Below are positions 1-64,000 of a stretch of 64,000 bases of DNA, one piece after another. This stretch comes from Escherichia phage SME50. Both the position numbers and the translations under genes were made by a program. The first letter of the stretch is position 1. Each line of letters opens with the position of its first letter. Where the stretch lies: sequence record MT887289.1; one strand, written 5' to 3'. The notes beneath the pieces are model-generated. The model saw only the letters and a program-made list of their open reading frames with translations, had not been told where the DNA came from and ran no database searches.

Positions 1-174
1 ATGTTTGGCATTCCCAGAGATTTTGTAGCTCCTAAAGAACCACCTTTGAAGTATATGATTAAGAAGATGGAAATTGATAAAGAGCAGAATGCTAATCAGG
101 AGCAACAGAACGGTGCGTATTTATTGAATACTGTTGTAGATGATTTGAATAGTGGATTTTTAGAGGTTCCTTAA
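1..174 (+). CDS. hypothetical protein, possibly the 3' end of a gene starting upstream of the window
   Basis: Open frame from position 1 to TAA at 172-174; overlaps the next start in a TAATG arrangement. Confidence 0.3.
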   Translation: MFGIPRDFVAPKEPPLKYMIKKMEIDKEQNANQEQQNGAYLLNTVVDDLNSGFLEVP

Positions 175-416
175 TGACTTATGTAATTTACTCCAAAACT
201 GGATGCCCTCAGTGTGAGACTGCAAAGAATTTTGCAAAAGCTCGTGGTATTGACCATGTTGTGAGAATGTTGGGGCAGGATTATGAACTGTCAGACCTGA
301 TTGATATTGCACAGATGCCAGTTCGTCAGATGCCATTCATCATGAAAACTGACGGTCAAAACCTAAAACCTGTTGGAACGCTACAGAATTTTATGGCAGA
401 GGTGAATAATGCTTAA
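174..416 (+). CDS. glutaredoxin/NrdH-like thioredoxin-fold redoxin
   Basis: 80-aa ORF with CPQC active-site motif near the N-terminus; immediately upstream of nrdD. Confidence 0.7.
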   Translation: MTYVIYSKTGCPQCETAKNFAKARGIDHVVRMLGQDYELSDLIDIAQMPVRQMPFIMKTDGQNLKPVGTLQNFMAEVNNA

Positions 417-615
417 ACGCCTTTGGGAAGGTTTGGTTGTTGATGCACCAGCTATTGTGATTGGTATGCTTGTTGTTAACCTATTTACTGATTTTGAACA
501 AGGTTCGTTGTTCGGAGCCATGTTACTATGGGTTATCTTTGAAATATTAGAAATACAGTTAGGCATCACTGAAAAACTAAGAGAACTTGTTTCGAAGTTT
601 TCTAAAAAGATTTAA
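409..615 (+). CDS. small hydrophobic (membrane) protein
   Basis: 68-aa ORF, largely hydrophobic, overlaps previous stop. Confidence 0.4.
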   Translation: MLKRLWEGLVVDAPAIVIGMLVVNLFTDFEQGSLFGAMLLWVIFEILEIQLGITEKLRELVSKFSKKI

Positions 616-663
616 AATGAAAGGGTCTCTTCGGAGACCTTTTTAGCATGTAAAGGGGCAATA

Positions 664-1863
664 ATGAACAAAGTACAGATTATTAAAAAGAACGGCTCAC
701 TTGAAGAACCTGATATCAAAAAAGTTTTAGCAGCAGTAACTAAGTCAGCTAACAGAGTTGGGTATAAAGAACTCCCACCAGATGTTACCCAAGCTCTTGA
801 GTCAGCATTTATGAGGATTCTGGTAAAGTCCACTAAGCAGAATAATTTGCTCATCTCGGTAAACGATATTCACAGTATTGTTGAAGGTGCTTTGGCAGAA
901 GTCAATCACGAGATTTATGAGTCTTACTCAACATACAGAAATTACCGTAAAGAGGTTGCTCAAAATTGGGATGAGCTTTACCAAAAGACTAAAGACACAC
1001 TCTTCTTAGGTGACCGTGAAAACGCTAACTTTGACAGTAGTTTAATTTCTACAAAAGGCTCAATTATTCGTGGTTACCTGACTAAAGAAATCTTTAAACA
1101 GTACCATTTAACACCAGAGGAACTTGAAGCCATTGAAAAAGGGTTTATCTACATCCATGACTTAAGAGACCTAATTTTTGGTGGGATTAACTGTTGCCTG
1201 TTCGACATTGGTAAAGTACTGAAAGGTGGCTTTGAAATGTCTGGCATCGAATACTGTGAACCAAAGTCTGTACTGTCAGCCTTACAAGTTATCGGTGATG
1301 TAGTTCTTTCAGCAACTGCACAGCAATTTGGTGGATTTACTTTAGCAGAGATTGATAAGGTGCTTGTACCGTATGCTAAGAAGTCTCTACGCTATCATGC
1401 TGAGAAAGCAGCATCTTACGGTATTCCTAAAGAACATTACCATAATTATGTCATGGAGCAGCTACAGATTGAATTAACTCAAGGTTTCCAGTCACTAGAG
1501 ATGAAGCTAAATACTGTACCTTGCAGCCGTGGTGATTTCGCATTCACAACTTTAACATTTGGTTTACTTGACTCAGACATGTCTAATGAAGACAACCGAC
1601 TACAATACATGATTGCAAACACCATTCTTGATGTTCGCATGAATGGACAAGGTAAGAGCAAGAAGCCTGTTGTATTCCCTAAACTGGTTTATATTCATGA
1701 CCAGAAGAGACACGATGAGAATATCTGTCAAGGTCAACTGTACAGTAAAGCTATTGAGTGTTGCTCTAAAGCAATGTATCCAGATTTCTTAAGCGTATCT
1801 GGTCATGGTGCTGTAGCAGAGGCTTTTGAGCGTTCTGGCAAGGTCATTTCACCGATGGGTTAA
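664..1863 (+). CDS. nrdD: anaerobic ribonucleoside-triphosphate reductase, N-terminal portion (exon 1 or upstream fragment)
   Basis: 399-aa ORF with ATP-cone-like N-terminus (VQIIKKNGSLEEPDIKKV); the glycyl-radical C-terminal part is a separate downstream ORF. Confidence 0.8.
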   Translation: MNKVQIIKKNGSLEEPDIKKVLAAVTKSANRVGYKELPPDVTQALESAFMRILVKSTKQNNLLISVNDIHSIVEGALAEVNHEIYESYSTYRNYRKEVAQNWDELYQKTKDTLFLGDRENANFDSSLISTKGSIIRGYLTKEIFKQYHLTPEELEAIEKGFIYIHDLRDLIFGGINCCLFDIGKVLKGGFEMSGIEYCEPKSVLSALQVIGDVVLSATAQQFGGFTLAEIDKVLVPYAKKSLRYHAEKAASYGIPKEHYHNYVMEQLQIELTQGFQSLEMKLNTVPCSRGDFAFTTLTFGLLDSDMSNEDNRLQYMIANTILDVRMNGQGKSKKPVVFPKLVYIHDQKRHDENICQGQLYSKAIECCSKAMYPDFLSVSGHGAVAEAFERSGKVISPMG

Positions 1864-2640
1864 CAAGCTCTATAGCTCATCTAAAACGTGCCTAAACAGG
1901 GAAACTCTACAGGTGTAGACAATCCTGTGCTAAATGATGTACGATGTAAGAAACTATATAAAATAGGAGTATTACATGCCAAATTATCATGTTACTGAGG
2001 ACGGAAGAGTCTTTAGGAAAAATGGTGTAGAACTTACGCAGTGGAAATCCAACACTGGTTATATGAAAGTAAGGTTTTATGGAAGGAAGAATCGTGACAT
2101 GTATGTCCATAGGTTAGTTGCTGAAAAGTATGTACCTAACCCTAACAATCTTCCAATTGTAAAACACAAAGATGATAACAAACTGAACAACCATGCTTCT
2201 AACTTAGAATGGGGAACTCATTCTGAGAATGTTAAAGAAGGCTATGAGAATGGTTGCTACAAGTTTTGTAAGCGTTCATATGCTGTGAAGGCTACACATA
2301 AAGTGACAAAAGAAGTTATTGTTGCTAAGTCAATACGAGAGTTATCTAATGTACTTGGGTATAATCGCAAGACTATCTCTTCAATATTGAAGGGTGTAAA
2401 AGAGTATAATAACTTTGAACATGATTTTGAGTACATTTAAATGCCGAACGACTAACCGTGATGAATGTAGCGGTGTAGGGTCAAGCGACTCGAAATGGTA
2501 CGCTACTTAGAAATAAGTAGAAGATATAGTCTGGACTTACTGGTGACAGTAAGCAGCTTGAATAAAGCGGGGTAAGCGTAGCGAACTTACCTGAACAACA
2601 AGTGTAGAGCGTTTTTATCACCATATCTTAATGAGGATGG
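1864..2640 (+). mobile_element. intervening sequence in nrdD carrying an HNH endonuclease ORF (putative group I intron or free-standing homing-endonuclease insertion); 3' boundary approximate
   Basis: About 0.8 kb separates two NrdD halves in the same orientation; contains HNH ORF 1976-2440; NrdD-like frame is open from 2582. Confidence 0.45.
1976..2440 (+). CDS. HNH homing endonuclease (AP2-like C-terminal region)
   Basis: 154-aa ORF with His/Asn-rich HNH-type motif (HKDDNKLNNHASNLEWGTHSEN); located inside nrdD. Confidence 0.75.
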   Translation: MPNYHVTEDGRVFRKNGVELTQWKSNTGYMKVRFYGRKNRDMYVHRLVAEKYVPNPNNLPIVKHKDDNKLNNHASNLEWGTHSENVKEGYENGCYKFCKRSYAVKATHKVTKEVIVAKSIRELSNVLGYNRKTISSILKGVKEYNNFEHDFEYI

Positions 2641-2683
2641 GGAAGAGTTCTATGTTGGTCGTGCTAACATTGGTGCTGTATCT

Positions 2684-3550
2684 TTGAACTTGCCTATGAT
2701 TTACCAGTATTCTAAAGAGAATGGTTTAGATTTCTGGAAAGAGCTTGATAAGTACCTAGAGATGATTCGCAGCTTCCACAAGAAACGCTACGAAATGATT
2801 GCTAATATGCCAGCAAGTTCTAACCCTCTTGCATTCACACAAGGTGGTCTGTACAAAGGGACTAAGAAACCTACTGATAAGGTTGGTTGGGATATTGTGA
2901 AGTCTTTCACAGCTTCTTTTGGGGTTACTGCTCTTGATGAGTTGTCGGTTCTTGCTGAGGGTAAACGACTCCATGAAGTTGGAAGCTATAGTTTTGCATA
3001 CGATGTTCTGGCATACATTAACATGAAAACTGAGGAGTTTAAAAATGAAGATGGCTTCTTATATGCCGTCTATGGTACTCCAGCAGAATCACTTTGCGGG
3101 ACTCAGCTAAAACAGTTCAGAGATATGTTTGGCGTTATCAAAGGTGTTTCTGATAAGGAATACTTTACAAACAGTTTCCATATGAATGTTGCAGCGGATA
3201 TCTCACCATTTGAGAAGCAGGACTTAGAAGAACCATTCTTCCATATCTGTAGAGGCGGCAGAATCCAGTATGTGAGGGTAGCTAACCCAGAAAACTTACC
3301 AGCACTTAAAAGTTGTATTACAAGAGGCATGTTGAAGGGTTTTTATCAGGGACTTAACTTTGACTTAGCAATCTGTGAACATTGTGGTAACAGACCAAAG
3401 GCTGATGTTGAAGAATGTGAGGTTTGCCATTCACATGACATCTCTGTGATTAACAGGGTGTGTGGTTATCTTGGATGGACTAAGATTAAAGGTGAATCAC
3501 GAATGAACGATGCAAAAATTGCTGAGATTCGTGACAGGGTTTCTATGTAA
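2684..3550 (+). CDS. nrdD: anaerobic ribonucleotide reductase, C-terminal glycyl-radical portion (true exon start probably upstream, about 2600-2640)
   Basis: Zn-ribbon CEHCGNRP...CEVCHSHD and glycyl radical motif RVCGYLGW near the C-terminus; track ORF begins at a TTG. Confidence 0.8.
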   Translation: MNLPMIYQYSKENGLDFWKELDKYLEMIRSFHKKRYEMIANMPASSNPLAFTQGGLYKGTKKPTDKVGWDIVKSFTASFGVTALDELSVLAEGKRLHEVGSYSFAYDVLAYINMKTEEFKNEDGFLYAVYGTPAESLCGTQLKQFRDMFGVIKGVSDKEYFTNSFHMNVAADISPFEKQDLEEPFFHICRGGRIQYVRVANPENLPALKSCITRGMLKGFYQGLNFDLAICEHCGNRPKADVEECEVCHSHDISVINRVCGYLGWTKIKGESRMNDAKIAEIRDRVSM

Positions 3551-3558
3551 AACTTGAC

Positions 3559-3598
3559 AAGGTGGTGTGAGTCTTGATAGGCTTACATCACCTTTTTT
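3559..3598 (+). terminator. rho-independent terminator after nrdD
   Basis: Hairpin AAGGTGGTGTGA...ACATCACCTT followed by TTTTTT. Confidence 0.5.
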
Positions 3599-3704
3599 AT
3601 TGGATGTTAGATATGGCAGAGAGCATCATGGGCCTGTTCATAGGTTCTGTCTTACTGGGGTTCTTTTTAGGACTCTCTTATTGTGAGTTGAGAGATAAGT
3701 TAAA

Positions 3705-3905
3705 ATGTTTAAAATATCAAAAACGTTGATATACATACTTCACATTCTAATCTTCTTTTTTGGAGTTAGTGTTATGGTATGGGGTTTTTCAGACCCACAA
3801 TGGAGTTTCGCATATCATGGTCAGATGGATTTATGGTCATGCTTCAAACCATTTTTAGGGTTAGCTATAGCATTCAGTGCATTACCAACTAGGGTGAAAT
3901 TATGA
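3705..3905 (+). CDS. small membrane protein
   Basis: 66-aa ORF with hydrophobic segment ILHILIFFFGVSVMVWGF. Confidence 0.4.
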   Translation: MFKISKTLIYILHILIFFFGVSVMVWGFSDPQWSFAYHGQMDLWSCFKPFLGLAIAFSALPTRVKL

Positions 3906-4297
3906 TTAAGTTGAACCAAAAACAGTTAGAGTGGGTTAAAGACTACGCCTCAGAGTGTGGCTCTTGCGAAAAGAATCACGTAAGATACTCAACATTCCAT
4001 ACAGTCTTCACATTGTACATCAGCGACAATGTTCTAAGTGATTCCGTGGAAGACGGTGTAGCGTTACCTAATGAGTTACTTGATAAACTAGCTGTAGTCA
4101 CTGGAACTTGGTCTGAAGAAGACGGTCATGAATTATCTGATGATATTGTCTTCTACACTCTTGAAAACATCATGAATCCAGAGTACATTATGCTAATGAC
4201 TTGTGCACAAGACTGTGTGCCATTACAAAACTTCATTAAAGAACACTGTGAAGAATTTATTACTAAACAGGTTCCTTGTCAGGTTGTGTTTGAATAA
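3902..4297 (+). CDS. hypothetical protein
   Basis: 131-aa ORF, overlapping stop/start with the upstream gene. Confidence 0.5.
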   Translation: MIKLNQKQLEWVKDYASECGSCEKNHVRYSTFHTVFTLYISDNVLSDSVEDGVALPNELLDKLAVVTGTWSEEDGHELSDDIVFYTLENIMNPEYIMLMTCAQDCVPLQNFIKEHCEEFITKQVPCQVVFE

Positions 4298-4332
4298 GTA
4301 AAACAATTAAATAATATTGGTGAGGTAACTAG

Positions 4333-4818
4333 ATGAATTACATGGAGATTCGACCATTCGACACAGCTAATGGTGAAGGGGTTCGTGTAAGCCTCTTCGT
4401 AGCTGGCTGCAAACATCACTGTGAAGGCTGCTTTAACAGGGAGTCTTGGAAGTTTAATGCTGGTAAAGAGTTTACTTATGCAAACCTCTACGGCATCATT
4501 AAATTAATGGATGATGAGGCCATCAGTGGGTTGTCAATACTTGGTGGAGAACCTCTTGATGACAGAAACATTCAAGAAGTCACCAACATATGTAAACGTA
4601 TTAAAACTGTTTACCCAGAAAAGTCTATCTGGCTCTGGACAGGTTTTCAGTTACACGAAAAAATTCATCTAGATGTGATGAAATATGTTGACGTGGTGAT
4701 TGATGGTAAGTATGATTCTTCTAAACCAACAGTTAAACCATATCGTGGTTCTGATAACCAAAACCTCTGGAGAAAAGAGTATGGATGGCAAGGCGATTGT
4801 CAATGGCGAGCAGAGTAA
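4333..4818 (+). CDS. nrdG: anaerobic ribonucleotide reductase activating protein (radical SAM)
   Basis: CKHHCEGC (CxxxCxxC) radical-SAM cluster motif near N-terminus; about 160 aa; adjacent to nrdD. Confidence 0.85.
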   Translation: MNYMEIRPFDTANGEGVRVSLFVAGCKHHCEGCFNRESWKFNAGKEFTYANLYGIIKLMDDEAISGLSILGGEPLDDRNIQEVTNICKRIKTVYPEKSIWLWTGFQLHEKIHLDVMKYVDVVIDGKYDSSKPTVKPYRGSDNQNLWRKEYGWQGDCQWRAE

Positions 4819-4854
4819 ATCTCGTCGTAAAATTGGCTACGGAAAAGGTGAGAT

Positions 4855-5158
4855 AATGATTATCTCTTTTAATAGTGCTTTATTAGGCACTTATAAGGTT
4901 AAGACTGAACTCCTTGATGAGTGGAAAAAGTATACAAACTCACTTTTTGGTAATGTTGGAATGGAAGCCTTAGCAGAGATTGAGAAGGCTGGAACATTCG
5001 AAGTTGTTGGTAAAGGCCACTTTACAATGTTCTACAAAACAAATTTAAACGTTGGTGACAGTGTTGTTGGTGTCACTGAAGAAGAACTTAAAACATTTTG
5101 TGAAAAGATTGAGAGAGATATCAAATGGGAATCTGGAACAGTTTTAAATCAAAAGTAA
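4855..5158 (+). CDS. hypothetical protein
   Basis: Track ORF 4700-5158 overlaps nrdG; internal ATG at 4855 preceded by AAGGTGAG is the more plausible start. Confidence 0.45.
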
Positions 5159-5382
5159 AAGCAGCATTGGCATCACTAGGTATGCTCACTGGTGTTGACG
5201 TTACTCATCTCATGCAGAATTTCAAGATGGATGAGAGGCTGGCTAATGAGATTATGAAAAGCATCTATGTAGGTCGTGGAAAAGGTGGTAAAAAACAAGC
5301 ACATCGACCAACTGGTGCAGCAGCAATTAAACGTGCAGCTAAAAAAGCTCGTAACCGTAAACGTAACAAGAAGGCTAAATAA
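5125..5382 (+). CDS. hypothetical protein with highly basic C-terminus
   Basis: 85-aa ORF; C-terminal KRAAKKARNRKRNKKAK tract. Confidence 0.45.
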   Translation: MGIWNSFKSKVKAALASLGMLTGVDVTHLMQNFKMDERLANEIMKSIYVGRGKGGKKQAHRPTGAAAIKRAAKKARNRKRNKKAK

Positions 5383-5384
5383 TC

Positions 5385-5705
5385 ATGAGCAAAGTTTATA
5401 ACACTCGTAAATTACAGATTTTCGTACTGTGCCAGTTTATGGCTAAAGAGTATAACTGCTACTATTGTGGTACAGGGTTCATCAGTGACAATGACGGTTC
5501 ATATCTACCATTCAAAGAGGCTGTAAAACTCTTCAATGAAGAGAAAAGCTCTAAGAAAGATATTGAAAAGGTTAAGCTAACCTACAGCAAGAAAGATAAG
5601 AAGATTATCTGCCTAGATAACTTTGTGAAAGTTACTGGAGAAGCAAAAGAGTTTATGGATGAGAGTGAAATCTCATTCACAAGCATCTTGAAAGTAGCTC
5701 AGTAA
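5385..5705 (+). CDS. hypothetical protein
   Basis: 106-aa ORF starting 3 nt after the previous stop. Confidence 0.5.
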   Translation: MSKVYNTRKLQIFVLCQFMAKEYNCYYCGTGFISDNDGSYLPFKEAVKLFNEEKSSKKDIEKVKLTYSKKDKKIICLDNFVKVTGEAKEFMDESEISFTSILKVAQ

Positions 5706-5717
5706 ACAGATACTATA

Positions 5718-5746
5718 AGGGGACTGTAAAGGTTCCCTTTTTTATT
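5718..5746 (+). terminator. rho-independent terminator
   Basis: Hairpin AGGGGACTGTAAAGGTTCCCT followed by TTTTTTATTTT. Confidence 0.45.
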
Positions 5747-5757
5747 TTGGAGATAAT

Positions 5758-6273
5758 ATGTATCTGTCAAATCTGAAACGTTCTGCTGCAATGTCAGTTC
5801 TAAGACTCAGCTTCGAGGAACGTCAAGAGTTCATTGACTCCCACCAATACGACCCTTCTAACTCAAATCACATGATTCTCTGGAATCGTGATAGTACCCG
5901 TGAAAGAGCACTATTCCGATATTACCCACACTACACTGTAGATAACTTGTATGAATGTTTTGTTGTGAAGAACACCATTGCAGTTCTCAATAAACTTTGC
6001 AGATACACAGGTAGTCAATCCTTCACATTAGGTCACCACAAGCCTGTTACAAAAGGTGGTGAACATCACTGCGCAAACTGGTTTATCCAAACTAAAGCTG
6101 ATAACCAGAAGCAAGGAGATAGCCTTCTAAGCACTCCTAAGATGACCTATGAAGAGCAAGAGAAATATATCAAAAATAATATGCCAGATGTGCTTGACAA
6201 CAACTATACAGATTTGGCAATATCTCTCCTGTTGAAGTTCGAGACAGTTTATAGGGCAACTTACAATGGCTAA
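5758..6273 (+). CDS. hypothetical protein
   Basis: 171-aa ORF. Confidence 0.5.
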   Translation: MYLSNLKRSAAMSVLRLSFEERQEFIDSHQYDPSNSNHMILWNRDSTRERALFRYYPHYTVDNLYECFVVKNTIAVLNKLCRYTGSQSFTLGHHKPVTKGGEHHCANWFIQTKADNQKQGDSLLSTPKMTYEEQEKYIKNNMPDVLDNNYTDLAISLLLKFETVYRATYNG

Positions 6274-6544
6274 AGAGAAGTGGGAGATTTTACCACTAGT
6301 CAGTGAGGGTGGTAATGGTTGTGAAATGTATATGATACGAGGTCATGTTCCAGAACCAATTGCACTTGAGATGGTAAACAATTTTACAGATGGCTCTTAC
6401 AAAGATTTAGGAGAACCAACTGTCAAGCAACAATGGGTTAAACCTGTACCAGACAGCACAGGTAACTGTAGTGTACTTTATCACGTTGTAGACCCTGCAA
6501 AATGCAAATCTGCAATGGCAGTAACAAACGTAACTTTTAATTGA
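6266..6544 (+). CDS. hypothetical protein
   Basis: 92-aa ORF overlapping neighbours by a few nt. Confidence 0.5.
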   Translation: MAKEKWEILPLVSEGGNGCEMYMIRGHVPEPIALEMVNNFTDGSYKDLGEPTVKQQWVKPVPDSTGNCSVLYHVVDPAKCKSAMAVTNVTFN

Positions 6545-6555
6545 GAGAGAAAACT

Positions 6556-7437
6556 ATGAAAACATCTATCCGTGTTACAGTTCATTCACCAACTAAAGGG
6601 ACTCATGAAGAAGAGTTTAACATCATCCAATTCCCTTCTGGTGAGATTGGTGGACACTTTTCACCAGAGTTTGTTGACTTCACTGCTTATGCAGCATCAT
6701 CTATCAACAATGTGATTATGATTGTAAAAGGTTATGATAAAGATACATTGTTTGCTGTGGCACTTGCTAAAGAGGCGGTGGACAACTTAGTACCTCATAA
6801 GTTTGCTATGAAGACTGTCATCTTTTACTATTTGCCAAATGCACGTTACGACCGTCACATGTTTAAAGGTGATGCAGCAGCTTTGAAAGTGTTTGCACAA
6901 CAGGTTAATGCAATGGGTTTCGATGCAGTCTGTGCAGTTGACTCTCACAGTTATGTACCAGATAACCTGTTTAACTGCTTCCAGAGTATCCCCCAAAAGG
7001 AGATTGCAGTCCACTATGCGAATGACCCACTGGTTGATTACTTAGTAGCCCCAGATGCAGGTGCTGCTAAGAAGATTGCAGAGACCGCTAAAGAGGTGGA
7101 TAAACCATACATCACAATGTCTAAAGTGCGTAACCTTAAGACTGGTGAGATTACCGGTATGCGAATCCTCGATGATGTTGATTTGACAGATAAAACTGTC
7201 ATGATTCTGGACGACATCTGTGATGGAGGTCGTACCTTCATAGAGGCAGCTAAACATCTCCGTGAAGCAGGTGCAAAACGTGTGGAACTCTATGTAACAC
7301 ATGGTATCTTCTCTAAAGATGTTGAAAACCTTCTTGACAACGGTATTGACCACATCTACACTACAAACTCTTTAGGGGAAGCTAAAGACCGTGGATTAAC
7401 ACATTATAGTCAAGTTACTGTAGCAAATTTGGATTAG
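6556..7437 (+). CDS. ribose-phosphate pyrophosphokinase (Prs)-family enzyme; candidate ADPR-pyrophosphate synthetase (Adps) of a NARP1-type NAD+ reconstitution pathway
   Basis: PRPP-binding-loop-like motif VMILDDICDGGRTF followed by AKRV...THGIFS, as in Prs enzymes; ATG at 6556 (track ORF begins at TTG 6541); sits next to a NAMPT-like gene. Confidence 0.7.
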   Translation: MKTSIRVTVHSPTKGTHEEEFNIIQFPSGEIGGHFSPEFVDFTAYAASSINNVIMIVKGYDKDTLFAVALAKEAVDNLVPHKFAMKTVIFYYLPNARYDRHMFKGDAAALKVFAQQVNAMGFDAVCAVDSHSYVPDNLFNCFQSIPQKEIAVHYANDPLVDYLVAPDAGAAKKIAETAKEVDKPYITMSKVRNLKTGEITGMRILDDVDLTDKTVMILDDICDGGRTFIEAAKHLREAGAKRVELYVTHGIFSKDVENLLDNGIDHIYTTNSLGEAKDRGLTHYSQVTVANLD

Positions 7438-7445
7438 GTATTAAA

Positions 7446-7937
7446 ATGGATAAGGGTTACTTCGAAAAATACCTAAGATACGAACCAGAGACAGGTTTAC
7501 TAATTTGGAAAGTAACCCTTTGCAATACCGCTATTGCTGGCAATGTTGCTGGCACAAGGTCTAAGAAGGGTTATATCCAAGTTCAGATAAATAAGAAGAG
7601 GTACTATGCACATAATATTGCATGGATTATGTCTGGAGGTGAGATACCAAGTGGATATGAGATAGACCACATAGACCTTGATAAAACTAATAATAAGTTG
7701 GAGAACTTAAGACTTAGCACAAAGTCACAAAATCAGAGGAATAGAGGCATACACAAGAATAATAAAACTGGTGTGAAGGGTGTAAGTTTTTGTAAACAAA
7801 CAGGTCTTTACAAAGCAAGAGTCATGCTTTACCATAAAGAATACTTTTGTGGAAGATTTAAAACGGTAGAAGAAGCAAAAGAAGCTGTAATTAAAAAGCG
7901 AATAGAACTTCATGGTGAGTTTGCAAGACATAACTAA
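7446..7937 (+). CDS. HNH homing endonuclease
   Basis: 163-aa ORF with HNH-type motif (YYAHNIAW...EIDHIDLDKTNNKLENL) and AP2-like C-terminus; inserted between the two NAD+ genes. Confidence 0.7.
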   Translation: MDKGYFEKYLRYEPETGLLIWKVTLCNTAIAGNVAGTRSKKGYIQVQINKKRYYAHNIAWIMSGGEIPSGYEIDHIDLDKTNNKLENLRLSTKSQNQRNRGIHKNNKTGVKGVSFCKQTGLYKARVMLYHKEYFCGRFKTVEEAKEAVIKKRIELHGEFARHN

Positions 7938-7951
7938 GAGAGAGATAAAAT

Positions 7952-9733
7952 ATGAGTAATTCACTTTACGCAGTACCAGCAGGTCTTAATGCAGATGCTT
8001 ACAAGGCATCACATATATATCAGTATCCAGATGCTACACAGTATCTTATGTTGAACCTGACACCACGTAGTGACAAATGGTTTAACAGCCCCTTAGCAAT
8101 TGACGGTGTAGTGGCTTTTGGTATTCAACGTTTTGTTAAAGATTACCTGATAGACCACTGGAACGCCACCTTCTTCGAACGTGACAAAAAAGAAGCAATT
8201 GATGAAATCTTAGAAGTCATGAACGGCGTTCTGGGTAAAGATGCTATTGGTCGAGAACATTGGGAAGCACTCCACGACTTAGGTTATCTACCAGTTGAAG
8301 TCTACGCTGTAGAAGAAGGTACAGTTGTCCCTATGCGTGTGCCAATGATTGTCTTCCAGAACACTGTTTCAGGTTTCCATTGGGTAGCGGGGTATCTGGA
8401 AGATGCTTTCTCTGCTGAGATTTGGAAGGCTTGTACCATTGCAACTATTGCATTGCACTACAAACGTATCTGTAAGAAGTGGTCTGACCTTACTTGTGAC
8501 AACGACTTGCATTTGCCTTATCAGTGCCATGATTTTGCTATGCGTGGTATGTCCGGCTTTACTGATGACGCATTTAACGCTGTAGGCCACTTAACCAGCT
8601 TTAAAGGGACTGATAGCTTCCCTGCTGTATATACAGCTAAACGCATCTACGGTCAGTCCTACCCAATCTCTGATATTGGTAGCTCTGTACCAGCCACTGA
8701 ACACTCTGTAATGTGTGCAAACATTGCTTGGGAAGGTGGTAATGAGTTGATTGAAGAAGAAAGACGCTTTAAAGGTGAGTTACAAACCTTCCGTCGATTC
8801 TTAACAGAGACTTACCCAACTGGTATTGCAAGTGTTGTTTCAGATACTTATAATTTCTGGAGAACTGTATCAGTCATATTGCCAGAACTCCGTAAAGAGA
8901 TTATGGAACGTGATGGAAAACTGGTAATTCGTCCTGACTCTGGAGACCCTGTACATATTGTCACAGGCTATAAAGCAATCCACTTAGAGTGTGCTAAAAA
9001 GGCTTATTACGAACACCTAAGCAAGCTGGAAGCCAGCGACACAATGTTGAATGCTGTTCTGAACATGAAGCTTGAAAACATCAACTATGGTATTGCTGGG
9101 TGGCTACTGTCAGAAGGCTACGAAATGGTTGTTGACAGAGAAGACTTTGAAGTTGCTGATACAGTGCTGTTGAAAAATGCTTACATGGTTGGTTCTGCAA
9201 ACGTTGTAACACGTCCTGTAGCAGAGATTGATGGTGCTATTAAGACCCTGTATAACATCTTTGGAGGGACTATCAACTCTAAAGGTTTTAAGGTACTGGA
9301 TGAGCACATTGGCCTTATTTATGGTGACTCTATCACGTTGGAACGTGCAAACGAAATCCTGAAACGTTTGTATGAAATGGGTTTTGCAAGCTCTAACGTA
9401 GTGTTTGGTGTAGGTTCTTATACTTACCAGTACATGACTCGTGACACCTTTGCATTTGCTGTCAAAGCAACTCTTGCAAGTATTGGTGGTAAAGAGATTA
9501 TGCTTGCAAAAGACCCTAAAACAGATAGCGGTGTTAAGAAGTCTGCTTTTGGTGGTGTAGCACCCATGTGGGATGGTGATAAGCTGAAAGCTGTAGATGG
9601 CTATGGATTCCAGAGCTTTGCAGATGTGCTTGAACATCCAGCTTGTGCTTTACGTTTAGTCTTTAGTGACTCTGAGCAGTTCGGTTACACAACTCTTGGT
9701 GATATTCGAAATAATATTGACAAGCAACTTTAA
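7952..9733 (+). CDS. nicotinamide phosphoribosyltransferase-family enzyme (NadV/NAMPT-like); candidate nicotinamide ADPR transferase (Namat)
   Basis: 593-aa ORF; N-terminus YAVPAGLNADAYKASHIYQYP is characteristic of NAMPT-family enzymes; paired with the Prs-like gene. Confidence 0.75.
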   Translation: MSNSLYAVPAGLNADAYKASHIYQYPDATQYLMLNLTPRSDKWFNSPLAIDGVVAFGIQRFVKDYLIDHWNATFFERDKKEAIDEILEVMNGVLGKDAIGREHWEALHDLGYLPVEVYAVEEGTVVPMRVPMIVFQNTVSGFHWVAGYLEDAFSAEIWKACTIATIALHYKRICKKWSDLTCDNDLHLPYQCHDFAMRGMSGFTDDAFNAVGHLTSFKGTDSFPAVYTAKRIYGQSYPISDIGSSVPATEHSVMCANIAWEGGNELIEEERRFKGELQTFRRFLTETYPTGIASVVSDTYNFWRTVSVILPELRKEIMERDGKLVIRPDSGDPVHIVTGYKAIHLECAKKAYYEHLSKLEASDTMLNAVLNMKLENINYGIAGWLLSEGYEMVVDREDFEVADTVLLKNAYMVGSANVVTRPVAEIDGAIKTLYNIFGGTINSKGFKVLDEHIGLIYGDSITLERANEILKRLYEMGFASSNVVFGVGSYTYQYMTRDTFAFAVKATLASIGGKEIMLAKDPKTDSGVKKSAFGGVAPMWDGDKLKAVDGYGFQSFADVLEHPACALRLVFSDSEQFGYTTLGDIRNNIDKQL

Positions 9734-9746
9734 AAGTATATGATAA

Positions 9747-9770
9747 GAGGCTCCTACGGGAGCCTTTTTA
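9747..9770 (+). terminator. rho-independent terminator
   Basis: GGCTCC-TACG-GGAGCC hairpin followed by TTTTT. Confidence 0.6.
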
Positions 9771-9786
9771 ATTTCTGGAGAAGATT

Positions 9787-10122
9787 ATGAAAATCAAAGA
9801 AATGAATATCAACATTGTCTTAGAAGAACGTTGGGAGAACATCAAGAAGCCTGAAAATGGTCATAAGTTCCTCAACAAAATCTTAGTGGCAGCTAAAGAA
9901 GAACTGACTGGCAAGGTTGCAGCAGCAATCACAATAAAGGTGTGTGTAAAAGGTCTTCCAGACAATCACCAATTTGCACTTGACGAGTTTAAAGAAAGCT
10001 TCTACAATCCAAACAAACAGATGCTTGAAAGTAACTTTGCAGTATCTACAAGTATCGTTCATGACAGAAGCTTTATCCTTTACAAGAATATGAGAGGTGA
10101 GTCATGCAAGCATATTGGATAG
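9787..10122 (+). CDS. hypothetical protein
   Basis: 111-aa ORF. Confidence 0.5.
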   Translation: MKIKEMNINIVLEERWENIKKPENGHKFLNKILVAAKEELTGKVAAAITIKVCVKGLPDNHQFALDEFKESFYNPNKQMLESNFAVSTSIVHDRSFILYKNMRGESCKHIG

Positions 10123-10280
10123 AAATTTTACTGTCACTTGGTAGTGTAGCAGTGTTCGTTTACCTTCTTTGCAAGTACTATGCAGAGCACAAAAAATGTG
10201 ACTTCTGTGACGGAGAAGGTTATACAAGAGCAGGTTGCTGCCCTATGTGTGGCGGTTCTGGTAAAATGTTTAATAAGTAA
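10104..10280 (+). CDS. small membrane protein with C-terminal zinc-ribbon-like motif
   Basis: 58-aa ORF (below the track cutoff): hydrophobic segment then CDFCDGEG...CCPMCGGSG; ATG at 10104. Confidence 0.35.
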   Translation: MQAYWIEILLSLGSVAVFVYLLCKYYAEHKKCDFCDGEGYTRAGCCPMCGGSGKMFNK

Positions 10281-10308
10281 TTTAACAGTAAACTAAGAGG
10301 AAAGTATT

Positions 10309-12675
10309 ATGCGCATGGTAAATGACCACGCAGAAGTGATTAAGAGTTCAACTTCTTTAGAGACGTCTCAAGCACAGATTACAATGACACCTGAAATGTT
10401 CAGCCTTTTGAGTTCTGGTGTATATACCTTTAAAGAAAGGGCAGTTATTCGTGAACTGTCATGTAACGCAGTAGATGCTCAGAAAGAAGCTGGAAAAGAG
10501 AACATCCCGTTCCATGTGCATTTACCTACTCGTTTTGAGCCTTACTTTGAAGTTCGTGATTTTGGAACTGGATTGACTCATGATAAAGTTATGAGTTTGT
10601 ATCTAAATTACGGGGCTTCTACGAAGAATGACTCTAATGACTACATTGGTGCAATGGGTATCGGCTCAAAATCCCCATTTGCAATTGCTCAGTCATTCAC
10701 AGTATCTAGCTATGTTGATGGTGTTGTCAATAAGTACTCTGTTTACCTTGAGAATGGTATCCCTCAAGTAACTAAGCTGACCACTAACCCAACAAAAGAA
10801 CCTAATGGTTTAGCTGTACGTGTAGCAGTTGCTGACCACCGTATTTCAAAGTTCTTTGAAGAAGCTGGTCATGTGTACTCATACTTTGCTGTAAAACCAG
10901 AAAGTAATATCGAGTATGATGATGTATTAGCAGATATGAATGTCATTGCCCGTGAAGAAGGTGTTTATGATGCCATGATTCACAAACAAAGCTGGCGTTC
11001 TAGTGGTAACAGGACAGAGTTTAATGTGGTGATGGGTAATATCGCCTATCCAGTGAACATGGAAGCACTACTTGGTGATGATTTCTTCAAAGTCTTGCCA
11101 GAGTTTTTCCGTAGAAGCGTAGACCTTGTAAACATCTACATGCCTATTGGTTCAGTTGCTATTGCAGCTTCTCGTGAAGCATTGCAGATGAACGACACGA
11201 CAAAAAATGTTATCATCGAGGCTACTAAAAAGATAACTGAAGCAATTACAAAGGATGTTATCAAGAAAGTTAATAGTCAACCTACACTCATGGATGCTGC
11301 ACAGGCTTATGCTGAGTTACGCTTGAACTCACGAGAGATGTTTAATGCTGTGTGTCCAAAGCTAGAGTGGGGAGGCGTTAAGCTTGATTCTCTGGAAGAA
11401 GAATTACTAAACATTCGTCGTGGAATTATCTACGCAGAAGACGGCTCAGTTATCTATGAACGTGATGGTAAAGGTAATATTAAGGTTGATAGGAACGGAA
11501 ACAATATCCCTAAAGTAGATTATCTTTATAATCCAGTTGCTTATGTTAAGTTCAACTCTTTAGAAAGTAAGATTCGTGCAACAGCACTTTCCTACACTCA
11601 AGAGGCAAGTATGTTCAATATCTTTGGTGCAATGCGCAAAAGCCAAATTGAACAGTTTTTGTTTGTTATCAATGACCGTCGCAATAAAAACGGTACTGAG
11701 AAAACTGTAGGACGCAACCAGATTCTGCGTGGTGCATGTCGAGACTATGCCAGTGAGTCAAGTCTGTTTCACAGATACAATGGCATTGTCTTTGTATTCT
11801 CTACTGAGAAAGAGCTAGACGACTTAATCAATCTGCACAAACTTGATAAAAGCTTGTTAAAGATTGTGAAGATGTCTGACAAGGAACATCATTATCAGCG
11901 TAAAGAAGCTGTAAGAGGTGTTGTAAAACTCTGGAAAGCTGTTCCAGCAGAAGGTGTAGCTTCATACAAAGAGGTGTCAGAAGACTTAGATACGATTGAA
12001 GAACCTCAGCTTTACATTAAGGCAGTCGGTGACACAGTTGATGGTGAATGTTTTTGCTCATCTCCAGAAGATGTAGCTAAGTCAGTTGCCAATGTCATTG
12101 AAAAGACAGTCTATGTTTTCCGAAAAGCAAATTGGAAAAAGATACCAGAAGACTGGATTGAAGTAGATGAGAAGCTCTTGAACGACAGCTTAACTGATAT
12201 TCACTGGATTAATCATAACAGGTATATGACACGTATCTATATGAATGGTGTCCTAGACCTTACAAGCAGTTGGATTATTGCCAGAAACTTTACGTTCAAT
12301 AACAGGAAGATTTCTCGCGGCTATTGCTATTCACGAGACACAAACAAAACTATCTTCTTAGAAGGTAATGAAGATGCTGTTGAGGCAATGTTCGGTAAAA
12401 TCCAATACGTTGCTGCACCATTTGCATACACTTACACTATTAGTGTGTTGCAAGATTTGAAAAGGTGTCTTGATAATGATACAAAGCTTTACAAGAAAAT
12501 TAAGAAAGCTGGTGACCGTATGGTCATTAAGGTGACAAACTATCTTTTAAAAAGAAAACAAGAAAACTTCTTGCTTTCTCATTTAGATTGGAATAAAGTG
12601 TCACCCATCGAAGTGAGTAAGTTCTTAGGCTTTGATGTGAAGTGTGTTCCAGAAGGGACTACAATTTACGATTAA
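10309..12675 (+). CDS. rIIA: rIIA-like protein (GHKL-type ATPase N-terminal domain)
   Basis: 788-aa ORF; GHKL ATPase-like motifs (LSCNAVDAQ, VRDFGTGL); followed by an rIIB-like gene. Confidence 0.75.
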   Translation: MRMVNDHAEVIKSSTSLETSQAQITMTPEMFSLLSSGVYTFKERAVIRELSCNAVDAQKEAGKENIPFHVHLPTRFEPYFEVRDFGTGLTHDKVMSLYLNYGASTKNDSNDYIGAMGIGSKSPFAIAQSFTVSSYVDGVVNKYSVYLENGIPQVTKLTTNPTKEPNGLAVRVAVADHRISKFFEEAGHVYSYFAVKPESNIEYDDVLADMNVIAREEGVYDAMIHKQSWRSSGNRTEFNVVMGNIAYPVNMEALLGDDFFKVLPEFFRRSVDLVNIYMPIGSVAIAASREALQMNDTTKNVIIEATKKITEAITKDVIKKVNSQPTLMDAAQAYAELRLNSREMFNAVCPKLEWGGVKLDSLEEELLNIRRGIIYAEDGSVIYERDGKGNIKVDRNGNNIPKVDYLYNPVAYVKFNSLESKIRATALSYTQEASMFNIFGAMRKSQIEQFLFVINDRRNKNGTEKTVGRNQILRGACRDYASESSLFHRYNGIVFVFSTEKELDDLINLHKLDKSLLKIVKMSDKEHHYQRKEAVRGVVKLWKAVPAEGVASYKEVSEDLDTIEEPQLYIKAVGDTVDGECFCSSPEDVAKSVANVIEKTVYVFRKANWKKIPEDWIEVDEKLLNDSLTDIHWINHNRYMTRIYMNGVLDLTSSWIIARNFTFNNRKISRGYCYSRDTNKTIFLEGNEDAVEAMFGKIQYVAAPFAYTYTISVLQDLKRCLDNDTKLYKKIKKAGDRMVIKVTNYLLKRKQENFLLSHLDWNKVSPIEVSKFLGFDVKCVPEGTTIYD

Positions 12676-12680
12676 AGTGT

Positions 12681-12711
12681 TTGACAAGGGGCTTTGAAGC
12701 CCCTTAGAATA
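12681..12711 (+). promoter_or_regulatory. TTGACA box plus GC hairpin between rIIA and rIIB (promoter and/or attenuator)
   Basis: TTGACA followed by palindrome AGGGGCTTTGAAGCCCCT and TAGAAT. Confidence 0.3.
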
Positions 12712-12754
12712 TCCTTACAAAATGATTTATTAACTGACAAGAGAGAGTAATAAG

Positions 12755-13864
12755 ATGACTACTAAAACTAAAGCACAGATTGACGCAGAAATTTACAAAC
12801 TGGTTAAAGAAGGTAAGCTGACTAAAACAGCTATTGCACAGAAGTTCAATACTTCAACCCGTTCAGTTGGTCGTGCTGTAGAGCGTCATGAAGCAACCTT
12901 AAAAGGTAAGAAAAAGGTAGCTTCGACACCAGCTAAGAAGACTTTGAAGCAAGTTGCTAAGACCTTTAAAAAGAAAGCTGACAAACCAGTTGAAAAGGTT
13001 GTTAAAGAGTCTGTACAGAAAGCTCCAGTAAATAAACTGCATGAAGCTATGCAGAAAGATGACAAGATTGAGTACATGATTACTGGTGACTCTGTAATTA
13101 TGACTTACGGTTCAGAATCTGAAATTGTTGAGTCTACTCATCCGAACTATCAAGAGATTGTAGTCCATGTTGTGAAAGGTGAGTTCAAGAAAGCCTTTGA
13201 ACTGATGAATATTCGTAAGTCTATCGAAAACTTCACTCAGGGTGCTATCACAATCAAAGGTGACAAGTTATTCTACGGTGCTGTTGAGATGCGTTCTACT
13301 CTGGTTGACCGTATCCTTCACATGATGAAGACTGGTGATAAAGGTTTTGAACGCCTTGTAATGTTCTTCGAAAAACTGATGGAAAACCCATCTAAAGATT
13401 CTGTAGAACAACTTTGGGGATTCGTATCTCACCTTGATGTTGAAATTGATGAAGAAGGCTACATCATTGGTTGGAAGAAAGTCTCTACTCGTGAAGGCAA
13501 GCTGGTTGACTCTCACACCTACAAAGTACCTAATGATTTGGGTAACATTGTAGAAATGCCACGTTGGATGGTTGATAACAACCGTAACGTAACTTGCTCT
13601 CAGGGTCTTCATGTTGGTGCTTGGGATTATGTTCGTTGCTTCTCAGGCGATACAATCCTGAAGGTTCGTGTCCATCCACGAGATGTTGTATCTGTTCCGA
13701 CTGATTACAACGATATGAAGATGCGTTCATCCCGTTATGAAGTTGCAGCAATCGTTGATAATCAACGTAAAGTGCTGAAAGCATGGGATGGTAAGACTGA
13801 AGCTTTGCATGTCATCGTTGGCACTGCTGGTGAACTCATCTCTCAACGTAAACGTGAAATCTAA
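12755..13864 (+). CDS. rIIB: rIIB-like protein
   Basis: 369-aa ORF immediately downstream of rIIA-like gene; lysine-rich N-terminal region. Confidence 0.7.
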   Translation: MTTKTKAQIDAEIYKLVKEGKLTKTAIAQKFNTSTRSVGRAVERHEATLKGKKKVASTPAKKTLKQVAKTFKKKADKPVEKVVKESVQKAPVNKLHEAMQKDDKIEYMITGDSVIMTYGSESEIVESTHPNYQEIVVHVVKGEFKKAFELMNIRKSIENFTQGAITIKGDKLFYGAVEMRSTLVDRILHMMKTGDKGFERLVMFFEKLMENPSKDSVEQLWGFVSHLDVEIDEEGYIIGWKKVSTREGKLVDSHTYKVPNDLGNIVEMPRWMVDNNRNVTCSQGLHVGAWDYVRCFSGDTILKVRVHPRDVVSVPTDYNDMKMRSSRYEVAAIVDNQRKVLKAWDGKTEALHVIVGTAGELISQRKREI

Positions 13865-13880
13865 TAAGTAATTTCTTAAA

Positions 13881-13905
13881 AGGCTGCTTCGGCGGCCTTT
13901 TTTAT
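13881..13905 (+). terminator. rho-independent terminator after rIIB
   Basis: AGGCTGC-TTCG-GCGGCCT hairpin followed by TTTTTT. Confidence 0.6.
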
Positions 13906-13964
13906 TTGTATTTTGTGCAGAGTGCTGTATAATTGTTGTCACGATAAACTAAACAGGAGAACCA

Positions 13965-14513
13965 ATGAAGAAGTTGATTCTAGGTTTGTGCTTAATGTTT
14001 ACAGCACACTTATCTTATGCAGTTGACTGCCCAGAGCTATCAATTAGCCAAAAAGTAAACATGTTAAAAGCTTACCAGTATGGTGAGAATAATATGGGTA
14101 AAGGTTGGGGTATCACTCTAGCTGCTATAGCCTTACAAGAGTCAGAGTTAGGTCTGAAGGTAGAGAATAAAAAGACCCATGACTATGGTATCTTCCAGAA
14201 TCACTTGAAGACTGTTGTAAAGCGTAACAAAATCAGTCCTAATGTGGCTAAAAAGAAACTCTTAAAAGACTTTGACTATGCTGCAAAGGAAACACACAAA
14301 GAGCTTGAGTTTTGGACTAAGGTACATGGTCAACCAAAGTCAAAGAAGACTTTACAAAAAGTTTTAGCGTCATATAATGCTGGGTATTCGTACAAAATCC
14401 CTAAAGCTAAGAAATACTCTCAAGATGTTTACAACAATATGAAAGTCATCGCTCAATGTGAATTTGCAACAAACATTTCTAAGGTAAACCATGAAAAAAT
14501 TAAGAAAGTCTGA
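13965..14513 (+). CDS. secreted lytic transglycosylase-like (SLT domain) protein
   Basis: N-terminal signal peptide (MKKLILGLCLMFTAHLSYA); motifs AIALQESELG, DYGIFQNH, YNAGYSY. Confidence 0.5.
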   Translation: MKKLILGLCLMFTAHLSYAVDCPELSISQKVNMLKAYQYGENNMGKGWGITLAAIALQESELGLKVENKKTHDYGIFQNHLKTVVKRNKISPNVAKKKLLKDFDYAAKETHKELEFWTKVHGQPKSKKTLQKVLASYNAGYSYKIPKAKKYSQDVYNNMKVIAQCEFATNISKVNHEKIKKV

Positions 14514-15186
14514 TGAAGTCCTGTGCCATGCTTACGACTTGCACCCTCATGAGTTAGGTCTTGATTCCTGTGTATGGACTCCAGAACAGTGCAGAGATTT
14601 TGAAGATACTGCAAGAGAAGTTGTATGTTCACTTGAAGAGTTCCACACATCAGAACCAATTGTGAGCGTTGTGGACAAAGAGACTGGACAATCTATAGGT
14701 GTAAGACGTGACAGTTTAGTCATAGTCAATAAAGACCTTGTAGAAAAAGGTAACCTAATCTTAGCAGATATTGATGGTGTTCTTACAAATTTTAATCACG
14801 AAGATTGCTCAACGGAATTGACTGATGGGTCATTCTCACAGTACACTAATCTTCTTGACTCTGTAAGAGCAAAACCAACGTATGTTTTCAGTATCATTGA
14901 TGCAATTGCTAATCATGCTGCCATTGGACTCTTGACAGCAAGAGGTGAATCTCAGAGAATACCTACTGAGATGTTTTTAAGGCATAACATAGAGCATGAT
15001 TACATGCTTTTTATGCGTGGTTTTGGAACTAACTCTATAAGTGCAGAAAGTTTAAAAGTTAGGATGATTCAGTCTTGCATTCTTCCTTACTTTAATATAG
15101 TATGCTTTATAGAAGATACAGAGAAGAATGTTCAGAAGGTAAACAGAATCCTTCCACACATTAAAACCATGTTAGTAAAACATTGA
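14491..15186 (+). CDS. HAD-superfamily hydrolase-like protein
   Basis: Motif LILADIDGVLTN resembles HAD motif I (DxDGxL). Confidence 0.4.
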   Translation: MKKLRKSDEVLCHAYDLHPHELGLDSCVWTPEQCRDFEDTAREVVCSLEEFHTSEPIVSVVDKETGQSIGVRRDSLVIVNKDLVEKGNLILADIDGVLTNFNHEDCSTELTDGSFSQYTNLLDSVRAKPTYVFSIIDAIANHAAIGLLTARGESQRIPTEMFLRHNIEHDYMLFMRGFGTNSISAESLKVRMIQSCILPYFNIVCFIEDTEKNVQKVNRILPHIKTMLVKH

Positions 15187-15196
15187 GAGAAAACTT

Positions 15197-15661
15197 ATGA
15201 ACAATATCATTACGGTAGCACTGGACGTTACGGCAAACAAATCTGAAGTGGTTCGTAACATTATCAAAAGCAACTTTGAGGGTAAAATCTTTCGTGCTGT
15301 CAATGTAAAAGCAGACGGTAACATCCGAGAGTATCGTGCTCTTCTAAATGTTAAGAAACACGTCAAAGGTGCTGGTTCAACGACTGCACACAAAGAAAAC
15401 CTGATGACTATCTATGATATGGGTATGGCTTCAGAGTTAGGTGCTGAAGGTATCGTTAAAGAAGGTGCTCCGTATCGCTCTTTCAATCTGGAAACTGCTC
15501 TTATGCTTTCCTTTACAAGTGGTTCTAAAACAACTACTTATCTCTTTACTGATGCTGCAACGGTATCTGCTATCAAGGATAGCACCGTCAAAGCTGGGGT
15601 AGCTGCTGCTGCAAAAGCTTCTTCGATGGCTGCAAATGTCCTTGCTAAAGTCCTCGGTTAA
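15197..15661 (+). CDS. hypothetical protein
   Basis: 154-aa ORF with Ala-rich C-terminus. Confidence 0.5.
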   Translation: MNNIITVALDVTANKSEVVRNIIKSNFEGKIFRAVNVKADGNIREYRALLNVKKHVKGAGSTTAHKENLMTIYDMGMASELGAEGIVKEGAPYRSFNLETALMLSFTSGSKTTTYLFTDAATVSAIKDSTVKAGVAAAAKASSMAANVLAKVLG

Positions 15662-15673
15662 GGTTAAGATACA

Positions 15674-15695
15674 GGCTCCTTCGGGAGCCTTTTTC
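15674..15695 (+). terminator. rho-independent terminator
   Basis: GGCTCC-TTCG-GGAGCC hairpin followed by TTTTT. Confidence 0.6.
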
Positions 15696-15713
15696 ATTTC
15701 AGGAGATTGTTAA

Positions 15714-16061
15714 ATGACATTTAAAGAGTTCTGTCAAGCTACTTTCATAATTGTTTTCTTAGTTGGAGCAGGTGTCTGGGGAGGATACTCTTACAGAGAC
15801 TACCAAGTTGCTGAGACTGAGCTAAATAATGAGAAACTAATAAGTGTTGCTAAAGATGCTTATCAGGAAGGTTTAGCCACACTCAGCACCAATTACAAAA
15901 ATGATTTGAAAGATGTGCTTGCTAAGAATAAGCATACAAAAGAGGTACTAACATATGAAAAAACTAAGCCAGAGTTTTATAATGTTTGTGTTACTGATAA
16001 TTATGTCAGGGTGTTCAACGAACAAAGTGAACAGTACATTCAAAAACTCCCAAGTAAGTGA
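15714..16061 (+). CDS. candidate i-spanin (Rz-like)
   Basis: N-terminal TM segment followed by a charged helical region; its 3' end is overlapped by a lipoprotein ORF in another frame. Confidence 0.5.
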   Translation: MTFKEFCQATFIIVFLVGAGVWGGYSYRDYQVAETELNNEKLISVAKDAYQEGLATLSTNYKNDLKDVLAKNKHTKEVLTYEKTKPEFYNVCVTDNYVRVFNEQSEQYIQKLPSK

Positions 16062-16224
16062 GAGTGACAAGTACACTCAAGAAGAGTCAAGATTCACTGT
16101 CAAAGGTAATACTGGTAGTGATGTGGCAGCAGCCCTTGAGTTTTATCGTGACGGTTTTTACCAGTGCACAATCAAAGCTAATAACCTTATTGATATGATT
16201 TTATTAGGAAACAAACAGCAATGA
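15955..16224 (+). CDS. candidate o-spanin (Rz1-like outer-membrane lipoprotein)
   Basis: Signal peptide with lipobox (IIMSGC); overlaps the 3' end of the putative i-spanin, the classic overlapped spanin layout. Confidence 0.5.
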   Translation: MKKLSQSFIMFVLLIIMSGCSTNKVNSTFKNSQVSESDKYTQEESRFTVKGNTGSDVAAALEFYRDGFYQCTIKANNLIDMILLGNKQQ

Positions 16225-16490
16225 CAGAGAATGAAGACACTTTCTATGTAGAAGGGTACTTACTGCTACCACGACCAAAAGAAACTTATATGCGGGTTGA
16301 TTTCTCACCAACCATTATGGATAACGTGATGTGCCATATCTTTATGCAAGGTGTCACAGCACAGCTTAAGCATGTTGGTAAAGAGTGCAAAATAAAGGTT
16401 GACACTCATCCAGAAATCAAAGAGAATCACTACACATGGTTCTTACCAGACTCTAAAGAAATCTTAGCAGTTCTTAAAACGAGGAAATGA
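16221..16490 (+). CDS. hypothetical protein
   Basis: 89-aa ORF, overlapping stop/start. Confidence 0.45.
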   Translation: MTENEDTFYVEGYLLLPRPKETYMRVDFSPTIMDNVMCHIFMQGVTAQLKHVGKECKIKVDTHPEIKENHYTWFLPDSKEILAVLKTRK

Positions 16491-16801
16491 TTATGCAATT
16501 CCAGCCAACAAATCGTGGATTTTCTTATGCAGAATTTAAAGATGCTAAAGGAGAGATTTGTACTTTACAAGAAAGTTCATCATATGAACCATGTATCTGG
16601 TTAGGTGCTAAAGAGGTCTCTGTTCAGTACCTAGATGGTGGCTGGAAAACACTTGATATCCCAGCATTAGTAGGCAAAGATTTTGTAGGTAACCAAAGAA
16701 TGAAACTCAACCAAGAACAGGTGAAAGAGTTATTGCCATACCTTCAGTACTTTGCTGAAAATGGTGAATTACCAACAGAGGAACTTACAAATGCAGATTA
16801 A
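16487..16801 (+). CDS. hypothetical protein
   Basis: 104-aa ORF. Confidence 0.45.
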   Translation: MIMQFQPTNRGFSYAEFKDAKGEICTLQESSSYEPCIWLGAKEVSVQYLDGGWKTLDIPALVGKDFVGNQRMKLNQEQVKELLPYLQYFAENGELPTEELTNAD

Positions 16802-17117
16802 TGGAAGAGACTTTGTAGCTGTTTACTATGAGAAAGATAAAGAAGTTGGCGTAGCACAAGTATCTTATGGTAATGGTAAGTGGTTGTATGGAACAATCGC
16901 AGTAGTCGGAACAAGGAGTGATACAAAAACTTTTAAAGATTGTGTTGACCTTCTTGAAGAATCCATCCACAATCATTGGTGTCTGATATGGATGACTGAC
17001 AACGAAGTGATAGAACGCTTCAAAAAGATTGGTATCAACATTGATAGCATTGAGCATGTTGATTTGTATGAGCTAACTGAGAAGGTAAACTATGAAAGTA
17101 ATACTAGCCAGAGATAA
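16791..17117 (+). CDS. hypothetical protein
   Basis: Internal ATG (MQINGRDF) of track ORF 16752-17117 gives the usual short overlap with the upstream gene. Confidence 0.4.
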   Translation: MQINGRDFVAVYYEKDKEVGVAQVSYGNGKWLYGTIAVVGTRSDTKTFKDCVDLLEESIHNHWCLIWMTDNEVIERFKKIGINIDSIEHVDLYELTEKVNYESNTSQR

Positions 17118-17325
17118 AAAGACACGTAAGATTGTAAGTTCAGCAGTATTCAAAGGGAGACATGAAGTCGTCCCGTTTGCAGGAGAAGATGTGTTAACTT
17201 ACAAGAAGGTGATGAAACGTGAGTTCAGTAACCATTTCCGTGACTTCTTCTCTGAACCATTAGAAGATTTTAAAAGTCGTTGTGGTAAAGGTATCATCAC
17301 TCAAGAGGTAATTATTCATGGCTGA
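17092..17325 (+). CDS. hypothetical protein
   Basis: 77-aa ORF. Confidence 0.4.
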   Translation: MKVILARDKKTRKIVSSAVFKGRHEVVPFAGEDVLTYKKVMKREFSNHFRDFFSEPLEDFKSRCGKGIITQEVIIHG

Positions 17326-17518
17326 CTTCTGCAAAGACTGCTCTATCGAAATGTTCGGACGTGATACAGGTGACTTAAAAGGTCTTATCACTGAAGACGA
17401 CTTTAAAGCTGGCTATGCAATGCCAGTAATCTGTGAAGGTTGTGGATGTATCTGGGTAGACCATGAAGGGCAACGTGTAAAACCTTCAGAAGATAAAGAA
17501 TCTTGGGAGAGATGCTAA
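17318..17518 (+). CDS. small Cys-rich (zinc-binding?) protein
   Basis: 66-aa ORF with CKDC...CEGCGC. Confidence 0.4.
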   Translation: MADFCKDCSIEMFGRDTGDLKGLITEDDFKAGYAMPVICEGCGCIWVDHEGQRVKPSEDKESWERC

Positions 17519-18304
17519 ATGGGTATTGTAAAAATTATCAATGGGGATATCTTCTCAGCATTTGATAAAGGTAAGTTTGATATCATTGGTCACGGTTGCA
17601 ACTGTATGAACTTAATGGGTGCAGGTATCGCTGACAAGATTTCTAAACTTTACCCAAAAGCATATGAGACTGATACAGAAGTTTATCTGTATGCAGGAGG
17701 TATAGGTCACAAACCCTGTGAAAATTTACTAGGCAACTTCTCTGTAGCACGTTTAAAACAAGGACGTATAGCTAACCTTTACACTCAGCTTAAGACTGGT
17801 AAAGATGCCCGATACAGTGCTTTAGAGTCATCTTTGAAACAGCTTAACAGATACTGTGAAGTCAATCAGTTGAAGAAAGTTGGGTTACCTATGATTGGTG
17901 CAGGTATCGGTGGACTAGACCCTCAAGCCGTCACAGTTATCATTAATCAGGTGATGAAGAGTGTAGATGTGTATCTGTATGTCTACGAAGGAGAGATGTA
18001 CCACAAGTTACGCTCAGGTTGGAAGAACTACTGTGAACCAGAATACTTTGCAGGTGTAGTAGTGTTCACTGATGATGCAGTTACCCTCTTCAGACGAAGA
18101 AAAGGTAAGATACATCAAAGTAACCCTCCGGTTGAAAAGATGTCTCTAAGTAACGCTCTAGTTACCCACCTGTCGAAGAGCAATCACAGAATTGCAGTAA
18201 CATTTGGCAGTGATGCAGATACATATATCTATGCAAGAACTGATGAGGATGTTGAGGAAATTTTCTCTTCACCGGAAGTAACCTTCTTAGACGCAAAGAA
18301 CTAA
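17519..18304 (+). CDS. macro-domain-like protein (ADP-ribose binding/processing) with C-terminal extension
   Basis: N-terminal IINGDIFSAF...DIIGHGCNCMNLMGAGIA and later GLPMIGAGIGG resemble macro-domain Gly-rich loops. Confidence 0.5.
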   Translation: MGIVKIINGDIFSAFDKGKFDIIGHGCNCMNLMGAGIADKISKLYPKAYETDTEVYLYAGGIGHKPCENLLGNFSVARLKQGRIANLYTQLKTGKDARYSALESSLKQLNRYCEVNQLKKVGLPMIGAGIGGLDPQAVTVIINQVMKSVDVYLYVYEGEMYHKLRSGWKNYCEPEYFAGVVVFTDDAVTLFRRRKGKIHQSNPPVEKMSLSNALVTHLSKSNHRIAVTFGSDADTYIYARTDEDVEEIFSSPEVTFLDAKN

Positions 18305-18375
18305 GAAACTCTGTAGAATATTCACAATAGGTTAAGCCTTTCTTATCTGGTAAATTTTTCAGGTAAGGAGGGCTT

Positions 18376-18571
18376 TTTCATTTCAGGATTGTGCAGGTAG
18401 AGTTCTGGACAGAAATCTGTAGAGAAAATTTTGAACTCCAAAGAGAAAATTCATTTTCAAACTGTGCAGGTAATCTCCAAAGAGCTTTTTCATTTTCAAA
18501 ACGTGCAGACCCCGCTCAGGTCGGGCAAGAAAAATCATTTTAGAATTGTGCAGGTAGGTGGGTGCAGGTGG
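18376..18571. repeat. four direct repeats of about 22 bp (TTCATTTTCAAAnnGTGCAGGT) in an intergenic region
   Basis: Copies near 18376, 18449, 18488, 18535, followed by GTGGGTGCAGGTGGGG. Confidence 0.6.
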
Positions 18572-18743
18572 GGATGTCGCCATTTCTCACAAGGCTACCA
18601 CATCTGAAAAGAAAAGTCAACAGAAAAATTTGTAGCGGATTGAAAAATAATTCTTGATTGTAGTTCTGTTTTGTGGTAGTCGCGTGCGCCCGTTTCATTA
18701 CAGTTTTTGCAAAAATATTTTTAAAATTCCTATTGACTCTTTG

Positions 18744-18772
18744 AATATGGTTATCTAATATTTGCATCAGAC
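18744..18772 (+). promoter_or_regulatory. sigma70-like promoter for the small-gene cluster
   Basis: TTGACT - 17 nt - TAATAT. Confidence 0.5.
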
Positions 18773-18811
18773 GGGCAATCAAGCCCACTTCCTAAACTGG
18801 AGAATCAAAAA

Positions 18812-19018
18812 ATGCTTTACAGTCGTGAATTGATGGTTACAACTAACGTTAACACAAAGGTAAAACGTTTTTATATGCAAGTGTGCGGCGCATGGCGTAG
18901 AATATCAGAAGCTGATTATTGCAACTATGTAGAAACGGCAATCAATTCTAATTGCTACCTTACGAAGAATACAAAGCGACATATAAAACAGACAGCGGTT
19001 TACTATTACGATATATAA
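18812..19018 (+). CDS. small hypothetical protein (small-gene cluster)
   Basis: 68-aa ORF preceded by GGAGAATCAAAAAATG leader. Confidence 0.5.
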   Translation: MLYSRELMVTTNVNTKVKRFYMQVCGAWRRISEADYCNYVETAINSNCYLTKNTKRHIKQTAVYYYDI

Positions 19019-19025
19019 AAAGTAC

Positions 19026-19054
19026 TTTACAGGGGGCTTAAAAGCTGATATCTT
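19026..19054 (+). promoter_or_regulatory. promoter cassette, type 1 (TTTACA - 17-nt GC-palindromic spacer - TATCTT)
   Basis: Conserved AGTACTTTACAGGGGGCTTA...TAAGCCCC element followed by leader CCTTAAACTAGGAGATTCAAAAATG. Confidence 0.45.
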
Positions 19055-19108
19055 AAGCCCCAGATAAAGAGCTTTACTTAATTAACCCTTAAACTAGGAG
19101 ATTCAAAA

Positions 19109-19489
19109 ATGGCTTATCGTGCACCTAAATTCATCAACAAAGACAACTTTCGCAACGCACTGGAGAAGTCACTTGATGAAAATTTTAAAGGTAACATTAT
19201 CGTTGTTCACGCATTCAATTTTAAGTATGATGTAAACGGGAATAGAATCAACCATTACACAGCAACCATGTTAGATGGTACGCTATCAAGTGAAAAAGCT
19301 GTACTGAATGCACTTGCAGGACGTGGTAAAAACCTGATAAGATGCGATAAGAGACGTTATCAGGGTGGCGCATATGGTTATGATGATGCTGTTTATCATC
19401 TTGAAAATATGGGCTATTCAGTGGAAAAAGCTGGAGTGTCTCAAATAATCGGCAGTGACGGCTATGTGACAATTTTCAAAATTAACTAA
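19109..19489 (+). CDS. small hypothetical protein (small-gene cluster)
   Basis: 126-aa ORF behind conserved leader. Confidence 0.55.
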   Translation: MAYRAPKFINKDNFRNALEKSLDENFKGNIIVVHAFNFKYDVNGNRINHYTATMLDGTLSSEKAVLNALAGRGKNLIRCDKRRYQGGAYGYDDAVYHLENMGYSVEKAGVSQIIGSDGYVTIFKIN

Positions 19490-19497
19490 TAAAGTAC

Positions 19498-19526
19498 TTT
19501 ACAGGGGGCTTATAGTTCGATAAAGT
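19498..19526 (+). promoter_or_regulatory. promoter cassette, type 1 (TTTACA - 17 - TAAAGT)
   Basis: Same conserved hairpin-containing cassette. Confidence 0.45.
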
Positions 19527-19580
19527 AAGCCCCAGATAAAGAGCTTTACTTAATTAACCCTTAAACTAGGAGATTCAAAA

Positions 19581-19871
19581 ATGGCTATTATTAAAAACGT
19601 TGTAATTCCTGCAAAAACTCGTGATGACGCTCGCATCATGGCGAAAAAGTTAGGCGGGAAAGTGGTTGACAACGGAAAACAAACTGCTGTAAGGTGGAAC
19701 GTGAAGGCGGATAAACAAATGAATTTAAAAAATTCACCAATAAACCTTTTTACATGTGTAAACACTATCGGGAAAACGAATGTATACACTAAAAAGGCAT
19801 ATATCAGACGCATCGCCATGACGTCACCTATTCGCACAATGAGAAGTCATGCAAAGCTGAAAATTAAGTAA
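19581..19871 (+). CDS. small hypothetical protein (small-gene cluster)
   Basis: 96-aa ORF behind conserved leader. Confidence 0.55.
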   Translation: MAIIKNVVIPAKTRDDARIMAKKLGGKVVDNGKQTAVRWNVKADKQMNLKNSPINLFTCVNTIGKTNVYTKKAYIRRIAMTSPIRTMRSHAKLKIK

Positions 19872-19879
19872 TAGAGTAC

Positions 19880-19908
19880 TTTACAGGGGGCTTAAAAGCT
19901 GATATCTT
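19880..19908 (+). promoter_or_regulatory. promoter cassette, type 1 (TTTACA - 17 - TATCTT)
   Basis: Same conserved cassette. Confidence 0.45.
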
Positions 19909-19961
19909 AAGCCCCAGATAAAGAGCTTTACCACTCAATCCTTAAACTAGGAGATTCAAAA

Positions 19962-20474
19962 ATGAAAACTGTAGACGCTACCTTTGAAGTTGTAAAAGAA
20001 AAATTTTCCATCATTTACGAAGCTGTCAATTGCTACGAAGCAAGCCATAATCTTGATAATTGGAAGTTTACAGATGACCATCAAGGCGGTGTGACTATTA
20101 AAAACCCCAACTGTCAGCGTAATGGATTTAAATATGCAATTCCTTTACATTACAGCCTTAAACAGCTTTCAATTGACTATGCAAAACAAGGCCGGGAAAA
20201 TCCATCGAAAGAGGCTTACATCAGCTTACAGAAAGAACTAGAAAGAGATTTAGAGGCTTCAGAATATAACATCGCCGCGAAAGTTGTAGATGCAAACGGT
20301 AGCACGGTTTTAGAGAGTTTTTATATTGGTTATGCTTTCGATTGGTGCTACAGTGACGGCGATGATTTAGATGACAGACTAAAAGAGGAAGTGAACAACG
20401 CAGACGCAGAATCTGAAGTATTAGAACGCTTGGAAGCATTAAAAGATTCAGTGATGAATATCTTTAAGAACTAA
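19962..20474 (+). CDS. small hypothetical protein (small-gene cluster)
   Basis: 170-aa ORF behind conserved leader. Confidence 0.55.
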   Translation: MKTVDATFEVVKEKFSIIYEAVNCYEASHNLDNWKFTDDHQGGVTIKNPNCQRNGFKYAIPLHYSLKQLSIDYAKQGRENPSKEAYISLQKELERDLEASEYNIAAKVVDANGSTVLESFYIGYAFDWCYSDGDDLDDRLKEEVNNADAESEVLERLEALKDSVMNIFKN

Positions 20475-20483
20475 ATAGACCTC

Positions 20484-20512
20484 TTTACACGGGGCTAACA
20501 AGCGGATATGAT
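20484..20512 (+). promoter_or_regulatory. promoter cassette, type 1 variant (TTTACA - 17 - TATGAT)
   Basis: CTCTTTACACGGGGCTAACAAGCGGATATGATAGCCCC then conserved leader. Confidence 0.45.
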
Positions 20513-20565
20513 AGCCCCAGATAAAGAGATTTATCAAATTAACCCTTAAACTAGGAGATTCAAAA

Positions 20566-20862
20566 ATGAAACTATCAAATAAAGTCCGTGAAAATCTAAG
20601 CAAGTTGCTTAATAAAATTGATTTCATTGAAACATCAAGGAATAGCCATGATGTTATGGAATGGTTACACGGAAAAATCAAAGGCCGTCGTGTAGTGATT
20701 TGCTTATGGAATAGTTGCAGGGAATATAAAAAACCTGTATTACAAGTCAATATCTATGATGATACTTTTAAAAGCCCTGTAAAGTCTAAAAGCGATTTAT
20801 TAGAATCTTATGAGATAACTGTAAATGGCAAGGTATCACGTAAAGAGGAAGCACCATGTTAA
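20566..20862 (+). CDS. small hypothetical protein (small-gene cluster)
   Basis: 98-aa ORF behind conserved leader. Confidence 0.55.
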   Translation: MKLSNKVRENLSKLLNKIDFIETSRNSHDVMEWLHGKIKGRRVVICLWNSCREYKKPVLQVNIYDDTFKSPVKSKSDLLESYEITVNGKVSRKEEAPC

Positions 20863-21188
20863 TGATGGGTATCACTGCAATCATTGCCATTATAGCACTT
20901 TACAAGGCTTATAGCGCATATAATTTGGCAAGTAAGGCAATCACGCAGCAGGTCAATAATAACCTTGTAATGAGCTTTCTGGAGCGTTTAAGCGATGAAC
21001 AAATAAAACGGTTAGAAATGAGCTTCAGATTTCAATCAAAAACTTATCAAATCAGCGACATTTTCAAAGATGATTTTCAGCTCGTCGATGATTATAACTC
21101 TCTGATAAATGCTTTAAATATCAGTGATTTAAAAGATTATCATGCTGTAATAGTTCAAGAATTGAGCAAACGAAAACAAAATTCTTGA
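20856..21188 (+). CDS. small membrane protein (small-gene cluster)
   Basis: 110-aa ORF with N-terminal TM segment; overlaps the upstream stop. Confidence 0.5.
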   Translation: MLMMGITAIIAIIALYKAYSAYNLASKAITQQVNNNLVMSFLERLSDEQIKRLEMSFRFQSKTYQISDIFKDDFQLVDDYNSLINALNISDLKDYHAVIVQELSKRKQNS

Positions 21189-21213
21189 CACTGATTTTTA
21201 GATAGATTAAATT
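21185..21213 (+). promoter_or_regulatory. promoter cassette, type 2 (TTGACA - 17 - TAAATT) with conserved hairpin leader
   Basis: TTGACACTGATTTTTAGATAGATTAAATT, then leader ATCAACGGGGAGGGATTAACCTTCCC...CCTTAAACTAGGAGATTCGAAAATG. Confidence 0.55.
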
Positions 21214-21277
21214 ACTCATCAACGGGGAGGGATTAACCTTCCCACTAAGTAAAGTCCTTAAACTAGGAGATTCGAAA

Positions 21278-21436
21278 ATGATTCAAATAGGTGATAAAGT
21301 TGTCTGGAACGATATAGACAATGATTTATGCACAAAAATTGTAATTGTCTTAGAGCTTGATTATATAATTGGTGTTGCAACTGTTGCAGATAATGATATA
21401 ATCTTTGATGTTTTAATCAGTGAGCTATCGAAATAA
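21278..21436 (+). CDS. small hypothetical protein (52 aa; below track cutoff)
   Basis: ATG directly after the conserved leader; open frame to TAA at 21434-21436. Confidence 0.4.
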   Translation: MIQIGDKVVWNDIDNDLCTKIVIVLELDYIIGVATVADNDIIFDVLISELSK

Positions 21437-21459
21437 GCCTTAAACTAGGAGATTCGAAA

Positions 21460-21732
21460 ATGTATACTACTAACAACGGTCGCACTTTGAACGTAACCCT
21501 GCGCCACTATGTGAACGGTGTAATGCACTTCGAGGATTTACAAGCCGAACAACATATCTTGGATTGGCAAGTAGCAGGACTCCAAAAAACTGCTACAGGA
21601 TACGGGAAAAAGATTCCAACTAGTTGGAAAGTATACTACGAAGGGCGTTTGCGCAGAATTTATCAAGATGTATACAGTAATAGCGCATCAAGTTACATCA
21701 TAGTAAAAGGTAAAAAGCTGCATTTAGTATAA
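21460..21732 (+). CDS. small hypothetical protein (small-gene cluster)
   Basis: 90-aa ORF preceded by leader GCCTTAAACTAGGAGATTCGAAAATG. Confidence 0.55.
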   Translation: MYTTNNGRTLNVTLRHYVNGVMHFEDLQAEQHILDWQVAGLQKTATGYGKKIPTSWKVYYEGRLRRIYQDVYSNSASSYIIVKGKKLHLV

Positions 21733-21737
21733 AGTAC

Positions 21738-21766
21738 TTTACAAGGGGCTTATAGTTCGATAAAGT
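21738..21766 (+). promoter_or_regulatory. promoter cassette, type 1 (TTTACA - 17 - TAAAGT)
   Basis: Same conserved cassette. Confidence 0.45.
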
Positions 21767-21817
21767 AAGCCCCAGATAAAGAGCTTTAACACTCAATCCT
21801 AAATTGGAGATTCTAAA

Positions 21818-22222
21818 ATGGCTATTAATAATCGTGAGTTATCAATCTTAAAAGCACGTTTGACCGTTAATCGGATTAATGTTATTACATCATCAGCACC
21901 GGATGAGACATTGCACAACATTATCGGGAAGATTCAAAGTGTTATCTTAGACGTTGAAAACGTAAAAAACTCACTGGCTGACGTTGCAGCAGGTATCACG
22001 CTAGACGGTGCGCAATATGAAATGGCTGACATGTTAGGCAAATCTAAGGTAATGAATAAAGAGTTAGACTTGAAAATGTTTAGATTTGCTGTTAAAGTGT
22101 GGCTATCTGTCGAGTATGACGCAAATTTTGCAATCGCTGACTTTTTCGCAACATGGTTGCAACGTAATTTAACAAATCATGATTTCCGTGATGTCTGTGA
22201 TGCAATTTATGCGGAACTCTAA
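21818..22222 (+). CDS. small hypothetical protein (small-gene cluster)
   Basis: 134-aa ORF. Confidence 0.55.
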   Translation: MAINNRELSILKARLTVNRINVITSSAPDETLHNIIGKIQSVILDVENVKNSLADVAAGITLDGAQYEMADMLGKSKVMNKELDLKMFRFAVKVWLSVEYDANFAIADFFATWLQRNLTNHDFRDVCDAIYAEL

Positions 22223-22235
22223 AAAAAAAAAACTG

Positions 22236-22264
22236 TTGACACTGATTTTTAGATATATTAAATT
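22236..22264 (+). promoter_or_regulatory. promoter cassette, type 2 (TTGACA - 17 - TAAATT)
   Basis: TTGACACTGATTTTTAGATATATTAAATT plus hairpin leader. Confidence 0.55.
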
Positions 22265-22329
22265 ACGCATTAACGGGGAGGGAATGAACTTCCCCACTAA
22301 GTAAAGTCCTTAAACTAGGAGATTCTAAA

Positions 22330-22533
22330 ATGGCTATTATTAACGGCTTAACCATTGAAACAACACACATCAAAGACATTAAAGTTGGTGATGTAGTCCT
22401 TTCCCACGGCGTAGAGAAAACTGTTACTGCAAAGGATATTAAAGAGGATTCTTTCATGGGTAGGACTCTCTTCGGTGATTCTTATTGCTTGGGTTATCTT
22501 GCAGTTTTAAAAGTTGTCAAAAATAACCGTTAA
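22330..22533 (+). CDS. small hypothetical protein (small-gene cluster)
   Basis: 67-aa ORF behind conserved leader. Confidence 0.5.
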   Translation: MAIINGLTIETTHIKDIKVGDVVLSHGVEKTVTAKDIKEDSFMGRTLFGDSYCLGYLAVLKVVKNNR

Positions 22534-22538
22534 AGTAC

Positions 22539-22567
22539 TTTACAAGGGGCTTATAGTTCGATAAAGT
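22539..22567 (+). promoter_or_regulatory. promoter cassette, type 1 (TTTACA - 17 - TAAAGT)
   Basis: Same conserved cassette. Confidence 0.45.
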
Positions 22568-22625
22568 AAGCCCCAGATAAAGAGCTTTACCACTCAATCA
22601 AGTCCTTAAACTAGGAGATTCAAAA

Positions 22626-23189
22626 ATGAAATGCTATCACGGCACTACTCTGAAAAACTTTGTAAACCTGCTGAATGGTGGCGACAAGCCTGAAGGAATC
22701 TGGAACTGCTCCTACATGGATGATTGTTTCTACGTTTACCCAATGAACAAGGTTATCAAAACGGAATGTCTGGAAGATGAGGAAGATTCTTATATCCGTG
22801 AACGCTGCATTCAAAGCGCCTTAGAGTCTGGACTTATTACGGCAGCTTTCCAAATGGAAACGCAGGAAGTGATTGTTATCGAAATGGATATCCCAGAGGA
22901 AGAACTTGAGGACGATTATTCTTGTGACAACATGAGCGAAATTGCCAGCTTTACCGGATACTTTGATAAGAATTGGATTATCGGTATACACTCGACGAAA
23001 TTTAGTGCGATGTATGCGCCTTTCTTTGTACCGGATACAACTAACCGTAATTTAGGATATATTGACGATGATTTGTTAAGTATGGCGAAAATTGTACAGA
23101 ATAGCGGTGATAGTTCCGTGTTTTGTGACCTACTTGATAAAATCACGGCAAACATCACAGAACGCAATTTAAAAGACTTTTTAGGTTAA
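22626..23189 (+). CDS. hypothetical acidic protein (small-gene cluster)
   Basis: 187-aa ORF behind conserved leader. Confidence 0.55.
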   Translation: MKCYHGTTLKNFVNLLNGGDKPEGIWNCSYMDDCFYVYPMNKVIKTECLEDEEDSYIRERCIQSALESGLITAAFQMETQEVIVIEMDIPEEELEDDYSCDNMSEIASFTGYFDKNWIIGIHSTKFSAMYAPFFVPDTTNRNLGYIDDDLLSMAKIVQNSGDSSVFCDLLDKITANITERNLKDFLG

Positions 23190-23252
23190 TCAGTACAAAG
23201 ACACCAACTTCCAACTTAAGGCCCGTACAGGGCCATTTAGAGGGCTTCAATC

Positions 23253-23486
23253 ATGCTTACAACCATTTACCTCATCCTTTCCATTTGTAATGGTCATTCA
23301 TGCGATTTTAAAGGGCTTGAGGAGTTTACAGGGAGTAAAGAAAATGTTATTCATACCTGTCAGATAGCAAGGCAAGACTATCCCGCCAGTGATGATATAC
23401 AATGTTACTTTAAGACAGAAGATAATGACGGCGTTTATTTTGATAGCGTAGACGGTCAATATGAAATTATCATTGAAAAAGACTAG
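23253..23486 (+). CDS. small hypothetical protein
   Basis: 77-aa ORF; preceded by hairpin GGCCCGTACAGGGCC rather than the conserved leader. Confidence 0.45.
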   Translation: MLTTIYLILSICNGHSCDFKGLEEFTGSKENVIHTCQIARQDYPASDDIQCYFKTEDNDGVYFDSVDGQYEIIIEKD

Positions 23487-23512
23487 ACAAGCCTGATAAA
23501 AGTCTGTAAATT
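23484..23512 (+). promoter_or_regulatory. promoter cassette, type 2 (TAGACA - 17 - TAAATT)
   Basis: Followed by the ATCAACGGGGAGG... hairpin leader. Confidence 0.5.
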
Positions 23513-23576
23513 GTCAATCAACGGGGAGGTAATAACCTCCCTACTAAACAAAATCCTTAAACTAGGAGATTCGAAA

Positions 23577-23918
23577 ATGGCTTATGTAACCGTAATTACC
23601 AATAAAGAAGATTCATCTTGGTCAACTCAAGTAAGTGACAAGATGTCACCTATGCAGTGCCTAAAATACTTTGAGCAATGGAACAAAGGTGAGGAAACAA
23701 GCCCCTTTCAAGTAATGCAGATTATCCATACAGACAACGAAGGGAATAAAACTGTTTTGAATAGTGAGTACTATGCAACCAGATTCGAAACGAGAAGTAA
23801 AGCAATGAAACTCTTACGTGAATCCGGTTATTCTCATATTGCCGCGCTAATCTGGGATGACCTCCTAAAAAGTCAGCGTATCAGTTATGTAAAACCTGAA
23901 AAAATATTCATCAGTTAA
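23577..23918 (+). CDS. small hypothetical protein (small-gene cluster)
   Basis: Start reassigned to the ATG (MAYVTVITNK) directly after the conserved leader; track ORF starts at 23511 inside the leader. Confidence 0.5.
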   Translation: MAYVTVITNKEDSSWSTQVSDKMSPMQCLKYFEQWNKGEETSPFQVMQIIHTDNEGNKTVLNSEYYATRFETRSKAMKLLRESGYSHIAALIWDDLLKSQRISYVKPEKIFIS

Positions 23919-24047
23919 TCAACAACTTACAAAAAACTTTTAAAAAAGTGTTGACAATGCCCCTTGACATTGGTAACTTTGTTCGAGGGGGTTTATCTAA
24001 AAGGGATTAACTTAAAAGATTCTTTATAGATAAACTTAAAAAATTGC

Positions 24048-24076
24048 TTGCAATCAGATATCAAAACAAGTAAATT
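24048..24076 (+). promoter_or_regulatory. promoter cassette, type 2 (TTGCAA - 17 - TAAATT)
   Basis: Followed by hairpin leader. Confidence 0.5.
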
Positions 24077-24138
24077 ACTAATCAACGGGAGGGATAACCT
24101 CCCCACTAAGTAAAGTCCTTAAACTAGGAGATTCAAAA

Positions 24139-24669
24139 ATGAACAAATTTCAAGCTATCAATTACATCCGCTCAAATAGTGTTATGTCAAAGCCTGTTAA
24201 AGACACCTATGAATTTCGTTGCAATGGTGTACACTTTGCAACCATCACCAAATCAGAAAACGGGGCTTATTACGTTCATCGCCGTAATGTTGCAACCGTT
24301 GTAGTCTCTCACTTTATGCAAGCTGTCGCGGAACTTCTCCCGATGTTTTTAGGGCTTTACTTAGATGAGTGTAAGCACATTCATAACCATGTTAAAAGCC
24401 TTTTAAACGGTTATAAAATGGCTTATGAGCGTTCTATCAAGTCCTTAAACAAGTTTTACAACGCACCTGAAAACACCGTATCAATGGCATACGCTGTAAA
24501 GGGTGAGGCGGTGAGTCTCTTCGAAGTGGAAGAAATCGAGCTTTATGACCATCGCCCCAATGGTTACGCTAAAACTCTCGGTGAAGGTTTAACGTTCAAT
24601 ATCAAGAACTTAGAAAAAACTTTAAAAGATATTGAAAAAGATATTGACGAGACAATCAAAAGTCTGTAA
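24139..24669 (+). CDS. hypothetical protein (small-gene cluster)
   Basis: 176-aa ORF behind conserved leader. Confidence 0.55.
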   Translation: MNKFQAINYIRSNSVMSKPVKDTYEFRCNGVHFATITKSENGAYYVHRRNVATVVVSHFMQAVAELLPMFLGLYLDECKHIHNHVKSLLNGYKMAYERSIKSLNKFYNAPENTVSMAYAVKGEAVSLFEVEEIELYDHRPNGYAKTLGEGLTFNIKNLEKTLKDIEKDIDETIKSL

Positions 24670-24672
24670 ATT
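24644..24672 (+). promoter_or_regulatory. promoter cassette, type 2 (TTGACG - 17 - TAAATT)
   Basis: Lies within the 3' end of the upstream ORF; followed by hairpin leader. Confidence 0.5.
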
Positions 24673-24735
24673 GTCAATCAACGGGGAGGGAATGACCTTC
24701 CCCACTAAGTAAAGTCCTAAACTGGAGTTATCAAG

Positions 24736-24999
24736 ATGGAAAACGTCGAACTGACCACACTTTTACAAATTGCAACCGACAAAGAGGATGTAGCATTATT
24801 CCACCGTATCGAAAGTGATTTGTTCAATGGTGAAATCATTAAAGAATCTTACGAAGTGGTCGGATTCAAAGATGGTAAATCATTTGGATTCTTTGACCTC
24901 GACAAAGGCAACGCTATTACAGAGTATGATGTTTTATCTTGTGAGATTCTGACAAAATACAACGAAAAAAGACTTGCAACATACGCCAACATGCAGTAA
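24736..24999 (+). CDS. small hypothetical protein (small-gene cluster)
   Basis: 87-aa ORF; leader variant CTAAACTGGAGTTATCAAGATG. Confidence 0.5.
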   Translation: MENVELTTLLQIATDKEDVALFHRIESDLFNGEIIKESYEVVGFKDGKSFGFFDLDKGNAITEYDVLSCEILTKYNEKRLATYANMQ

Positions 25000-25002
25000 A
25001 TT
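24974..25002 (+). promoter_or_regulatory. promoter cassette, type 2 (TTGCAA - 17 - TAAATT)
   Basis: Followed by hairpin leader. Confidence 0.5.
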
Positions 25003-25067
25003 ACTAATCAACGGGGAGGGAATGACCTTCCCCACTAAGTAAAGTCCTTAAACTAGGAGATTCTAAA

Positions 25068-25316
25068 ATGGCAACTATCCGCGCAATTGTAAATTCTTAT
25101 GGCTGCTACACTCTGGACGTTAAATTTGATATAGGTGGGACCGATGAGTGTTTCGAACTGGTGAAAACAGTCATTAAACAAGTTATCCCAGACTATAACC
25201 CTACTGATGACTTCTGGAAAGATGCAGTAAAAGAGGCATTGAACGATGAATATCATTACCATTATTGGGGTGATTTGATTGTCTCCCTGTACTACAATAA
25301 ACAAGGTTGCAACTAA
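25068..25316 (+). CDS. small hypothetical protein (last of small-gene cluster)
   Basis: 82-aa ORF behind conserved leader; chosen over the antisense ORF 25053-25325. Confidence 0.5.
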   Translation: MATIRAIVNSYGCYTLDVKFDIGGTDECFELVKTVIKQVIPDYNPTDDFWKDAVKEALNDEYHYHYWGDLIVSLYYNKQGCN

Positions 25317-25353
25317 TCGGCGCAACGGGGCAAATAGCCCCAGATACCTTTAT

Positions 25354-25377
25354 AGCCCCTTAAATGGGGCTTTTTTA
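25354..25377 (+). terminator. rho-independent terminator closing the small-gene cluster
   Basis: AGCCCC-TTAAAT-GGGGCT hairpin followed by TTTTTT. Confidence 0.6.
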
Positions 25378-25399
25378 CGTCTTATCAAATCCTATACAA

Positions 25400-26900
25400 T
25401 CCTTTTCCTTTCCTTTCCAGAGTCTTACTAGACCTTAAAAGCAATAACTCTATAGCTTACTCTATAACCTTTTATCAAATCAACTTAAATATAAGCCCAT
25501 AACCCGAAAGGGAAGGGCAACCGTTTAAACGCTCTATAAAGCTCTATAACAGCCTTATCAACCTAACTTAAGGGATTGCATTAACTCACCCTAAAAAGCC
25601 CTTTATAAAGCTTCCTAGAGGCTTAAAAGAATCTTATAAGGGTGTAAGCTTTATCATCTCGTTAGTTCCTTGTGAATATCTAGAAAGGGCTTGTTAGTGT
25701 CTTAAAAGTATGTTATAGGGGCTATAAAGTAGATTAAAAGTTACTTCAAAGTTACGTAAATGCTAGCCCCCTTAACATTTTCTTAACAATTTCTTAACAA
25801 ATCCTACATAGTTATGCTTTTAAGGTACTTGTTAGCAACTTGTTAGCCCCTTGTTAAATCTCTGTTAATACCTCGTAAAAGCCTTGTAAGAGTCTTTGGC
25901 ATAGCCTTTAAAGCCTCTGTAAAGCCCTATAAAGAGCTTTCTACATAGTTGGGGTGTAATTACTAGGAAGAGACTAAAAAGAGCTTATAAGGAGCTATAA
26001 AGGGCTTTTAAGAGGGCTATTTAAAGAATCACTAAGAGAGAAAGGGAATGATAAGAAAAGAGATAGTGACCATGTTAACAGCTTGTTAAAAAGGTTAAAC
26101 ACTTGTTAGGAACTTGTTAATTATCTTAACAAAATAACTCTTTAAAATTAACTTGTTAGCTCTTGTTAGTCATCTGTTAAGCCTCTGTAAAGACTATGTA
26201 TCAACTGTTAAGAAACTGTTAAGCTCTTGTTAGTTCTGTTAAGAATCTGTTAAGACCTCTGAAGAGATGTTAAGAGGATGTAAGAACTGTTAAGAGATTG
26301 TTAATGATATTTTAAAATTCTGCAAAGGGGATGTTACAGGGATGTTAAGGGCTACCAAGCAGATATACATCCTAGACAGATATTTTTCAGTTCCTTCAAA
26401 GACCCTAAAAAATGACTTGATAGTCCTATTTTATAAAAATTTTAAAATTCTGAATAATTACCTAGACAGTCTTCTAAAAATACAGGCATAAACAGGTTTA
26501 TAAGATACCTTGTTAGTACCGTGTTAGACCTTGTGAGATAAGGTCTGTAAAGATATTCCTGTTAAGTTTGTTAAAACAGTCTATATAGAGGCTTAGTAAT
26601 ACCTAGTGAACACCTATAGAGGGTAACATAGCTGACATAGAGATTAAGAGGTGTATAGGGGCTTCTAAGAGGGTGTAGAGAGATGGTTAAGGTGATTGTA
26701 TAGGTTGTTAAGAAGGATTGTTAGAGGGCTATTTAGAAGGGCTATACAGAGGGGCTATTAAGACCACTAGATAGATACTAAGATACTATATAGTACTATA
26801 TAACTATATATATAGAGAGTAAGCTTAAGAAGGTTGTTAAGAAGGTTAGATATTTTATTCACATATGATGGTGACCCAGAGGTTGGGACAACCGATAAAA
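25400..26900. repeat. ORF-free repeat-dense region (about 28 copies of YTGTTAR plus CTnTAAAG and GGGCTAT motif families, AT-rich tract near 26760-26815)
   Basis: No ORF of 60 aa or more on either strand over about 1.6 kb; bounded by convergent terminators. Confidence 0.7.
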
Positions 26901-26912
26901 TTTTATAAAAAT

Positions 26913-26938
26913 TAAAAAGCCCCCAATTAAGGAGGCTC
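26913..26938 (-). terminator. rho-independent terminator for the minus-strand gene block
   Basis: Minus-strand hairpin AGCCTCC-TTAATT-GGGGGCT followed by TTTTT. Confidence 0.5.
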
Positions 26939-26948
26939 TTAAGATATT

Positions 26949-27542
26949 TTAAACCAGTGTTTCCAGAACTGTCTTCAGTGATGACTTGGTTGTCTGATAA
27001 AAATGAGTAAATCCATTGTTGTTATCGAATACCTGCATCATGATATCATCTCCCTTGATTGGGTACACTCGGATATCATAGTGGAACCCGTTAAAGACAG
27101 CAGAACCATTACAGAATGAACTAAAGTCATCCACTGAGATGTACTCTTCGTGACCTGTGATTTTTATACAGACACCTTTGCTCGGTCTCTTAGGGTTAAT
27201 ATCTTCCATCACAGACATATTCTGTCCACCAAGAGATACCATAGTGACCACTTTACGGTTCTTCTGTTTAAAGTACATCTTAACTTTCTGTAAAGTATCT
27301 TCATAGAACGGATAAGACTTCTCTACAAAGATTCCTTCAAGTGGCTCTTTACCATTTCTAACTTCTCTGATATGACGTACTGAGAAGATAAGTTGCTCTA
27401 GTATGTCAAGGCTTTCTTTGGAGAGTGCTTCCCGAACATCAGCCCAGTCAAGGACTAGGTAGTTGCCTTCAACTTCTTTCAAGTTATCTTTTTCCATAGC
27501 TATCACACCATTATTGTAAAACTTGGTAATCCGGTACTGCAA
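26949..27542 (-). CDS. hypothetical protein
   Basis: 197-aa ORF, last gene of the minus-strand block. Confidence 0.5.
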   Translation of the reverse strand: MQYRITKFYNNGVIAMEKDNLKEVEGNYLVLDWADVREALSKESLDILEQLIFSVRHIREVRNGKEPLEGIFVEKSYPFYEDTLQKVKMYFKQKNRKVVTMVSLGGQNMSVMEDINPKRPSKGVCIKITGHEEYISVDDFSSFCNGSAVFNGFHYDIRVYPIKGDDIMMQVFDNNNGFTHFYQTTKSSLKTVLETLV

Positions 27543-27975
27543 ACTTGTTGTTGTTGTTCTTAATGAGGTCTTCTTCTGTTACTAAGAATGTAAGACCACA
27601 CAAGTGTGTATATCTGCTATCATACTCAAATATTTTAAGTAAGTATTTACCATCATGGTAAACAAATTCTACTACACCTTTTGCAACAATCTTTCCAGTC
27701 TTGAAATCTTTAAGAGGGTATACATTACCAACTTTAGGAACTGTTTTCATCTCAGGTTCTTTTAGCTTCTCACCAACTTCTACATCACCTAACAAGTGAG
27801 AACTCTCAAACGCTACATATTGCATATAAGCTTCTGAGCATTCCCAAATAAAACAATGTACAAGAACCTTAGCAGCATGTCTTGAACAGTTCAACTCATC
27901 ACAGATTTCTTTGTACATTTCATCTTTAGTTGAATTGGTAAGCATTGCTTTTCGAACTGTTTCTTTAATTTTCAT
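27511..27975 (-). CDS. hypothetical protein
   Basis: 154-aa ORF. Confidence 0.5.
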   Translation of the reverse strand: MKIKETVRKAMLTNSTKDEMYKEICDELNCSRHAAKVLVHCFIWECSEAYMQYVAFESSHLLGDVEVGEKLKEPEMKTVPKVGNVYPLKDFKTGKIVAKGVVEFVYHDGKYLLKIFEYDSRYTHLCGLTFLVTEEDLIKNNNNKFAVPDYQVLQ

Positions 27976-28393
27976 AAGCTCTCCGAATAACCCTATTAAG
28001 CATCTCTAAAGTCAGCTTTCCAGACTCTAAATGTGGCATAACAAGCTTTAAAGCTTTTTCAACATCATGCACAACATCTATTATACCTTCTTCATAGGCT
28101 TCTACAAGGATATCTTTTACATTTTGTGATTTACCTTTTTGTGGTATCACTAGACGCATATCAAACTCATTTGCTTGAGGATGGTTCTTACCTTGCCAAT
28201 AACCATCTTTGTTAAAGCTGATGTAGTCACCGTGGTAAAAGTGTACACCATTAGCTTTAAACTTCTCCAGCACAAGGCATTGAATTGGGTATTCAGTATT
28301 CCACTCCCTGACTCCTATAACCTTCACTGTTGCGATGTACTCCTGTGTTTTTGCATCTATGATGTCAAGTTCTTGACCAGCTATGATTTGCAT
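27965..28393 (-). CDS. hypothetical protein
   Basis: 142-aa ORF. Confidence 0.5.
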   Translation of the reverse strand: MQIIAGQELDIIDAKTQEYIATVKVIGVREWNTEYPIQCLVLEKFKANGVHFYHGDYISFNKDGYWQGKNHPQANEFDMRLVIPQKGKSQNVKDILVEAYEEGIIDVVHDVEKALKLVMPHLESGKLTLEMLNRVIRRAYEN

Positions 28394-28447
28394 ATTCGCT
28401 ACCTTCTAAGTTCCTACAAAGGGGCTACCAAGTAACCCCTCAAGTTA

Positions 28448-28672
28448 TTACTCAGACTTCTCAGTCTTCTTATCAGATTTCTTACTAGTCTTCTTCTCAG
28501 CTTTCTGTTCAGGTTCCTTCTCAGAAGTTACCTTGATAACCATGTCAAGAAGCTCTGATAGGTCACTCTTCAGCAAAGTAACAGGCTGCTCATTGTAGAA
28601 GTTTTTGTCAAGATAATCTTTGAACTCTTCAATAGAAGGAAATCCAAAAATTGGTACAGGTGTCTTAATCAT
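28448..28672 (-). CDS. small hypothetical protein with Lys/Glu-rich C-terminus
   Basis: 74-aa ORF. Confidence 0.45.
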   Translation of the reverse strand: MIKTPVPIFGFPSIEEFKDYLDKNFYNEQPVTLLKSDLSELLDMVIKVTSEKEPEQKAEKKTSKKSDKKTEKSE

Positions 28673-28748
28673 TACTTAGTTTCTCCATAGGCATCTTTTA
28701 AGATTGCCTTGTTAATCATTTCAGCGATTGCAAAACGAACACATACGG

Positions 28749-29282
28749 CTATAATTGTAGGTTGCATTCTTTACTTACCTCTTCAAGTTTAACCTCAGAG
28801 TCCTTGAGTCGTTTCTTATGAACTCTGAATCTCATTAGTGCGATGATGATACCAACTAAAGGGACAGCATACAAGTACCAAACATCATATACCTTTGCAG
28901 TAATCTGTGTAATGGTTAAGTCTTGAGCTATGGAACTGATTGCTGATACTGCCAGTAATGTTGCTAGGAAAAATGCCAGTACCATTACCGTACTTAAACA
29001 ACCTCTGGCATGGTGTTCATGCTTAATACACTTATTCTTTTCGTCAACGACCCTGTTGTAGTCATTTGTAAAGTCTCTGTAGAAAGCTTTCAAGTATTCT
29101 TTATTGTAGCCTTCAAAGCAACCTGTACCGTACCAATAATCACCACCAAAATGTGCTATGATACCAGTTTCTCCGTTTGGTTTAGTTACTCTCAAAGATG
29201 TGTGATGACGAGTATCTTGATAGTCTATTTTGTATCTTTCTTCGTAAATCATTTTCCAACCCCTCTCAATCGTTTGTTCCAC
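28749..29282 (-). CDS. membrane protein
   Basis: 177-aa ORF with internal hydrophobic stretches (VMVLAFFLATLLAVSAI; VPLVGIIIALM). Confidence 0.45.
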   Translation of the reverse strand: MEQTIERGWKMIYEERYKIDYQDTRHHTSLRVTKPNGETGIIAHFGGDYWYGTGCFEGYNKEYLKAFYRDFTNDYNRVVDEKNKCIKHEHHARGCLSTVMVLAFFLATLLAVSAISSIAQDLTITQITAKVYDVWYLYAVPLVGIIIALMRFRVHKKRLKDSEVKLEEVSKECNLQL

Positions 29283-29467
29283 TCAAGGTCAACAAGTCTT
29301 TGTAGGACTTTACCTCTAGGTGTTACACCTTTTAAATCTGCATCGTAGCAATGGTAAAAGTCACCTTCAGCGTGTTTACCATAGCATTTCCTGATATTCT
29401 GACTTCTACGATACTGCTCTAGTAGGGATAGTCTGTAGTAATCTTCAACTGTAGTTAGTTTTTTCAT
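29249..29467 (-). CDS. small hypothetical protein
   Basis: 72-aa ORF. Confidence 0.4.
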   Translation of the reverse strand: MKKLTTVEDYYRLSLLEQYRRSQNIRKCYGKHAEGDFYHCYDADLKGVTPRGKVLQRLVDLEWNKRLRGVGK

Positions 29468-29550
29468 TCTTTCACCACGAATCCTTTTAAGAAACTAAAA
29501 AGGGAACTACCTCTCGATAGCTCCCATCATAGTTAACATTGTATACTCGG

Positions 29551-30132
29551 TCAAGAGTATTTTTTAGGCAGTAATGCACTACGCTTGTTACTCTCTTCAC
29601 TCAATAGTGCGATAAATTCATCGCCTTTCCCTTTCCACGGACTGAATGTAGGGATGTGCTCTCTGATAGCCTCAATCACTGTTTTCAGGGCATTGTTCTT
29701 TAACCACCAATCAGACACTGCCGAAGCTACAATGTAGTAAGCACCATCATCTGTGAAAATTGGCTCAGAGATACATGGTGAAATCATAGTGGTAATGATA
29801 GAGCCATTATTCATGTAGTATGTTCTTTTTTCAACCTTGTCAAGAAGTTTATGAAGGTCTGCAAAGAGACTTACCACCTCTTTATGGTCAATATCTTTTT
29901 CAAGATTTGCTCTATATTTTAATAGTGCAGCATCAACCTCTTTATCATTGAATTTGAAGTATTGGACTTCTTCATTCACACATACACTGATATTATTTGT
30001 GTTTATCGTCAATTTGCACAGTTTGACTGGAGAGTTGATGTTGGTCTGGAAAAGTGCTACACAGCCTTCTACATTCCCGAAATGTTTGACTAGTGTAACT
30101 TCTGGTTGAATGTGCTCATGTTCTTCGGACAT
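29551..30132 (-). CDS. hypothetical protein
   Basis: 193-aa ORF. Confidence 0.5.
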   Translation of the reverse strand: MSEEHEHIQPEVTLVKHFGNVEGCVALFQTNINSPVKLCKLTINTNNISVCVNEEVQYFKFNDKEVDAALLKYRANLEKDIDHKEVVSLFADLHKLLDKVEKRTYYMNNGSIITTMISPCISEPIFTDDGAYYIVASAVSDWWLKNNALKTVIEAIREHIPTFSPWKGKGDEFIALLSEESNKRSALLPKKYS

Positions 30133-30476
30133 TACAGTTTCCTCATTAAATACTTTTTAAGTTGTGTATTAGGTTTCTCAAAAACTTCTATAGAAGATAT
30201 CTTGACAGACTCACCACGCATACCAGTGTGTTTGAAAATATAGTATTCTAACATACCTATGTATTTTGCTGGTAAGTCATACTTGACGTACACTGTTACA
30301 GAATCTTCAAATTCAACAACCTTTGTACCATCTTTGTAGTTAAACTCTTTAGGATGGTTGTAATTGTCGATGTCGTACATTAAAAAGAGTCTTTTACGCT
30401 GCATATCTAGCTTATTTGTCAAAGACTCTTTGATATCTGAAAAGTTTTTATAGACTGTGACATGGAGCTTACTCAT
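30132..30476 (-). CDS. hypothetical protein
   Basis: 114-aa ORF. Confidence 0.5.
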   Translation of the reverse strand: MSKLHVTVYKNFSDIKESLTNKLDMQRKRLFLMYDIDNYNHPKEFNYKDGTKVVEFEDSVTVYVKYDLPAKYIGMLEYYIFKHTGMRGESVKISSIEVFEKPNTQLKKYLMRKL

Positions 30477-30762
30477 CGTTAAACTCTCTGACGAAGAAAT
30501 AGTTGACTTTGTTATTACCTACCATAAGGTCAAAGCAGGTGTTCTCAAAAGGTTTGTTGTAGGCATCATATGAAGTGTACGTATCAGCTACTTGTTTAGT
30601 GTTGAGCTTTTTACTTGATGGATTTAAGAGGCCACCATACAGTTTCTTGATAGCCTCTTCTACAACAGACCAGATGATTTCGTCAGTAATTTCTTCGTAC
30701 AGGTCAAGTTCACGCTCTAGTGAGAAGTCACAAATAGGGAAAATAACCTGCACTTTACTCAT
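30469..30762 (-). CDS. hypothetical protein
   Basis: 97-aa ORF. Confidence 0.5.
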   Translation of the reverse strand: MSKVQVIFPICDFSLERELDLYEEITDEIIWSVVEEAIKKLYGGLLNPSSKKLNTKQVADTYTSYDAYNKPFENTCFDLMVGNNKVNYFFVREFNDE

Positions 30763-31157
30763 TAACGGATAACCTGTGTGACTTGAATTGCTTCAGTTAC
30801 GGACAATTCACCTACTTTCTCTTCTTTGATAAAAGTGAAGGTGAGTTCAACAGGTTCTTCCTCTTCTTGCTCAACTGGAACACCATTAAGCTCATCAAAG
30901 ATTGATTGGGTTGTCCAGTCTTCACCACCATCTGGGTAGTGGACTGCGTAAAGAGGAAACTCTAAATTATACCAAGCAAAAACAGGGCAACCATCTGCAT
31001 CATCTCGGCATCTGTGGAGATATGTGTTTGTACCTTCAAAATGCAAATGGAGATTACCATTCTTCTCAAAGAGAAGAGCATCTCGCAGGTCTAGTTCCTC
31101 ATTTTCGCTGTAACGGCTGACATCAACTTTAACGTGGATATGACTGTTATTATTCAT
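30762..31157 (-). CDS. hypothetical protein
   Basis: 131-aa ORF. Confidence 0.5.
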   Translation of the reverse strand: MNNNSHIHVKVDVSRYSENEELDLRDALLFEKNGNLHLHFEGTNTYLHRCRDDADGCPVFAWYNLEFPLYAVHYPDGGEDWTTQSIFDELNGVPVEQEEEEPVELTFTFIKEEKVGELSVTEAIQVTQVIR

Positions 31158-31548
31158 AAAAACCTCTCTCTGCTTGTTCGATTTTTTCTCTTAAAATTTC
31201 GCAATGTTGTAAATGGTAGTTAGCTTCTTGTTCATGTGTTGCTAACTGCCTTTCCAGAACAGTTTTATAGTAACCTGCAAGTTGCTCTTTTGTCAATGGG
31301 TGCTCTGAAATAATATCAAGCCCACTTTCACCAAGAGGGTTGAATTGTCCATGCTCATTGACATTGTAAGTCTCAAACTTGAACAGGCCATTGTTCACAG
31401 ATTCAATAGGTGACAATTCAACAAGCTCTACAGTAAATCGTGTATACACCTTGTCGCCTCTTGAAACCACATTGTTTCCGACAATGCGTACAAGCGAACC
31501 ATTACGTGTGTACTTAAAAGTTCCAAAGTCACTAGCCCAAAGCTTCAT
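31150..31548 (-). CDS. hypothetical protein
   Basis: 132-aa ORF. Confidence 0.5.
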   Translation of the reverse strand: MKLWASDFGTFKYTRNGSLVRIVGNNVVSRGDKVYTRFTVELVELSPIESVNNGLFKFETYNVNEHGQFNPLGESGLDIISEHPLTKEQLAGYYKTVLERQLATHEQEANYHLQHCEILREKIEQAERGFYE

Positions 31549-31565
31549 AGTTTTCTCCTTAGAAA

Positions 31566-31590
31566 ATAAAAAAGGCTCCCGAAGGAGCCT
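31566..31590 (-). terminator. rho-independent terminator downstream of the lysozyme gene
   Basis: Minus-strand GGCTCC-TTCG-GGAGCC hairpin followed by TTTTTT. Confidence 0.55.
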
Positions 31591-31599
31591 ATGAAGATA

Positions 31600-32064
31600 T
31601 TACTTTGGGTATACACTGTCAAGATAAATGTCAGCTTCCATTCTACGTCTGTTTTTCAGACCATTTGAAGTGACCTTCTTACCTTTGACTGTAACCTTGT
31701 TCCACCACTGCATAGCTTCTGCACAACCTACCTTGTTACCAGCATTGTGGCGCTTGATAAATGTAGACTCCTGCATAGCTGTGATACCGATGTTGTATGT
31801 TTCACTTACAAGTGCATCGAACTCATTCTGAGAAGTTGGAGCCTTGATAGCTTTATTCACTGCTGCAACAAACTTCTCAACATCTGCGAGAAGATACTGT
31901 TCAGCTTGTTCAGCCGTGATTTTCATACCCATCTTAACAGGTTTTCCGTCAATACGGATTGTACCATACCCGATTGTTGGGATTCCGGCAGAGTCTTCGT
32001 AAGCCTCTAACTTCAGACCTTCAAAGAACTTAATAGCTTCTAAACCTTTTCTTGAGAGTTGCAT
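31600..32064 (-). CDS. phage lysozyme (GH24, T4-lysozyme-like; probable endolysin)
   Basis: 154-aa ORF with catalytic-region motif EGLKLEAYEDSAGIPTIGYG characteristic of GH24 phage lysozymes. Confidence 0.8.
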   Translation of the reverse strand: MQLSRKGLEAIKFFEGLKLEAYEDSAGIPTIGYGTIRIDGKPVKMGMKITAEQAEQYLLADVEKFVAAVNKAIKAPTSQNEFDALVSETYNIGITAMQESTFIKRHNAGNKVGCAEAMQWWNKVTVKGKKVTSNGLKNRRRMEADIYLDSVYPK

Positions 32065-33449
32065 TATGCCTCCCCTGCTGGGTTAACTGTAACTGTTGCC
32101 GCATTAGATGTTACAGAGCCACCTGCACCAGTCACTACACAAGTGTAGCTTCCTGCATCAGCAGCAGTTGCACCTTCTTTGGTGTAAGTTGCAGTCGTTG
32201 CGTCTGGGATGACTTCCTCACCTTTCTTCCACTGGTAACCTGTTGCACCAGTTGCCACAACATTCAGCGTTAAGGTCTCACCTTCAGTGATTTCTTGATT
32301 GGCTGGTTGTTGAGTGATGACTGGAAGAGCATTAACGGTAACAGTTGCAGCATTAGATGTTACTGTTGTACCACCTGCACCAGTAACTACACAGGTATAT
32401 GAACCAGCATCGGCAGGGTCTGCTTTAGCTTTCGTGTAAGTTGCACCAGTTGCACTAGGGATGTTCACATTATCTTTCTTCCATTGATAACCTGTTGCAC
32501 CTGTGGCCTCAATACTCAGCGTCAAACTGCCACCTTCATTGACTACTTGGTTAGTTGGCTGCTTGGTAATAACTGGCAAAGCATTTACCGTGACAGTTGC
32601 AGGGTTAGAAGTAACAGAACCTCCAGCACCAGTTACAACGCAAGTGTAAGAACCTGCATCTGCTGGAAGCGCACCAGATTTGCTATAGTTAGCATTTGTA
32701 GCTGATGGGATGTCAGAGCCATCTTTCTTCCATTGGTAGCCTGTTGCACCTGTTGCAGTAACTGATAAGTCAATGTTTCCACCCTCATTAATGGTCTGGC
32801 TAGAAGGTTGCTGTGTAATCACAGGCAGTGCGTTCACAGTAACTGTTGCTGCATCTGAGGTGACACTTGTTCCACCATCTCCAGATACAGCACAAGTGTA
32901 TGAACCAGCGTCAGAAGGTGCTACAGATTGTTTTGTATAGGTTGCAGATGTGGCACTGGAGATATTCTCACCATCCTTCTTCCATTGATACCCAGTGGCA
33001 TTAGTTGCGAGAACACTTAGGGTAAGTGCTCCACCTTCATTGACTGTTTGGTTTGTCGGTTGCTGAGTAATTACTGGTGGCTTAATGGCATCCTTCAACT
33101 TAGCATTCAACATTGAGAACGGTTTAACTCTTGCCAACCATTCACAATACACTGTGTCAACGTCTTTACCATTGATAATTGCATATTGTAAATCCATGAA
33201 GAAGTCAGAAGTTCTCATTTGAGCACCGACGCTGTAAAGCAAATCATCACTAAAAGGAACTTTGTAGTCTGGTTTGTAGTCAAACTTCTTAACCTCTGCG
33301 ATATCAGCTTCAGGCCAATATGAGCTATAGGTGAGTGGTAAAATAGCTTCTTGATATGTTCTAAAATCATATCTCTTACCAGCCTTTACATTTGCGATGA
33401 AGCCCTTCACAAATTCTTTGAAGTCTGGGTAAGTCTTTGCTTTAATCAT
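32064..33449 (-). CDS. Ig-like repeat protein (four tandem Ig-like domains after an N-terminal domain)
   Basis: Four repeats of about 90 aa each carrying PVITQQP...TGATGYQWKK...DAGSYTCVVTGAGG; N-terminal domain paralogous to the upstream 123-aa ORF. Confidence 0.6.
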   Translation of the reverse strand: MIKAKTYPDFKEFVKGFIANVKAGKRYDFRTYQEAILPLTYSSYWPEADIAEVKKFDYKPDYKVPFSDDLLYSVGAQMRTSDFFMDLQYAIINGKDVDTVYCEWLARVKPFSMLNAKLKDAIKPPVITQQPTNQTVNEGGALTLSVLATNATGYQWKKDGENISSATSATYTKQSVAPSDAGSYTCAVSGDGGTSVTSDAATVTVNALPVITQQPSSQTINEGGNIDLSVTATGATGYQWKKDGSDIPSATNANYSKSGALPADAGSYTCVVTGAGGSVTSNPATVTVNALPVITKQPTNQVVNEGGSLTLSIEATGATGYQWKKDNVNIPSATGATYTKAKADPADAGSYTCVVTGAGGTTVTSNAATVTVNALPVITQQPANQEITEGETLTLNVVATGATGYQWKKGEEVIPDATTATYTKEGATAADAGSYTCVVTGAGGSVTSNAATVTVNPAGEA

Positions 33450-33817
33450 TTCTTTTTAGCCTCTAAACGTGCGTTTAATCTAAAATAGCCTTTATGTTGT
33501 GGAGACACATCACCAACAACGATACCTTCAACTTTATAACCTTTACCGATTACATACTGGATATCCATAAGAAATGTACCAAGTCCTACAATGTGGAACA
33601 TTGGATATAATAACTTATCTGAATCTGGGAGATTAATATCTGGGTTGTAGGTAGGTTGTTTACTAGTAGGTGTAATATCTTCTTCAGGCCATTTACTTAG
33701 TCTCCATGTCAAAGGTGTTGGGATAACATCATTAAGATTGTACCTCCCACCATTCTCCACGGAATGGATATAGGATTGTAGGAAGCAATAAAAGTCTTTT
33801 GCACTCTTAGCTTTCAT
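33446..33817 (-). CDS. hypothetical protein, paralog of the N-terminal domain of the Ig-like repeat protein
   Basis: Shared motifs (KDFY/KEFV, GGRYNLND/GKRYDFRT, WPEEDI/WPEADI, FLMDIQYVIGKG/FFMDLQYAIINGK). Confidence 0.5.
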   Translation of the reverse strand: MKAKSAKDFYCFLQSYIHSVENGGRYNLNDVIPTPLTWRLSKWPEEDITPTSKQPTYNPDINLPDSDKLLYPMFHIVGLGTFLMDIQYVIGKGYKVEGIVVGDVSPQHKGYFRLNARLEAKKK

Positions 33818-33825
33818 TAAATATC

Positions 33826-33856
33826 CTTATAAATAGATAAAGGGGCATTAGCCCCT
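33826..33856 (-). terminator. putative terminator
   Basis: Palindrome AGGGGC-ATTA-GCCCCT just downstream (minus sense) of the 33865-34455 gene. Confidence 0.4.
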
Positions 33857-33864
33857 GTTTATAC

Positions 33865-34455
33865 TTAAGCTTTGGTCTTAAGTAGGTTCTTAAGTTTTTT
33901 GAGATTCATGCTCTCGTCAAACTTAAAACCAAATCCATTGACATAATCAATGAACTCGGATTTCTTACTAAGTGATAGCGCGTAACTCATATCAAAGTTA
34001 TTACTTGTTTCTGCGTCTGGACTAGAGTTCACATCAAATGAAATTTCTGTAGGCTCTTGCTTGCTACTTCTCATATTATCAATTAATAGGCATGTATAGT
34101 TCGCTGGATAGAAGTTTGCACTGCCATCAACATACCCATACTTATTGTTGTGAATAAGGTTTGAAAATACCTTAAGAAATGTTTCTGAGTCGTGGCATAC
34201 AAGTTTGAATTGGCTGCATTCTCCAAGAGCCACTAAAGAATAAGGGCTTTCACTATCAATGTCGTAGTTTGGATTTGATGTTGTAACCGTCACACGCATC
34301 AAGTTATTAGCAATAGTCTTCTGCTTGAAAGAATTTGGGACATAGTGAAGACCTCTATCACACTGATTAACTAACTCTTTAAGTAGGTCGTTTGCATATG
34401 GTGAATTAATTGATACAGAGCCATCACTATTATAGTTAAAACTTACTGTTAACAT
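33865..34455 (-). CDS. hypothetical protein
   Basis: 196-aa ORF. Confidence 0.5.
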   Translation of the reverse strand: MLTVSFNYNSDGSVSINSPYANDLLKELVNQCDRGLHYVPNSFKQKTIANNLMRVTVTTSNPNYDIDSESPYSLVALGECSQFKLVCHDSETFLKVFSNLIHNNKYGYVDGSANFYPANYTCLLIDNMRSSKQEPTEISFDVNSSPDAETSNNFDMSYALSLSKKSEFIDYVNGFGFKFDESMNLKKLKNLLKTKA

Positions 34456-34682
34456 TTTTCAGTTCTCCTGCGATTTATGATTTTGCTGCAATAGAGAAAC
34501 GAAGTAAACTCACTGGAAGAAACCATTAAGTGTTGTTCACTAGATTGAGCCATTGCCCTGAAATACATTCCAGTCAAAGCATCGTAGTGACTATTCTTTC
34601 CAATTGAGGTTATATAGCTATGACTCTTTGCAGTTTTATATAAATCTATAATATCTGCGATTTCTAATTGGGAACTACACAT
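34449..34682 (-). CDS. small hypothetical protein
   Basis: 77-aa ORF preceded (minus sense) by AAGAGGA RBS-like sequence. Confidence 0.45.
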   Translation of the reverse strand: MCSSQLEIADIIDLYKTAKSHSYITSIGKNSHYDALTGMYFRAMAQSSEQHLMVSSSEFTSFLYCSKIINRRRTEKC

Positions 34683-34919
34683 AGATAATCCTCTTGTCTT
34701 CTGTAATTTTGAAAGAACAGGTACAGACCAATTTCAGAGGATGAATAGTAGAGTAACTCTACCCTTTTTGATTCCTTACAGTGATTGGTATTTTTACCTT
34801 TCTTCGGGTTGTTTGATTTTCTCATTAAGTCTCCTTTGTAGAACAAGGCAGACCTACAGCTTTAAGTAAGATGGTACAGTAATCCATACAACAAGTCAAG
34901 AACTATTGCAAGTTAAAAA

Positions 34920-34960
34920 AGTTGTTGACAAAGTACTTGACAAGGTGTAGGCTTATAAAT
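34920..34960 (+). promoter_or_regulatory. divergent promoter region (tandem TTGACA boxes, TATAAATA element)
   Basis: GTTGTTGACAAAGTACTTGACAAGGTGTAGGCTTATAAATAC between minus- and plus-strand gene blocks. Confidence 0.35.
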
Positions 34961-35074
34961 ACTTAGAAGATAACTTAAAAGGTTCCTCTAAAAAGGCTAT
35001 TTAAACAGATATCTTTCTGGATATCTATCTTTTATCTTAAAAGCCTTTTAAGAGGTCTTATAAGAGGCATACCA

Positions 35075-35446
35075 ATGAAAAACAGAACAAACAAAGGCCA
35101 GTTTAAAAAAGGCCAGTCTGGTAACCCATCTGGAAGACCGAAAGGTTCTCGTAACAAAAGCTCACTTGTAAAAGCTCAACTGACCATTGATAATTCTGCT
35201 GAGTTTGCTGCAAAGTTGTTTGAAGCGATTGTTACAAGGGACGCTGCTAAGCTTGCAGAGTTCGGGTTAAACACAGATGACGTAACCATCAAGAGCATGA
35301 TTGAGGTCGGTAAAACTATCTTTACTCACTCAGCAGGTGAGATGAAAGCACTTGCAGCAGACACTAAGAAGACTTCTGATAATGGTGGTCAGTCACAGAC
35401 AGATAACAAACCAACGTTCTCTGCTGTAGCGACTCTCAAAAAATAA
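35075..35446 (+). CDS. hypothetical protein with basic Gly/Pro-rich N-terminal motif
   Basis: 123-aa ORF; N-terminus KGQFKKGQSGNPSGRPKGSRNK. Confidence 0.5.
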   Translation: MKNRTNKGQFKKGQSGNPSGRPKGSRNKSSLVKAQLTIDNSAEFAAKLFEAIVTRDAAKLAEFGLNTDDVTIKSMIEVGKTIFTHSAGEMKALAADTKKTSDNGGQSQTDNKPTFSAVATLKK

Positions 35447-35458
35447 TTTTAAAAGGTG

Positions 35459-35493
35459 TTGACAGACTCTACAAAGTTGCTCTAAAGTCTGTC
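35459..35493 (+). promoter_or_regulatory. TTGACA box overlapping a perfect 8-bp inverted repeat (GACAGACT-N17-AGTCTGTC); promoter/operator candidate
   Basis: Seen directly upstream of the vWA-protein gene. Confidence 0.4.
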
Positions 35494-35526
35494 ACATCAA
35501 CCAACAATGAGAGAAGAGAGTAAAAT

Positions 35527-36942
35527 ATGAGCGAATTATTTAAACATGCGCACCTTCATGCAGGTCGAACTGAAAATGGTGCTGTAAACCATACTTCATC
35601 AATGTCTGCTCTGGTAGACTTCTACAAAGCCGCTGGCTCAAGCCGTAGCAATGTAGAAATCTTACCAGACCTGTTCTACAAAGCTTTGCGTGAGGATGTT
35701 GATGTTGCAGTTCGTATTTTACTGCATATGCGAGATGTACGAGAAGGTATGGGTGAGCGTAAAGCTTTCCGAACTGTTTTACTTCAAGCGATTGAAGATA
35801 AGGTTTTAGAACCTACACAGGTTCTTCGCATTATGGATAAGATTGCAGAACTTGGTCGTTTTGATGACTTCAAAATCTTTGTAGGTACTCGTTTTGAGAC
35901 AGATGCCTTCAAACATTTAGAAGCAGCATTACTAGACCCTGCAACAGCAGGTTTAGCGGCTAAGTGGTTACCACGAGTAAAACCACGCCACAAACAGTTT
36001 GTAAAACGTTTCTGTAAGTTTGCAAACTTAAGTGAGAAGGAGTATCGCACACTGTTATCTGCACTGTCCGATACGGTTGAGCAAAAAATCTCTGCTAATG
36101 AGTTTGGTAAGATTGACTACAGCAAGATTCCTTCACTCGCTGCTGCACGTTACCAAAAGCTCTTTAACCGTAAAGATGGTGAACGTTACAAAGCTTATAT
36201 CGAGTCACTCTCAAAGGGTGAGGCTAAGATTAACGCTGGTGCCGTTTACCCATACGATGTGATTAAATCTATCAAGTATGGTAATGCAGGTGTTGCTAAT
36301 GAGCAGTGGAAAGCACTACCAAACTGGATGGCAGAGGGTGAAAACATCTTGTGTATGACTGATGTTTCAAGCTCAATGTCTTGGGTGAATCTTGGTTCAA
36401 TCACTGCCCTTGATATTGGCGTATCACTTGCCTTGTATGTAGCAGAACGCAATACAGGTTGCTTTAAGAATGAGTTAATGGTTTATTCAACAAACCCTCA
36501 CTTCATCGAACTGAGTGGTGATTTGAGAAACCGTCACCGTCAGGTAATGCGTCATGTTGAATATGGTTCAACTAACTTACAAGCAGCTTTTGACCGCATT
36601 CTTGAAATAGGTAAGAGAAACAACTTGACTCAGAAAGATATGCCAAGTAAGCTTATTATCTTCTCTGATATGGAGTTTAATCAGGTTGATGGTGCAAATG
36701 GTCGTACAAACTTTGAAGCAATTCAGAGTAAGTACAAAAAAGCTGGATACGAAATGCCACAACTAGTATTCTGGTACTTAGCAAACCGTAATGGTACTTG
36801 CGAAGTATCTGTTAAAGATAATGGTGTAGCAATGGTATCAGGGTTCTCTCCAGCCACTTTAAAAGCTCTGCTTGGTGGTGAGAAGTTTGACCCAATCAGC
36901 GTAATGCTCAAAGCAGTAATGATTGACCGTTACATCTGGTAA
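35527..36942 (+). CDS. vWA (MIDAS) domain protein with large alpha-helical N-terminal domain; candidate Ro60/TROVE-like RNA-binding protein
   Basis: 471-aa ORF; MIDAS-type motif LCMTDVSSSMSW in the C-terminal third; lies immediately upstream of the tRNA array. Confidence 0.45.
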   Translation: MSELFKHAHLHAGRTENGAVNHTSSMSALVDFYKAAGSSRSNVEILPDLFYKALREDVDVAVRILLHMRDVREGMGERKAFRTVLLQAIEDKVLEPTQVLRIMDKIAELGRFDDFKIFVGTRFETDAFKHLEAALLDPATAGLAAKWLPRVKPRHKQFVKRFCKFANLSEKEYRTLLSALSDTVEQKISANEFGKIDYSKIPSLAAARYQKLFNRKDGERYKAYIESLSKGEAKINAGAVYPYDVIKSIKYGNAGVANEQWKALPNWMAEGENILCMTDVSSSMSWVNLGSITALDIGVSLALYVAERNTGCFKNELMVYSTNPHFIELSGDLRNRHRQVMRHVEYGSTNLQAAFDRILEIGKRNNLTQKDMPSKLIIFSDMEFNQVDGANGRTNFEAIQSKYKKAGYEMPQLVFWYLANRNGTCEVSVKDNGVAMVSGFSPATLKALLGGEKFDPISVMLKAVMIDRYIW

Positions 36943-36960
36943 AAAGTTTCAAAAAGGGTA

Positions 36961-36989
36961 TTGACAATGTGTTTGATACCCTTTAATAT
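36961..36989 (+). promoter_or_regulatory. sigma70-like promoter upstream of the tRNA array
   Basis: TTGACA - 17 nt - TAATAT. Confidence 0.55.
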
Positions 36990-37051
36990 GTTCTACATAG
37001 AAACGAAATGAGAGCTTTTCTAAGATACTGAAAAATATTTTAAAAAAGTTC

Positions 37052-37081
37052 TTGACAATCACTAAAAAATAATGTTAAAGT
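37052..37081 (+). promoter_or_regulatory. sigma70-like promoter (extended -10) upstream of the first tRNA
   Basis: TTGACA - 18 nt - TGnTAAAGT about 25 nt before tRNA-Pro. Confidence 0.45.
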
Positions 37082-37107
37082 GGTTACATAGAGTTTGAAA
37101 AGTTTAT

Positions 37108-37184
37108 CTCTGTTTAGCTCAGCTTGGTAGAGCGTTCCGTTTGGGGCGGTAAGGCCGGAGGTTCAAGTCCTCCAACAGAGACCA
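37108..37184 (+). tRNA. tRNA-Pro(TGG)
   Basis: Manual fold: acceptor CTCTGTT/AACAGAG, D-arm GCTC...GAGC, anticodon loop TTTGGGG, T-arm GGAGG-TTCAAGT-CCTCC, CCA encoded. Confidence 0.7.
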
Positions 37185-37191
37185 AATTAAT

Positions 37192-37269
37192 GTTCCAGTA
37201 GACAAAACGGTAAAGTCACCACTCTTTCAAAGTGGATATTTGAGGGTTCAAATCCCTTCTGGAACGCCA
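37192..37269 (+). tRNA. tRNA-Glu(TTC)
   Basis: Acceptor GTTCCAG/CTGGAAC, anticodon stem CCACT/AGTGG with loop CTTTCAA, T-loop TTCAAAT, CCA encoded. Confidence 0.7.
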
Positions 37270-37276
37270 GTTTTGA

Positions 37277-37349
37277 CAGAAGACCAATTGCAGCAAACTT
37301 AATCTTATTCATCTGACACGAAATCGGACAAAGAAGATATTTGGTCTGG
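37277..37349 (+). ncRNA. conserved inverted-repeat element A (CAGAAGACCAA ... TTGGTCTGG)
   Basis: 7-bp closing helix; conserved 5' block CAGAAGACCnnnTTGCAGCAAA; immediately follows a tRNA 3' end. Confidence 0.35.
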
Positions 37350-37360
37350 TCATTAAGAAT

Positions 37361-37437
37361 TGCGGGTATAGAGAAAGGGCGTCTCACATGTCTCATTAGC
37401 ATGGTATCGGCAGGTTCGACTCCTGCACCCGCCTCCA
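37361..37437 (+). tRNA. tRNA-Met(CAT), possibly initiator-type
   Basis: Anticodon stem CATGT/GCATG with loop CTCATTA; T-arm GCAGG-TTCGACT-CCTGC; position 1-72 unpaired (T/C); CCA encoded. Confidence 0.6.
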
Positions 37438-37443
37438 ATTTTG

Positions 37444-37503
37444 CAGAAGACCGTATTCAGCAACAAAATACTTTTTGCGGATAAAAGAAAAAACACGGTC
37501 TGG
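37444..37503 (+). ncRNA. conserved inverted-repeat element B (CAGAAGACCGT ... ACGGTCTGG)
   Basis: 7-bp closing helix around an A/T-rich loop; shares the 5' block with elements A, C, D. Confidence 0.35.
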
Positions 37504-37514
37504 CAATGTATTAA

Positions 37515-37591
37515 GGTTAGGAAGCACATAAGGTATGTGCGGTCGCCTGTTAAGCGAATGGCACAGGGTTCGAATCCCTGACTAACCGCAA
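37515..37591 (+). tRNA. tRNA-Asn(GTT)
   Basis: D-arm GCAC...GTGC, anticodon loop CTGTTAA, T-arm CAGGG-TTCGAAT-CCCTG; 3' end reads CAA not CCA. Confidence 0.6.
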
Positions 37592-37600
37592 AATTTAAAT

Positions 37601-37688
37601 GTGTCGTTATCCCGTAGATGGTAGCGGTGGGGACTGTAAATCCCTTGTCATTGAGACTCGGTAGGTTCGACTCCTACACGGCACACCA
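37601..37688 (+). tRNA. tRNA-Tyr(GTA), class II
   Basis: Acceptor GTGTCGT/ACGGCAC, anticodon stem GGGGA/TCCCT with loop CTGTAAA, long variable arm, T-arm GTAGG-TTCGACT-CCTAC, CCA encoded. Confidence 0.7.
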
Positions 37689-37710
37689 ACACTTAGCGAG
37701 ATACTTAGTT

Positions 37711-38139
37711 ATGAGAGATGAAGTATACAAATCACAACTTGGTATGAGTTTAGGAACTGCACAAAACAGACTAGTAAAAGATTTGCTATTTGATTTTATA
37801 TGTAAAACAAATCAAAATAGATGTTTTCAGTGCGGAAAGGAAATGACTAGGGATGATTTCTCTATCGAGCATAAGATTCCGTGGAGACATAGTGAAAATG
37901 CAAAAGAGCTTTTCTTTTCACTAGATAACATTTCTTATAGTCATCTTAAATGCAACATGAAAGCAGCAAGACCAGCACAGATAAGTGAAAGAAAACCTAA
38001 AACAATTAAACACGGAACTGCGTATAGCTATTACAAAGGCTGTAGATGCGATGCGTGTAGGCTGGCTAAGAATGCTGAGAGTAGAAGAAACTATAGTCCA
38101 GAAAGACGTAGGAAGAAGTATATAAGAAATGGTACATAG
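37711..38139 (+). CDS. HNH homing endonuclease inside the tRNA array
   Basis: CFQCGK...EHKIPW...N...H HNH motif; start moved to ATG 37711 because the track ORF start (37618) overlaps tRNA-Tyr. Confidence 0.65.
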   Translation: MRDEVYKSQLGMSLGTAQNRLVKDLLFDFICKTNQNRCFQCGKEMTRDDFSIEHKIPWRHSENAKELFFSLDNISYSHLKCNMKAARPAQISERKPKTIKHGTAYSYYKGCRCDACRLAKNAESRRNYSPERRRKKYIRNGT

Positions 38140-38144
38140 GTTTT

Positions 38145-38220
38145 GGGGTATTAGTTTAGACGGGTAAAATACTGGATTGTCTCTCCTGAGCCGCGAGTTC
38201 GATTCTCGCATACCTCGCCA
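38145..38220 (+). tRNA. tRNA-Asp(GTC)
   Basis: Acceptor GGGGTAT/ATACCTC, anticodon loop TTGTCTC (one stem mismatch), T-arm GCGAG-TTCGATT-CTCGC, CCA encoded. Confidence 0.55.
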
Positions 38221-38281
38221 ATTTTGAGAGGGCTATTTAGCCCCTCCCTTAAAGAGTTCTTACGAGTATTCTTTAAAGGAG

Positions 38282-38355
38282 CAGAAGACCAAATTCAGCA
38301 AGTTACTTAAAATTTCAAGCCAATTTAATTTTGAAAAATTTAAAACTTGGTCTGG
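38282..38355 (+). ncRNA. conserved inverted-repeat element C (CAGAAGACCAA ... TTGGTCTGG)
   Basis: Same family as A/B/D; A/T-rich interior. Confidence 0.35.
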
Positions 38356-38368
38356 CTCAACAAATTTA

Positions 38369-38500
38369 CAGAAGACCGTTTACAGCAAAACTTAAACAAT
38401 CTATTTCTCCGGTAAAGAAAAGGCGAAGGTTCGATTCCTTCACTCGGCAGATGTCGAGTTGGTGTAATGGTAGCACTTAAGATGATAAACAACGGTCTGG
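38369..38500 (+). ncRNA. candidate Y-RNA-like ncRNA: circularly permuted tRNA-like module closed by an 8-bp terminal helix (element D)
   Basis: Order 5'-helix, CTTAA, T-arm GAAGG-TTCGATT-CCTTC, acceptor-3' ACTCGGC, acceptor-5' GTCGAGT, D-arm GTGT-AATGGTA-GCAC, TTAAG, 3'-helix; the two acceptor halves are complementary to each other. Confidence 0.45.
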
Positions 38501-38507
38501 TAATTGT

Positions 38508-38639
38508 CTTTGTAGATAAGTTATTAAGCTTACCTGTGAGTATGCGACCACAAAGGGTGAAAGGGTAAATTCTAGATTTAAACCCAACAAGGCACATCGC
38601 TACAGACCTTAAGCAAGTCTGGGTAGCTTATCTACAAAG
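38508..38639 (+). ncRNA. structured element bounded by a perfect 13-bp inverted repeat (CTTTGTAGATAAG ... CTTATCTACAAAG)
   Basis: 13-bp perfect IR encloses about 105 nt including an internal CAGACC...GTCTGG hairpin; no ORF. Confidence 0.35.
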
Positions 38640-38649
38640 ATAATTTAAT

Positions 38650-38725
38650 GGAAGTGTAGCAGAATGGTGATGCGGCAGACTTTTAATCTGACAGGCGATG
38701 GGTTCGAATCCCTCCACTTCTACCA
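38650..38725 (+). tRNA. tRNA-Lys(TTT)
   Basis: Acceptor GGAAGTG/CACTTCT, anticodon loop CTTTTAA, T-loop TTCGAAT, CCA encoded; T-stem has only 3 clean pairs. Confidence 0.55.
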
Positions 38726-38729
38726 AAAT

Positions 38730-38806
38730 GGTTCAGTCGCAGATAAGGTAATGCAGGGGTTTCATAAGCCCTATGAATGTGGGTTCGATTCCCATCTGAA
38801 CCTCCA
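38730..38806 (+). tRNA. tRNA with CAT anticodon (elongator Met or Ile2)
   Basis: Acceptor GGTTCAG/CTGAACC, anticodon stem GGGGT/GCCCT with loop TTCATAA, T-arm GTGGG-TTCGATT-CCCAT, CCA encoded. Confidence 0.6.
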
Positions 38807-38808
38807 AT

Positions 38809-38884
38809 GCTGTGAAAGCACATATGGATGTGCATTCGGCTGATAACCGAAAGGAAGAAGGTTCGAATCCTTCTCACAGTACCA
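38809..38884 (+). tRNA. tRNA-Ile(GAT)
   Basis: D-arm GCAC...GTGC, anticodon stem TTCGG/CCGAA with loop CTGATAA, T-arm GAAGG-TTCGAAT-CCTTC, CCA encoded. Confidence 0.7.
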
Positions 38885-38899
38885 ATTTCAATAAAGTTG

Positions 38900-38928
38900 T
38901 TGACATTGAGATGTGACCACTTTATAGT
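38900..38928 (+). promoter_or_regulatory. sigma70-like promoter within the tRNA array
   Basis: TTGACA - 17 nt - TATAGT. Confidence 0.55.
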
Positions 38929-39250
38929 AACTAAAATACTTCATAATATGTATAATTCAAACACCAATACATGAGCGTTAGACGTAACACAATGTGGGGA
39001 AATTTGTTGTACATATTCTGAATAGTTTTCGTTGCGTAGCGTCTATTTTGCAAATTTAAAATAAATGCAAACGACAATGTTTTTCTGGCAGTAGCTTGAT
39101 AGGCTAAACACCAGTGAGGTCTTCCAATCCCTCATCAAAGAATTTGGCGTACTCGCCCACGGTATGATTAATAAGGTGGGCAACATTCTAAAGGGTATCC
39201 CTTATGGGGCTTGGCTTAAATGCAATGAGTACCCTTTAAAATGTTAATTA

Positions 39251-39332
39251 CGGGGCGTATCTCAGCGGTCTTCTAAACCGCCGTTAACCGAGTAAGTGGA
39301 GTATGCGGGTTCGAGTCCTGCCGCCTCGACCA
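39251..39332 (+). tRNA. atypical tRNA-like gene (good acceptor/T-arm and a TCT-containing stem-loop, but no recognisable D-arm); isotype uncertain
   Basis: Acceptor CGGGGCG/CGCCTCG, T-arm GCGGG-TTCGAGT-CCTGC, CCA encoded; internal hairpin GCGGT-CTTCTAA-ACCGC. Confidence 0.35.
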
Positions 39333-39346
39333 ATTTTGGATGAAAT

Positions 39347-39695
39347 CATGAAGACTTGTATTAGGTGCAAACTTAGCAAGGATGAAAGTGATTTCTACAT
39401 GAAAGATGGTAGGAGAACTCATTCATACTGTAAAAAGTGTGTTAATGAGCAAACCATAGAAAGACAAAGAGCACTTAAACTTTCAGCTATTGAGTACAAA
39501 GGTGGTGTTTGTCAGGATTGTGGTAAAAGGTATCATCCAGCAGTGTATGACTTCCATCATTTGAATCCTTCAGAGAAAGATTTTAACATTGCTCATAGAA
39601 GAAGTCTTAAGTTCTCTCAGGAGCTTAAGAACGAACTTGACAAATGTGTTTTGCTATGTTCAAATTGCCATAGGGTAAGACATGCAAAGTATTAG
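39347..39695 (+). CDS. HNH endonuclease (zinc-finger plus HNH) inside the tRNA array
   Basis: CIRC...CKKC zinc-finger then HHLNP...CVLLCSNCHRVRH; start moved to ATG 39347 because the track ORF start overlaps the upstream tRNA-like gene. Confidence 0.65.
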
Positions 39696-39832
39696 TTAGC
39701 AGATTGCTTAGACGACCTTATCGGGTCTCCGTGTAAGGAGGTGGTCTGTATCTCATGTTTTCCAGAACATGTAAATAATCTGAGAAGGGGCTTTACAGTG
39801 TTGCGAAAATACGGTAAGCTTCGAATTATAGT

Positions 39833-39915
39833 GTGGGACGATGTTAAGACTCTAAGGCATGAGCAACGGCCTCCAAAACCGTTTCAAAGGGGTTCAACTC
39901 CTCCGTCCCATGCCA
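39833..39915 (+). tRNA. tRNA-Trp(CCA) (D-region longer than canonical)
   Basis: Acceptor GTGGGAC/GTCCCAT, anticodon loop CTCCAAA as in bacterial tRNA-Trp, T-loop TTCAACT, CCA encoded. Confidence 0.45.
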
Positions 39916-39928
39916 AAGTCTTATTAGG

Positions 39929-40016
39929 GGTAGGTAGCGGCTAATGGCAGCCAAACAGTCTTGAAAACTGTTGCCACTGTAGAGATACGGTGAGGGTTCG
40001 ACTCCTTTACTTACCG
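39929..40016 (+). tRNA. tRNA-Ser(TGA), class II
   Basis: Acceptor GGTAGGT/ACTTACC, anticodon stem ACAGT/ACTGT with loop CTTGAAA, long variable arm, T-loop TTCGACT; CCA not fully encoded. Confidence 0.6.
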
Positions 40017-40175
40017 CCTAATAAGATTTTACACCGTCCATGCTTGCTCGCATTTTCGGTTTATCCCTCGTGTATTGTCGTACACACTGATAAAGCACCT
40101 AGTAGGTGTCACGGAGAAGAGATAATATCAAGCTCTCCAAAGGTTCTAGTCACCGGATTAAACAAGACTATGCAA

Positions 40176-40195
40176 AGACCTAAATAGGTCTTTTT
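40176..40195 (+). terminator. rho-independent terminator
   Basis: AGACCT-AAAT-AGGTCT hairpin followed by TTTTT. Confidence 0.5.
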
Positions 40196-40274
40196 AGAGG
40201 GCTTCTAAGGTTATTACAGCTTGTTGTGGAACCTTGTTGCTTAGGTTCTTAGAAGTTCTCTAAAAAGATTTAAT

Positions 40275-40352
40275 GGGAGATTGACGGTAATTGGTAAACC
40301 TACCATCCTTAGAAGTTGGTGTTTGAGGGTTCGAATCCCTTGTCTCCTACCA
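40275..40352 (+). tRNA. tRNA with anticodon TAG (Leu-type anticodon) but short variable arm; identity uncertain
   Basis: Acceptor GGGAGAT/GTCTCCT, anticodon loop CTTAGAA, T-arm GAGGG-TTCGAAT-CCCTT, A73, CCA encoded. Confidence 0.45.
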
Positions 40353-40359
40353 AATTAAT

Positions 40360-40435
40360 GCAGGTGTAGCAAAATGGTTATGCGGCTGACTCTTAATCAG
40401 TAAGACGATGGGTTCAATTCCCTCCACCTGTACCA
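40360..40435 (+). tRNA. tRNA-Lys(CTT)
   Basis: Paralog of the 38650 tRNA: acceptor GCAGGTG/CACCTGT, anticodon stem GCTGA/TCAGT with loop CTCTTAA, T-loop TTCAATT, CCA encoded. Confidence 0.55.
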
Positions 40436-40439
40436 AATT

Positions 40440-40515
40440 GGGGTCATAGTTTATATGGTTAAAATTCGAGTTTTGCAAACTTGGGAACTGAGTTCAATTC
40501 TCAGTGACTCCACCA
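40440..40515 (+). tRNA. tRNA-Ala(TGC)
   Basis: Acceptor GGGGTCA/TGACTCC, anticodon loop TTTGCAA, T-arm CTGAG-TTCAATT-CTCAG, CCA encoded. Confidence 0.65.
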
Positions 40516-40521
40516 ATTAGT

Positions 40522-40596
40522 GCATCCATAGTTTAAACGGGAAAATTACAGTCTTCCAAACTGAGGTTGAGGGTTCGATTCCCTCTGGATGCTCCA
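40522..40596 (+). tRNA. tRNA-Gly(TCC)
   Basis: Acceptor GCATCCA/TGGATGC, anticodon loop CTTCCAA, T-arm GAGGG-TTCGATT-CCCTC, CCA encoded. Confidence 0.65.
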
Positions 40597-40603
40597 AATT
40601 AAT

Positions 40604-40679
40604 GCTCCTATCGTATAATTGGCTATTACGGTTGCCTTGTAAGCAACTTATCAGGGTTCGAATCCTTGTGGGAGCACCA
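40604..40679 (+). tRNA. tRNA-Thr(TGT)
   Basis: Acceptor GCTCCTA/TGGGAGC, anticodon stem GTTGC/GCAAC with loop CTTGTAA, T-arm CAGGG-TTCGAAT-CCTTG, CCA encoded. Confidence 0.7.
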
Positions 40680-40682
40680 ATT

Positions 40683-40770
40683 CAGAGGTCAAGTGAAAGA
40701 CCGCTTTGAGTCAACTGAAGACCGTAACAAATTCCACGGAGTTGAGTTAGCGGCACAACTTCAGACCTCT
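40683..40770 (+). ncRNA. inverted-repeat element E (CAGAGGTC ... GACCTCT) containing a GAAGACC block
   Basis: 7-bp closing helix and internal hairpins; immediately follows tRNA-Thr. Confidence 0.3.
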
Positions 40771-40775
40771 TTCAT

Positions 40776-40850
40776 ACTCGCTTAGTTTATATGGTAAAAC
40801 ACCACCCTTACAAGATGAAGAAAAAGGTTCAAGTCCTTTAGTGAGTACCA
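40776..40850 (+). tRNA. tRNA-Val(TAC) (weak anticodon stem)
   Basis: Acceptor ACTCGCT/AGTGAGT, D-arm GTTT...AAAC, anticodon loop CTTACAA, T-arm AAAGG-TTCAAGT-CCTTT, CCA encoded. Confidence 0.45.
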
Positions 40851-40851
40851 T

Positions 40852-40929
40852 GTTCCAGTATCCCAATTGGCAGAGGATGCAAGCTCAAACCTTGTACTAG
40901 TGACGGTTCGAATCCGTCTTGGAACACCA
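40852..40929 (+). tRNA. tRNA with anticodon CAA (Leu-type anticodon) but short variable arm; identity uncertain
   Basis: Acceptor GTTCCAG/TTGGAAC, anticodon stem GCAAG/CTTGT with loop CTCAAAC, T-arm GACGG-TTCGAAT-CCGTC, A73, CCA encoded. Confidence 0.5.
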
Positions 40930-40934
40930 ATTTT

Positions 40935-41010
40935 GCAGGATTAGTTCAAATGGATAGAGCAACAGTCTACGAAGCTGTTAATAGGGGTTCGAATCCCTTA
41001 TCCTGCGCCA
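40935..41010 (+). tRNA. tRNA-Arg(ACG)
   Basis: Acceptor GCAGGAT/ATCCTGC, D-arm GTTC...GAGC, anticodon stem ACAGT/GCTGT with loop CTACGAA, T-loop TTCGAAT, CCA encoded. Confidence 0.7.
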
Positions 41011-41029
41011 ATTTAAAGAGGCTATTTAG

Positions 41030-41587
41030 ATGAGATATTTGAAGTATGCTTCATGGATTTTCTTAGCTTTGTTAGAACCATTAGCAGCAATCTTAGCAGT
41101 TATCTTAGCACCTTTCGTAGTTCCATTTTACAGTGAGAAGAAAGGACACTTACCTTTCGGATTTAGATGGATGGAAACTTATGACAACCCGATTGATGGT
41201 GATGAAGGTCATGTCAAACGATGGGCTAAGATTAGAAAGATTGGTAAGCTCGGTGTCTATATGCAGAGAGTCGGATGGCTCTGGAGAAACAAAGCTTATA
41301 ACTTCTCCTACCATGTGTTAGGAAGAGATGTAAAAGATGTTACTAAGTGGAAAGGTAATATCAACGTAAGTTCTGACCCTGAAGATAATCAGACAGGTTA
41401 TCTCTTAATGTGGAACAGCAATGCTTGGGGATTATTCGCTTTTGTACCATCAATTAAAATCTTTGGTAAACAATTCTACTGGAGAATTTATGTTGGATGG
41501 AAACTTAAAAGTGTTGTCCCAGAAGAAAGAGCATTCTCAAGGGAAAGAGTTATGTTGGCATTCTTTATTCATCCACTAAGAAAGTAA
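41030..41587 (+). CDS. membrane protein (N-terminal TM helix) embedded in the tRNA array
   Basis: 185-aa ORF; hydrophobic N-terminus WIFLALLEPLAAILAVILAPFVVPF; Trp-rich remainder. Confidence 0.5.
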   Translation: MRYLKYASWIFLALLEPLAAILAVILAPFVVPFYSEKKGHLPFGFRWMETYDNPIDGDEGHVKRWAKIRKIGKLGVYMQRVGWLWRNKAYNFSYHVLGRDVKDVTKWKGNINVSSDPEDNQTGYLLMWNSNAWGLFAFVPSIKIFGKQFYWRIYVGWKLKSVVPEERAFSRERVMLAFFIHPLRK

Positions 41588-41595
41588 AGATTTAA

Positions 41596-41671
41596 AGGGG
41601 ATTAGTTTACAAGGTTAAAACCTCGGTCTTTGAAATCGAAGAAGTTGGTTCAATTCCAACACCCCCCGCCA
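41596..41671 (+). tRNA. tRNA-Gln(TTG)
   Basis: Anticodon stem TCGGT/ATCGA with loop CTTTGAA, T-arm GTTGG-TTCAATT-CCAAC, CCA encoded; acceptor has two mismatches. Confidence 0.5.
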
Positions 41672-41673
41672 AT

Positions 41674-41752
41674 GCTCCATTACTCCAATTGGCAGAGAGG
41701 CCAGACTTAAAATCTGTGTTATGTATCGGTTCGAATCCGATATGGAGTACCA
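41674..41752 (+). tRNA. tRNA with anticodon TAA (Leu-type anticodon) but short variable arm; identity uncertain
   Basis: Acceptor GCTCCAT/ATGGAGT, anticodon loop CTTAAAA, T-arm ATCGG-TTCGAAT-CCGAT, A73, CCA encoded. Confidence 0.5.
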
Positions 41753-41757
41753 AATTT

Positions 41758-41833
41758 AGCGGTATAGCATAACTGGCAATGCAGCAGTCTCTGAAGCTGT
41801 CTTATTAAGGTTCAAATCCTTATGCCGCTGCCA
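41758..41833 (+). tRNA. tRNA-Gln(CTG)
   Basis: Acceptor AGCGGTA/TGCCGCT, D-arm GCAT...ATGC, anticodon loop CTCTGAA, T-arm TAAGG-TTCAAAT-CCTTA, CCA encoded. Confidence 0.6.
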
Positions 41834-41864
41834 CTTCTAAGGATTCTTACGAGAGTCCTTAAAT

Positions 41865-41940
41865 GTGGCCTTATCATAAATGGTAATGACCCATGCTGTG
41901 AACATGGTCTATACGGGTTCAAATCCCGTAGGTCACCCCA
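41865..41940 (+). tRNA. tRNA-His(GTG)
   Basis: Acceptor GTGGCCT/AGGTCAC, D-arm TCAT...ATGA, anticodon stem CCATG/CATGG with loop CTGTGAA, discriminator C, CCA encoded. Confidence 0.7.
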
Positions 41941-41945
41941 ATTTA

Positions 41946-42022
41946 TAGTCCAAGTAGCTTATATGGTTAAAGCGCGTGTCTGAAAAACATGAGAAGAGGG
42001 TTCAAATCCCACTGGACTACCA
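41946..42022 (+). tRNA. tRNA-Phe(GAA)
   Basis: Acceptor TAGTCCA/TGGACTA, D-arm GCTT...AAGC, anticodon stem CGTGT/ACATG with loop CTGAAAA, T-loop TTCAAAT; 3' register ambiguous by 1 nt. Confidence 0.55.
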
Positions 42023-42038
42023 ATTTCAAAGGTGCTTA

Positions 42039-42773
42039 ATGAAAGAGATGACAGAACAAGGTAAGGAGATTTTTAATCTCTTAAAAACTGGTAGAGGGTT
42101 TTCTAATCCCCTTATTACTGGTGCAGCAGTTCTCGGTGGAACCGTAGCTGCCTCTACATCACTTGTAAGCTCTATTAGCTCTGTAACAGACCCTACAATA
42201 AAGGATAAGCTTATTGCTGCTGGACTTACAACAGTTCTGCTTAATAGCTTTACAACGAGTCTGACAAGCACTACATCAACTACTAAGACACTGACAGATT
42301 ACGGTCAAAAGTCCATTGATGAGTTTTCATCACGTATGCAGGTAGCAAAAGGGTATTCCAATGTTATGGGTGCAGCAGGAGAGCAAGTTGGTTGTACACC
42401 ATTTAGTGGTATTATGGGTGTTGCTACAGAGTACGGTCAAAAAGCTATTGACACAATTAACAGTACACTAGACGGTGTTAATGATGTATTAAGTGACTTA
42501 CAAGATGCTATTGACAAAGGTCTTGATACTGTTTCTGATTTAGCTAACCAAGCTGTTAGCAAGATTAATGAAGGTATCTCGAAGATTACAGCTTATGCAG
42601 ATGAAGTTGTGCAGATGATTGAAGAAGAAGCTGCCCTTATTGCAGAGTACCTTAAAACAAATATCAATGGGTTCTTAGCAGGTATCTTACCAGACTGGTT
42701 TGATGATGCTTGTAAAACTGGTGTAATTGATACTATTGCAACACCAGAAATGAAGAACGCATTACAGAAATAA
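42039..42773 (+). CDS. hypothetical Ser/Thr-rich protein upstream of the packaging genes
   Basis: Start moved to ATG 42039 (MKEMTEQ) because the track ORF start (41976) overlaps tRNA-Phe. Confidence 0.45.
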   Translation: MKEMTEQGKEIFNLLKTGRGFSNPLITGAAVLGGTVAASTSLVSSISSVTDPTIKDKLIAAGLTTVLLNSFTTSLTSTTSTTKTLTDYGQKSIDEFSSRMQVAKGYSNVMGAAGEQVGCTPFSGIMGVATEYGQKAIDTINSTLDGVNDVLSDLQDAIDKGLDTVSDLANQAVSKINEGISKITAYADEVVQMIEEEAALIAEYLKTNINGFLAGILPDWFDDACKTGVIDTIATPEMKNALQK

Positions 42774-42774
42774 T

Positions 42775-42867
42775 GGAAGATTAACCCTAAAAGGTAAGGG
42801 AGCAGTTTGCTAAACTGCCAGTAGCTGAGAAATCGGTGTACCAGTTCAAGTCTGGTATCTTCCTCCA
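42775..42867 (+). tRNA. tRNA-Ser(GCT), class II
   Basis: Acceptor GGAAGAT/ATCTTCC, anticodon stem GCAGT/ACTGC with loop TTGCTAA, long variable arm, T-arm ACCAG-TTCAAGT-CTGGT, CCA encoded. Confidence 0.7.
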
Positions 42868-42871
42868 ATTT

Positions 42872-42947
42872 GAATCCGTGACAGAAATGGATATGTGCCT
42901 GTCTGCAAAACAGGTTTATAAGGGTTCGAGTCCCTTCGGATTCTCCA
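42872..42947 (+). tRNA. tRNA-Cys(GCA)
   Basis: Acceptor GAATCCG/CGGATTC, anticodon stem CCTGT/ACAGG with loop CTGCAAA, T-arm AAGGG-TTCGAGT-CCCTT, CCA encoded. Confidence 0.7.
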
Positions 42948-42984
42948 AGTTATTTTACTCTCTCTCAATTAAAATAATAATAAT

Positions 42985-43045
42985 GCCCTGCTATAAGTAT
43001 TCTTCCTTTCGCTACCGAAGAGTATTTTTAGACAGGGCTTTTTTA
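42985..43045 (+). terminator. terminator hairpin closing the tRNA array
   Basis: Long palindrome GCCCTG...CAGGGC followed by TTTTTT. Confidence 0.5.
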
Positions 43046-43109
43046 CAGAGTTATACTTTATAAGAAGACTTATACAGTATGTCTCTGACGTACATTGTGG
43101 TTTCTCCTT

Positions 43110-43133
43110 GACGGTCTCTGTACCGTCTTTTTT
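43110..43133 (+). terminator. rho-independent terminator
   Basis: GACGGT-CTCTGT-ACCGTC followed by TTTTTT. Confidence 0.55.
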
Positions 43134-43169
43134 AAGGGGAAACATGGTTAACTATTTGGAGAAAACATA

Positions 43170-43370
43170 ATGAGCGAGACCGTTTATAAAGAACTTTATG
43201 AAGCTAACAAAAAGCTAGAATTTATGCAGAACACTATCATGGCAATTGCAGACAGATTATCTGTAGCAACAGGTATTGATATCAAAGAAGCCTCTATGGA
43301 TGCACTTCTTGATGCTGTTGATGCAAAGTTCGAAGTTAAGAAAGAAGAGACTGCTACAGACTCTGAATAA
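43170..43370 (+). CDS. small hypothetical protein upstream of the large terminase
   Basis: 66-aa acidic ORF with good RBS spacing. Confidence 0.45.
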   Translation: MSETVYKELYEANKKLEFMQNTIMAIADRLSVATGIDIKEASMDALLDAVDAKFEVKKEETATDSE

Positions 43371-43391
43371 TTCTATTTGCGGAGGTGCTTA

Positions 43392-44993
43392 ATGGACTTA
43401 AATGCTGTTAAGCAGAAGCGAGTGGAAGATGTTAGGAAAGTCCTAGCTGGAGAGTTGGGGCTTTCTGATGAAGTAAAAGAAATTATCAAATCATTCGGTA
43501 AAGACCCCTCTAAATTCCTTCCAACTCAAATTCTGACTTTATTAAGATACACACCAGACCAAGTTAGACTTATCTTCAAATTGATGACTGATAAGAACTA
43601 TGTAGCCCCTCAGCCGGGTTCTCAAGAGGTCTTTTTAAATACTAATGCTGACTTGGTTCTATATGGTGGTGCTGCTGGTGCTGGTAAAACTGCTGCATTG
43701 TTAATGGACTCTTTAAGGTTTATTGAAGACCCTAACTATAATGCTGTATATTTCCGTCGAAATACAACACAGTTACAAGGTGGTTTATGGCCTGCTGCAA
43801 AGAAACTATTTGGTAAGTTTGGTGGGGTTCCTCACGAGCAGAAGATGACTATCACATTCCCTTCTGGGGCAACTATTAAGTTCACCTACCTAGAACTTGA
43901 AAAGCACGCTGAAGGTCATCAGGGTATTGAATACTCAGCTATTTACTTTGACGAAGGTACACACTTCTCTGCTTCACAGATTTCATACCTACAGACCCGT
44001 CTACGTTCTGGTGCTGAAGGTGATTCATACATGAAGATTTCTATGAACCCAGATAGAGACCACTTCATTTATGATTGGGTAGAGCCATTCTTAGATGAAG
44101 AAGGTTACCCAGACCCTGAGAAGTGTGGTCGTATTCGTTGGTATGTTATGAATGATGGTGTGATGGTTTCTGATTGGGAAAGAGACAAGATTCTTGAAAT
44201 GTTCCCTCTTGAGATTCCTCAGACATACACCTTCATCTCTGGTACGATTGATGATAACCCAATTCTTGACTTCTTAGAACCTAAATATCGTGGTAAGTTG
44301 GAAAACAACACACCTGTAAACGTTGCAAGACTTCGTTTCGGTAACTGGAAGGCTCGTGCAGAAGGTTCAAACTATTGGCAAAGACAATGGTGTGAGATTG
44401 TTGATTCACTCCCAGAAGATGTGTTTGATGTCAGAGCATGGGACTTAGCAGCAACTTTACCATCTGAGATTAACCCTAATCCAGACTGGACAGCGGGTGT
44501 TAAGATGGGTAAATCTAAAAAAGACGGTTGCTATTATATCATTGATGTAGTAAGATTTAGAGATAGACCCTCTGGAGTCGAAACACAAATTAATTTGACT
44601 GCTGAAAGTGACGGTAAGCGAACTGGTATTTTTATCCCTCAAGACCCAGGCGCTGCTGGTAAATCCTATGCAACATCCCTCATCAGGAAACTTGCCGAGA
44701 AAGGTTATCGCGCAAGAGCTAAACCAACAAATAAAGATAAAGTTACCCGCTTTGCGGGATTTTCTGCTGCTTCTGAAGCTGGACTTGTAAAAGTCTTGAG
44801 AGGTAGCTGGAACGAAGCTTACTTCCAAGAACTTGAAGGTTTTTGTGGTGATGGCAAAACTAAAGATGACCAAGTGGATGCTACCAGTGATGCTTTCAAC
44901 AGTCTTAATGAAGTTAAATTATTCAAGCCACCATCAATGGGTGCTCACACAGACTTAGTGAGAGGAAACCCATACGAGGGGCTTAGACGTTGA
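43392..44993 (+). CDS. terminase large subunit
   Basis: Walker A motif LYGGAAGAGKTAALL; ATG at 43392 preceded by GGAGG (track ORF begins at TTG 43377). Confidence 0.75.
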   Translation: MDLNAVKQKRVEDVRKVLAGELGLSDEVKEIIKSFGKDPSKFLPTQILTLLRYTPDQVRLIFKLMTDKNYVAPQPGSQEVFLNTNADLVLYGGAAGAGKTAALLMDSLRFIEDPNYNAVYFRRNTTQLQGGLWPAAKKLFGKFGGVPHEQKMTITFPSGATIKFTYLELEKHAEGHQGIEYSAIYFDEGTHFSASQISYLQTRLRSGAEGDSYMKISMNPDRDHFIYDWVEPFLDEEGYPDPEKCGRIRWYVMNDGVMVSDWERDKILEMFPLEIPQTYTFISGTIDDNPILDFLEPKYRGKLENNTPVNVARLRFGNWKARAEGSNYWQRQWCEIVDSLPEDVFDVRAWDLAATLPSEINPNPDWTAGVKMGKSKKDGCYYIIDVVRFRDRPSGVETQINLTAESDGKRTGIFIPQDPGAAGKSYATSLIRKLAEKGYRARAKPTNKDKVTRFAGFSAASEAGLVKVLRGSWNEAYFQELEGFCGDGKTKDDQVDATSDAFNSLNEVKLFKPPSMGAHTDLVRGNPYEGLRR

Positions 44994-45009
44994 TAGCTAG
45001 GTGAGAAGA

Positions 45010-46476
45010 ATGGCAGAAATTACAGAAACACAAGAAAGCTTACCACCATTTAGAATGGGTGAAGTAGGTTCTTTGGGTCTGAAGGTTAAGAATGGTAGAA
45101 TCTATGAAGAACCTCGTCAGGCACTAAGGTTCCCTGAAAGTATTAAAACTTTCCAATTAATGATGCGTGACCCTGCTGTAGCAGCATCTGTAAATATTAT
45201 TAAGATGTTTGTCAGAAAAGTCAACTGGAGATTCGTACCTCCAAAGGGAAAAGAGCAAGACCCTAAAATGCTTGAAAGAGCAGACTTCTTTAATTCTTTA
45301 ATGGATGACATGGAGCATGATTGGGCAGATTTTATTAACTCTGTAATGTCATTCTGCACTTATGGGTTCTGTGTTAACGAAAAGGTTTATAAGAAACGTC
45401 AGGGTAAAAAAGGAAAGTATCAGTCAAAATTTGATGATGGTCTAATTGGGTGGGCTAAATTACCAATCAGAAATCAATCAACACTTGATAAGTGGTATTT
45501 TGACGAAGACTTTAGAAAAGTTACTGGTGTTAGACAAAATCTAAGAAATGTTTCACATATTGCTGGAGCAATTAATCTTGGAGAAAGACCACTAACAAGA
45601 AAACTTCCACGAGCTAAATTCATGCTGTTTAAGTATGATGATGAGTATGGTAACCCAGAAGGTCGTTCACCATTACTTAATGCTTATGTACCGTGGAAGT
45701 ATAAAGTACAGATTGAAGAGTATGAAGCTGTTGGTGTTTCAAGAGACTTAGTAGGTATGCCAAAAATTGGTTTACCACCAGATTATCTGGATGAAAATGC
45801 AGAACCTGAAAAGAAAGCTTTCGTACAATACTGCAAAACTGTTGTTAATGATATGATTGCTAATGACAGAGCAGGTTTAATCTGGCCTAGATATATCGAC
45901 CCAGAAACTAAAGAGGATATCTTTGAGTTCTCATTAGTTTCTAGACAGGGTGCTAAAGCATATGACACAGGCTCTATTATTGACAGATATTCCAAGCAAA
46001 TTATGATGGCATTTATGTCAGATGTTCTTGCTATGGGTCAGTCAAAATACGGTTCATTCTCTCTTGCAGATTCTAAGACAAGCTTATTAGCAATGTCAGT
46101 AGATATTCTGCTGAAGCAAATTAAGAACGTAATTAACCGTGATTTAGTTGCACAGACTTATGCTCTTAATATGTGGGATGATGAAGAACATGTACAAATC
46201 ACATATGATGATATCGAAACTCCAGACCTTGAAGCAATTGGTTCTTATATTCAGAAGACTGTTGCAGTAGGTGCTTTGGAAGTTGACAAAGAGCTATCTA
46301 ATAAACTTAGAGAGCATATTGGCCTTCCTCCTGCTGATGAGTCTCAGCCAGTATCTGAAAAGCTTTCTCCAAATAGCCAAAGCCGTTCAGGAGATGGTTA
46401 TAAGACCGCTGGAGAAGGTACTGCAAAGACACCTTCAGCGAAAGACCCAAGCACAGCAAATAAGGCAAATAAATAA
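45010..46476 (+). CDS. portal protein (putative)
   Basis: About 490-aa ORF immediately after the large terminase; ATG at 45010. Confidence 0.55.
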   Translation: MAEITETQESLPPFRMGEVGSLGLKVKNGRIYEEPRQALRFPESIKTFQLMMRDPAVAASVNIIKMFVRKVNWRFVPPKGKEQDPKMLERADFFNSLMDDMEHDWADFINSVMSFCTYGFCVNEKVYKKRQGKKGKYQSKFDDGLIGWAKLPIRNQSTLDKWYFDEDFRKVTGVRQNLRNVSHIAGAINLGERPLTRKLPRAKFMLFKYDDEYGNPEGRSPLLNAYVPWKYKVQIEEYEAVGVSRDLVGMPKIGLPPDYLDENAEPEKKAFVQYCKTVVNDMIANDRAGLIWPRYIDPETKEDIFEFSLVSRQGAKAYDTGSIIDRYSKQIMMAFMSDVLAMGQSKYGSFSLADSKTSLLAMSVDILLKQIKNVINRDLVAQTYALNMWDDEEHVQITYDDIETPDLEAIGSYIQKTVAVGALEVDKELSNKLREHIGLPPADESQPVSEKLSPNSQSRSGDGYKTAGEGTAKTPSAKDPSTANKANK

Positions 46477-46976
46477 TGGCTGAAGTTATCTCTATTTCAA
46501 ATGCTACACGAGTGCATTCGTATAGAGGTGTCCTTATCATTACTGATAAGTTATCTGTAGAGGCTGGCTCAAGGGTCAGCCTTTCAGGTTATGTTAGTGA
46601 TGGTGGAATCTCTGACGTTTTCACTATTTGTAGGTTACTTGATGCACCAATGAGTGGAAAACCGTTTATTTCAGGAAATTGTAGTGAAATTGTTAAAATT
46701 CCATTTGACAGTTCATGCCTTTTGGGTGTAAAGTTATATAACTGCGAGAATAAACGTATCAATGTTAATAGCATTGAAGCCGCTTTCATTACCCTCGACA
46801 CTGCATTTCAATCTCCAATGACAGTTAATAAAGAAACAAACAGACTTGAATACATTTTTTCACAAAATGATTACAAAGTACTTGTCAAAGGTAAAGTATA
46901 TGATATGATTGTAAATGTGGTAGATGAATCTGGTAACCATTCAACAGTCCTTAAACAAAAAGTAAGGTTTAATTAA
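46476..46976 (+). CDS. hypothetical protein (head module)
   Basis: 166-aa ORF, start overlaps portal stop. Confidence 0.45.
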   Translation: MAEVISISNATRVHSYRGVLIITDKLSVEAGSRVSLSGYVSDGGISDVFTICRLLDAPMSGKPFISGNCSEIVKIPFDSSCLLGVKLYNCENKRINVNSIEAAFITLDTAFQSPMTVNKETNRLEYIFSQNDYKVLVKGKVYDMIVNVVDESGNHSTVLKQKVRFN

Positions 46977-47308
46977 TGGGAACATTAACTATTGATGGTA
47001 AGAATAAAATCCTCGCCACGCTAACCCCAACGACTATTATTTTACACAATGTAGACCCAACGGCAGACCCTACAGCAAATAAGGTTACTCAGCCAGTGGC
47101 TATTTATTTTTCTGAACCGGATAATGGCTTAATTGCCTCAGAAGACACAGTTAATATCACTGTTCCAGCTTCTGCAACGGTCTCACACTATAGCTTGTGG
47201 GATGCTAACGATAAATGCGTGGCAACTGGTGCTCTTAGCAAACCTCAATTCTTTGCTGAAGAAGGTATCTATGTTATCTCTTCAGTCTCTGTAGATTTAA
47301 ACAAATAG
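46976..47308 (+). CDS. hypothetical protein (head module)
   Basis: 110-aa ORF. Confidence 0.45.
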   Translation: MGTLTIDGKNKILATLTPTTIILHNVDPTADPTANKVTQPVAIYFSEPDNGLIASEDTVNITVPASATVSHYSLWDANDKCVATGALSKPQFFAEEGIYVISSVSVDLNK

Positions 47309-47319
47309 GGTGAGTAAAA

Positions 47320-48666
47320 ATGAGTTCGAATATCTTCAGACTTGCTGATAGATTATTCAACCAACCTTTACTAGCCACTGAATCATTAGCTCACTCAGCA
47401 GCAACTTATGTGAATAACAGATTGCTGGGTGATGTCCAAGCAGCAGTAAACTTTGATAAACCCAAAGGTGAAGCAAGAAGTCTTTTAAAAGTAAAAGATG
47501 ACATTGCTATTATCCCTATTATGGGTGGTTTAACTCATCGTATGACATTCATTGATGCAATGTGTACAGGTGGTCTAAGCTCTTATGAAGGTTTACGTAG
47601 AGGCTTTGACGAAGCTTTAGCAGATGAGTCAATTAAGACTATTGTTCTGCATATTGATTCTGGTGGTGGTGAAGCTTCAGGTTGCTTTGAATTAGCACGT
47701 CACATCATGGCTTCAAGAGGCCAAAAGAAAATTATTGCTTATGTAGATGAGTTCGCTTGTTCCGCTGCATATGCTCTTGCATCTTCTGCTGAAGAAATTA
47801 TTGCATCACCAGATGCAGATGTTGGTTCTATTGGTGTAATTATGGTTCATCAGGAATTAACTAAGGCATTTGAAAAGAATGGCGTAACAATTAACGTCAT
47901 CAAAGCTGGTGAGTTTAAAGGTATGGGTTCACCATTCCAAGCACTTTCAGAAGAAAGCAAAGAAAGACTTCAAAAGAGAATTAATGATACCTACGCAACT
48001 TTTACAGGTTTTGTAGCTGAGTCTCGTAATCTCTCTGAAGAAGCTGTAAAGAATACTGAGGCGAATGTTTATTCTGCTCAGGAAGCTCTTGAACTTGGTT
48101 TAATTAACTCAATCATGTCTCAAGATGATTTCTTAAATTACTTACAAGGTTCTGAAGAGGCTCCTGTAAGTTTAAACGTTAACAATTCAGGTGAAGAAAT
48201 GACTGAACAAGAAAAGCAAGAACTAGAAGCTTTGCGTCTTCAGGTTGCTCAAATGAAAGCTAAAGAACAGGAAGCTGCTTTGTCAGATTTGACTAATAAG
48301 ATTTCTGCTTCTGCTGAAGCTTTTGGATTTGATGCAAAAGAAGCTGCAACGACTATTTTAGGTGCTGGTCTTGATAACCCTCTGAGCGTTCTGTTTATGA
48401 ATGCTATGGAAGGTGCTAACCAGAAACTTAATGAAACTATCGCGTCCCATGCTTCTGCAATGGAAGAGAAAGAATCAGAAATTACCAAGCTGAAAGAAAC
48501 TGCTGGTGCTGTTCTTGAACATTCCAATGCTATGGAAGAAGTGGGTAATGACGGCGAAGCTGATTTGGTTGAAGAAGAAAAAGAACCAGCTAAGAATGCT
48601 TCCGAAGACACCGCTGAACAACGCAAACTGGCTCTCCAGAATGCTCTAAAATCTCTTATCAAATAA
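47320..48666 (+). CDS. prohead protease (S49/ClpP-like) fused to a scaffold-like coiled-coil C-terminal region
   Basis: S49-like motifs (IVLHIDSGGGEASG; FACSAAYALASSAEEIIASP); Glu/Ala-rich helical C-terminus. Confidence 0.6.
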   Translation: MSSNIFRLADRLFNQPLLATESLAHSAATYVNNRLLGDVQAAVNFDKPKGEARSLLKVKDDIAIIPIMGGLTHRMTFIDAMCTGGLSSYEGLRRGFDEALADESIKTIVLHIDSGGGEASGCFELARHIMASRGQKKIIAYVDEFACSAAYALASSAEEIIASPDADVGSIGVIMVHQELTKAFEKNGVTINVIKAGEFKGMGSPFQALSEESKERLQKRINDTYATFTGFVAESRNLSEEAVKNTEANVYSAQEALELGLINSIMSQDDFLNYLQGSEEAPVSLNVNNSGEEMTEQEKQELEALRLQVAQMKAKEQEAALSDLTNKISASAEAFGFDAKEAATTILGAGLDNPLSVLFMNAMEGANQKLNETIASHASAMEEKESEITKLKETAGAVLEHSNAMEEVGNDGEADLVEEEKEPAKNASEDTAEQRKLALQNALKSLIK

Positions 48667-48677
48667 GGAACACAATA

Positions 48678-49055
48678 ATGGCATATCAAGGTTTTACTAA
48701 GTTAGGTAAAAGAGAACCTCTGAATGATATCATTCTTTGGGAACAGGTTACCCCAACAGGCCACTCTCGTAAAGAGTACACTCCACAGGCATCTACAGAA
48801 TATCGTGTAGGCGAAGTTCTGAAAGCAGATGGTACTAAAGTTACAGCAGGGCAAGAAGCTCAGGCTGATTCGGTATGTATCGTTAACTTTTATGCAGACC
48901 TGCAACTGTCTTACCACGGTCAGTTGAAAGTTGTTGGTATTTACCGCGACGCAGAACTAAAAGACCTGCTTACTCTTGAGTCAGGTGTTGATGCTGCCGC
49001 AGTCAAGACAGCTCTGGCTGCTAAAGGTATTGATTTCGTACCAACTGGCCTGTAA
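48678..49055 (+). CDS. head decoration/accessory protein (putative)
   Basis: 125-aa ORF between protease and major capsid protein. Confidence 0.4.
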   Translation: MAYQGFTKLGKREPLNDIILWEQVTPTGHSRKEYTPQASTEYRVGEVLKADGTKVTAGQEAQADSVCIVNFYADLQLSYHGQLKVVGIYRDAELKDLLTLESGVDAAAVKTALAAKGIDFVPTGL

Positions 49056-49088
49056 TAACAATAATAAGACATTCTGGAGAATTTTACA

Positions 49089-50195
49089 ATGTTGACTAAT
49101 TCTGAAAAAAGCAGATTTTTCCTTGCTGACCTGACTGGTGAAGTCCAGTCTATCCCAAATACTTATGGGTATATTTCCAACTTAGGTCTGTTCCGTTCAG
49201 CACCAATCACCCAAACTACTTTCCTTATGGACTTGACTGATTGGGATGTTAGCTTGCTTGATGCGGTAGACCGTGATAGCCGTAAAGCAGAGACTAGCGC
49301 ACCTGAGCGTGTTCGTCAAATCAGCTTCCCAATGATGTATTTCAAAGAAGTTGAAAGCATCACTCCTGATGAAATTCAGGGTGTACGTCAGCCAGGCACT
49401 GCAAACGAACTGACTACTGAAGCTGTAGTACGTGCTAAGAAGCTGATGAAGATTCGTACCAAGTTCGATATTACTCGTGAGTTCCTGTTTATGCAAGCTC
49501 TGAAGGGTAAAGTTGTTGACGCTCGTGGTACTCTGTACGCTGACCTGTACAAGCAGTTCGACGTTGAGAAGAAAACTGTTTACTTCGACCTTGACAACCC
49601 TAATGCTGACATTGACGCTTCTATTGAAGAACTGCGTATGCACATGGAAGATGAAGCGAAGACTGGCACTGTAATCAACGGTGAAGAAATTCACGTAGTT
49701 GTTGACCGTGTATTCTTCAGCAAACTGGTTAAGCATCCTAAGATTCGTGACGCTTATCTTGCACAGCAGACTCCGCTGGCTTGGCAACAGATTACTGGTT
49801 CTCTGAGAACTGGTGGTACTGACGGCGTTCAGGCTCACATGAACACTTTCTACTACGGTGGTGTTAAGTTTGTCCAGTACAACGGTAAGTTCAAAGACAA
49901 GCGTGGTAAGGTTCACACTCTGGTGAGCATTGACAGCGTAGAAGCTACTGTTGGTGTTGGTCATGCTTTCCCTAACGTTTCTATGCTGGGCGAAGCAAAC
50001 AACATCTTTGAAGTGGCATATGGCCCATGTCCTAAGATGGGTTATGCAAATACACTTGGTCAGGAACTGTACGTATTCGAATACGAAAAAGACCGTGACG
50101 AAGGTATTGACTTCGAAGCTCACTCTTACATGCTGCCATACTGTACTCGTCCTCAGTTGCTGGTAGATGTTCGCGCTGATGCTAAAGGCGACTAA
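49089..50195 (+). CDS. major capsid protein (putative)
   Basis: 368-aa ORF after the protease/scaffold gene; codon usage distinct from neighbours (CTG, CGT, GGT rich). Confidence 0.6.
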   Translation: MLTNSEKSRFFLADLTGEVQSIPNTYGYISNLGLFRSAPITQTTFLMDLTDWDVSLLDAVDRDSRKAETSAPERVRQISFPMMYFKEVESITPDEIQGVRQPGTANELTTEAVVRAKKLMKIRTKFDITREFLFMQALKGKVVDARGTLYADLYKQFDVEKKTVYFDLDNPNADIDASIEELRMHMEDEAKTGTVINGEEIHVVVDRVFFSKLVKHPKIRDAYLAQQTPLAWQQITGSLRTGGTDGVQAHMNTFYYGGVKFVQYNGKFKDKRGKVHTLVSIDSVEATVGVGHAFPNVSMLGEANNIFEVAYGPCPKMGYANTLGQELYVFEYEKDRDEGIDFEAHSYMLPYCTRPQLLVDVRADAKGD

Positions 50196-50216
50196 TATTC
50201 TTAAGGAGGGTTATGA

Positions 50217-50666
50217 ATGTGTTATACAGGCGACCCAGCCAATAACCCTCTTGATAGAGTAAGAATCCTCTGCACAGACACCAATAATGATGAAATTCTT
50301 ATTGAACAGTCTGTGCTAGAGTGGTTCTATCTAGAATCTGGAAAGGATGAAAAGAAAGCAGCCATCAAAGCTCTTAAATATTTACTCTTTCAAGTAGCCA
50401 AGATGGGAGATGAGAAGGTTGGTGGTGTTTATTTACGTAACTCTTCCAGATTCAAATCTCTGAAAGCTGTTTATGATGACCTTGTTAAAAGCTCTGTTTC
50501 AGGACTACCCTATGCAGGTGGCATTAATCAGTGTGATATTGACATGCGTCGTCAGAATCCTTGCTCTGTCAAGAAATACACAGAATATGGTGATGCTGCC
50601 AGATACGAAGGCAGAGATTACTGCAACCGTGTTAATGGCGTATTTATTATCGAGCGAGATGAATAA
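50217..50666 (+). CDS. hypothetical protein (head completion/connector region)
   Basis: 149-aa ORF with AGGAGGG RBS. Confidence 0.45.
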   Translation: MCYTGDPANNPLDRVRILCTDTNNDEILIEQSVLEWFYLESGKDEKKAAIKALKYLLFQVAKMGDEKVGGVYLRNSSRFKSLKAVYDDLVKSSVSGLPYAGGINQCDIDMRRQNPCSVKKYTEYGDAARYEGRDYCNRVNGVFIIERDE

Positions 50667-51148
50667 TGGTTAAAAGGGTTATTCACCCCGCTAGAGCAAA
50701 ATTAGTCGGGGCTATGAAGAACTTGCAAACGGCTAATGCTCAAGTTGGGTATTTTCAAGAACAAGGTCAACATAGCTCTGGTTTTTCTTATCCTGCTTTA
50801 ATGTATTTACAAGAAGTTATTGGGGTTCCCTCAGCTTCTGGTAAAGTATATCGTAGGTTGTTTGAAATCACTATGATGCTAAACAGACAGACCTTGTTAG
50901 AGCAGACTAAGAAGAATCTATATAAGCAACTTAGCAGTCTCAACACAGACCCTTCAAATACCTTAGAAGCATTTGCAAAGAATGCTCAAAAGGCAATTAA
51001 AAGAGGTTTTGGTAATTCTGCTATCCTCCCTCCTAACGCACCTTCCACAGTCAAGAAAAAAGGCTTTAATGCACCTCTTGTTGAGACAGGTGACTTAAGG
51101 GAGAACCTTGCTTATAAAATTTCTACTAAGAAGGGTATTAAAAAATGA
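50666..51148 (+). CDS. hypothetical protein (head-tail joining region)
   Basis: 160-aa ORF. Confidence 0.45.
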   Translation: MVKRVIHPARAKLVGAMKNLQTANAQVGYFQEQGQHSSGFSYPALMYLQEVIGVPSASGKVYRRLFEITMMLNRQTLLEQTKKNLYKQLSSLNTDPSNTLEAFAKNAQKAIKRGFGNSAILPPNAPSTVKKKGFNAPLVETGDLRENLAYKISTKKGIKK

Positions 51149-51546
51149 GGCTCTTAAACAGACACAGCTTTATAGTAAAGCGTAAAGTCTCTGAAGATGG
51201 TTATTATAATGATGATGGTGATTGGGTAGCTTCACAAGATATTGTAGAGGTTAACTGTAAAGGTAATATCCAGCCATATATCAAAGGTTCTGTAAAGAAT
51301 GGTACACAGATTGCTTTACCGGAAGGTATTAGGCTTACCGATACAAGAATCCTGTATACTACATATAAACTTAGAACTTCAGATGATGTAGAGTGGAATG
51401 AGTCTGATATTGTTATAATTGATGGTCATGAGTATGAAGTATTTATGACTATGGATTGGTCACAGCAATTAGCCCATACGTCCCATTATGAATATATCAT
51501 TATTAGAAGGGATAAAATGAATGCAGTTAGAAACAGCAGAACTTGA
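51145..51546 (+). CDS. hypothetical protein (head-tail joining region)
   Basis: 133-aa ORF. Confidence 0.45.
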   Translation: MRLLNRHSFIVKRKVSEDGYYNDDGDWVASQDIVEVNCKGNIQPYIKGSVKNGTQIALPEGIRLTDTRILYTTYKLRTSDDVEWNESDIVIIDGHEYEVFMTMDWSQQLAHTSHYEYIIIRRDKMNAVRNSRT

Positions 51547-52120
51547 AAAAGGTCTAGTTAGAACCTTAGTGGATGTTATTGGTCACAGACTAGCTCGTGA
51601 TAAAAATAATAGGCCAAATGTAATTAGAGCTTACCCTTCTGATAACTCAAATGACAAAGGTTTAAAACCTGACCAGCCATTTATTACCGTATATTGTCAA
51701 GATGCTGCAACACCTTATGGTTGGGTTCTTGATAAGTTTGTTGAGGATGATGTAGTTTGCTACAGAATTGCTTTTCAGATTCCAGTATTAATTACGGTGA
51801 ATGGTAAAGGTGCTCACAGTATTATGCTTGAGCTTAAACAACGATTAGAGATGAGTTCAGTCAGGGATTTAATTCTTGAAGAGACAGGAGCTACAGTTTT
51901 AGACACTGGAGCTATCCCAAATGACTACACTTATCTTAATACAGATTTCGAAAATTCTGCACCTCTTGTTGTAACTCTTGTAAAAAATTCAGTCCTGAAA
52001 GATGAACGTGGAGGTATTATTGAACGTGTCATTGTTGATGGTGAATTAGTTTACGAAGAAGGACAAGAGCCACCAGAATATACTATCCATCTAGATGTAG
52101 ACTCCAAAGGGGTAAAATAA
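51521..52120 (+). CDS. hypothetical protein (tail module)
   Basis: 199-aa ORF. Confidence 0.45.
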   Translation: MQLETAELEKGLVRTLVDVIGHRLARDKNNRPNVIRAYPSDNSNDKGLKPDQPFITVYCQDAATPYGWVLDKFVEDDVVCYRIAFQIPVLITVNGKGAHSIMLELKQRLEMSSVRDLILEETGATVLDTGAIPNDYTYLNTDFENSAPLVVTLVKNSVLKDERGGIIERVIVDGELVYEEGQEPPEYTIHLDVDSKGVK

Positions 52121-53473
52121 ATGTGGAATCCAATTGTTAATGTAGATATTACATTGAACACCGCAGGAACTACAAGAGAAGGTTTTGGGCTACCACTATT
52201 TTTAGCTTCAACAGATAACTTTGAAGAAAGAGTCCGTGGTTACACTTCCTTAACTGAAGTTGCTGAAGATTTCGATGAAAACTCTGCTGCATATAAGGCT
52301 GCTAAACAACTTTGGAGTCAGACTCCTAAAGTAACCCAGCTTTATATTGGTAGACGTGCTATGCAGTACACTGTATCAATTCCTGACTCTGTTACTGAAA
52401 GTACCGATTATTCTTTAACTGTAGCTGTTAGAGGTGGAGTTTCTCAACCATTCCAGTACACTTCACAGTCAGAAGATACTGCTGAGAAGGTGTTACAGCA
52501 GCTTAAAACACAGATTGAAGCAGAACCTTCTGTAAAAGACCTTGTTACTGTCAATGTAACTGGTACTGGTGGTTCAGCAACAATGGTAATCACCAAAGCT
52601 GGTGACAACGACTTCGTGAAGGTTACTACTACAGCACAAACAGTGTCAATTGCAAGCACAACTGCTGACACAGCATCGACTGCTCTGGCAGCTATTGAAG
52701 CTTATTCGACTGACTGGTATTTCATTGCAGCAGAAGACAGAACTCAACAGTTTGTCTTAGCAATGGCTTCTGAGATTCAAGCTCGCAAGAAAATTTTCTT
52801 CACAGCTAACTCTGATGTATCAGCACTGCAAGGTACAGAATTAGCCAGTGCAAATGATGTTCCAGCACAACTTGCTAAGAATAAGTACACTCGTACAGTT
52901 TGCTTGTGGCATCACACAGCAGCAGAAGATTATCCAGAAATGGCATACATTGCTTATGGTGCTCCATATGATGCAGGTTCAATTGCTTGGGGTAACGCAC
53001 AGTTAACTGGTGTAGCTGCTTCTCTACAGCCATCTAATCAGAGACCTCTGACAAGTATTCAGAAGTCAGCTTTAGATGCACGTCACTGTAACTTTATTGA
53101 CCTTGATGGTGGTGTTCCAGTGGTTCGTAGAGGGATTACTTCTGGTGGGGAATGGATTGATATCATCCGTGGTGTTGACTGGTTAGAATCAGACCTGAAA
53201 ACTTCTCTGAGAGACTTGCTAATTAACCAGAAGGGTGGTAAGATTACTTATGATGATACTGGTATTACCCGTATTCGTCAAGTCATTGAAACCTCTCTGC
53301 AAAGAGCAGTCAACAGAAACTTCCTGTCATCTTACACAGTTAATGTTCCTAAAGCCTCTCAAGTTGCTTTAGCAGACAAGAAAGCTCGTATCCTGAAAGA
53401 TGTTACCTTCGCAGGCATCTTAGCAGGGGCTATCTTGGATGTTGACTTGAAAGGTACAGTGGCTTACGAATAA
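52121..53473 (+). CDS. tail sheath protein (putative)
   Basis: 450-aa ORF directly upstream of a tube-sized ORF; call is positional. Confidence 0.45.
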   Translation: MWNPIVNVDITLNTAGTTREGFGLPLFLASTDNFEERVRGYTSLTEVAEDFDENSAAYKAAKQLWSQTPKVTQLYIGRRAMQYTVSIPDSVTESTDYSLTVAVRGGVSQPFQYTSQSEDTAEKVLQQLKTQIEAEPSVKDLVTVNVTGTGGSATMVITKAGDNDFVKVTTTAQTVSIASTTADTASTALAAIEAYSTDWYFIAAEDRTQQFVLAMASEIQARKKIFFTANSDVSALQGTELASANDVPAQLAKNKYTRTVCLWHHTAAEDYPEMAYIAYGAPYDAGSIAWGNAQLTGVAASLQPSNQRPLTSIQKSALDARHCNFIDLDGGVPVVRRGITSGGEWIDIIRGVDWLESDLKTSLRDLLINQKGGKITYDDTGITRIRQVIETSLQRAVNRNFLSSYTVNVPKASQVALADKKARILKDVTFAGILAGAILDVDLKGTVAYE

Positions 53474-53488
53474 TAGAGGTAAATTGGA

Positions 53489-53935
53489 ATGGCTATGTAT
53501 CAGCAATATTCCCCTAAAGACGTTGTGTGTAGCTGGAATGGTATTGCCATTGAAGGCTTTGCCCCAGACTCATTCTTACGTCTACAGAGAACATCACCAC
53601 TTGTGACACCAGTTGTAGGTGCAGGTGGTCAAGTTGCTCTGACAAGAAATGCAGACAAGACAGGTACTATTGAGATTGAGCTAATGCAGACTTCTCTCTC
53701 TAATCAGATGCTTTCTGCAATTCAAGCTAAACAAGACAATATGGAACTTGAAGAAGATATCTCTTCTAACTTCGTAATCTACGACCCATCAGGCTCTGTT
53801 CTGGCAACTGGTATTAATGCTTGGTTGCAGGAACTACCACAGATTGAACTTGGTCGTGACCAGAACTCTAAAACTTGGATTTTTGGTTGTGAGAAGCTAG
53901 ACTACACTTCTACAATTCCAGCGTCAAGTGTTTAA
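53489..53935 (+). CDS. tail tube protein (putative)
   Basis: 148-aa ORF after the sheath candidate, followed by a terminator. Confidence 0.45.
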   Translation: MAMYQQYSPKDVVCSWNGIAIEGFAPDSFLRLQRTSPLVTPVVGAGGQVALTRNADKTGTIEIELMQTSLSNQMLSAIQAKQDNMELEEDISSNFVIYDPSGSVLATGINAWLQELPQIELGRDQNSKTWIFGCEKLDYTSTIPASSV

Positions 53936-53947
53936 TAAATCCTATAA

Positions 53948-53979
53948 GGGGGAGACTTTAAAAGGTCTTCCCCTTTTTT
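53948..53979 (+). terminator. rho-independent terminator after tube gene
   Basis: GGGGGAGAC-TTTAAAAG-GTCTTCCCC followed by TTTTTT. Confidence 0.6.
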
Positions 53980-54008
53980 GTTTCTTTTAAAAGTATTAAG
54001 GAATCACA

Positions 54009-54407
54009 ATGAAAACAGAAGCTAGAGTAATTAATGGTAAGAAAGTAAATATCGTTCTGCTTGGGGCAAGAGATGGTATTAAGATGTCTATGAAGTTGGG
54101 TAAAATTGTTGTTCCAACTTTTGCACAGATGCTGTCAAGTCTGACTGATAAAGATAAGAAAGAAGCTCCAATGGTTCCATTTAAAGAACTTGTTGAAGCT
54201 TGTTTTGACAGAATTGAAGAAATTAACCTTGAAGAAATGGCTACCCTGTTATTTCAAGGGGCAACTGTTGATGACTTCCCACTTAATATTGATACATACT
54301 TCCAAGCAAACTATGGTGAATTTATTGATTACTTAGCATTTGCGCTGGAGGCAAACTTCGGAAGTTTTTTCGAAGCAAGCATTTTCAAAAGCCTAACTTC
54401 TCAGTAA
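54009..54407 (+). CDS. tail assembly chaperone (putative)
   Basis: 132-aa ORF immediately upstream of the tape-measure gene. Confidence 0.4.
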   Translation: MKTEARVINGKKVNIVLLGARDGIKMSMKLGKIVVPTFAQMLSSLTDKDKKEAPMVPFKELVEACFDRIEEINLEEMATLLFQGATVDDFPLNIDTYFQANYGEFIDYLAFALEANFGSFFEASIFKSLTSQ

Positions 54408-54409
54408 AC

Positions 54410-54648
54410 ATGGGTAACACTCTACAGACACCACTAACTGATGCTGCTGTAGAGGCAACCTATGAAGAAGCAGACGAGATGAAATTTGTGCTTGCTATTT
54501 ATGGTATGGAAGGGTGTAAAGAAACACTTGACCAACTCTTTGCTATGACATTCTCTGATTTATTATCATTGAGACAATTTCTTGAAATTCAGAGGTCGTA
54601 TAAAGAGGAAATTGCTTACAACGAACTTAGAAGAGCAGGAAAAATGTA

Positions 54649-54649
<1 letters not shown>
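54410..54649 (+). CDS. tail assembly protein (putative)
   Basis: 79-aa ORF between chaperone and tape measure. Confidence 0.4.
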
Positions 54650-60033
<5,384 letters not shown>

Positions 60034-60034
<1 letters not shown>

Positions 60035-61503
60035 TGGCAGGACTAACTACAACAGGATTACAAACTCTAAGATATCAGGAGATTTTTGATAATATCAAAT
60101 CAAGACTTCTTAGAGATATTTCACCAAACCTTGACGTTTCTGAGGATAGTCAATTAGGACTCTTCCTAGCTTCAATTGCAAGGTCTTTAGCAGATACTCA
60201 TGAGATTCTATCAGAAGTCTATGACGGTGGAACAATTGACAAGGCCGAAGGTTTTAACCTTGATGATATTACAGCTTTAAATGCTGTATATAGATATGTT
60301 GCTCAGGCAACAAGAGGTCAGGTGGAGTTTACTGGAACGACTGGTGCTACCATTCCTTCAACAACAAGATTAAGAAGTACTGCCGGAAACATCTTTTATC
60401 CAGTTAACAACATTACCCTTACCCCGTCATATTGTGTTGAAGCTATCCTTGAAGTTAACTCTTTACGAACTGATGCAGATTATGTTATTATTATTGATAA
60501 CGTCATTTTCTCATATAAACCAACCTCATCAGACACAATCACCACACTTCTAACAAAATTAGCAGAAGCTATTAATGGTGGTATTGTAGCAAAAGCAGAA
60601 GTTATTAATGATGGAGCCGCATTAAGAGTCTATAAAGATGAGGGTGATATCATTGCAAGAACAAACCCTATGGTTGTTACTGCAACAACGTTCCTGACAT
60701 TTACAAAAATTACAACTATTTCAGATGTAGTAGCTGAAGAGGTGGGTGCTACCCCTGCTTTAGCTGGTACACTTATTGAGATTGAGACAACTGTTGATGG
60801 TCTTGATAGTATTTATAACAGGTATGACTTAACAACTGGTAGAAACGAAGAAACTGACACAGAACTGAGACAGAGATATTTAGAATCCTTAGCAGTTACT
60901 GGTGTAGGAACTTTGGATGCAATTGTAGCTGCTGTTAAAAGAGTTCAAGGTGTCTCGGATGCTTCAGGTGTTGAAAATGATACTGAAGAGACAAACTCAG
61001 AAGGTCTCCCACCAAAATCTTTTAAGATTGTTGTAGTTGGTGGTCAAAATGATAATGTCGCTCAGGCAATCTGGGATACAAAACCTGCTGGTATTAGGGC
61101 TTATGGCTCAATTTTTGGTACAGCTTATGATTTAGGTGGTTTGGCACATAATATCTATTTTAGCAGACCGACACCAAAATACGCATTTGTTAAGGTATCT
61201 TACTCATTATATGATGAAGAAAGCTTGACAATCCCCGAAGAGGATATCAGAGACAGTATTGTACAAGGTATTAATGCCTACGGAAGAACTCTTAAGGTTG
61301 GTAATGATGTTATCCCTAACAGAATCTATGGATATATCTATGACGTAATTAAAGGTATTGAGATTAATGAGGTTAAAGTAGCCTTATCAAACAGCCAATC
61401 AGTTCCACCTAGTGACGGGCAGTATACTACAGCAAGAATTACTGTTGACGGTGACCAATATACTGTTTGGGAAAGCAGCCAGTATACCATCACTAAGGAG
61501 TAA
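60034..61503 (+). CDS. baseplate J-like protein (putative)
   Basis: 489-aa ORF after the small wedge ORF. Confidence 0.4.
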
Positions 61504-61505
61504 TA

Positions 61506-62360
61506 ATGTTTGAAAAGATTGATAGTGTTTATTACAAAACACTTGATGAACGAACTGTAACACAGTTTAAAGATAAGTTTATCTACACAAGCATCTTGAA
61601 AGCAATCACTGATGAGTTACAAACACTAGAGGATGTTTGCTGGCAGATGCACACAGAGAGAAATATCAGGACATCAGTAGGTCAACAACTTGATAATATT
61701 GGCTCACTAATTAAAGTTCCTAGACCTCTAGGTGCTGATGATGAAACATATAGAGCTATGCTTTATATCCAAATCTTCCTAAGACGCTCTGACACTACTC
61801 CAACATTCTTGCAAAAAGCAATTATGACACTATATGGTGCAACTTTCTCTCAGATTTTTGAGCATATTACTCCTAAGACTGGTGGTATCGTTATCCGTAT
61901 TAACACCAGAAAAAACGTTCTTGATGCTGCATACACGCTATCAAAGATTTCTGCAACAACAACTGGTTCTGCTGTTATCTTAAGAGATGTTACTTTAAAG
62001 GGGACTGCTTGGACACCTGTAGAGGTTGCTGATTCAGCACTTGCTATTGTTGATGATAAAGAGAACTGGTTCGTAACTGATGCTAACAGGGGTCTTGTTA
62101 CAAATAACACTGGTGGCTCTCTGGAGTCCAACCTAGTAGGGAGTCTTGCAGATGCTGGTGTTATTGATGGTTACTTTAAGGTTGACAGAACAGCAAACTC
62201 ACAGAGTGATGATTACATGACTGTCGATAGGTCTAATAATAGCGGTTATTTTATTGTTGGTAAAGAAGCTGTTGCAGGTGGTGCATACGGAGTCATGGCT
62301 GAGGTTGCACAGATTGTCAAAGGCAGAAAAGATAAATCACAACAAGAAGGAAATTCTTAA
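61506..62360 (+). CDS. baseplate/tail fiber-associated protein (putative)
   Basis: 284-aa ORF. Confidence 0.4.
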
Positions 62361-62662
62361 TGGCAGTTTTAAATTGGTCTACAAATGAAGTGGATACTGA
62401 TGGTAATCAGTTAAAAGTTTTACCACCACCGGAAATTCAAGAGACAGGTCTTTTAAAGGGTGAGCCTATGGGTAGACAGTGGTTCAACTATATTATCAAC
62501 TACCTGCTGAATAAAGTAAACGGCACTGTTGGTGAAGTTCGCTCATATGCAACTGAGCAACCAGATTTAGTGGCTAATGGCTGGAATCTAATTAAGTCTG
62601 AGACAGGGACTGCATCAACAAGCACAAGAAACCTTTACACATATGAATATGTAGGAGCTTAA
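62360..62662 (+). CDS. hypothetical protein (tail fiber region)
   Basis: 100-aa ORF. Confidence 0.4.
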
Positions 62663-62664
62663 TA

Positions 62665-63840
62665 ATGGCAGTAGGTGAAATTCAAATTAGTGCCTTGCCA
62701 CAAGCGGCCTTACCAATTGATTTGAGTGATATCTTCCATCTTAAGCAAGGTGTTGAGGATAAAAGATGTACGCTTGAACAGTTGTTAGCACCTCACACAT
62801 CTTTGAGGAATAACCCTCATGGTGTAACTAAATCGCAAGTTGGTCTTGATAATGTTATTAACTCACTCCAATTGGTCGCAGCTAATAACTTGTCAGACAT
62901 TGTAGATGTTGCTGAGGCAAGAGCAAATCTACAGATTATGTCGTCAGATGAAGTGAATAACTTAATCCAGCAACATATCGACGACAAAAGTAACCCACAC
63001 AATACAACGAAAGCACAGGTAGGGTTAAGTAATGTTCAGAACTGGACAACATCCAACCTGTACAATGAAGATGCTGATAAATATGCTACCGCGAGAGCAG
63101 TGAATAATCTATACAAAGCTATCCAAGCATCATATCCAGTGGGGACTATTCATCTGTCTGTTAACTCTGCTAACCCATCCACTTACTTGCTTTGTGGAGG
63201 TACTTGGGAGTTGGTTTCTAAAGGTAGGGCGCTTGTTGGTTATGATACAGAAGCTAGACCTGTTGGTTCAACGTTCGGTTCTCAGACTGTAGCATTAACA
63301 AATAATAATTTACCAGCACACACCCACTCTATCTATTTAACAGGTGGTGGTCACACACACTCTGCAAGCGTATTTATCTCTAGTTTTGATTATGGTTCAA
63401 AAAGTACATCAACTTTTGATTACGGTACAAAAACGACTAATAGTGCTGGTGCTCACACTCACACGTTTAGCGGCACGACAAGTAATGATGGTAACCATAA
63501 CCATAGAGTACCACTGAGAGGTAATGATAGAAGTGGGGGGGATGCTATTACTGCATCTGCTTATGCTGGGGTTAATAATAATACGTATACTGATTTAGCA
63601 GGTGCTCACACCCATAGCTTCTCAGGCACAACTGCATCATCTGGTGCTCATAACCATACTGTTGCAATTGGTGCTCATAGCCACACTGTTAATATTGGTT
63701 CACACAGTCATACGGGCACTGTTACTGTTTCTAGCTCTGAGCATACACACTCAGGGACATCTGGTTCTGTTGGTGGTGGTCAAGCTTTCAGTGTTGAGCA
63801 GCCATCTTTTGTCGTATATGTATGGCAGAGAACAGCTTAA
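62665..63840 (+). CDS. tail fiber protein with His-rich HxH-repeat C-terminal tip (gp37-needle-like)
   Basis: C-terminal third has reiterated GAHTHSFSGTT / AHNHTV / AHSHTV / SHSHTG / EHTHSG motifs. Confidence 0.6.
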   Translation: MAVGEIQISALPQAALPIDLSDIFHLKQGVEDKRCTLEQLLAPHTSLRNNPHGVTKSQVGLDNVINSLQLVAANNLSDIVDVAEARANLQIMSSDEVNNLIQQHIDDKSNPHNTTKAQVGLSNVQNWTTSNLYNEDADKYATARAVNNLYKAIQASYPVGTIHLSVNSANPSTYLLCGGTWELVSKGRALVGYDTEARPVGSTFGSQTVALTNNNLPAHTHSIYLTGGGHTHSASVFISSFDYGSKSTSTFDYGTKTTNSAGAHTHTFSGTTSNDGNHNHRVPLRGNDRSGGDAITASAYAGVNNNTYTDLAGAHTHSFSGTTASSGAHNHTVAIGAHSHTVNIGSHSHTGTVTVSSSEHTHSGTSGSVGGGQAFSVEQPSFVVYVWQRTA

Positions 63841-63887
63841 TTTCTTTACAGGGGCTTTGTAGCCCCTTTTAAGAGGAAAATTTATAA

Positions 63888-64000
63888 TGGCAGATTACAA
63901 ATTGAGTCAATTAAACTCAATCGACACAATTCGTTCAGAAGACCTATTGCACATCAGAGTTAAGAAAAGACCTGAAATGTTGGGCGACGAAGACCGTAGA
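63888..64000 (+). CDS. 5' end of a further gene (truncated by window end)
   Basis: ATG at 63888 after a terminator-like hairpin GGGGCTTTGTAGCCCC; frame open to window end. Confidence 0.35.

Follow-up and report, generated by a model that had tools for sequence, protein, structure and literature searches.

A predicted T4-type group I intron with an HNH endonuclease gene at the catalytic cysteine codon of nrdD in Escherichia phage SME50

The interrupted nrdD locus

The sequence analysed here (the window) is a stretch of 64,000 nt from Escherichia phage SME50 (MT887289.1), read as one strand, 5' to 3'. Its nrdD gene, for a class III ribonucleotide reductase (RNR), lies in two parts with an HNH endonuclease reading frame between them. 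A preliminary description placed the N-terminal half of NrdD at 664-1863, the HNH frame at 1976-2440, and the resumption of C-terminal NrdD coding at about 2582-2684. The first two assignments agree with the list of reading frames and with Pfam (HNH_3 for the endonuclease), the N-terminal frame stopping at 1861-1863. The third needs refinement: the frame does reopen at 2582, following a TAG at 2579-2581, but true coding resumes at the TGT at 2603. The main features, all on the + strand, are:

664..1860, +, nrdD exon 1: 399 codons for the ATP-cone and the N-terminal half of the class III RNR, last codons ...CCG ATG GGT (reading-frame list, Pfam, alignment)
1861..2602, +, putative group I intron (IA2, T4 td/sunY type): 742 nt (indel, partial RF00028 matches, covariation)
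1965..1969, +, Shine-Dalgarno sequence AGGAG: 6 nt 5' of the HNH start codon (sequence)
1976..2440, +, predicted intron-encoded HNH homing endonuclease, I-HmuI-like: 154 aa (Pfam HNH_3, PDB 1U3E)
2603..3550, +, nrdD exon 2: 315 codons plus stop, beginning at the catalytic Cys400 codon TGT (Pfam, structure alignment)
4333..4818, +, nrdG (activase), the functional partner of NrdD, given for context (Pfam Fer4_12 and Radical_SAM)

Terminator-like hairpins lie on both sides of nrdD, and a search of the intron for + strand terminators gave none. A promoter scan of 400-3800 gave 6 sites compared with 8.7 expected from shuffles, and thus no sign of an internal promoter.

The junction can be placed by alignment of the two halves to an uninterrupted NrdD, as the preliminary description had suggested, and the insert then occupies exactly 1861-2602. 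Intronless nrdD alleles of closely related Felixounaviruses are 92-98% identical to the window in the flanking exons. Those of EF202P1 and Felix O1, in which the site reads ...CACCGATGGGTTGCAGAGCCTTCTTATCTCC..., run straight through ...CCGATGGGT/TGCAGAGC... (the slash marks the insertion point), and the window is longer by exactly 742 bases. The interruption is therefore a real indel, and a chance arrangement is excluded. Placement is ambiguous by 1 nt because a T flanks both ends of the insert; the ambiguity is settled by the group I rules that the exon ends in U and the intron in G.

The insertion point separates the codons for Gly399 and Cys400 in the active-site motif PMG/CR. Removal of the insert restores this motif and gives a 714-aa NrdD in an uninterrupted frame (...VISPMG/CRAFLSPY...), with a predicted ligated exon junction of ...CCGAUGGGU/UGUAGAGCG... 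and a coding sequence that joins 664-1860 to 2603-3550. In Pfam, the exon 1 product matches the ATP-cone and positions 1-250 of the NRDD profile, and region 2603-3547 matches NRDD positions 264-560 and Gly_radical; exon 2 also encodes the C-terminal Cys cluster (CEHC...CEVC) and the glycyl-radical motif RVCGY. The joined protein aligns without gaps through PMGCR to PDB 9d3x, PDB 1h78 and the intronless alleles, and in the alignment Cys400 corresponds to Cys290 and Gly687 to Gly580 of T4 NrdD. The exons of intron carriers are under strong purifying selection, with synonymous:nonsynonymous differences of 112:11 and 139:20.

The halves might be joined as protein, by an intein, or by ribosomes hopping over the insert, and PMC3653736 and bioRxiv 2022.08.31.505936 describe such devices in phage nucleotide-metabolism genes. 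Both readings are refuted by the reading frames, and the probability left to them is negligible. The insert length is not divisible by 3 (742 mod 3 = 1, so that exons 1 and 2 are in different frames), the exon 1 frame runs into a stop as soon as it enters the insert, and the HNH frame is a different one with its own Shine-Dalgarno sequence and start. A Pfam search found no intein domains, and 742 nt far exceeds the 50-nt gap of the bypass described in bioRxiv 2022.08.31.505936.

Alternatively, a free-standing HNH cassette could have left a gene in two pieces, with NrdD-a (399 aa) and NrdD-b (about 284-288 aa) assembling into an active reductase, as reported for nrdA, split by mobE, of Aeromonas phage Aeh1. 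Exon 1 does close at the in-frame stop at 1861-1863, two nrdD genes are annotated in most GenBank records and by Bardina et al. 2016 (PMC4837284), and the split Aeh1 nrdA, according to PMC3653736, has no intron or ribozyme, makes two polypeptides and reportedly keeps its function. However, the first ATG, GTG or TTG in the exon 2 frame is the TTG at 2684, followed by the ATG at 2696, and neither is preceded by a Shine-Dalgarno sequence. The Cys400 codon (2603-2605) lies upstream of every start codon in the second half, and the 27 codons at 2603-2683 that include it would be absent from both polypeptides. The non-coding flanks of the HNH gene bear on this alternative as well.

A group I core around the endonuclease gene

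The non-coding parts around the HNH reading frame can be folded into a complete IA2 group I core, including the P3/P7 pseudoknot. The predicted elements are as follows:

1855..1880, +, P1: exon AUGGGU (1855-1860) paired to the internal guide sequence GCUCAU (1875-1880); the wobble pair U1860.G1875 marks the 5' splice site
1868..1874, +, P10 guide CUCUAUA: pairs with UGUAGAG at 2603-2609, the first 7 nt of exon 2
1887..1935, +, 5' core strands and hairpins: P3 5' strand, P4, P5, P6 5' strand (sequence, MFE fold)
1887-1892 (5' strand) and 2497-2502 (3' strand), +, P3 (compensatory changes)
1897-1901 with 1923-1927, +, P4 (compensatory changes)
1906-1910 with 1915-1919, +, P5 (compensatory changes)
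1929-1930 (5' GC) and 2443-2444 (3' GC), +, P6, with the internal loop UAAAU
1936..2437, +, P6a: GAUGUAC 1936-1942 with GUACAUU 2431-2437 (sequence, MFE fold)
2441..2602, +, 3' core: P6 3' strand to the terminal G 2602, J8/7 = AAGAUA
2450-2454 with 2527-2531, +, P7
2455-2458 with 2471-2474, +, P7.1 (supported in the covarying alignment)
2478-2482 with 2487-2491, +, P7.2 (supported in the covarying alignment)
2503-2509 with 2514-2520, +, P8 (covariation)
2536-2542 with 2547-2553, +, P9 (covariation)
2556-2559 with 2565-2568, +, P9.1
2570-2576 with 2586-2592, +, P9.2

The endonuclease gene is housed in the P6a loop, its final codons forming the P6a 3' strand. With the ORF excised, the MFE fold independently gives P3, P4, P5, P6, P6a, P7.1, P7.2, P8, P9 and P9.2. 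In the Michel-Westhof classification, subgroup IA2 is defined by two extra helices, P7.1 and P7.2, that follow P7 and precede the P3 3' strand. Together with the similarity to the T4 introns, these helices assign the predicted intron to IA2 (T4 td/nrdD/nrdB type).

The splice sites carry the marks of a group I intron. The insert opens with UAA, where exon 1 meets an in-frame stop, and closes with ...CAACAAG, of which the last base is the terminal (omega) G at 2602. The U.G pair is present in P1, and P10 forms with the 3' exon, where its 7 bp (-5.7 kcal/mol) directly abut P1. The contiguous P10 and P1 guide makes 13 of 13 pairs, an arrangement that arose in 2 of 20000 shuffles. A synonymous tract in exon 2, TGT AGA GCG TTT TTA TCA, is linked to the presence of the intron and improves P10 pairing, exon 2 of the intronless type (UGCAGAG) giving -2.8 kcal/mol. 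This tract may also protect carriers against their own endonuclease.

Folding of P1-P9 by hand, a check that the preliminary description had proposed, allowed a complete core to be drawn, the P3-P9 part of which is consistent with the covariation in an alignment of 13 relatives. The alignment was made with MAFFT and the hand-drawn structure, the 5' and 3' halves being cut by hand, and its relatives are those findable by similarity. An nhmmer profile recovered the 5' halves of related introns from IMG/VR, and the starts of two 3' halves (L108 and L030) were set by hand; L069, which has an insert in L5, and L082 and L089, which have a very long P7.1, were excluded. On the 13 related introns, which include a T4-type td intron, the P3-P9 structure leaves 97% of 542 cells paired, compared with 37-44% when it is slid, a percentage somewhat favoured because the window sequence itself served for drawing the structure. 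Compensatory change occurs in 32 of 44 pairs (P3 6/6, P4 4/5, P8 7/7, P9 5/7), and none of 500 shuffles reached the observed values. P7 gives no covariation evidence because it is invariant in the alignment. The slid controls and the compensatory counts argue that the signal is not an artefact.

These results also bear on the two-polypeptide alternative raised above. The roughly 277 nt of non-coding flank is a conserved, covarying ribozyme core that a free-standing cassette would not need, and an allele without the ORF retains the entire core. With the catalytic cysteine codon ahead of any start and no Shine-Dalgarno sequence at 2684 or 2696, this alternative, which the preliminary description had also entertained, was set aside as very improbable.

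The putative group I intron is less readily seen by an Rfam search. At the gathering threshold, the whole 64-kb window gave tRNAs only, with no match to RF00028, the model that the preliminary description had named as a check. The window copy itself stays below the gathering score, but a local E-value scan gave partial matches on both halves (38.6 bits at 2373-2553 and 17.6 bits at 1896-1970; threshold 50), and the natural 316-nt ORF-less allele of phage ph2-2, whose core is 96-99% identical to that of the window, passes the same threshold with 55.0 bits (E 4.8e-12, model positions 1-253). The window copy falls short because of the 465-nt ORF in the P6a loop, which the model cannot span. A T4-type td intron was likewise missed at E<0.01 in a comparable Rfam scan. 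The whole-window E-value scan found no second group I intron in the 64 kb.

Read differently, the low score could mark a decayed intron that splices poorly, leaving nrdD a pseudogene or weakly expressed while the aerobic nrdAB covers dNTP supply. Felixounaviruses do also encode NrdAB (PMC3185647), and carriers of the intron are a minority. However, the ORF in L6a accounts for the score, neither exon is disrupted and each shows the strong purifying selection described above, and the helices of the catalytic core are all preserved, as are the U.G pair, the terminal G and P10. The core is also the best-conserved segment of the locus, with 95-99% identity compared with 81-95% for the exons; the 3' core (2441-2602) is 98-99% identical among intron-bearing Felixounaviruses, above the exons. 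Decay is thereby given little credence, about as little as the two-polypeptide arrangement.

The endonuclease and the alleles of the insert

The HNH reading frame matches Pfam HNH_3 over residues 43-86 (40.2 bits, cutoff 24.8) and PDB 1U3E (I-HmuI) with E 8.4e-10. Its C-terminus (residues 111-137) is NUMOD1-like in a weak match of 14.7 bits, under the 22.8 cutoff. Synonymous:nonsynonymous codon differences relative to its relatives are 19:7 and 30:10. By sequence, the predicted endonuclease resembles I-HmuI and not I-TevII. The AGGAG before the gene is the annotated ribosome binding site in phage Meda. A weak hairpin (-9.3 kcal/mol over 70 nt) overlaps this Shine-Dalgarno sequence.

The distribution of the insert among Felixounaviruses is sporadic. 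An evenly spaced sample of 60 of the 248 records contained 37 intronless alleles, 14 with the full intron and 8 of the ORF-less form, so that the intron is present in about 37% of those sampled (22 present, 37 absent). In phage ph2-2, a natural deletion of 1982-2407 has removed the ORF and left P6a intact and the whole core in place.

The annotation of nrdD is affected. A joined coding sequence is already given in two GenBank records; most records split nrdD into two genes, and the public start of the second gene is an ATG that omits the catalytic cysteine. This is the case in most Felixounavirus genomes, many of them from phages for therapy or biocontrol. Two papers (PMC3728262, PMC4837284) treat the locus as a split gene, broken by a homing endonuclease. 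No introns are reported in the paper on the genome of Felix O1, whose nrdD allele is intronless. A literature search found no paper describing the Felixounavirus nrdD insert as a group I intron or testing its splicing. The correct annotation would be a single joined nrdD coding sequence plus an intron-encoded endonuclease.

Proposed mechanism and relation to known introns

The core, its covariation, the P1, P10 and terminal G features, the ORF-less allele and 70-82% identity to T4 introns support the group I reading of the preliminary description. Very probably, 1861-2602 is a mobile T4-type IA2 group I intron in nrdD, and splicing is predicted. Catalysis, the activity and specificity of the endonuclease, and homing we infer.

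In the proposed mechanism, nrdD would be transcribed as a single pre-mRNA, and ribosomes on exon 1 would halt at the opening UAA of the intron. The RNA would fold into P1-P10, with the guide CUCUAUA-GCUCAU gripping both exons (U1860.G1875 in P1; UGUAGAG in P10). An external guanosine would attack after U1860, and the freed exon 1 would then attack after G2602, so that the joined exons form an mRNA encoding the 714-aa NrdD. The ORF in the P6a loop would make the I-HmuI-like HNH endonuclease, which in mixed infections may cut or nick intronless nrdD near ...CCGATGGGT/TGCAGAGC...; repair from an intron-bearing genome would copy the intron and a short stretch of flanking exon, which is homing. Such cleavage and homing have indirect support in the 37:22 polymorphism of the sample, in the conservation of the intron above that of the exons and in the exon 2 tract linked to the intron.

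Such an intron would be a further example of a mobile intron targeting the active-site codon of a phage ribonucleotide reductase. With three allelic states in hundreds of near-identical genomes, the locus is a possible dataset for the gain, decay and loss of introns and endonucleases. The understanding of group I introns is unchanged by these findings.

The intron of T4 nrdD (sunY) shares the host gene, the lack of P2, the presence of P7.1 and P7.2, and an identical guide hexamer, GCUCAU. In the 5' core (62 nt compared) the T4-type nrdD intron is 82% identical to that of the window, and in the 3' core (119 nt) 78%; both have the P7.1 sequence CC(G/C)UGAUGAAUGUA. The two differ in length (742 nt in the window, 1033 nt in T4) and in site: the T4 intron follows ...UAUGAGU, and the site in the window, after ...GAUGGGU (PMG/C), is about 119 codons further downstream. 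They differ also in the ORF, which in T4 lies in the 3' part, past a contiguous core, and encodes I-TevII, of the GIY-YIG family (PMC2988022), whereas the window ORF, for an HNH protein, is placed in the P6a loop.

The intron of T4 td (I-TevI) has its ORF looped out from P6a with the last codons forming the P6a 3' strand, and starts with an in-frame UAA right after ...GGGU, both as in the window. Identity is 79% in the 5' core and 73% over 162 nt of the 3' core and P9.1/P9.2 tail, and the differences in P3, P4, P8 and P9 are compensatory. Unlike the window intron, it lies in a thymidylate synthase gene and has a P2 hairpin, a GIY-YIG endonuclease and another guide sequence.

A tentative origin, which we consider possible though on balance doubtful, is that the window intron is a recombinant relative of the T4 nrdD intron that moved to a second nrdD site by way of the same 6-nt guide, GCUCAU, which base-pairs with AUGAGU in T4 and AUGGGU in the window. 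Reverse splicing is one conceivable route for the move, and selection following illegitimate repair another. The GIY-YIG gene would since have given way to an HNH gene of the I-HmuI type, located in P6a like the td ORF. On this reading, a single site in more than 240 genomes of the genus would display all three stages of the homing cycle: empty, intron with endonuclease, and intron minus endonuclease.

I-HmuI, from the DNA polymerase intron of Bacillus phage SPO1, is a nicking enzyme. The window ORF aligns to it over residues 3-115, and the HNH motif region HKD.NK.NN...NL.W.T is kept; the similarity is distant, the lengths differ (174 aa compared with 154 aa for the window ORF) and the target gene is another. 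Like the window ORF, I-HmuI is encoded inside a group I intron of a phage gene (PMC2988022).

In Aeh1 nrdA/mobE, an RNR gene is likewise broken by an HNH gene and annotated as two ORFs. The window differs in having a complete group I core, and in that its second half is not translatable alone with the catalytic Cys.

The second nrdD intron of Vibrio phage F89 g2 (OZ195773.1) comes from a distant phage lineage and, unlike the window intron, has a longer P7.2 and P8 and a further intron upstream in nrdD. It nevertheless occupies the same site (..YMG/CRSLL), starts with UAA and has the guide GCUCAU; its 3' core is 73% identical to that of the window, and its HNH ORF, in the same position, is 39% identical over the full length.

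The interrupted nrdD gene and its alleles

Many Felix O1-like myoviruses (genus Felixounavirus) share 92-97% identity with the window over 600-3600, Salmonella phage SP116 being the top match at 97.3%. Locally, glutaredoxin is followed by a small membrane ORF, nrdD, small ORFs and nrdG.

Features of the nrdD region (domains from Pfam)
174-416: glutaredoxin
664-1863: ORF matching an ATP-cone and NRDD profile positions 1-250
1976-2440: ORF for an HNH_3 protein
2603-3547: NRDD profile positions 264-560 and the glycine-radical domain
4333-4818: nrdG

These matches bear out the N-terminal NrdD ORF to 1863 and the intervening HNH ORF of the preliminary description. Its NrdD-like frame from about 2582-2684 is present too, with one refinement: the frame is open from 2582 and its earliest possible start codon is TTG 2684, and the coding match, and exon 2, begin at 2603. 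On each side of nrdD stands a GC-rich hairpin with a T run behind it, at 624-639 (GGTCTCTTCGGAGACCTTTTT, upstream) and at 3559-3594 (a 16-bp stem, downstream), which suggests that nrdD, intron included, may be its own transcription unit; a search for a + strand terminator inside the intron found none. Elsewhere in the window, 24 tRNA genes above the Rfam threshold are clustered at 37108-42944 (+), and a long-arm tRNA candidate at 39928-40016 scores 36.9 bits with the tRNA-Sec model, below the threshold of 47.

A 600-nt query, 1561-1860 joined to 2603-2902, matched 248 phage records, and the allele was typed in 60 evenly spaced among these.

Allele states in the 60 records
No interruption in the 600 nt (Felix O1 and EF202P1 among them): 37
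About 742 nt extra: 14
About 316 nt extra: 8
Partial: 1

Multiple alignment places the insert at exactly 1861-2602, with intronless alleles running from ...CCGATGGGT directly into TGCAGAGC... across the junction. In the 316-nt form, that of phage ph2-2, this element has lost 1982-2407 in frame, and with it almost the whole HNH ORF; the flanking non-coding sequence is untouched.

With 1860 joined to 2603, the frame encodes 714 aa (...VISPMG/CRAFLSPY..., the slash marking the junction), and this product aligns without interruption to the class III reductase structures 9d3x (E 2e-77) and T4 NrdD 1h78 (E 2e-75). Cys400, with which exon 2 opens, is aligned to Cys290 of T4 NrdD, the catalytic cysteine, and Gly687 to Gly580, the glycyl-radical site. 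The preliminary description had also allowed for NrdD being made as two polypeptides, in the style of Aeh1 nrdA/mobE. Such a product would be missing Cys400 and the next 26 residues, its second half has no ribosome binding site, and both the conserved ribozyme and the ORF-less allele would be left without a reason, making a split gene highly improbable. An intein or bypass is ruled out by the reading frames.

The ribozyme core

Helices were assigned on the window by comparison with the T4-type td intron.

Elements of the intron core
1855-1860 (AUGGGU) / 1875-1880 (GCUCAU): P1, with U1860.G1875
1868-1874 (CUCUAUA) / 2603-2609 (UGUAGAG): P10
1887-1892 / 2497-2502: P3
1897-1901 / 1923-1927: P4
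1906-1910 / 1915-1919: P5
GC / GC: P6
1936-1942 / 2431-2437: P6a, its loop holding the ORF
2450-2454 / 2527-2531: P7
P7.1 and P7.2: both present
2503-2509 / 2514-2520: P8, with a GAAA loop
P9, P9.1 and P9.2: all present
2602: terminal G

P2 is absent. All nested helices are recovered in the MFE fold when the ORF is swapped for a tetraloop. When the first 40 bases of the intron were shuffled 20000 times, only 2 shuffles gave a contiguous guide with 6/6 pairs to the exon 1 end and 7/7 to the exon 2 start.

At the Rfam gathering threshold no group I intron match is found at the window copy. A local scan with the group I model RF00028 gives hits on both sides of the ORF, at 2373-2553 (38.6 bits, E 5e-8, including the J8/7-P7 sequence GAAGAUAUAGUCU) and at 1896-1970 (17.6 bits, P3-P6). 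The window copy falls below threshold because the ORF interrupts the model; the natural ORF-less allele passes, with 55 bits against a threshold of 50.

Covariation was assessed over 13 sequences: the window, T4-type td, the intron of Vibrio phage F89 and ten metagenomic introns, the IMG/VR relatives being gathered by a conserved-motif scan and their 5' halves located with a small profile. In this structure 97% of cells are paired; sliding the 3' partners by 1-3 columns lowers the figure to 37-44%. Compensatory changes occur in 32 of 44 pairs. These values are to be read with halves cut by hand, relatives picked by similarity and a structure drawn on the window sequence. None of 500 shuffles reached the observed covariation values. 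Most of the signal comes from P3, P8, P7.1, P4 and P9; P7 is invariant.

The motif CTCGAAA-N(20-50)-GATATAGTC has a td-like P7/P7.2 context in 72 of 122 cases among the IMG/VR matches listed (L010-L129), several of which lack an ORF; hence T4-type IA2 introns are frequent in viral metagenomes.

Selection, possible co-conversion and the HNH gene

Identity to the window among intron-bearing Felixounaviruses
3' core: 98-99%
5' core: 95-97%
HNH ORF: 89-94%
Flanking exons: 81-95%

Differences from the window in the nrdD exons of intron carriers are almost only synonymous (112:11 and 139:20), which argues that nrdD is maintained; since maintenance requires joined exons, the exons would be joined in these phages. 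A decayed, non-splicing intron is hard to reconcile with this purifying selection, with the intact core or with its high conservation, and is most unlikely. The preliminary finding is real, and of its two options the group I intron, upheld by the RF00028 hits, core helices, covariation and restored frame, is very probably the correct one.

The first 20 nt of exon 2 (2603-2622) carry a synonymous signature, TGT AGA GC(G/A) TTT TTA TCA, in 6/6 intron-bearing alleles examined (TGT AGA GCG TTT TTA TCA in the window). The corresponding stretch in intronless alleles of the Felix type, about a dozen of them taken from IMG/VR and two from GenBank, reads TG(C/T) AGA GC(C/T) TTC TT(A/G) TC(T/C). Past about 20 nt the window changes over to the sequence of intronless EF202P1, which suggests the end of a co-conversion tract of that length. 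The TGT of the signature adds one P10 pair (-5.7 vs -2.8 kcal/mol).

The HNH ORF encodes 154 aa behind a Shine-Dalgarno AGGAG 6 nt upstream. It is homologous to the intron-encoded nicking endonuclease I-HmuI (PDB 1U3E), to which it aligns over residues 3-115 at E 8e-10 with a conserved motif region, and has a NUMOD1-like C-terminus scoring below threshold. The gene looks functional because its codon differences from two relatives are mostly synonymous (19:7 and 30:10). In BPS17W1, BPS15S6, BPS17S6, NJ12 and SUT_S720 the region matching 600-3600 holds one more insert, ~575 bp long and labelled a second (MobE-like) homing endonuclease, which the window lacks. 'Campylobacter phage A126' (MG065668.1) has a Felixounavirus-type nrdD (93% identity) with the ORF-less intron, and the 140-kb 'Campylobacter phage A140' (MG065674.1) an HNH ORF 47% identical to that of the window; at least the A126 record is probably mislabelled or a mixed assembly.

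Earlier annotation and related introns

No introns are reported in the Felix O1 genome paper (PMC3185647), and the nrdD allele of that phage is intronless. Homing endonucleases within genes and a nrdD called 'split' were described by Moreno Switt et al. 2013 and Bardina et al. 2016, neither of which names an intron; a 2023 paper listed Rfam 'introns' in another Felixounavirus. The intron is already recognised by annotators: among the records examined, only phages Meda (2018) and JohannRWettstein (BASEL collection, 2021) have nrdD as a two-piece joined CDS in GenBank, and the BASEL paper used comparative genomics to identify intron boundaries. Our literature search found neither an experimental splicing test nor an RNA description for the insert. 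Most GenBank records of relatives annotate the 3' half as a separate gene; in UAB_Phi87 this has 284 aa, equivalent to a start at ATG 2696, which leaves out the catalytic Cys codon 2603-2605. The value of the finding lies mainly in annotation correction and in a natural three-state homing dataset.

The closest core is that of the T4 nrdD (sunY) intron (51/62 nt in the 5' part, 93/119 nt in the 3' core), which shares with the window intron the lack of P2, an identical P7.1 sequence and the guide hexamer GCUCAU. The T4-type intron lies at another site, after ...UAUGAGU, about 119 codons upstream, its junction after GAGU being set by group I rules and homologous NrdD sequences. The same guide serves RB59 (T4-type) and the window (1875-1880) at two nrdD sites, with exon ends AUGAGU and AUGGGU, and this would agree with a move from one site to another under the constraint of guide pairing. 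Other features are td-like: the ORF in the P6a loop, its final codons forming the P6a 3' strand, an in-frame UAA as first intron codon and the P9.1-P9.2 tail. In Vibrio phage F89 g2 the exact PMG/C site is occupied by a related intron, with the same guide, a UAA start and an HNH ORF 39% identical to that of the window over its full length. The nrdD of this phage (OZ195773.1, 206-1365 and about 1870-2688) holds two group I introns, both with an HNH ORF of their own, the other lying after ...LQFG (window NrdD residue ~222). Judged from its sequence, the insert is typical of phage group I introns, carrying a putative homing endonuclease and lying in a ribonucleotide reductase gene.

Follow-up and report, generated by a model that had tools for sequence, protein, structure and literature searches.

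Two genes on the plus strand of the 64-kb stretch of DNA analyzed here (the window), one for a Prs-like protein and one for a 593-residue NAMPT-like protein, are separated by an HNH endonuclease gene. The locus raises the question of whether the pair rebuilds NAD+ from ADP-ribose or serves classical nicotinamide salvage. A previous sequence-only reading had described the two genes as co-oriented and split only by the HNH gene, which the open reading frames (ORFs) and their Pfam matches confirm, and had favored NAD+ reconstitution pathway 1 (NARP1) over salvage. It was unaware that NARP1 in these phages is an already characterized system.

NARP1, made up of Adps and Namat, was defined in phage Bas63, where deletion of genes 79–80 abolished escape from SIR2-HerA, ADPR-PP was found in infected cells only with the wild-type phage, and the host NMN-to-NAD+ enzymes PncC and NadR were dispensable (bioRxiv 10.1101/2024.02.11.579819). 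The Bas63 protein purified poorly, and the biochemistry of NARP1 comes from SpbetaL1, ICP1, DyoEdafos, and Paenibacillus homologues. In the proposed mechanism, a host defense (SIR2-HerA, DSR1/2, type I Thoeris, or SEFIR) would split NAD+ into ADP-ribose and nicotinamide. Adps would move the β,γ-pyrophosphate of ATP onto the 1'' hydroxyl of ADP-ribose to give ADPR-PP, and Namat would swap the pyrophosphate of ADPR-PP for nicotinamide, giving NAD+ directly with neither an NMN intermediate nor an NMN adenylyltransferase. For the chemistry and the anti-defense phenotype we rely on published work on orthologues and homologues; what the present analysis itself shows is the order of the genes, their orthology to Bas63, the signatures of both families, the polymorphic presence or absence of the endonuclease gene, and purifying selection.

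Gene order and transcription unit

The three ORFs come from the ORF listing of the window (Table 1). The first is open from position 6541, and its ATG at 6556 gives a protein of 293 residues, the length annotated in relatives. Only 8 nucleotides lie between the stop codon of adps and the start of the HNH gene, which is 492 nt long, and 14 between the HNH stop codon and the start of namat. The window belongs to the genus Felixounavirus, and 258 phage records match, most of them at 90–97% nucleotide identity.

Table 1. Features of the adps-namat locus and its flanks (window positions)
Feature	Position	Strand	Basis or remark
Terminator-like hairpin, then T-run	5717..5739	+	Consensus scan, pattern matching only
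171-aa conserved protein, phrog_3500	5758..6273	+	phrog_3500, 2.4e-92; weak phrog_2214 HNH match, 1.1e-4
92-aa conserved protein, phrog_4726	6266..6544	+	PHROG match; directly 5' of adps
adps, Prs/PRPS-like, 293 aa	6556..7437	+	Orthology to Bas63 gp79, Pfam, PDB matches
HNH_3 and AP2-like homing endonuclease gene, 163 aa	7446..7937	+	Pfam, phrog_99
adps-namat spacer, namat side, with purine-rich namat ribosome-binding site GAGAGAGA	7938..7951	+	Allele alignment
namat, NAMPT-like, 593 aa	7952..9733	+	Orthology to Bas63 gp80, Pfam, PDB matches
Namat selectivity-clamp loop (SCL), S40-D41-K42-W43	8069..8080	+	Alignment; identical to Bas63
Namat insertion domain, ~85 aa, residues ~340–427	8969..9232	+	Not in the SpbetaL1 Namat crystal structure or in ~495-aa homologues
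Namat selectivity-clamp helix (SCH) signature, G488-S-Y-T-Y-Q-Y-M-T-R-D498	9413..9445	+	Family alignment
Promoter-like site	9717-9744		Consensus scan; abuts the downstream hairpin
Terminator-like hairpin, 12 nt past the namat stop codon	9745..9768	+	Consensus scan, pattern matching only

Genes 77–84 of Bas63 (JohannRWettstein, MZ501086) are syntenic with the locus. Bas63 is of the same genus and carries bas63_0079 (Adps) and bas63_0080 (Namat) at the same genomic position, with the same protein lengths of 293 and 593 residues. The common gene order is nrdG, small ORFs, adps, namat, small ORFs, and rIIA. Bas63 differs in that it has no endonuclease gene, contains a 45-nt spacer with the hairpin GGGGCUUGAAAGCCCC, and carries another N-terminal allele of Adps. 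Felix O1 (NC_005282) has the same order of adps, HNH gene, and namat as the window (ORF127-ORF128-nadV), as do 60 other records. Its HNH protein and Namat are 93 and 98% identical to those of the window, respectively, whereas its Adps is of the Bas63-type N-terminal allele (84% amino acid identity to the window Adps) and its genes are annotated as classical salvage.

The hairpin ahead of the 171-residue protein gene likely delimits, on the upstream side, the transcription unit holding the NARP1 genes, and phage Moogle has an annotated terminator at the corresponding position. The hairpin behind namat is likely the downstream boundary. Judging from the spacing of the genes and the pattern scans, adps, the HNH gene, and namat are most likely co-transcribed from one unit. 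The 171-residue protein gene lies upstream of adps in the same predicted unit and is kept in Bas63, Felix O1, and Moogle. The Pfam match of its product to DUF7167 is below the cutoff (6.5e-3), and neither a Macro nor an RyR domain was found in it with Pfam; a Pfam search of the 92-residue protein returned no family. A role linked to NARP1 was considered for the flanking small ORFs (171, 92, 111, and 58 residues) and rejected, as their PHROG matches are to families of unknown function, apart from the weak HNH-like signal in the 171-residue protein. An Rfam scan returned tRNAs only, with no group I intron around the split nrdD at the gathering threshold.

For all three genes dN/dS lies between 0.03 and 0.19, whether the endonuclease gene is present or absent. 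Purifying selection acts on adps, the HNH gene, and namat.

Signatures of Adps and Namat

The Adps ORF matches the Pfam families Pribosyltran (1.5e-11) and Pribosyl_synth (4e-10) as well as Prs structures in the PDB, with E-values down to 4e-17, and it is 80% identical to Bas63 gp79 over its full length. The PRPP-binding-loop-like motif pointed out in the sequence-only reading was located at residues 215–228 as VMILDDICDGGRTF. It contains the PP loop D219-T227 (DDICDGGRT, nt 7210-7236), the first six residues of which are the same as in ICP1 Adps, where the loop (D212-D213-I214-C215-D216...S220) serves donor ATP binding. The corresponding residues of E. coli Prs are DDMIDT. In an alignment with ICP1 Adps, residues R97, H131, D167, K190, and D219-D223 are conserved, and Lys190 (nt 7123-7125) aligns with the catalytic Lys185. 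The catalytic lysine of Adps sits on a β-hairpin (K185 in ICP1; K162 in SpbetaL1). The Adps of the window lacks the C-terminal α11-α12 module of Prs and ends about 19 residues short of the E. coli Prs C terminus (293 versus 315 residues). This module is the filament and allosteric region of Prs.

In ICP1 Adps, the aromatic residues F18 (from the neighboring protomer) and F92 stack on the adenine of ADPR. The alignment places H17 and M102 opposite them in the proteins of the window, Bas63, and Moogle, but its N-terminal part is weak and unreliable (32% identity). The Bas63 Adps that shares H17 and M102 belongs to the NARP1 validated by deletion. The genus contains two alleles of the Adps N-terminal domain, a minor detail that is previously unreported; the allele of the window has about 59–68% nucleotide identity to that of Bas63 over the first 300 nt. 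Co-conversion would make this dimorphism track the endonuclease gene, but it does not do so: each allele type is found in phages with the HNH gene and in phages lacking it. The dN/dS of adps is 0.07–0.19.

Namat matches NAPRTase (1.8e-34) and NAMPT_N (9.4e-6) in Pfam and is 97% identical to Bas63 gp80 over its full length. Its best sequence matches in the PDB are the SpbetaL1 Namat entries 9w5w and 9w5x (~1e-128). Superposition of an AF2 model (pLDDT 93) on 9w5x gives a TM score of 0.95, and the Namat crystal structures are the best structural neighbors of the model. The folds and the catalytic and specificity elements of SpbetaL1 Namat (PMC12774641) and ICP1 Adps (PMC13586617) recur in the window proteins, at identities of ~37–38% (structure-based) and ~32%, respectively. 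Ten residues of Namat (D15, Y17, F195, R198, D221, H251, R327, D329, G458, and D459) are invariant in an alignment of 43 sequences, and the equivalent core of SpbetaL1 Namat is D13, Y15, F189, R192, D215, the catalytic His, R306, D308, G360, and D361.

Two published clamp motifs bear on the choice of substrate. The SCL has Arg, Lys, or Tyr at its third position; with Lys or Tyr there, stacking falls to the residue at position four (PMC12774641). The window Namat has Lys at the third position, and the Trp that follows is predicted to stack on the adenine. The pattern GSX-phi1-X-phi2-X-phi3-TRD, in which the X residues are aromatic, tells Namat from Nampt (PMC12774641). The sequence GSYTYQYMTRD of the window SCH fits this pattern and is conserved across the family alignment; its phi3 residue is Met, as in Bas63, where Asn or Val is commoner. 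The clamp motifs and the catalytic residues of Bas63 are identical to those of the window.

In classical nicotinamide salvage, the Prs-like enzyme would make PRPP out of ribose-5-phosphate, the NAMPT-like enzyme would make NMN from it and nicotinamide, and NadR or PncC/NadD of the host would complete NAD+. The Pfam and PHROG labels (ribose-phosphate pyrophosphokinase and nicotinamide phosphoribosyltransferase) read this way, as do nearly all deposited annotations; HdNadV, a bona fide NadV, is the second-best structural and sequence neighbor of the window Namat, and Namat homologues still form NMN from PRPP in vitro (PMC12774641; bioRxiv 10.1101/2024.02.11.579819). However, SpbetaL1 Adps yielded no product in an assay described as a Prs test, yet converted ADPR, and Namat given both PRPP and ADPR-PP made NAD+ only (bioRxiv 10.1101/2024.02.11.579819). 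With the Namat-specific adenine clamp motifs present in the window protein, classical salvage as the function of the pair is quite improbable. By analogy with its homologues, this Namat may have some classical NMN-forming activity besides its part in NARP1.

Compared with SpbetaL1 Namat, the window protein has about 15 extra residues after the catalytic His region and the insertion of about 85 residues. The insertion domain is confidently folded in the prediction, and a search for its fold returned no match. It is a minor, previously unreported detail. Other Namat lineages have also expanded the same loop, with unrelated sequences. It is conceivable, but rather unlikely, that this Ounavirinae-like insertion, as an autonomously folding unit with no detectable relative in sequence or fold, adds a function such as regulation, an interaction with Adps or some other partner, or escape from a host anti-NARP1 factor, and that the Adps alleles likewise reflect selection by host countermeasures and not neutral mosaicism.

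The HNH gene between adps and namat

The product of the middle gene matches HNH_3 in Pfam (2.7e-19) and phrog_99 (1.4e-69); an AP2 match is sub-threshold (4.9e-4; 20.8 bits against a cutoff of 33.3 bits). The gene occurs in 61 phage records from two genera, Felix O1 among them, at one site each. About 195 relatives, including Bas63, lack it and have adps and namat contiguous. A junction alignment of four alleles with and four without the endonuclease gene shows precise insertion boundaries that disrupt neither of the flanking ORFs nor the namat ribosome-binding site. Compared with Moogle, dS is 0.32 for the HNH gene and 1.19 for adps, and the HNH gene is less diverged than the genes that flank it, which speaks for horizontal movement. 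A hidden metabolic role, as a Macro phosphatase or an RyR glycosidase, was rejected because Pfam and PHROGs return HNH endonuclease families only, and Pfam detected no Macro or RyR domain in any ORF between 5758 and 10122. Among the ORFs of the window, the only paralogue candidate is a marginal match (E 0.021) to an endonuclease ORF inside nrdD.

From these matches and its distribution, the gene is read as a free-standing HNH homing endonuclease gene, a selfish mobile element and not a component of the pathway; the sequence-only reading had correctly treated it as an interruption. In T-even and Felix O1-like phages, free-standing homing endonuclease genes are similarly small HNH ORFs in the intergenic spacer between conserved genes. 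The likeness of the window gene to them lies in its presence or absence at one site and its lower divergence than the flanks, and homing is putative.

Through polar effects or decay, the insertion might have put the operon out of action, leaving adps and namat as relics in this phage. It places 514 nt of foreign sequence between the two genes where alleles without the endonuclease gene have 45 nt, and the conserved hairpin of the short spacer is gone. Against this, adps and namat are full-length ORFs, the namat ribosome-binding site is retained, and the three-gene arrangement is stable in 61 genomes of two genera. The dN/dS of namat (0.03–0.07 overall) is equally low between phages that carry the endonuclease gene (0.033 for the window against Felix O1). 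A disabled operon is thus highly improbable.

NMN adenylyltransferase and the place of the locus among NARP1 systems

The sequence-only reading had recognized no NMN adenylyltransferase in the window, and a direct search bears this out. All 334 stop-to-stop ORFs of at least 50 residues in the 64-kb window were searched by phmmer with single-sequence queries, and none was identified with E. coli NadD (best E 0.48) or NadR (1.1), while E. coli Prs as a control found the Adps ORF at 5.7e-16. There is next to no chance of a NARP2-type system, in which the partner of the NAMPT-like enzyme would be an NMN adenylyltransferase from a phage gene at another locus, with PRPP supplied by the Prs-like enzyme: such a gene could sit outside the window, which is 64 kb of a genome of about 87 kb, but besides the phmmer result, none is annotated in positions 1-62000 of the 87.1-kb Bas63 genome, the window protein carries the signatures of Namat and not those of Nampt, and 97% of Adps-clade genes in a published survey lie close beside a Namat homologue. 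In a PHROG of 547 positions, phrog_12872, the first half matches Adps and the second half Namat, a pattern that fits a fusion of the two in other phages as well as a functional link between them.

The NARP1 reading is supported by the orthology to Bas63 (80 and 97% identity, with synteny), by the published signatures of Namat and Adps, and by the phmmer search for an NMN adenylyltransferase. Very probably, this Felixounavirus locus works as a NARP1 operon; we infer the activity of the allele in this phage from its orthologues and homologues.

A third gene inside the adps-namat operon is also known from other systems. In NARP1-AP, known from Vibrio phage Gary, the gene for the Macro-domain phosphatase Adpp separates adps from namat, and RyDEP is an RyR-domain glycosidase within the NARP1 locus of DyoEdafos. 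Unlike Adpp and RyDEP, the HNH homing endonuclease would add no metabolic step. Since the locus has no Adpp phosphatase, the phage is predicted to be sensitive to aRES-type defenses, which produce ADPR-1''-phosphate.

The locus is nothing new in kind: it represents a known counter-defense pathway in the genus of its discovery. Its value lies in annotation: PRPP synthetase and nicotinamide phosphoribosyltransferase are the names that these genes still bear in nearly all Felix O1-like genomes on deposit, and such labels imply the wrong chemistry. The adps-namat pair also tolerates a homing endonuclease gene in between, and tools for finding NARP1 should therefore allow for an intervening gene.

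Orthology of the locus to the NARP1 genes of phage Bas63

The Prs-like gene adps and the NAMPT-like gene namat are separated by an HNH endonuclease gene, with gaps of 8 nt on the adps side and 14 nt on the namat side. The ORF coordinates agree with the positions assigned to the three genes in the sequence-only reading, and the families are confirmed by Pfam. Its interpretation of the pair as a NARP1 pathway is supported by orthology to Bas63 and by the family signatures of Namat and Adps.

Features of the locus and its surroundings in the window
Feature	Position	Strand	Details
nrdD ORF, first part	664-1863		
HNH_3 endonuclease ORF within nrdD	1976-2440		
nrdD ORF, second part	2684-3550		
Promoter-like site abutting terminator-like hairpin	5688-5739		pattern matches
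Terminator-like hairpin	5717-5739		pattern scan
phrog_3500 ORF	5758-6273		171 aa
adps, Prs-like ORF	6556-7437	+	293 aa from ATG at 6556; in-frame TTG upstream at 6541; Pribosyltran and Pribosyl_synth (Pfam)
Adps N-terminal domain	6556-7000		
Segment between adps and namat	7438-7951		hairpin GGGGCUUGAAAGCCCC missing
HNH ORF	7446-7937	+	163 aa; HNH_3 at 2.7e-19, AP2 below threshold (Pfam)
namat, NAMPT-like ORF	7952-9733	+	593 aa; NAPRTase at 1.8e-34, NAMPT_N (Pfam)
Promoter-like site abutting terminator-like hairpin	9717-9768		pattern matches
Promoter-like site	9717-9744		TTGACA, 16 nt, TATGAT; 11/12 matches
Terminator-like hairpin	9745-9768		pattern scan
tRNA cluster	37108-42947	+	25 genes

NARP1 is already known. 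It was discovered in phage Bas63 (JohannRWettstein), where it is encoded by genes 79-80 (Osterman et al., bioRxiv 10.1101/2024.02.11.579819). Without these genes, plating of Bas63 on SIR2-HerA falls about 20-fold; with the wild-type phage NAD+ depletion is milder, and ADPR-PP (m/z 720.010) is seen only in defence-carrying cells infected with wild-type Bas63 (10.1101/2024.02.11.579819). In the Bas63 record used for comparison (MZ501086, Felixounavirus), genes 79 and 80 occupy the same position as adps and namat, 3' of nrdG and several small ORFs and 5' of rIIA. The lengths of gp79 and gp80 exactly equal those of the window Adps and Namat, with identities of 80% (233/293 residues) and 97% (575/593 residues), respectively. 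Because place, lengths and identities all correspond, the locus is an orthologue of the NARP1 type example and more than a lookalike.

A NARP2 pathway would depend on an NMN adenylyltransferase encoded by the phage. When the 334 window ORFs were searched by phmmer with E. coli NadD and NadR, no similar ORF emerged (best E values 0.48 and 1.1), and a Prs query, used as a control, recovered adps at 5.7e-16. The 62 kb of Bas63 examined likewise carry no NMN adenylyltransferase annotation. Classical salvage from PRPP to NMN, the reading given by the GenBank annotations, is contradicted both by the Bas63 experiments and by the in vitro specificity of homologues. NARP3 (PnuC and NadR, PMC13464706) is unrelated to the adps and namat genes.

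Signatures of Adps and Namat

The key residues of ICP1 Adps are Arg-87, His-121, Asp-161, the catalytic Lys-185 and a PP loop at Asp-212–Ser-220, and the Prs alpha11-alpha12 module is lost (2026 study, PMC13586617). Their counterparts in the window Adps are Arg-97, His-131, Asp-167 and Lys-190. The motif VMILDDICDGGRTF comprises Adps residues 215-228. The DDICDG sequence is shared with ICP1 Adps, where E. coli Prs has DDMIDT, and the Prs C-terminal extension is absent. The adenine-stacking phenylalanines of ICP1 align to His-17 and Met-102 in both the window and Bas63, in a region where the alignment is weak.

Namat is distinguished from Nampt by a clamp helix, GSX-phi-X-phi-X-phi-TRD with aromatic X, and by a clamp loop with Arg, Lys or Tyr at its third position; with Lys or Tyr there, stacking falls to the fourth residue (SpbetaL1 Namat structure, PMC12774641). 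The window Namat contains the helix G488-SYTYQYM-TRD498 and the loop S40-D-K-W43, both the same in Bas63. The catalytic core (Asp-15, Tyr-17, Phe-195, Arg-198, Asp-221, His-251, Arg-327, Asp-329, Gly-458 and Asp-459) is invariant in a 43-sequence alignment. The closest PDB neighbours of an AlphaFold2 model (mean pLDDT 93) are 9w5x and 9w5w, both crystal structures of Namat (target-normalised TM 0.95), with H. ducreyi NadV and human NAMPT ranked lower.

The Ounavirinae-type Namat is longer than the crystallised SpbetaL1 enzyme and the homologues of ~495 residues by two segments, one of about 15 residues following the catalytic-His region and one of about 85 residues at positions 340-427. The latter segment is confidently predicted both in the full model and alone (pLDDT 91, pTM 0.80), and in the alignment other Namat lineages have unrelated insertions at the same loop. 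The Adps N-terminal domain occurs in Felixounavirus as two alleles with about 59-68% nucleotide identity over the first 300 nt, one in the window, MBP4696116, warpig and EC6, the other in Felix O1, Bas63 and DaR-2019b. The remainder of the locus is >90% identical, and the split is independent of the presence of the endonuclease gene. In phrog_12872 (547 positions, annotated as nicotinamide phosphoribosyltransferase), positions 48-224 match Adps and 236-534 match Namat, a profile consistent with a natural Adps-Namat fusion in other phages. The extra Namat segments, the allele dimorphism and this two-half match are not discussed in the cited NARP1 papers.

Genomic setting

Matches to the 3.4-kb region come from 258 phage records, and most are 90-97% identical in nucleotides. 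Almost all of these phages are Felix O1-like, with Escherichia, Salmonella, Shigella and Citrobacter as hosts, and the surroundings of the locus are those of Felixounavirus: nrdD and nrdG lie upstream, and rIIA and rIIB downstream according to annotation at equivalent positions in relatives. Felix O1-like phages typically carry a tRNA cluster like the one at 37.1-42.9 kb. The gene for the anaerobic ribonucleotide reductase, nrdD, is interrupted between its two ORFs by a sequence encoding another HNH_3 endonuclease, as also annotated in Bas63; Rfam detected no group I intron there at gathering threshold.

Terminator-like hairpins flank a predicted unit that also contains two small conserved ORFs without assigned function, its boundaries being putative and pattern-based. 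The promoter-like sites abutting these hairpins suggest compact terminator/promoter junctions at both ends. Upstream of adps, the phrog_3500 protein is conserved in all relatives examined and carries an HNH-like motif, GHHKPVTKGGEHHCANWFIQTKADNQKQG, with weak profile support.

The endonuclease gene between adps and namat

The third genes of known NARP1 operons encode a Macro-domain phosphatase (Adpp) or a RyR-domain glycosidase. The middle gene of the locus is neither; it encodes an HNH_3 endonuclease whose C-terminal part is AP2-like. It is present in 61 phage records, including Felix O1 and Citrobacter phage Moogle, each time as one copy per genome. About 195 relatives, Bas63 among them, have an adps-namat spacing of 45-46 nt. 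Aligning four alleles with the endonuclease gene and four without it reveals that a ~30-nt stretch with the hairpin GGGGCUUGAAAGCCCC (-11.5 kcal/mol) is replaced in endonuclease-bearing alleles, and that namat keeps its purine-rich ribosome-binding site. In relatives without the endonuclease gene, this hairpin followed by AUUUUG is conserved between adps and namat (positions 4638-4653 of L006, the Bas63 sequence used for comparison), and it could be an attenuator or processing site.

Between the window and Moogle, dS is 0.32 for the HNH gene and 1.19 for the adjacent adps, a difference that a horizontally moving element would show. The dN/dS is 0.03-0.19 in adps, the HNH gene and namat, so that all three are under purifying selection, and Namat is equally constrained between endonuclease-carrying phages (0.033, window versus Felix O1). 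These substitution patterns argue that the endonuclease insertion has not disabled the operon.

What the first reader, a model, noticed from the sequence alone, without database searches (positions are those of the whole stretch)
17519..18304. Macro-domain-like protein in the early/metabolic region
The N-terminal half shows Gly-rich loops resembling macro (ADP-ribose binding/hydrolysing) domains. Phage macro domains can reverse ADP-ribosylation or degrade ADP-ribose-derived signals. Together with the NAD+ gene pair this suggests a broader NAD+/ADP-ribose module. The roughly 110-aa C-terminal extension is unassigned.
Basis: partly seen in the sequence, partly recalled or inferred. Interest (0 to 1): 0.5.

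Follow-up and report, generated by a model that had tools for sequence, protein, structure and literature searches.

The report
Phage macrodomain enzyme with orphan tail
This Felix O1-like phage gene does encode an ADP-ribose-processing macro domain, related to recently described phage counter-defence enzymes and fused to a small domain found almost nowhere else; the enzyme type is already known and its target in this phage is untested.

Summary
ORF 17519-18304 (+, 261 aa) has an N-terminal macro domain (res 1-157): Pfam Macro scores 32.3 bits against a cut-off of 22, and the confident AF2 model matches TARG1 and DarG at target-normalised TM 0.80-0.85. A structured C-terminal domain follows (res 158-261).

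The window is a Felixounavirus, where GenBank already calls this gene "putative phosphatase" or "macro domain-containing protein". The macro domain belongs to the ALC1/TARG1/DarG/SCO6735/Poa1p class. It carries Gln (Q90, invariant "NLYTQ") where DarG and TARG1 have their catalytic Lys, as in SCO6735.

It is 35% identical to T4 Tk.4 (AdfM, which genetically counters DarTG2) and 27% identical to Vibrio phage Gary Adpp, an ADPR-1''-phosphate phosphatase that feeds the NARP1 NAD+ pathway and counters aRES. Its local motifs are T4-like.

The "NAD+ gene pair" is NARP1, first described in the close relative Bas63. It lies 8-11 kb upstream in a different transcription unit, so the "module" idea is only partly supported.

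The best reading is an accessory anti-defence ADP-ribose-1''-X hydrolase, most likely acting on DarT2-modified DNA. The main rival is the Adpp role.

The parts
17519..18304 (+). Complete gene: 261-aa macro domain plus C-terminal domain protein (ortholog of Bas63 bas63_0095, 'putative phosphatase')
   Evidence: ORF; PHROG_335 E=2.7e-113 over the full length; 99.6% aa identity to the vB_EcoM_Shy 'putative phosphatase'; Bas63 annotation
17519..17989 (+). Macro domain (residues 1-157), ALC1/TARG1/DarG/SCO6735/Poa1p class, Gln-type
   Evidence: Pfam Macro above the gathering score; PDB profile hits; Foldseek TARG1 and DarG at target-normalised TM 0.80-0.85; 35% identity and E 8e-24 to T4 Tk.4
17591..17605 (+). 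H25-G-C-N28-C motif. H25 is equivalent to Gary Adpp H24 (H24A was the Adpp mutation used) and, by inference, Poa1p H23. N28 is equivalent to DarG N22 and PhiKZ AdfM N23
   Evidence: Translation; invariant in the family; Adpp H24A primer entry; DarG N22/K80; alignment to PhiKZ gp104
17774..17788 (+). N86-L-Y-T-Q90 motif. Q90 occupies the position of the catalytic Lys of TARG1 (K84), DarG (K80) and PhiKZ AdfM (K78), and of the essential Gln85 of SCO6735
   Evidence: Translation; HMM alignment NLYTQ against TARG1 YLITK; BLASTP alignment to PhiKZ FPTK; SCO6735 Q85 equivalence and the inactive Q85A mutant
17888..17914 (+). P124-MIGAGIGG132, the Gly-rich diphosphate-binding loop of the macro fold
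   Evidence: Translation; P124, G127 and G129 invariant; aligned to TARG1 'MPRIGCGLD'
17990..18301 (+). C-terminal orphan domain (residues 158-261): one linker helix, six beta-strands and a C-terminal helix; no conserved polar or catalytic residues
18334..18375 (+). Terminator-like hairpin (17-bp stem plus T-run) 30 nt after the stop codon; the macro gene is the last cistron of its unit
15673..15690 (+). Upstream terminator-like hairpin that separates the spanin-to-macro unit (about 15714-18304) from the upstream genes, including NARP1
6541..9733 (+). Context, not the same operon: NARP1 NAD+ reconstitution genes (Adps-like 6541-7437, Namat-like 7952-9733), interrupted here by an HNH endonuclease ORF (7446-7937)
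   Evidence: Pfam; Bas63 genes 79-80 are NARP1; 41% identity of Namat to the Vibrio phage Pylo NARP1-AP Namat

Best explanation
The gene encodes a two-domain accessory protein. Its N-terminal domain is very likely a catalytically competent macro domain of the widespread phage Tk.4 family. This family belongs to the ALC1-like class and is a 'Gln-type' variant: the catalytic Lys of DarG and TARG1 is replaced by Gln, as in SCO6735, while the His and Asn of the H-x-x-N motif are retained. Enzymes of this kind bind ADP-ribose and hydrolyse whatever is attached to its C1'' position. I commit to the following as the most likely in-vivo role. Like its closest characterised homolog, T4 Tk.4/AdfM, the protein removes ADP-ribose that the host DarT2 toxin places on thymidines of phage single-stranded DNA, which restores replication and so counters the DarTG2 defence. 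The 104-aa C-terminal domain is a lineage-specific, fast-evolving, non-catalytic module packed against the macro domain. By inference only, it tunes targeting through substrate or partner binding. Shown here: the domain identities, the conservation of catalytic-position residues, homology to T4 AdfM, dispensability of the Bas63 ortholog in the published screen, and the operon structure. Inferred: the hydrolase activity, the DNA substrate, the DarTG2 target, and any role for the C-terminal domain.
For: Macro fold and family. DarG is the best and only hit in NCBIfam (1.2e-12) and PADLOC (3.7e-13). The closest characterised homolog is T4 Tk.4 (35% identity, E 8e-24), which the HIDEN-SEQ preprint shows is the single T4 gene needed to resist DarTG2; that preprint names it AdfM. 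The motifs HGCNC, MG[AS]G[IV]A, NLYTQ followed by a short loop, and P-x-IGAGIG are shared with T4 Tk.4 and its clade, and differ from the Adpp signature H-Q-x-N-C / N[LV]YGQY plus a long loop. Gln at the catalytic-Lys position is compatible with DNA de-ADP-ribosylation: SCO6735 has Gln85 there, cleaves thymidine-linked ADPr-DNA, and its Q85A mutant is inactive. The gene is not in the NARP1 operon. The Bas63 ortholog, gene 95, is dispensable on lab strains and in the defence-strain sheets retrieved (fitness +0.6 to +1.1), as expected for a conditional anti-defence gene. It is conserved across Felixounaviruses: 257 phage records cover at least 80% of the protein.
Against: No experiment exists for any Felixounavirus protein. 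The T4 evidence is genetic only, and no biochemistry has been done on a Gln-type phage macro acting on DNA. The biochemically proven DNA de-ADP-ribosylating AdfM (PhiKZ gp104) is a Lys-type DarG-like protein only 24% identical to this one. The window protein is not nested in the T4 clade in a neighbour-joining tree, and whole-domain HMM scores do not favour T4-type over Adpp-type (99.2 against 111.7 bits). It retains the His that was mutated (H24A) in the Adpp inactivation construct. Every lineage carrying the fusion also encodes a Namat-like gene about 9-10 kb upstream. The extra C-terminal domain is absent from both characterised AdfM proteins.
Confidence: 0.4

Rival explanations
1. Adpp-like role. 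The macro domain is an ADP-ribose-1''-phosphate phosphatase. It converts ADPR-1''P, the product of RES-domain NAD+ phosphorolysis by the aRES defence, into ADPR, the substrate of the phage's own NARP1 pathway (Adps + Namat). This would extend NAD+ reconstitution to aRES-carrying hosts, with the phosphatase encoded in trans rather than inside the NARP1 operon.
For: The phage encodes NARP1. Adpp of Vibrio phage Gary is a homolog from the same Gln-type family (27% identity, E 1e-13; 30% identity to the Pylo/Thalassa Adpp-type protein), and purified Gary Adpp converts ADPR-1''P to ADPR. H24, the residue mutated in the Adpp inactivation construct, is conserved here as H25. Poa1p, the yeast ADPR-1''P phosphatase, is among the top profile hits (3.9e-15). 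Fusion-type macro genes always co-occur with a Namat-like gene in a conserved block, even at about 33% protein identity. A relative, P0026, fuses the same macro type to a predicted cyclic-phosphate-processing cREC domain, which hints at small-molecule ADPr-phosphate substrates. aRES occurs in E. coli.
Against: The gene is 15 genes and about 8 kb from NARP1, in a separate unit bounded by terminator-like hairpins, whereas Adpp was defined by lying within two genes of Adps or Namat. No Escherichia, Salmonella, Erwinia or Klebsiella phage appears in the authors' list. 11 of 12 sampled Adpp proteins cluster apart and share a different signature (H-Q-x-N-C; N[LV]YGQY plus a long aromatic loop), while the window protein has the T4-type motifs. 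T4-type proteins exist in phages whose characterised function (T4 Tk.4) is independent of NARP1. The co-occurrence may simply reflect conserved Ounavirinae-like synteny.
Confidence: 0.27
2. Generalist. The Gln-type phage macro family hydrolyses several ADPr-1''-X substrates, and this one protein serves both roles: it reverses DarT2 DNA modification and also recycles ADPR-1''P (possibly also the ADPR-cyclic-phosphate by-product of NARP1).
For: T4 AdfM, Gary Adpp and the window protein are about equally related to each other (35%, 27-30% and 34%). They share the invariant His/Asn/Gln positions. NARP1-adjacent macros are not monophyletic within the family: phiAbaA1, L049/L064, L057 and L076 are scattered. 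Macro domains of this class are known to be versatile: SCO6735 acts on both DNA and protein substrates, and the Aravind survey lists the range of 1''/2''-linked substrates. NARP1 generates ADPR-cP by decay of ADPR-PP.
Against: No member of the family has been assayed on both substrates. The distinct loop signatures of the T4-type and Adpp-type proteins suggest specialisation.
Confidence: 0.18
3. Other ADPr-linked role: reversal of protein or RNA ADP-ribosylation, degradation of ADPR-derived immune signals (Thoeris-type), clean-up of RNA-repair by-products alongside the nearby PNK-like gene, or a non-catalytic ADPr sensor.
For: TARG1 (a protein and OAADPr hydrolase) is the top PDB sequence and fold match. 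A PNK-like gene (14491-15186) is conserved a few genes upstream in all fusion-bearing lineages. The broad substrate range of macro domains is documented.
Against: The TARG1 catalytic dyad is absent: K84 is replaced by Q90, and D125 aligns with a Gly in IGAGIGG. No KptA/Tpt1-type gene was seen near the locus (the PNK-like ORF itself gave no Pfam hit). Invariant active-site-position residues argue against a pure sensor. No characterised homolog supports these roles.
Confidence: 0.15

Closest known systems
T4 Tk.4 = AdfM (anti-DarT factor Macrodomain; HIDEN-SEQ preprint 10.1101/2025.11.20.689424)
   Same: Homologous macro domain (35% identity over residues 3-157, E 8e-24). Same motifs: HGCNC, MG[AS]G[IV]A, NLYTQ with a short following loop, and P-x-IGAGIG. 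Both carry the legacy annotation 'phosphatase' (A1pp motif). Both are non-essential accessory genes of virulent enterobacterial myoviruses.
   Different: T4 Tk.4 is a 155-aa single-domain protein, whereas this protein has an extra 104-aa C-terminal domain. The two fall in different clades of the family tree. T4 Tk.4 lies in a different genomic context (tk-vs region). A DarTG2 phenotype is shown only for T4.
Adpp of Vibrio phage Gary (NARP1-AP pathway; preprint 10.64898/2026.01.28.702374)
   Same: Same Gln-type phage macro family (27% identity, E 1e-13). The His corresponding to H24 and the Asn and Gln positions are conserved. The host phage also encodes NARP1.
   Different: Adpp sits between Adps and Namat, whereas this gene is about 8 kb away in another transcription unit. 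Adpp has the H-Q-C-N-C and NVYGQYHW motifs with a longer loop. Adpp is a single domain of 158 aa.
PhiKZ gp104 AdfM and bacterial DarG2 macrodomain (Taq 5M31/5M3E, Mtb 5M3I)
   Same: Same ALC1-like macro class and fold (Taq DarG at target-normalised TM 0.80; DarG HMM hits). The catalytic Asn is conserved (N28).
   Different: The catalytic Lys (K80 in DarG, K78 in PhiKZ; 'FPTK-HWR') is replaced by Gln. Identity to PhiKZ gp104 is only 24% (E 2e-4). The NCBIfam DarG score of 47.7 bits is far below the 250 cut-off and covers only the macro part of the model. There is no DarT partner and no DarG-type C-terminal domain.
SCO6735 (Streptomyces coelicolor macrodomain hydrolase, PDB 5E3B)
   Same: An ALC1-like macro with Gln at the catalytic-Lys position. 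It cleaves thymidine-linked ADPr from DNA, so it provides the mechanistic precedent for a Gln-type enzyme. Profile E 2.6e-15.
   Different: It is a bacterial, DNA-damage-regulated protein. It has a longer, basic mobile loop (K89, K94) and no C-terminal extension. The residue-level alignment to it was not inspected here; equivalence is inferred through TARG1 K84.
Human TARG1/OARD1 and yeast Poa1p
   Same: Top sequence and fold matches. Poa1p supplies the ADPR-1''P phosphatase precedent.
   Different: TARG1's K84/D125 dyad is absent (Q90, and Gly at the Asp position). These are eukaryotic proteins with unrelated biology.

Membership tests
Macro domain superfamily (Pfam PF01661) | Sequence match to the family HMM above the curated gathering score | tested here: met
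   32.3 bits against a cut-off of 22, E=1e-7, residues 25-141 covering profile positions 2-117 of 118
Macro domain superfamily (Pfam PF01661) | Three-layer alpha/beta/alpha macro fold | tested here: met
   AF2 pLDDT 90.7; Foldseek against the PDB gives TARG1 at target-normalised TM 0.81-0.85 and DarG at 0.77-0.80, probability 1.0. This rests on a predicted model, not an experimental structure
Macro domain superfamily (Pfam PF01661) | Binds ADP-ribose or a derivative | not testable with these tools
   The Gly-rich loops and the H/N/Q positions are conserved, but binding needs an assay
ALC1-like class (TARG1 / DarG / SCO6735 / Poa1p) | Closest relatives among solved macrodomains are class members | tested here: met
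   Top profile hits are TARG1, Mtb DarG, SCO6735, Poa1p, 2AFC, 2FG1 and Taq DarG at E 4e-17 to 1.4e-13. The next hits (TTHA0132/2dx6 and 7omu) score about 2e-7, and viral nsP3 macro domains score about 3e-3
ALC1-like class (TARG1 / DarG / SCO6735 / Poa1p) | Catalytic Lys (TARG1 K84, DarG K80) | tested here: not met
   Q90 aligns to TARG1 K84 and PhiKZ K78. This is the SCO6735-type Gln variant. Gln is invariant in the 31-sequence alignment and nearly universal across the phage family (one Lys and one Glu exception)
DarG2 antitoxin (NCBIfam NF048014 equivalog) | Score at or above the curated equivalog cut-off | tested here: not met
   47.7 bits against 250
DarG2 antitoxin (NCBIfam NF048014 equivalog) | C-terminal DarT-binding domain | tested here: not met
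DarG2 antitoxin (NCBIfam NF048014 equivalog) | Encoded next to a darT toxin gene | tested here: not met
   Neighbours are small phage ORFs and spanins. No ART or DarT is annotated in pEP20 or Bas63. The neighbours were not individually profiled for DarT
AdfM, T4 Tk.4 type | Homology to T4 Tk.4 with shared active-site motifs | tested here: met
   35% identity, E 8e-24; shared HGCNC, NLYTQ with a short loop, and P-x-IGAGIG
AdfM, T4 Tk.4 type | Stand-alone macro protein of about 150 aa | tested here: not met
   261 aa with an extra folded domain. The T4 clade is 151-159 aa
AdfM, T4 Tk.4 type | Required for phage growth on DarTG2 hosts | not testable with these tools
   The PhageMaP panel for Bas63 contained no DarTG
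Adpp (NARP1-AP phosphatase) | Encoded within the NARP1 operon (within two genes of Adps or Namat) | tested here: not met
   15 genes and about 8 kb downstream (bas63_0095 against bas63_0079/80); terminator-like hairpin between them; constant 9-10 kb offset in 16 Felixounavirus loci and in divergent lineages
Adpp (NARP1-AP phosphatase) | The His corresponding to Gary Adpp H24 (mutated to Ala in the authors' inactivation construct) | tested here: met
   H25 aligns with Gary H24. It is also present in T4 Tk.4, so it does not discriminate
Adpp (NARP1-AP phosphatase) | Sequence signature of the NARP1-associated set (H-Q-x-N-C; N[LV][YH][GA]Q[YK] plus an extended loop) | tested here: not met
   The window protein has H-G-C-N-C and NLYTQ with a short loop. 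11 of 12 sampled Adpp-set proteins cluster separately. This signature is my own observation, not a published criterion
Adpp (NARP1-AP phosphatase) | ADPR-1''P phosphatase activity | not testable with these tools
   Requires an enzyme assay

The most novel reading that the evidence does not exclude
The Ounavirinae-type protein is a two-pronged counter-defence factor. The Gln-type macro domain is a generalist ADPr-1''-X hydrolase that both erases DarT2 marks from phage DNA and returns ADPR-1''P (and perhaps NARP1's ADPR-cyclic-phosphate by-product) to the NARP1 NAD+ reconstitution pathway. The orphan, fast-evolving C-terminal domain binds and blocks a host defence protein such as DarT2 or aRES. 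This would be functionally analogous to, but evolutionarily independent of, the two-domain logic of the DarG antitoxin.
Probability: 0.12. Interest if true: 0.65.

Novelty: new variant of a known kind. Interest (0 to 1): 0.38.

Why it matters
Phage macrodomains were assigned counter-defence roles only in 2025-2026: AdfM against DarTG2 and Adpp against aRES. This analysis shows that T4 AdfM and Adpp belong to one Gln-type family that lacks the canonical catalytic lysine, so annotation by homology cannot yet tell the two functions apart.

The Felixounavirus version is a useful test case. Its close relative Bas63 is the phage in which NARP1 was discovered. Bas63 is genetically tractable, and its gene-95 ortholog is dispensable in the published screen, so plating a single deletion mutant on DarTG2 and aRES hosts would settle the question.

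The orphan C-terminal domain is a concrete new element whose function, if it binds a host defence component, would be of interest. For phage therapy, Felix O1-like phages are widely used against Salmonella and E. coli, and knowing which defences they neutralise helps predict host range.

Tried and rejected
1. DarG equivalog membership is rejected: the NCBIfam score is far below the cut-off, there is no catalytic Lys, and there is no DarG C-terminal domain.

3. The C-terminal domain elsewhere in biology: an exhaustive HMM search of 1.84 billion representatives found about five credible clusters, all macro fusions. P0032 and P0039 are truncated fragments, and the long multi-stretch hits look spurious. 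This also excludes HMMER-detectable homology to other phage proteins.

4. The C-terminal domain as related to the cREC domain of relative P0026 is rejected (hhalign probability 0.1%).

5. The C-terminal domain as a generic basic DNA-binding module is not supported: pI ranges from 4.8 to 9.5 across homologs.

6. Discriminating AdfM from Adpp by competing HMMs was inconclusive (111.7 against 99.2 bits). The neighbour-joining tree places the fusion clade apart from both. These trees are low-resolution, distance-based and have no support values.

7. Seeding Adpp-type loci from Pylo gp175 returned only close relatives. I used the preprint's Table S1 instead.

8. I looked for per-phage aRES or DarTG data on Felixounaviruses in the text of four papers and found none.

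9. An Rfam scan of the downstream gap found nothing.
Full report
**1. What is there.** The window contains an ORF at exactly 17519-18304 on the + strand (261 aa). Its ATG abuts the TAA stop of the preceding 66-aa ORF and is preceded by a GGGAGAG motif. The region is 96.7% identical at the DNA level to Escherichia phage vB_EcoM_Shy and matches 245 phage records, almost all of them Felix O1-like phages (Felixounavirus) of Escherichia, Salmonella, Shigella and Citrobacter. In those records the gene is annotated "putative phosphatase", "phosphatase", "macro domain-containing protein" or "hypothetical protein". In the BASEL phage Bas63 (JohannRWettstein) it is bas63_0095.

**2. The macro domain is real.**
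- Pfam Macro (PF01661) matches residues 25-141 at E=1e-7, scoring 32.3 bits against a gathering score of 22.
- PHROG_335 ("phosphatase") matches the full length at 2.7e-113.
- A profile built from 31 homologs hits solved macrodomains of one class: TARG1/OARD1 4e-17, M. tuberculosis DarG 4.6e-16, SCO6735 2.6e-15, Poa1p 3.9e-15 and T. aquaticus DarG 1.4e-13. Viral nsP3 macrodomains reach only about 3e-3.
- An AlphaFold2 model from that alignment is confident (pLDDT 90.7, pTM 0.89). Foldseek places it on TARG1 (target-normalised TM 0.81-0.85), Taq DarG (0.80), Mtb DarG (0.77) and Poa1p (0.75).
- The only hits in NCBIfam and PADLOC are to DarG (1.2e-12 and 3.7e-13). They cover only the macro part of those models, and the NCBIfam score of 47.7 bits is far below the equivalog cut-off of 250.

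**3. Active-site anatomy.** Across the family the invariant positions are H25, G26, N28, C29, M33, G36, A38, N86, L87, T89, Q90, P124, G127 and G129 (coordinates verified).
- N28 corresponds to the catalytic Asn of DarG (N22) and PhiKZ AdfM (N23).
- Q90 occupies the position of the catalytic Lys: window "NLYTQ" aligns with TARG1 "YLITK" (K84) and with PhiKZ "FPTK" (K78).
- TARG1's partner Asp125 aligns with a Gly.

This is not a sign of inactivity. SCO6735 has Gln85 at the same position, removes thymidine-linked ADP-ribose from DNA, and its Q85A mutant is inactive (PMC9411070). H25 corresponds to H24 of the phage phosphatase Adpp, the residue changed to Ala in the authors' inactivation construct (supplementary primer table).

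**4. Relation to characterised phage macrodomains.** The literature now offers two functions.

(a) *AdfM.* T4 Tk.4 was the single T4 gene required on DarTG2 hosts, and a clean knockout sensitised T4 to DarTG2 (preprint 10.1101/2025.11.20.689424). PhiKZ gp104 removes DarT2-made ADP-ribose from DNA in vitro (PMC13309987).

[quoted passage not shown] It converts ADPR-1''-phosphate, the product of the aRES defence, into ADPR for NARP1 (preprint 10.64898/2026.01.28.702374).

Direct comparisons:

| Pair | Identity | E-value |
|---|---|---|
| Window vs T4 Tk.4 | 35% | 8e-24 |
| Window vs Gary Adpp | 27% | 1e-13 |
| Window vs Pylo/Thalassa Adpp-type | 30% | 1e-15 |
| Pylo Adpp-type vs T4 Tk.4 | 34% | 6e-20 |
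| Window vs PhiKZ gp104 | 24% | 2e-4 |

T4 AdfM, Adpp and this protein are therefore members of one Gln-type phage macro family. A tblastn search matches 2849 of 50,697 phage records. PhiKZ AdfM is a separate, DarG-like Lys-type protein.

In a sample of 12 proteins from the authors' NARP1-associated list, 11 cluster apart. They share "H-Q-x-N-C" and "N[LV][YH][GA]Q[YK]" followed by a longer, aromatic-rich loop. The window protein and its clade share "HGCNC" and "NLYTQ" plus a short loop with the T4 clade.

Two tests did not discriminate. Whole-domain HMM scores were 111.7 bits for the Adpp HMM and 99.2 bits for the T4-clade HMM. In neighbour-joining trees the fusion clade is separate from both groups. 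These trees carry no support values.

**5. The NAD+ gene pair and the "module" idea.** ORFs 6541-7437 (PRPP-synthetase-like) and 7952-9733 (Nampt-like) are the orthologs of Bas63 genes 79-80. NARP1 (Adps + Namat) was discovered in that very operon (preprint 10.1101/2024.02.11.579819).

The macro gene is not part of the operon. It lies about 8 kb and 15 genes downstream, beyond rIIA, rIIB, a PNK-like gene and the spanins. Terminator-like hairpins at 15673-15690 and 18334-18375 bracket a separate unit in which the macro gene is the last cistron.

The 9-10 kb offset holds in 16 Felixounavirus loci. It also holds in three divergent metagenomic lineages whose fusion proteins are only 33-41% identical to this one. 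Co-occurrence with a Namat-like gene is thus universal among known carriers of the fusion, but it cannot be told apart from conserved genome synteny. The preprint's list of NARP1-associated macro proteins contains no enterobacterial phage.

**6. The C-terminal domain.** Residues 158-261 fold as a linker helix, six beta-strands and a C-terminal helix.
- No Pfam family matches; the best hit is a sub-threshold PH-domain match at E 0.21.
- BFVD returns only the ortholog from phage SUSP2.
- An exhaustive profile search of 1.84 billion representative proteins found about five credible clusters. All are macro fusions or truncated fragments of them.
- Only P174, G179 and Y236 are conserved, which argues against an enzyme.
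- Identity between subgroups is 18-26%, lower than for the macro domain.
- Net charge is not conserved.
- The domain is unrelated to the DarG C-terminal domain and to the cREC domain that a relative, P0026, carries on the same macro type.

Among 80 related viral loci, only the Felixounavirus-type proteins (261-264 aa) carry the extension. Its function is unknown. The inference that it is a binding or targeting module rests only on the absence of catalytic conservation and on its fast evolution.

**7. Functional-genomics evidence.** In the PhageMaP data set, Bas63 gene 95 has positive fitness scores (about +0.6 to +1.1; "essential" is below 0) on laboratory strains and in the defence-strain sheets retrieved. 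The paper reports g79 and g80, not g95, as counters of Sir2-HerA. Neither DarTG nor aRES was in that panel. The gene is therefore dispensable and conditionally useful, as expected for a counter-defence factor.

**8. Verdict.** Very likely (about 0.9), this is an active ADP-ribose-1''-X hydrolase of the phage Tk.4 family with a lineage-specific orphan domain. For the physiological substrate I rank the options as follows:

| Role | Confidence |
|---|---|
| DarT2-modified DNA (AdfM-like) | 0.40 |
| ADPR-1''P for NARP1 (Adpp-like) | 0.27 |
| Both (generalist) | 0.18 |
| Other | 0.15 |

The AdfM-like role ranks first because of the closest characterised homolog, the shared loop and motif signature, and the gene's location outside the NARP1 operon. 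The Adpp-like role is kept alive by the conserved His, universal co-occurrence with a Namat-like gene, and the macro-cREC relative. The domain type and its annotation are already public. What is new is the placement in the Gln-type AdfM/Adpp family, the ambiguity between the two functions, and the orphan C-terminal domain. I classify it as a new variant of a known kind, of moderate interest.

Noticed in passing
window 18369-18553 (intergenic, just after the terminator-like hairpin at 18334-18375): Four direct copies of a ~28-nt repeat with the core TCATTT-N7-GTGCAG (18378-18396, 18451-18469, 18490-18508, 18535-18553), plus one 1-mismatch copy at 13902-13920 between rIIB and the next gene. That is 5 matches in the window against 0.58 expected by chance. 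There is no Rfam hit in 18200-19000. Bas63 annotates two small minus-strand ORFs at this place, and pEP20 annotates nothing. It may be a regulatory or promoter-associated array.
   Followed up: partly
window 7446-7937: An HNH_3 homing-endonuclease ORF (163 aa) sits between the two NARP1 genes (Adps-like 6541-7437, Namat-like 7952-9733). In Bas63 those genes are separated by only about 45 bp with no HNH. A divergent relative (L090) has an HNH ORF just after Namat instead.
   Followed up: partly
window 664-3550: The anaerobic ribonucleotide reductase gene nrdD is split in two: 664-1863 (ATP-cone plus the N-terminal part of NRDD) and 2684-3550 (the C-terminal part of NRDD plus the glycyl-radical domain). 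An HNH_3 endonuclease ORF (1976-2440) lies between them, which suggests an intron or homing-element interruption. The activase-like radical-SAM ORF is at 4333-4818.
   Followed up: partly
P0026 (metagenomic protein; loci L092 1250-2269 and L093 261-1280): A relative with the same NLYTQ-type macro domain is fused to a different C-terminal domain, Pfam cREC_REC (predicted cyclic-phosphate processing). This hints that some members of the macro type act on small-molecule ADPr phosphates. It is a single cluster on two short contigs.
   Followed up: partly
window 15714-16224: The transcription unit that ends in the macro gene begins with overlapping ORFs annotated in Bas63 as i-spanin and o-spanin (window 15714-16061 and 15955-16224). 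The locus is therefore not clearly an 'early/metabolic' region.
   Followed up: no
L078 9998-10453 and L074 2234-2710 (IMG/VR loci): Rare members of the Gln-type phage macro family carry Lys (NLYTK, L078) or Glu (NAYTE, L074) at the catalytic position. These are natural variants that could inform the mechanism.
   Followed up: no
Phage macro family as a whole: T4 AdfM (anti-DarTG2) and Vibrio phage Adpp (ADPR-1''P phosphatase), published separately under different names, are homologs at about 34% identity. They share the same His/Asn/Gln active-site positions. None of the papers read here makes this connection.
   Followed up: yes

Follow-up and report, generated by a model that had tools for sequence, protein, structure and literature searches.

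The window, by which we mean the whole 64,000-nucleotide stretch of Escherichia phage SME50 (MT887289.1) that was analysed, belongs to a Felixounavirus genome, that is, to a Felix O1-like myovirus of the subfamily Ounavirinae. A 507-bp non-coding gap (18305–18811) lies between the macro-domain gene, which closes a long DNA-metabolism/rII/macro operon, and the first of about 16 small plus-strand genes forming the terminal early-gene cluster. This gap holds an array of four direct repeats, designated U1 to U4. From left to right it consists of a terminator, U1, a 46-bp gap, U2–U4, a hypervariable tract, an A/T-rich block, a possible weak promoter (P1) and a strong promoter (P2), with ~100–180 bp between the end of the array and the promoters of the early cluster (Table 1). 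The 2-kb stretch around the array was 99.6% identical to Escherichia phage vB_EcoM_Shy and was matched by 247 phage records, nearly all of which were from Felixounavirus.

Table 1. Features in and around the repeat array (window coordinates; identity and invariance are for alignment columns)
Feature	Position	Strand	Basis or remarks
Macro-domain ‘phosphatase’ gene	17519–18304		Upstream of the gap; Pfam Macro
Intrinsic terminator hairpin of the macro-domain operon	18334–18375	+	17-pair stem, then T-run
Repeat copy U1, GCTTTTTCATTTCAGGATTGTGCAGGT	18372–18398	+	34.7 bits; 95% mean column identity, 70% invariant columns, 23 genomes
Conserved 5′ flank of U2, ACTCCAAAGA	18435–18444	+	98% identity, 80–90% invariant
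Repeat copy U2, GAAAATTCATTTTCAAACTGTGCAGGT	18445–18471	+	35.0 bits; exact match to the 22-mer; 97% identity, 67% invariant
Repeat copy U3, GCTTTTTCATTTTCAAAACGTGCAGAC	18484–18510	+	36.7 bits; 94% identity, 59% invariant
Repeat copy U4, GAAAAATCATTTTAGAATTGTGCAGGT	18529–18555	+	31.6 bits; 96% identity, 74% invariant
Hypervariable tract after U4 (55 bp), with extra GTGCAGGTGG	18556–18610	+	69% identity, 16% invariant
A/T-rich conserved block, AAAAGTCAACAGAAAAATTTGTAGCGGATTGAAAAATAATTCTTGATT	18611–18660	+	95% identity, 80% invariant
Possible weak rightward promoter P1, TTGATT-17-TAGTCG, then GC-rich discriminator	18654–18682	+	Sequence and alignment
Strong early promoter P2, TTGACT-17-TAATAT	18709–18761	+	Promoter scan; invariant upstream A/T tract AAAAATATTTTTAAAA
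Possible solitary fifth copy, CCTTTTTTATTTGTATTTTGTGCAGAG	13896–13933 (motif 13896–13922)	+	Directly after the rIIB terminator

The initial annotation had described four direct repeats of a roughly 22-bp motif in this intergenic region. All four were found at that place and on the same strand, and the repeating unit proved to be longer, at 27 nt. The 22-mer matched at 18450 with no mismatch, at 18489 with two and at 18534 with three, and nowhere else in the 64 kb; 100 dinucleotide-preserving shuffles contained a mean of 0.02 matches and none of them (0/100) reached three. The copy at 18376–18399 was more diverged and kept the core register TCATTT-N7-GTGCA exactly. The full unit can be written as G-W5-TCATTT-N7-GTGCA(G), in which W5 is a tract of either A5 or T5, and ACTCCAAAGAG often stands just 5′ of it. 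In all 39 units compared from four genera the core had a single length (TCATTT, 7 nt, GTGCA), preceded by an invariant-leaning G and then the A5 or T5 tract, and the units are asymmetric with no dyad. The start-to-start spacings of U1–U4 in this phage are 73, 39 and 45 bp.

A 27-nt weight matrix was scored on both strands of the window, of shuffled windows and of the HMD-P8 and Erwinia phage M7 genomes. This genome-wide scan, which had been proposed with the first description of the motif, returned the array as the sole strong locus (in round numbers, 31–37 bits against ≤15 bits elsewhere). The four copies scored 31.6–36.7 bits. Outside the array, the best site reached 15.2 bits in the 64-kb window, the same value in the complete genome of HMD-P8 (89 kb) and 8.6 bits in that of M7, and the top score in 50 shuffled windows was 16.3 bits.

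The terminator hairpin preceding the array had a folding energy of −24.6 kcal/mol (z = −7.5), relatives carry compensatory changes in it, and its U-tract doubles as the T5 tract of U1. Folding of the alignment on both strands supported this hairpin alone. A GC-rich palindrome that had been reported at the end of the array (~18510–18528) was not borne out, as this segment folded no better than shuffled sequence (z = −0.58) and had 76% identity with 11% invariant columns. The conserved ACTCCAAAGA block found 5′ of U2 also occurs 5′ of U3 (18475–18483), and in Mooglevirus 5′ of U4 as well. Between U1 and U2, phages of E. coli, Salmonella and Citrobacter carry ~36 bp (18399–18444 here, with equivalents in loci L022 and L036) that Erwinia phages do not have. 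This insert contains one or two TCTGNNCAGA-type palindromes, including a perfect TCTGTACAGA in BPS17L1, and genome-wide the TCTGNNCAGA palindrome was observed six times against 0.8 expected, mostly inside genes.

The tract after U4 occurs as unrelated alleles, two in the alignment (compared here and at the equivalent position of loci L016, L020, L022 and L034). In every allele one strand has many G-runs: the plus strand in this phage (GGTAGGTGGGTGCAGGTGGGG), and the minus strand in most relatives, where a C-rich allele carries four runs of at least four G. Judged by its sequence, the tract could form a G-quadruplex or an R-loop. The ‘tandem’ GTGCAGGTGG/GTGCAGGT of the initial annotation is present here, with its second copy at 18562–18571, but that copy belongs to the allele-specific hypervariable tract and in most relatives is replaced by unrelated C-rich sequence. 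Several metagenome contigs and the partial GenBank genome LMP34 break exactly at this tract. A GenBank record ending just past U4 was dismissed as evidence for a genome end, since it is a partial genome.

Downstream of the tract, blocks of 20–30% GC at 18610–18669 and 18690–18769, 55–200 bp from the array, coincide with UP-like elements of promoters. A degenerate unit-like stretch at 18602–18635 was assigned to repeat family D1 as a 62% copy. On the minus strand, TTGACT (18620–18615) could be the −35 element of a weak leftward promoter. P1 scored under the 9/12 threshold of the promoter scan and its assignment is an inference, whereas P2 heads the small-gene cluster, and a promoter before gene 11 was also predicted in the Felix O1 genome paper (PMC3185647).

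The array was compared among relatives. In total, 288 phage records matched the gap, and in 28 of these, from Erwinia phages (Kolesnikvirus), essentially the repeat core alone aligned. The motif was present in all relatives examined, and at all Ounavirinae loci examined, which represent four genera, the array was syntenic and in the same orientation. Of 39 distinct arrays, 25 had four copies and 13 had three, with a few non-Ounavirinae coding repeats included in the count; four is the usual number at Ounavirinae loci, and BPS17L1 is an example of the minority with three. Erwinia phage M7 carries four copies in the syntenic position, and its units end in GTGCATAG, compared with GTGCAGGT here. 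Spacings compared between genera were 73/39/45, 75/41/45 and 37/37/39 bp, the last being those of M7.

In an alignment of 23 distinct genomes, unit columns were 94–97% identical and 59–74% invariant. As a benchmark for selection we used the macro gene, in which the second codon position was 94% identical and 69% invariant and the third 82% and 20%, respectively. The U3–U4 spacer and the post-U4 tract had 69–76% identity with 11–16% invariant columns. The array is thus under strong purifying selection as DNA, on a par with second codon positions, and it is a locus unique in the genome whose position, orientation and, at most loci, copy number are conserved in four genera. Compared with M7, proteins flanking the array in this phage show 28–56% identity, and the most conserved protein of the whole genome reaches 82%; given the conservation of the units, the DNA element is therefore selected at least as strongly as most proteins.

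The conservation does not reflect a coding repeat. Hypothetical proteins are annotated across the array at 18391–18543 (plus strand), 18383–18583 and 18540–18788 (both minus strand) in GenBank records such as those of Shy, SB18 and BPS17L1, and the minus-strand calls carry a spurious internal peptide repeat, LHxxKMxxLF, that arises from the repeat units. The reading frame is lost between genera, and spacings of 41, 37 and 73–77 bp together with alignment indels break every frame. Since the spacing differences between genera are not multiples of three, these ORFs cannot be conserved genes, and from the sequence they are probably, indeed very probably, false gene calls. Neither is the array borrowed from the host: 5,426 E. 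coli genomes contained no copy of it, and a two-unit pattern searched in 185,579 species genomes gave six chance-level matches, none of them in Enterobacterales. Pattern scans of viral and metagenome contigs returned Ounavirinae-sized contigs and unrelated coding repeats, and no other lineage. Two similar 50-bp repeats upstream of a promoter in contig L162 were judged to be a chance resemblance.

The region downstream of the array is rich in repeats of other kinds. At 19019–25067, nearly every small gene is preceded by a near-identical ~90-bp cassette (for example at 19019–19108, 19490–19580, 19872–19961, 21733–21817 and 22534–22625), which consists of the −35 element CTTTACA and a GGGGCTT...AAGCCCC hairpin spanning the promoter, after which come AGATAAAGAGCTTTAC and CCTTAAACTAGGAGATTCAAAAATG, the latter being the ribosome-binding region. 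These cassettes alternate with those of a second family, which has TTGACACTGATTTTTAGATA... and a GGGGAGGGAATGACCTTCCCC hairpin, and the cassettes account for the repeats of 57 and 39 bp described in Felix O1. In combining a promoter with a hairpin they are similar to the mobile promoter cassettes called PeSL in T4-type phages. The array units differ from these cassettes in having no hairpin, no CTTTACA −35 and no −10 element, and no genes come after them.

Further downstream, the 581-bp direct terminal repeat determined with PhageTerm in Felixounavirus Pr103Blw (PMC8303462) maps to ~25766–26356 of the window. This lies 7.4–8.0 kb downstream of the array, and a role of the array as genome terminus or pac site was rejected on that ground. 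The mapped terminal repeat is surrounded by a 1.6-kb non-coding region (25320–26950) with dozens of short direct repeats (CTTGTTAG, CTGTTAAG, CTATAAAG, CTGTAAAG), which are probably packaging or terminus-processing signals; the end of the M7 record has a similar style of repeats (TCTTCTAAG, TGTTAAG).

A possible solitary fifth copy was found directly after the rIIB terminator, where it overlaps the −35 element and spacer of a promoter with a consensus −10 TATAAT (13928–13933) and a TG just before it. In this copy, TTATTT coincides with the −35 region, and GTGCAG falls roughly between −25 and −20. Its score in this phage, 15.2 bits, is within the shuffle maximum of 16.3 bits and is not significant taken alone; the equivalent position in Mooglevirus scored 21.5–24.4 bits, and GTGCAG is retained among relatives while adjacent bases vary. 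The copy was not found in Erwinia M7. The operon that follows 13880–13940 encodes a putative transglycosylase, a polynucleotide kinase, spanins and the macro-domain gene. As the motif-like copy lies at the promoter of that operon, the operon that ends at the array would also begin with a copy of the motif, and thus all motif instances, the candidate fifth copy included, appear to lie at terminator–motif–promoter junctions.

Several explanations of the array were weighed. It is improbable that the repeats act in RNA, either on read-through from the macro operon or on an antisense transcript from the possible weak leftward promoter (18620–18592), as repeated single-stranded sites for an RNA-binding protein or an RNase. 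All copies have one orientation, the minus-strand −35-like TTGACT does not vary and every genus has a TA at the corresponding −10 position, a leftward TTGACG-18-TATACT is readable in the equivalent region of M7, and the conservation is of primary sequence and not of structure, as expected for single-stranded binding motifs. On the other hand, with a strong conserved terminator immediately before U1 little sense transcript is expected, most lineages have a poor leftward −10 (TAAGAG or TAATAG), and the fixed geometry of two half-sites with an A/T tract is more typical of recognition of duplex DNA. A structured RNA was rejected, as a search of the array region against Rfam gave no match at E ≤ 1 and neither strand had a conserved fold beyond the terminator. 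We gave the least credence of all to the units being tandem sigma-70 promoters or decayed, functionless copies of the early-cluster promoter cassettes. Their A/T tracts are UP-element-like, a −35-like TTCAAA lies in the register of the TTGAAA −35 of the solitary copy in Mooglevirus, and the U3 flank shares the 10-mer AAAGAGCTTT with the 5′ UTR of five early-gene cassettes. However, the promoter scan found no sigma-70 site inside 18376–18571, and a −10 hexamer at a workable distance (16–18 bp) was present in none of the 39 units and in no genus, on which basis tandem sigma-70 promoters were discarded, while neutral remnants would not match second-codon-position conservation in four genera with diverging spacers. 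With regard to the three possibilities raised in the initial annotation (iterons, regulator binding sites or promoter elements), a protein-binding cis repeat in general stood, and promoter elements, read as tandem promoters, did not. A further reading, suggested by analogy and in our view very improbable, is that the array is a DNA-entry boundary like the injection stop signal (iss) of phage T5, at the inner edge of the segment that enters and is expressed first. With as little likelihood, the terminal ~8 kb of self-promoted small genes would then precede the remaining DNA in entry and expression, entry would pause at the array, and two-step genome injection would extend beyond T5-like phages. 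We know of no report of two-step transfer in Felix O1-like phages. The position of the array relative to the Pr103Blw terminal repeat is ~9% from the right end, the M7 array lies 7.86 kb from a record end that was judged homologous by reading both end sequences, and the small genes between array and terminus form an autonomous cluster in which every gene has a promoter of its own. The T5 iss (Repeat Region 3, left terminal repeat), at 7.5–8.3% of the genome, is likewise a non-coding, repeat-rich region that directly follows a terminator and lies at the inner boundary of a terminal early block ~8–9% from the end, and it has families of four to five direct repeats of 23–25 nt spaced by 23–81 bp, one of which has TGTGCA. 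It is also more conserved among relatives than nearby ORFs (Davison, preprint 10.1101/866236), a trait that the array shares. The likeness is positional and architectural only: the T5 region extends over ~1.2 kb within a terminal repeat of 10 kb, contains a nick and paired DnaA boxes besides numerous repeat families and palindromes, and depends on A1 and A2, whereas here there is one 180-bp array with no DnaA boxes in its units, the terminal repeat is ~0.6 kb long and 7 kb away, and homologues of T5 A1 and A2 gave no tblastn match with E below 0.1. In the injection-stop region of T5 (locus L039, 9436–9974), (T/G)GTGC(A/G)AATCCGAC occurs at least six times and ATTCCGCTTTTTAAATGAGAATC five times, a superficial likeness to the array unit, in a T-tract and TGTGCA, for which no homology is claimed.

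That the four repeats are iterons of a replication origin is unlikely as well, and carries more weight than the foregoing. They would bind an initiator, either phage-encoded or, in some lineages, host DnaA, and the adjacent A/T-rich blocks and strong promoters would provide unwinding and transcriptional activation for a T7-like primase-helicase/polymerase replisome. The array is a unique cluster of four same-orientation repeats of 22–27 bp, and comparable same-orientation clusters exist in lambda ori and T4 oriE. It adjoins A/T-rich DNA and promoters and is conserved as sequence, like the iterons of phage and plasmid origins such as lambda ori (four 19-bp repeats), T4 oriE/RepEB, P1, F and pSC101, with which it shares a cluster of about four non-coding repeats of ~20–27 bp. 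The replisome is indeed T7-like (Toprim and DnaB_C), the A/T-rich stretches and the G-runs after U4 could favour unwinding and an R-loop, respectively, and the searchable literature describes no origin for the Felix O1-like group. In Erwinia M7 each of the four units has a DnaA box with one mismatch (six found against 1.2 expected); these DnaA-like boxes are confined to the array lineage of Erwinia phages, and three mismatches separate the units in phages of E. coli, Salmonella and Citrobacter from a DnaA box. Unlike known iterons, the array has no adjacent or overlapping initiator gene, as scans of the flanking ORFs revealed neither a Rep or O domain nor a DnaA-like one and the replication module is 35–40 kb away, and its irregular spacing of 37–77 bp does not follow one or two helical turns (multiples of ~11 or 22 bp). 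GC skew gave no signal at the array and is uninformative because the skew follows the direction of transcription. A candidate fifth copy on an unrelated promoter would not be expected for an origin, and this copy and the lack of a nearby initiator gene lead us to lean towards regulation over iterons, two readings that computation alone cannot separate.

The explanation that we tentatively prefer, with somewhat less than even confidence, is that the array is a set of binding sites for a sequence-specific DNA-binding factor that acts on transcription at the operon junction; the sequence comparisons strongly support the more general notion of a functional protein-binding repeat that acts in cis. 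Each of the same-orientation sites would present two fixed half-sites, TCATTT and GTGCA, 7 bp apart, with a G and an A5/T5 tract on the 5′ side. Occupation of all four sites could build a nucleoprotein complex controlling transcription at the junction, which may shield the early cluster against read-through from upstream, modulate the neighbouring early promoters, or both. At the candidate fifth copy, a bound protein would act directly on RNA polymerase, given its position on the −35 element and spacer. Several points count against simple operators or against this reading in general: the sites are asymmetric and separated from the early promoters by 100–350 bp, features not usual in simple operators, the 37–45 bp spacing is not strictly helical-phase, and the array cannot control the whole early cluster because every downstream small gene has its own promoter.

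As to the binding factor, phages of Escherichia, Salmonella, Citrobacter and Erwinia share one and the same core although their proteins are 28–82% identical, and the partner would therefore probably be very conserved. A host protein or RNA polymerase is at least as likely a binder as a phage protein. A Pfam scan found no DNA-binding domain in the 20 flanking ORFs (13966–25316), and a phage-encoded binder was set aside when the 29 ORFs scanned against Pfam contained none; PHROGs named no function for the ten ORFs nearest the array, and a ranking of protein conservation between Felixounavirus and Kolesnikvirus gave no obvious small, highly conserved candidate. The only evident helix-turn-helix protein of the genome, an HTH_3 regulator, is missing from the array-bearing Erwinia phages and was rejected as the binder for not being co-distributed with the array; for the same reason, and because the units are asymmetric, a repressor/Cro-type operator was rejected. 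The insert between U1 and U2 could instead be the operator of this HTH_3 (Cro/C1-type) protein, because the two have the same distribution, Erwinia phages being without both. Among host proteins, IHF, CRP, marbox and Fis sites were not found in the units by simple consensus scans.

With several A/T-tract sites upstream of strong sigma-70 promoters, the array resembles rrn P1 (Fis sites and UP element) and the phi29 p4 system (A-tract sites between early and late promoters). By hand alignment to the UP-element consensus, U2 and U4 match at 11 of its 14 specified positions, the same as rrnB P1 UP. The array differs from Fis and p4 arrays in that its units are off the Fis consensus, asymmetric and 100–350 bp away, and contain the GC-containing half-site GTGCA.

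The Felix O1 genome paper lists perfect repeats of at least 24 bp, and the array is not among them (PMC3185647). The searchable literature contains no transcript or binding data for this phage group and no description of its origins, transcription start sites or the array motif. The array thus appears not to have been described previously in that literature, although the kind of element, a binding-site or iteron-like array, is familiar.

Felix O1-like phages are widely used in Salmonella and E. coli typing, biocontrol and therapy. In their genomes, the array is the most conserved non-coding element that we found, and its ~180 bp may offer a compact handle for identifying the factor that controls the early junction or, should the repeats be iterons, the origin.
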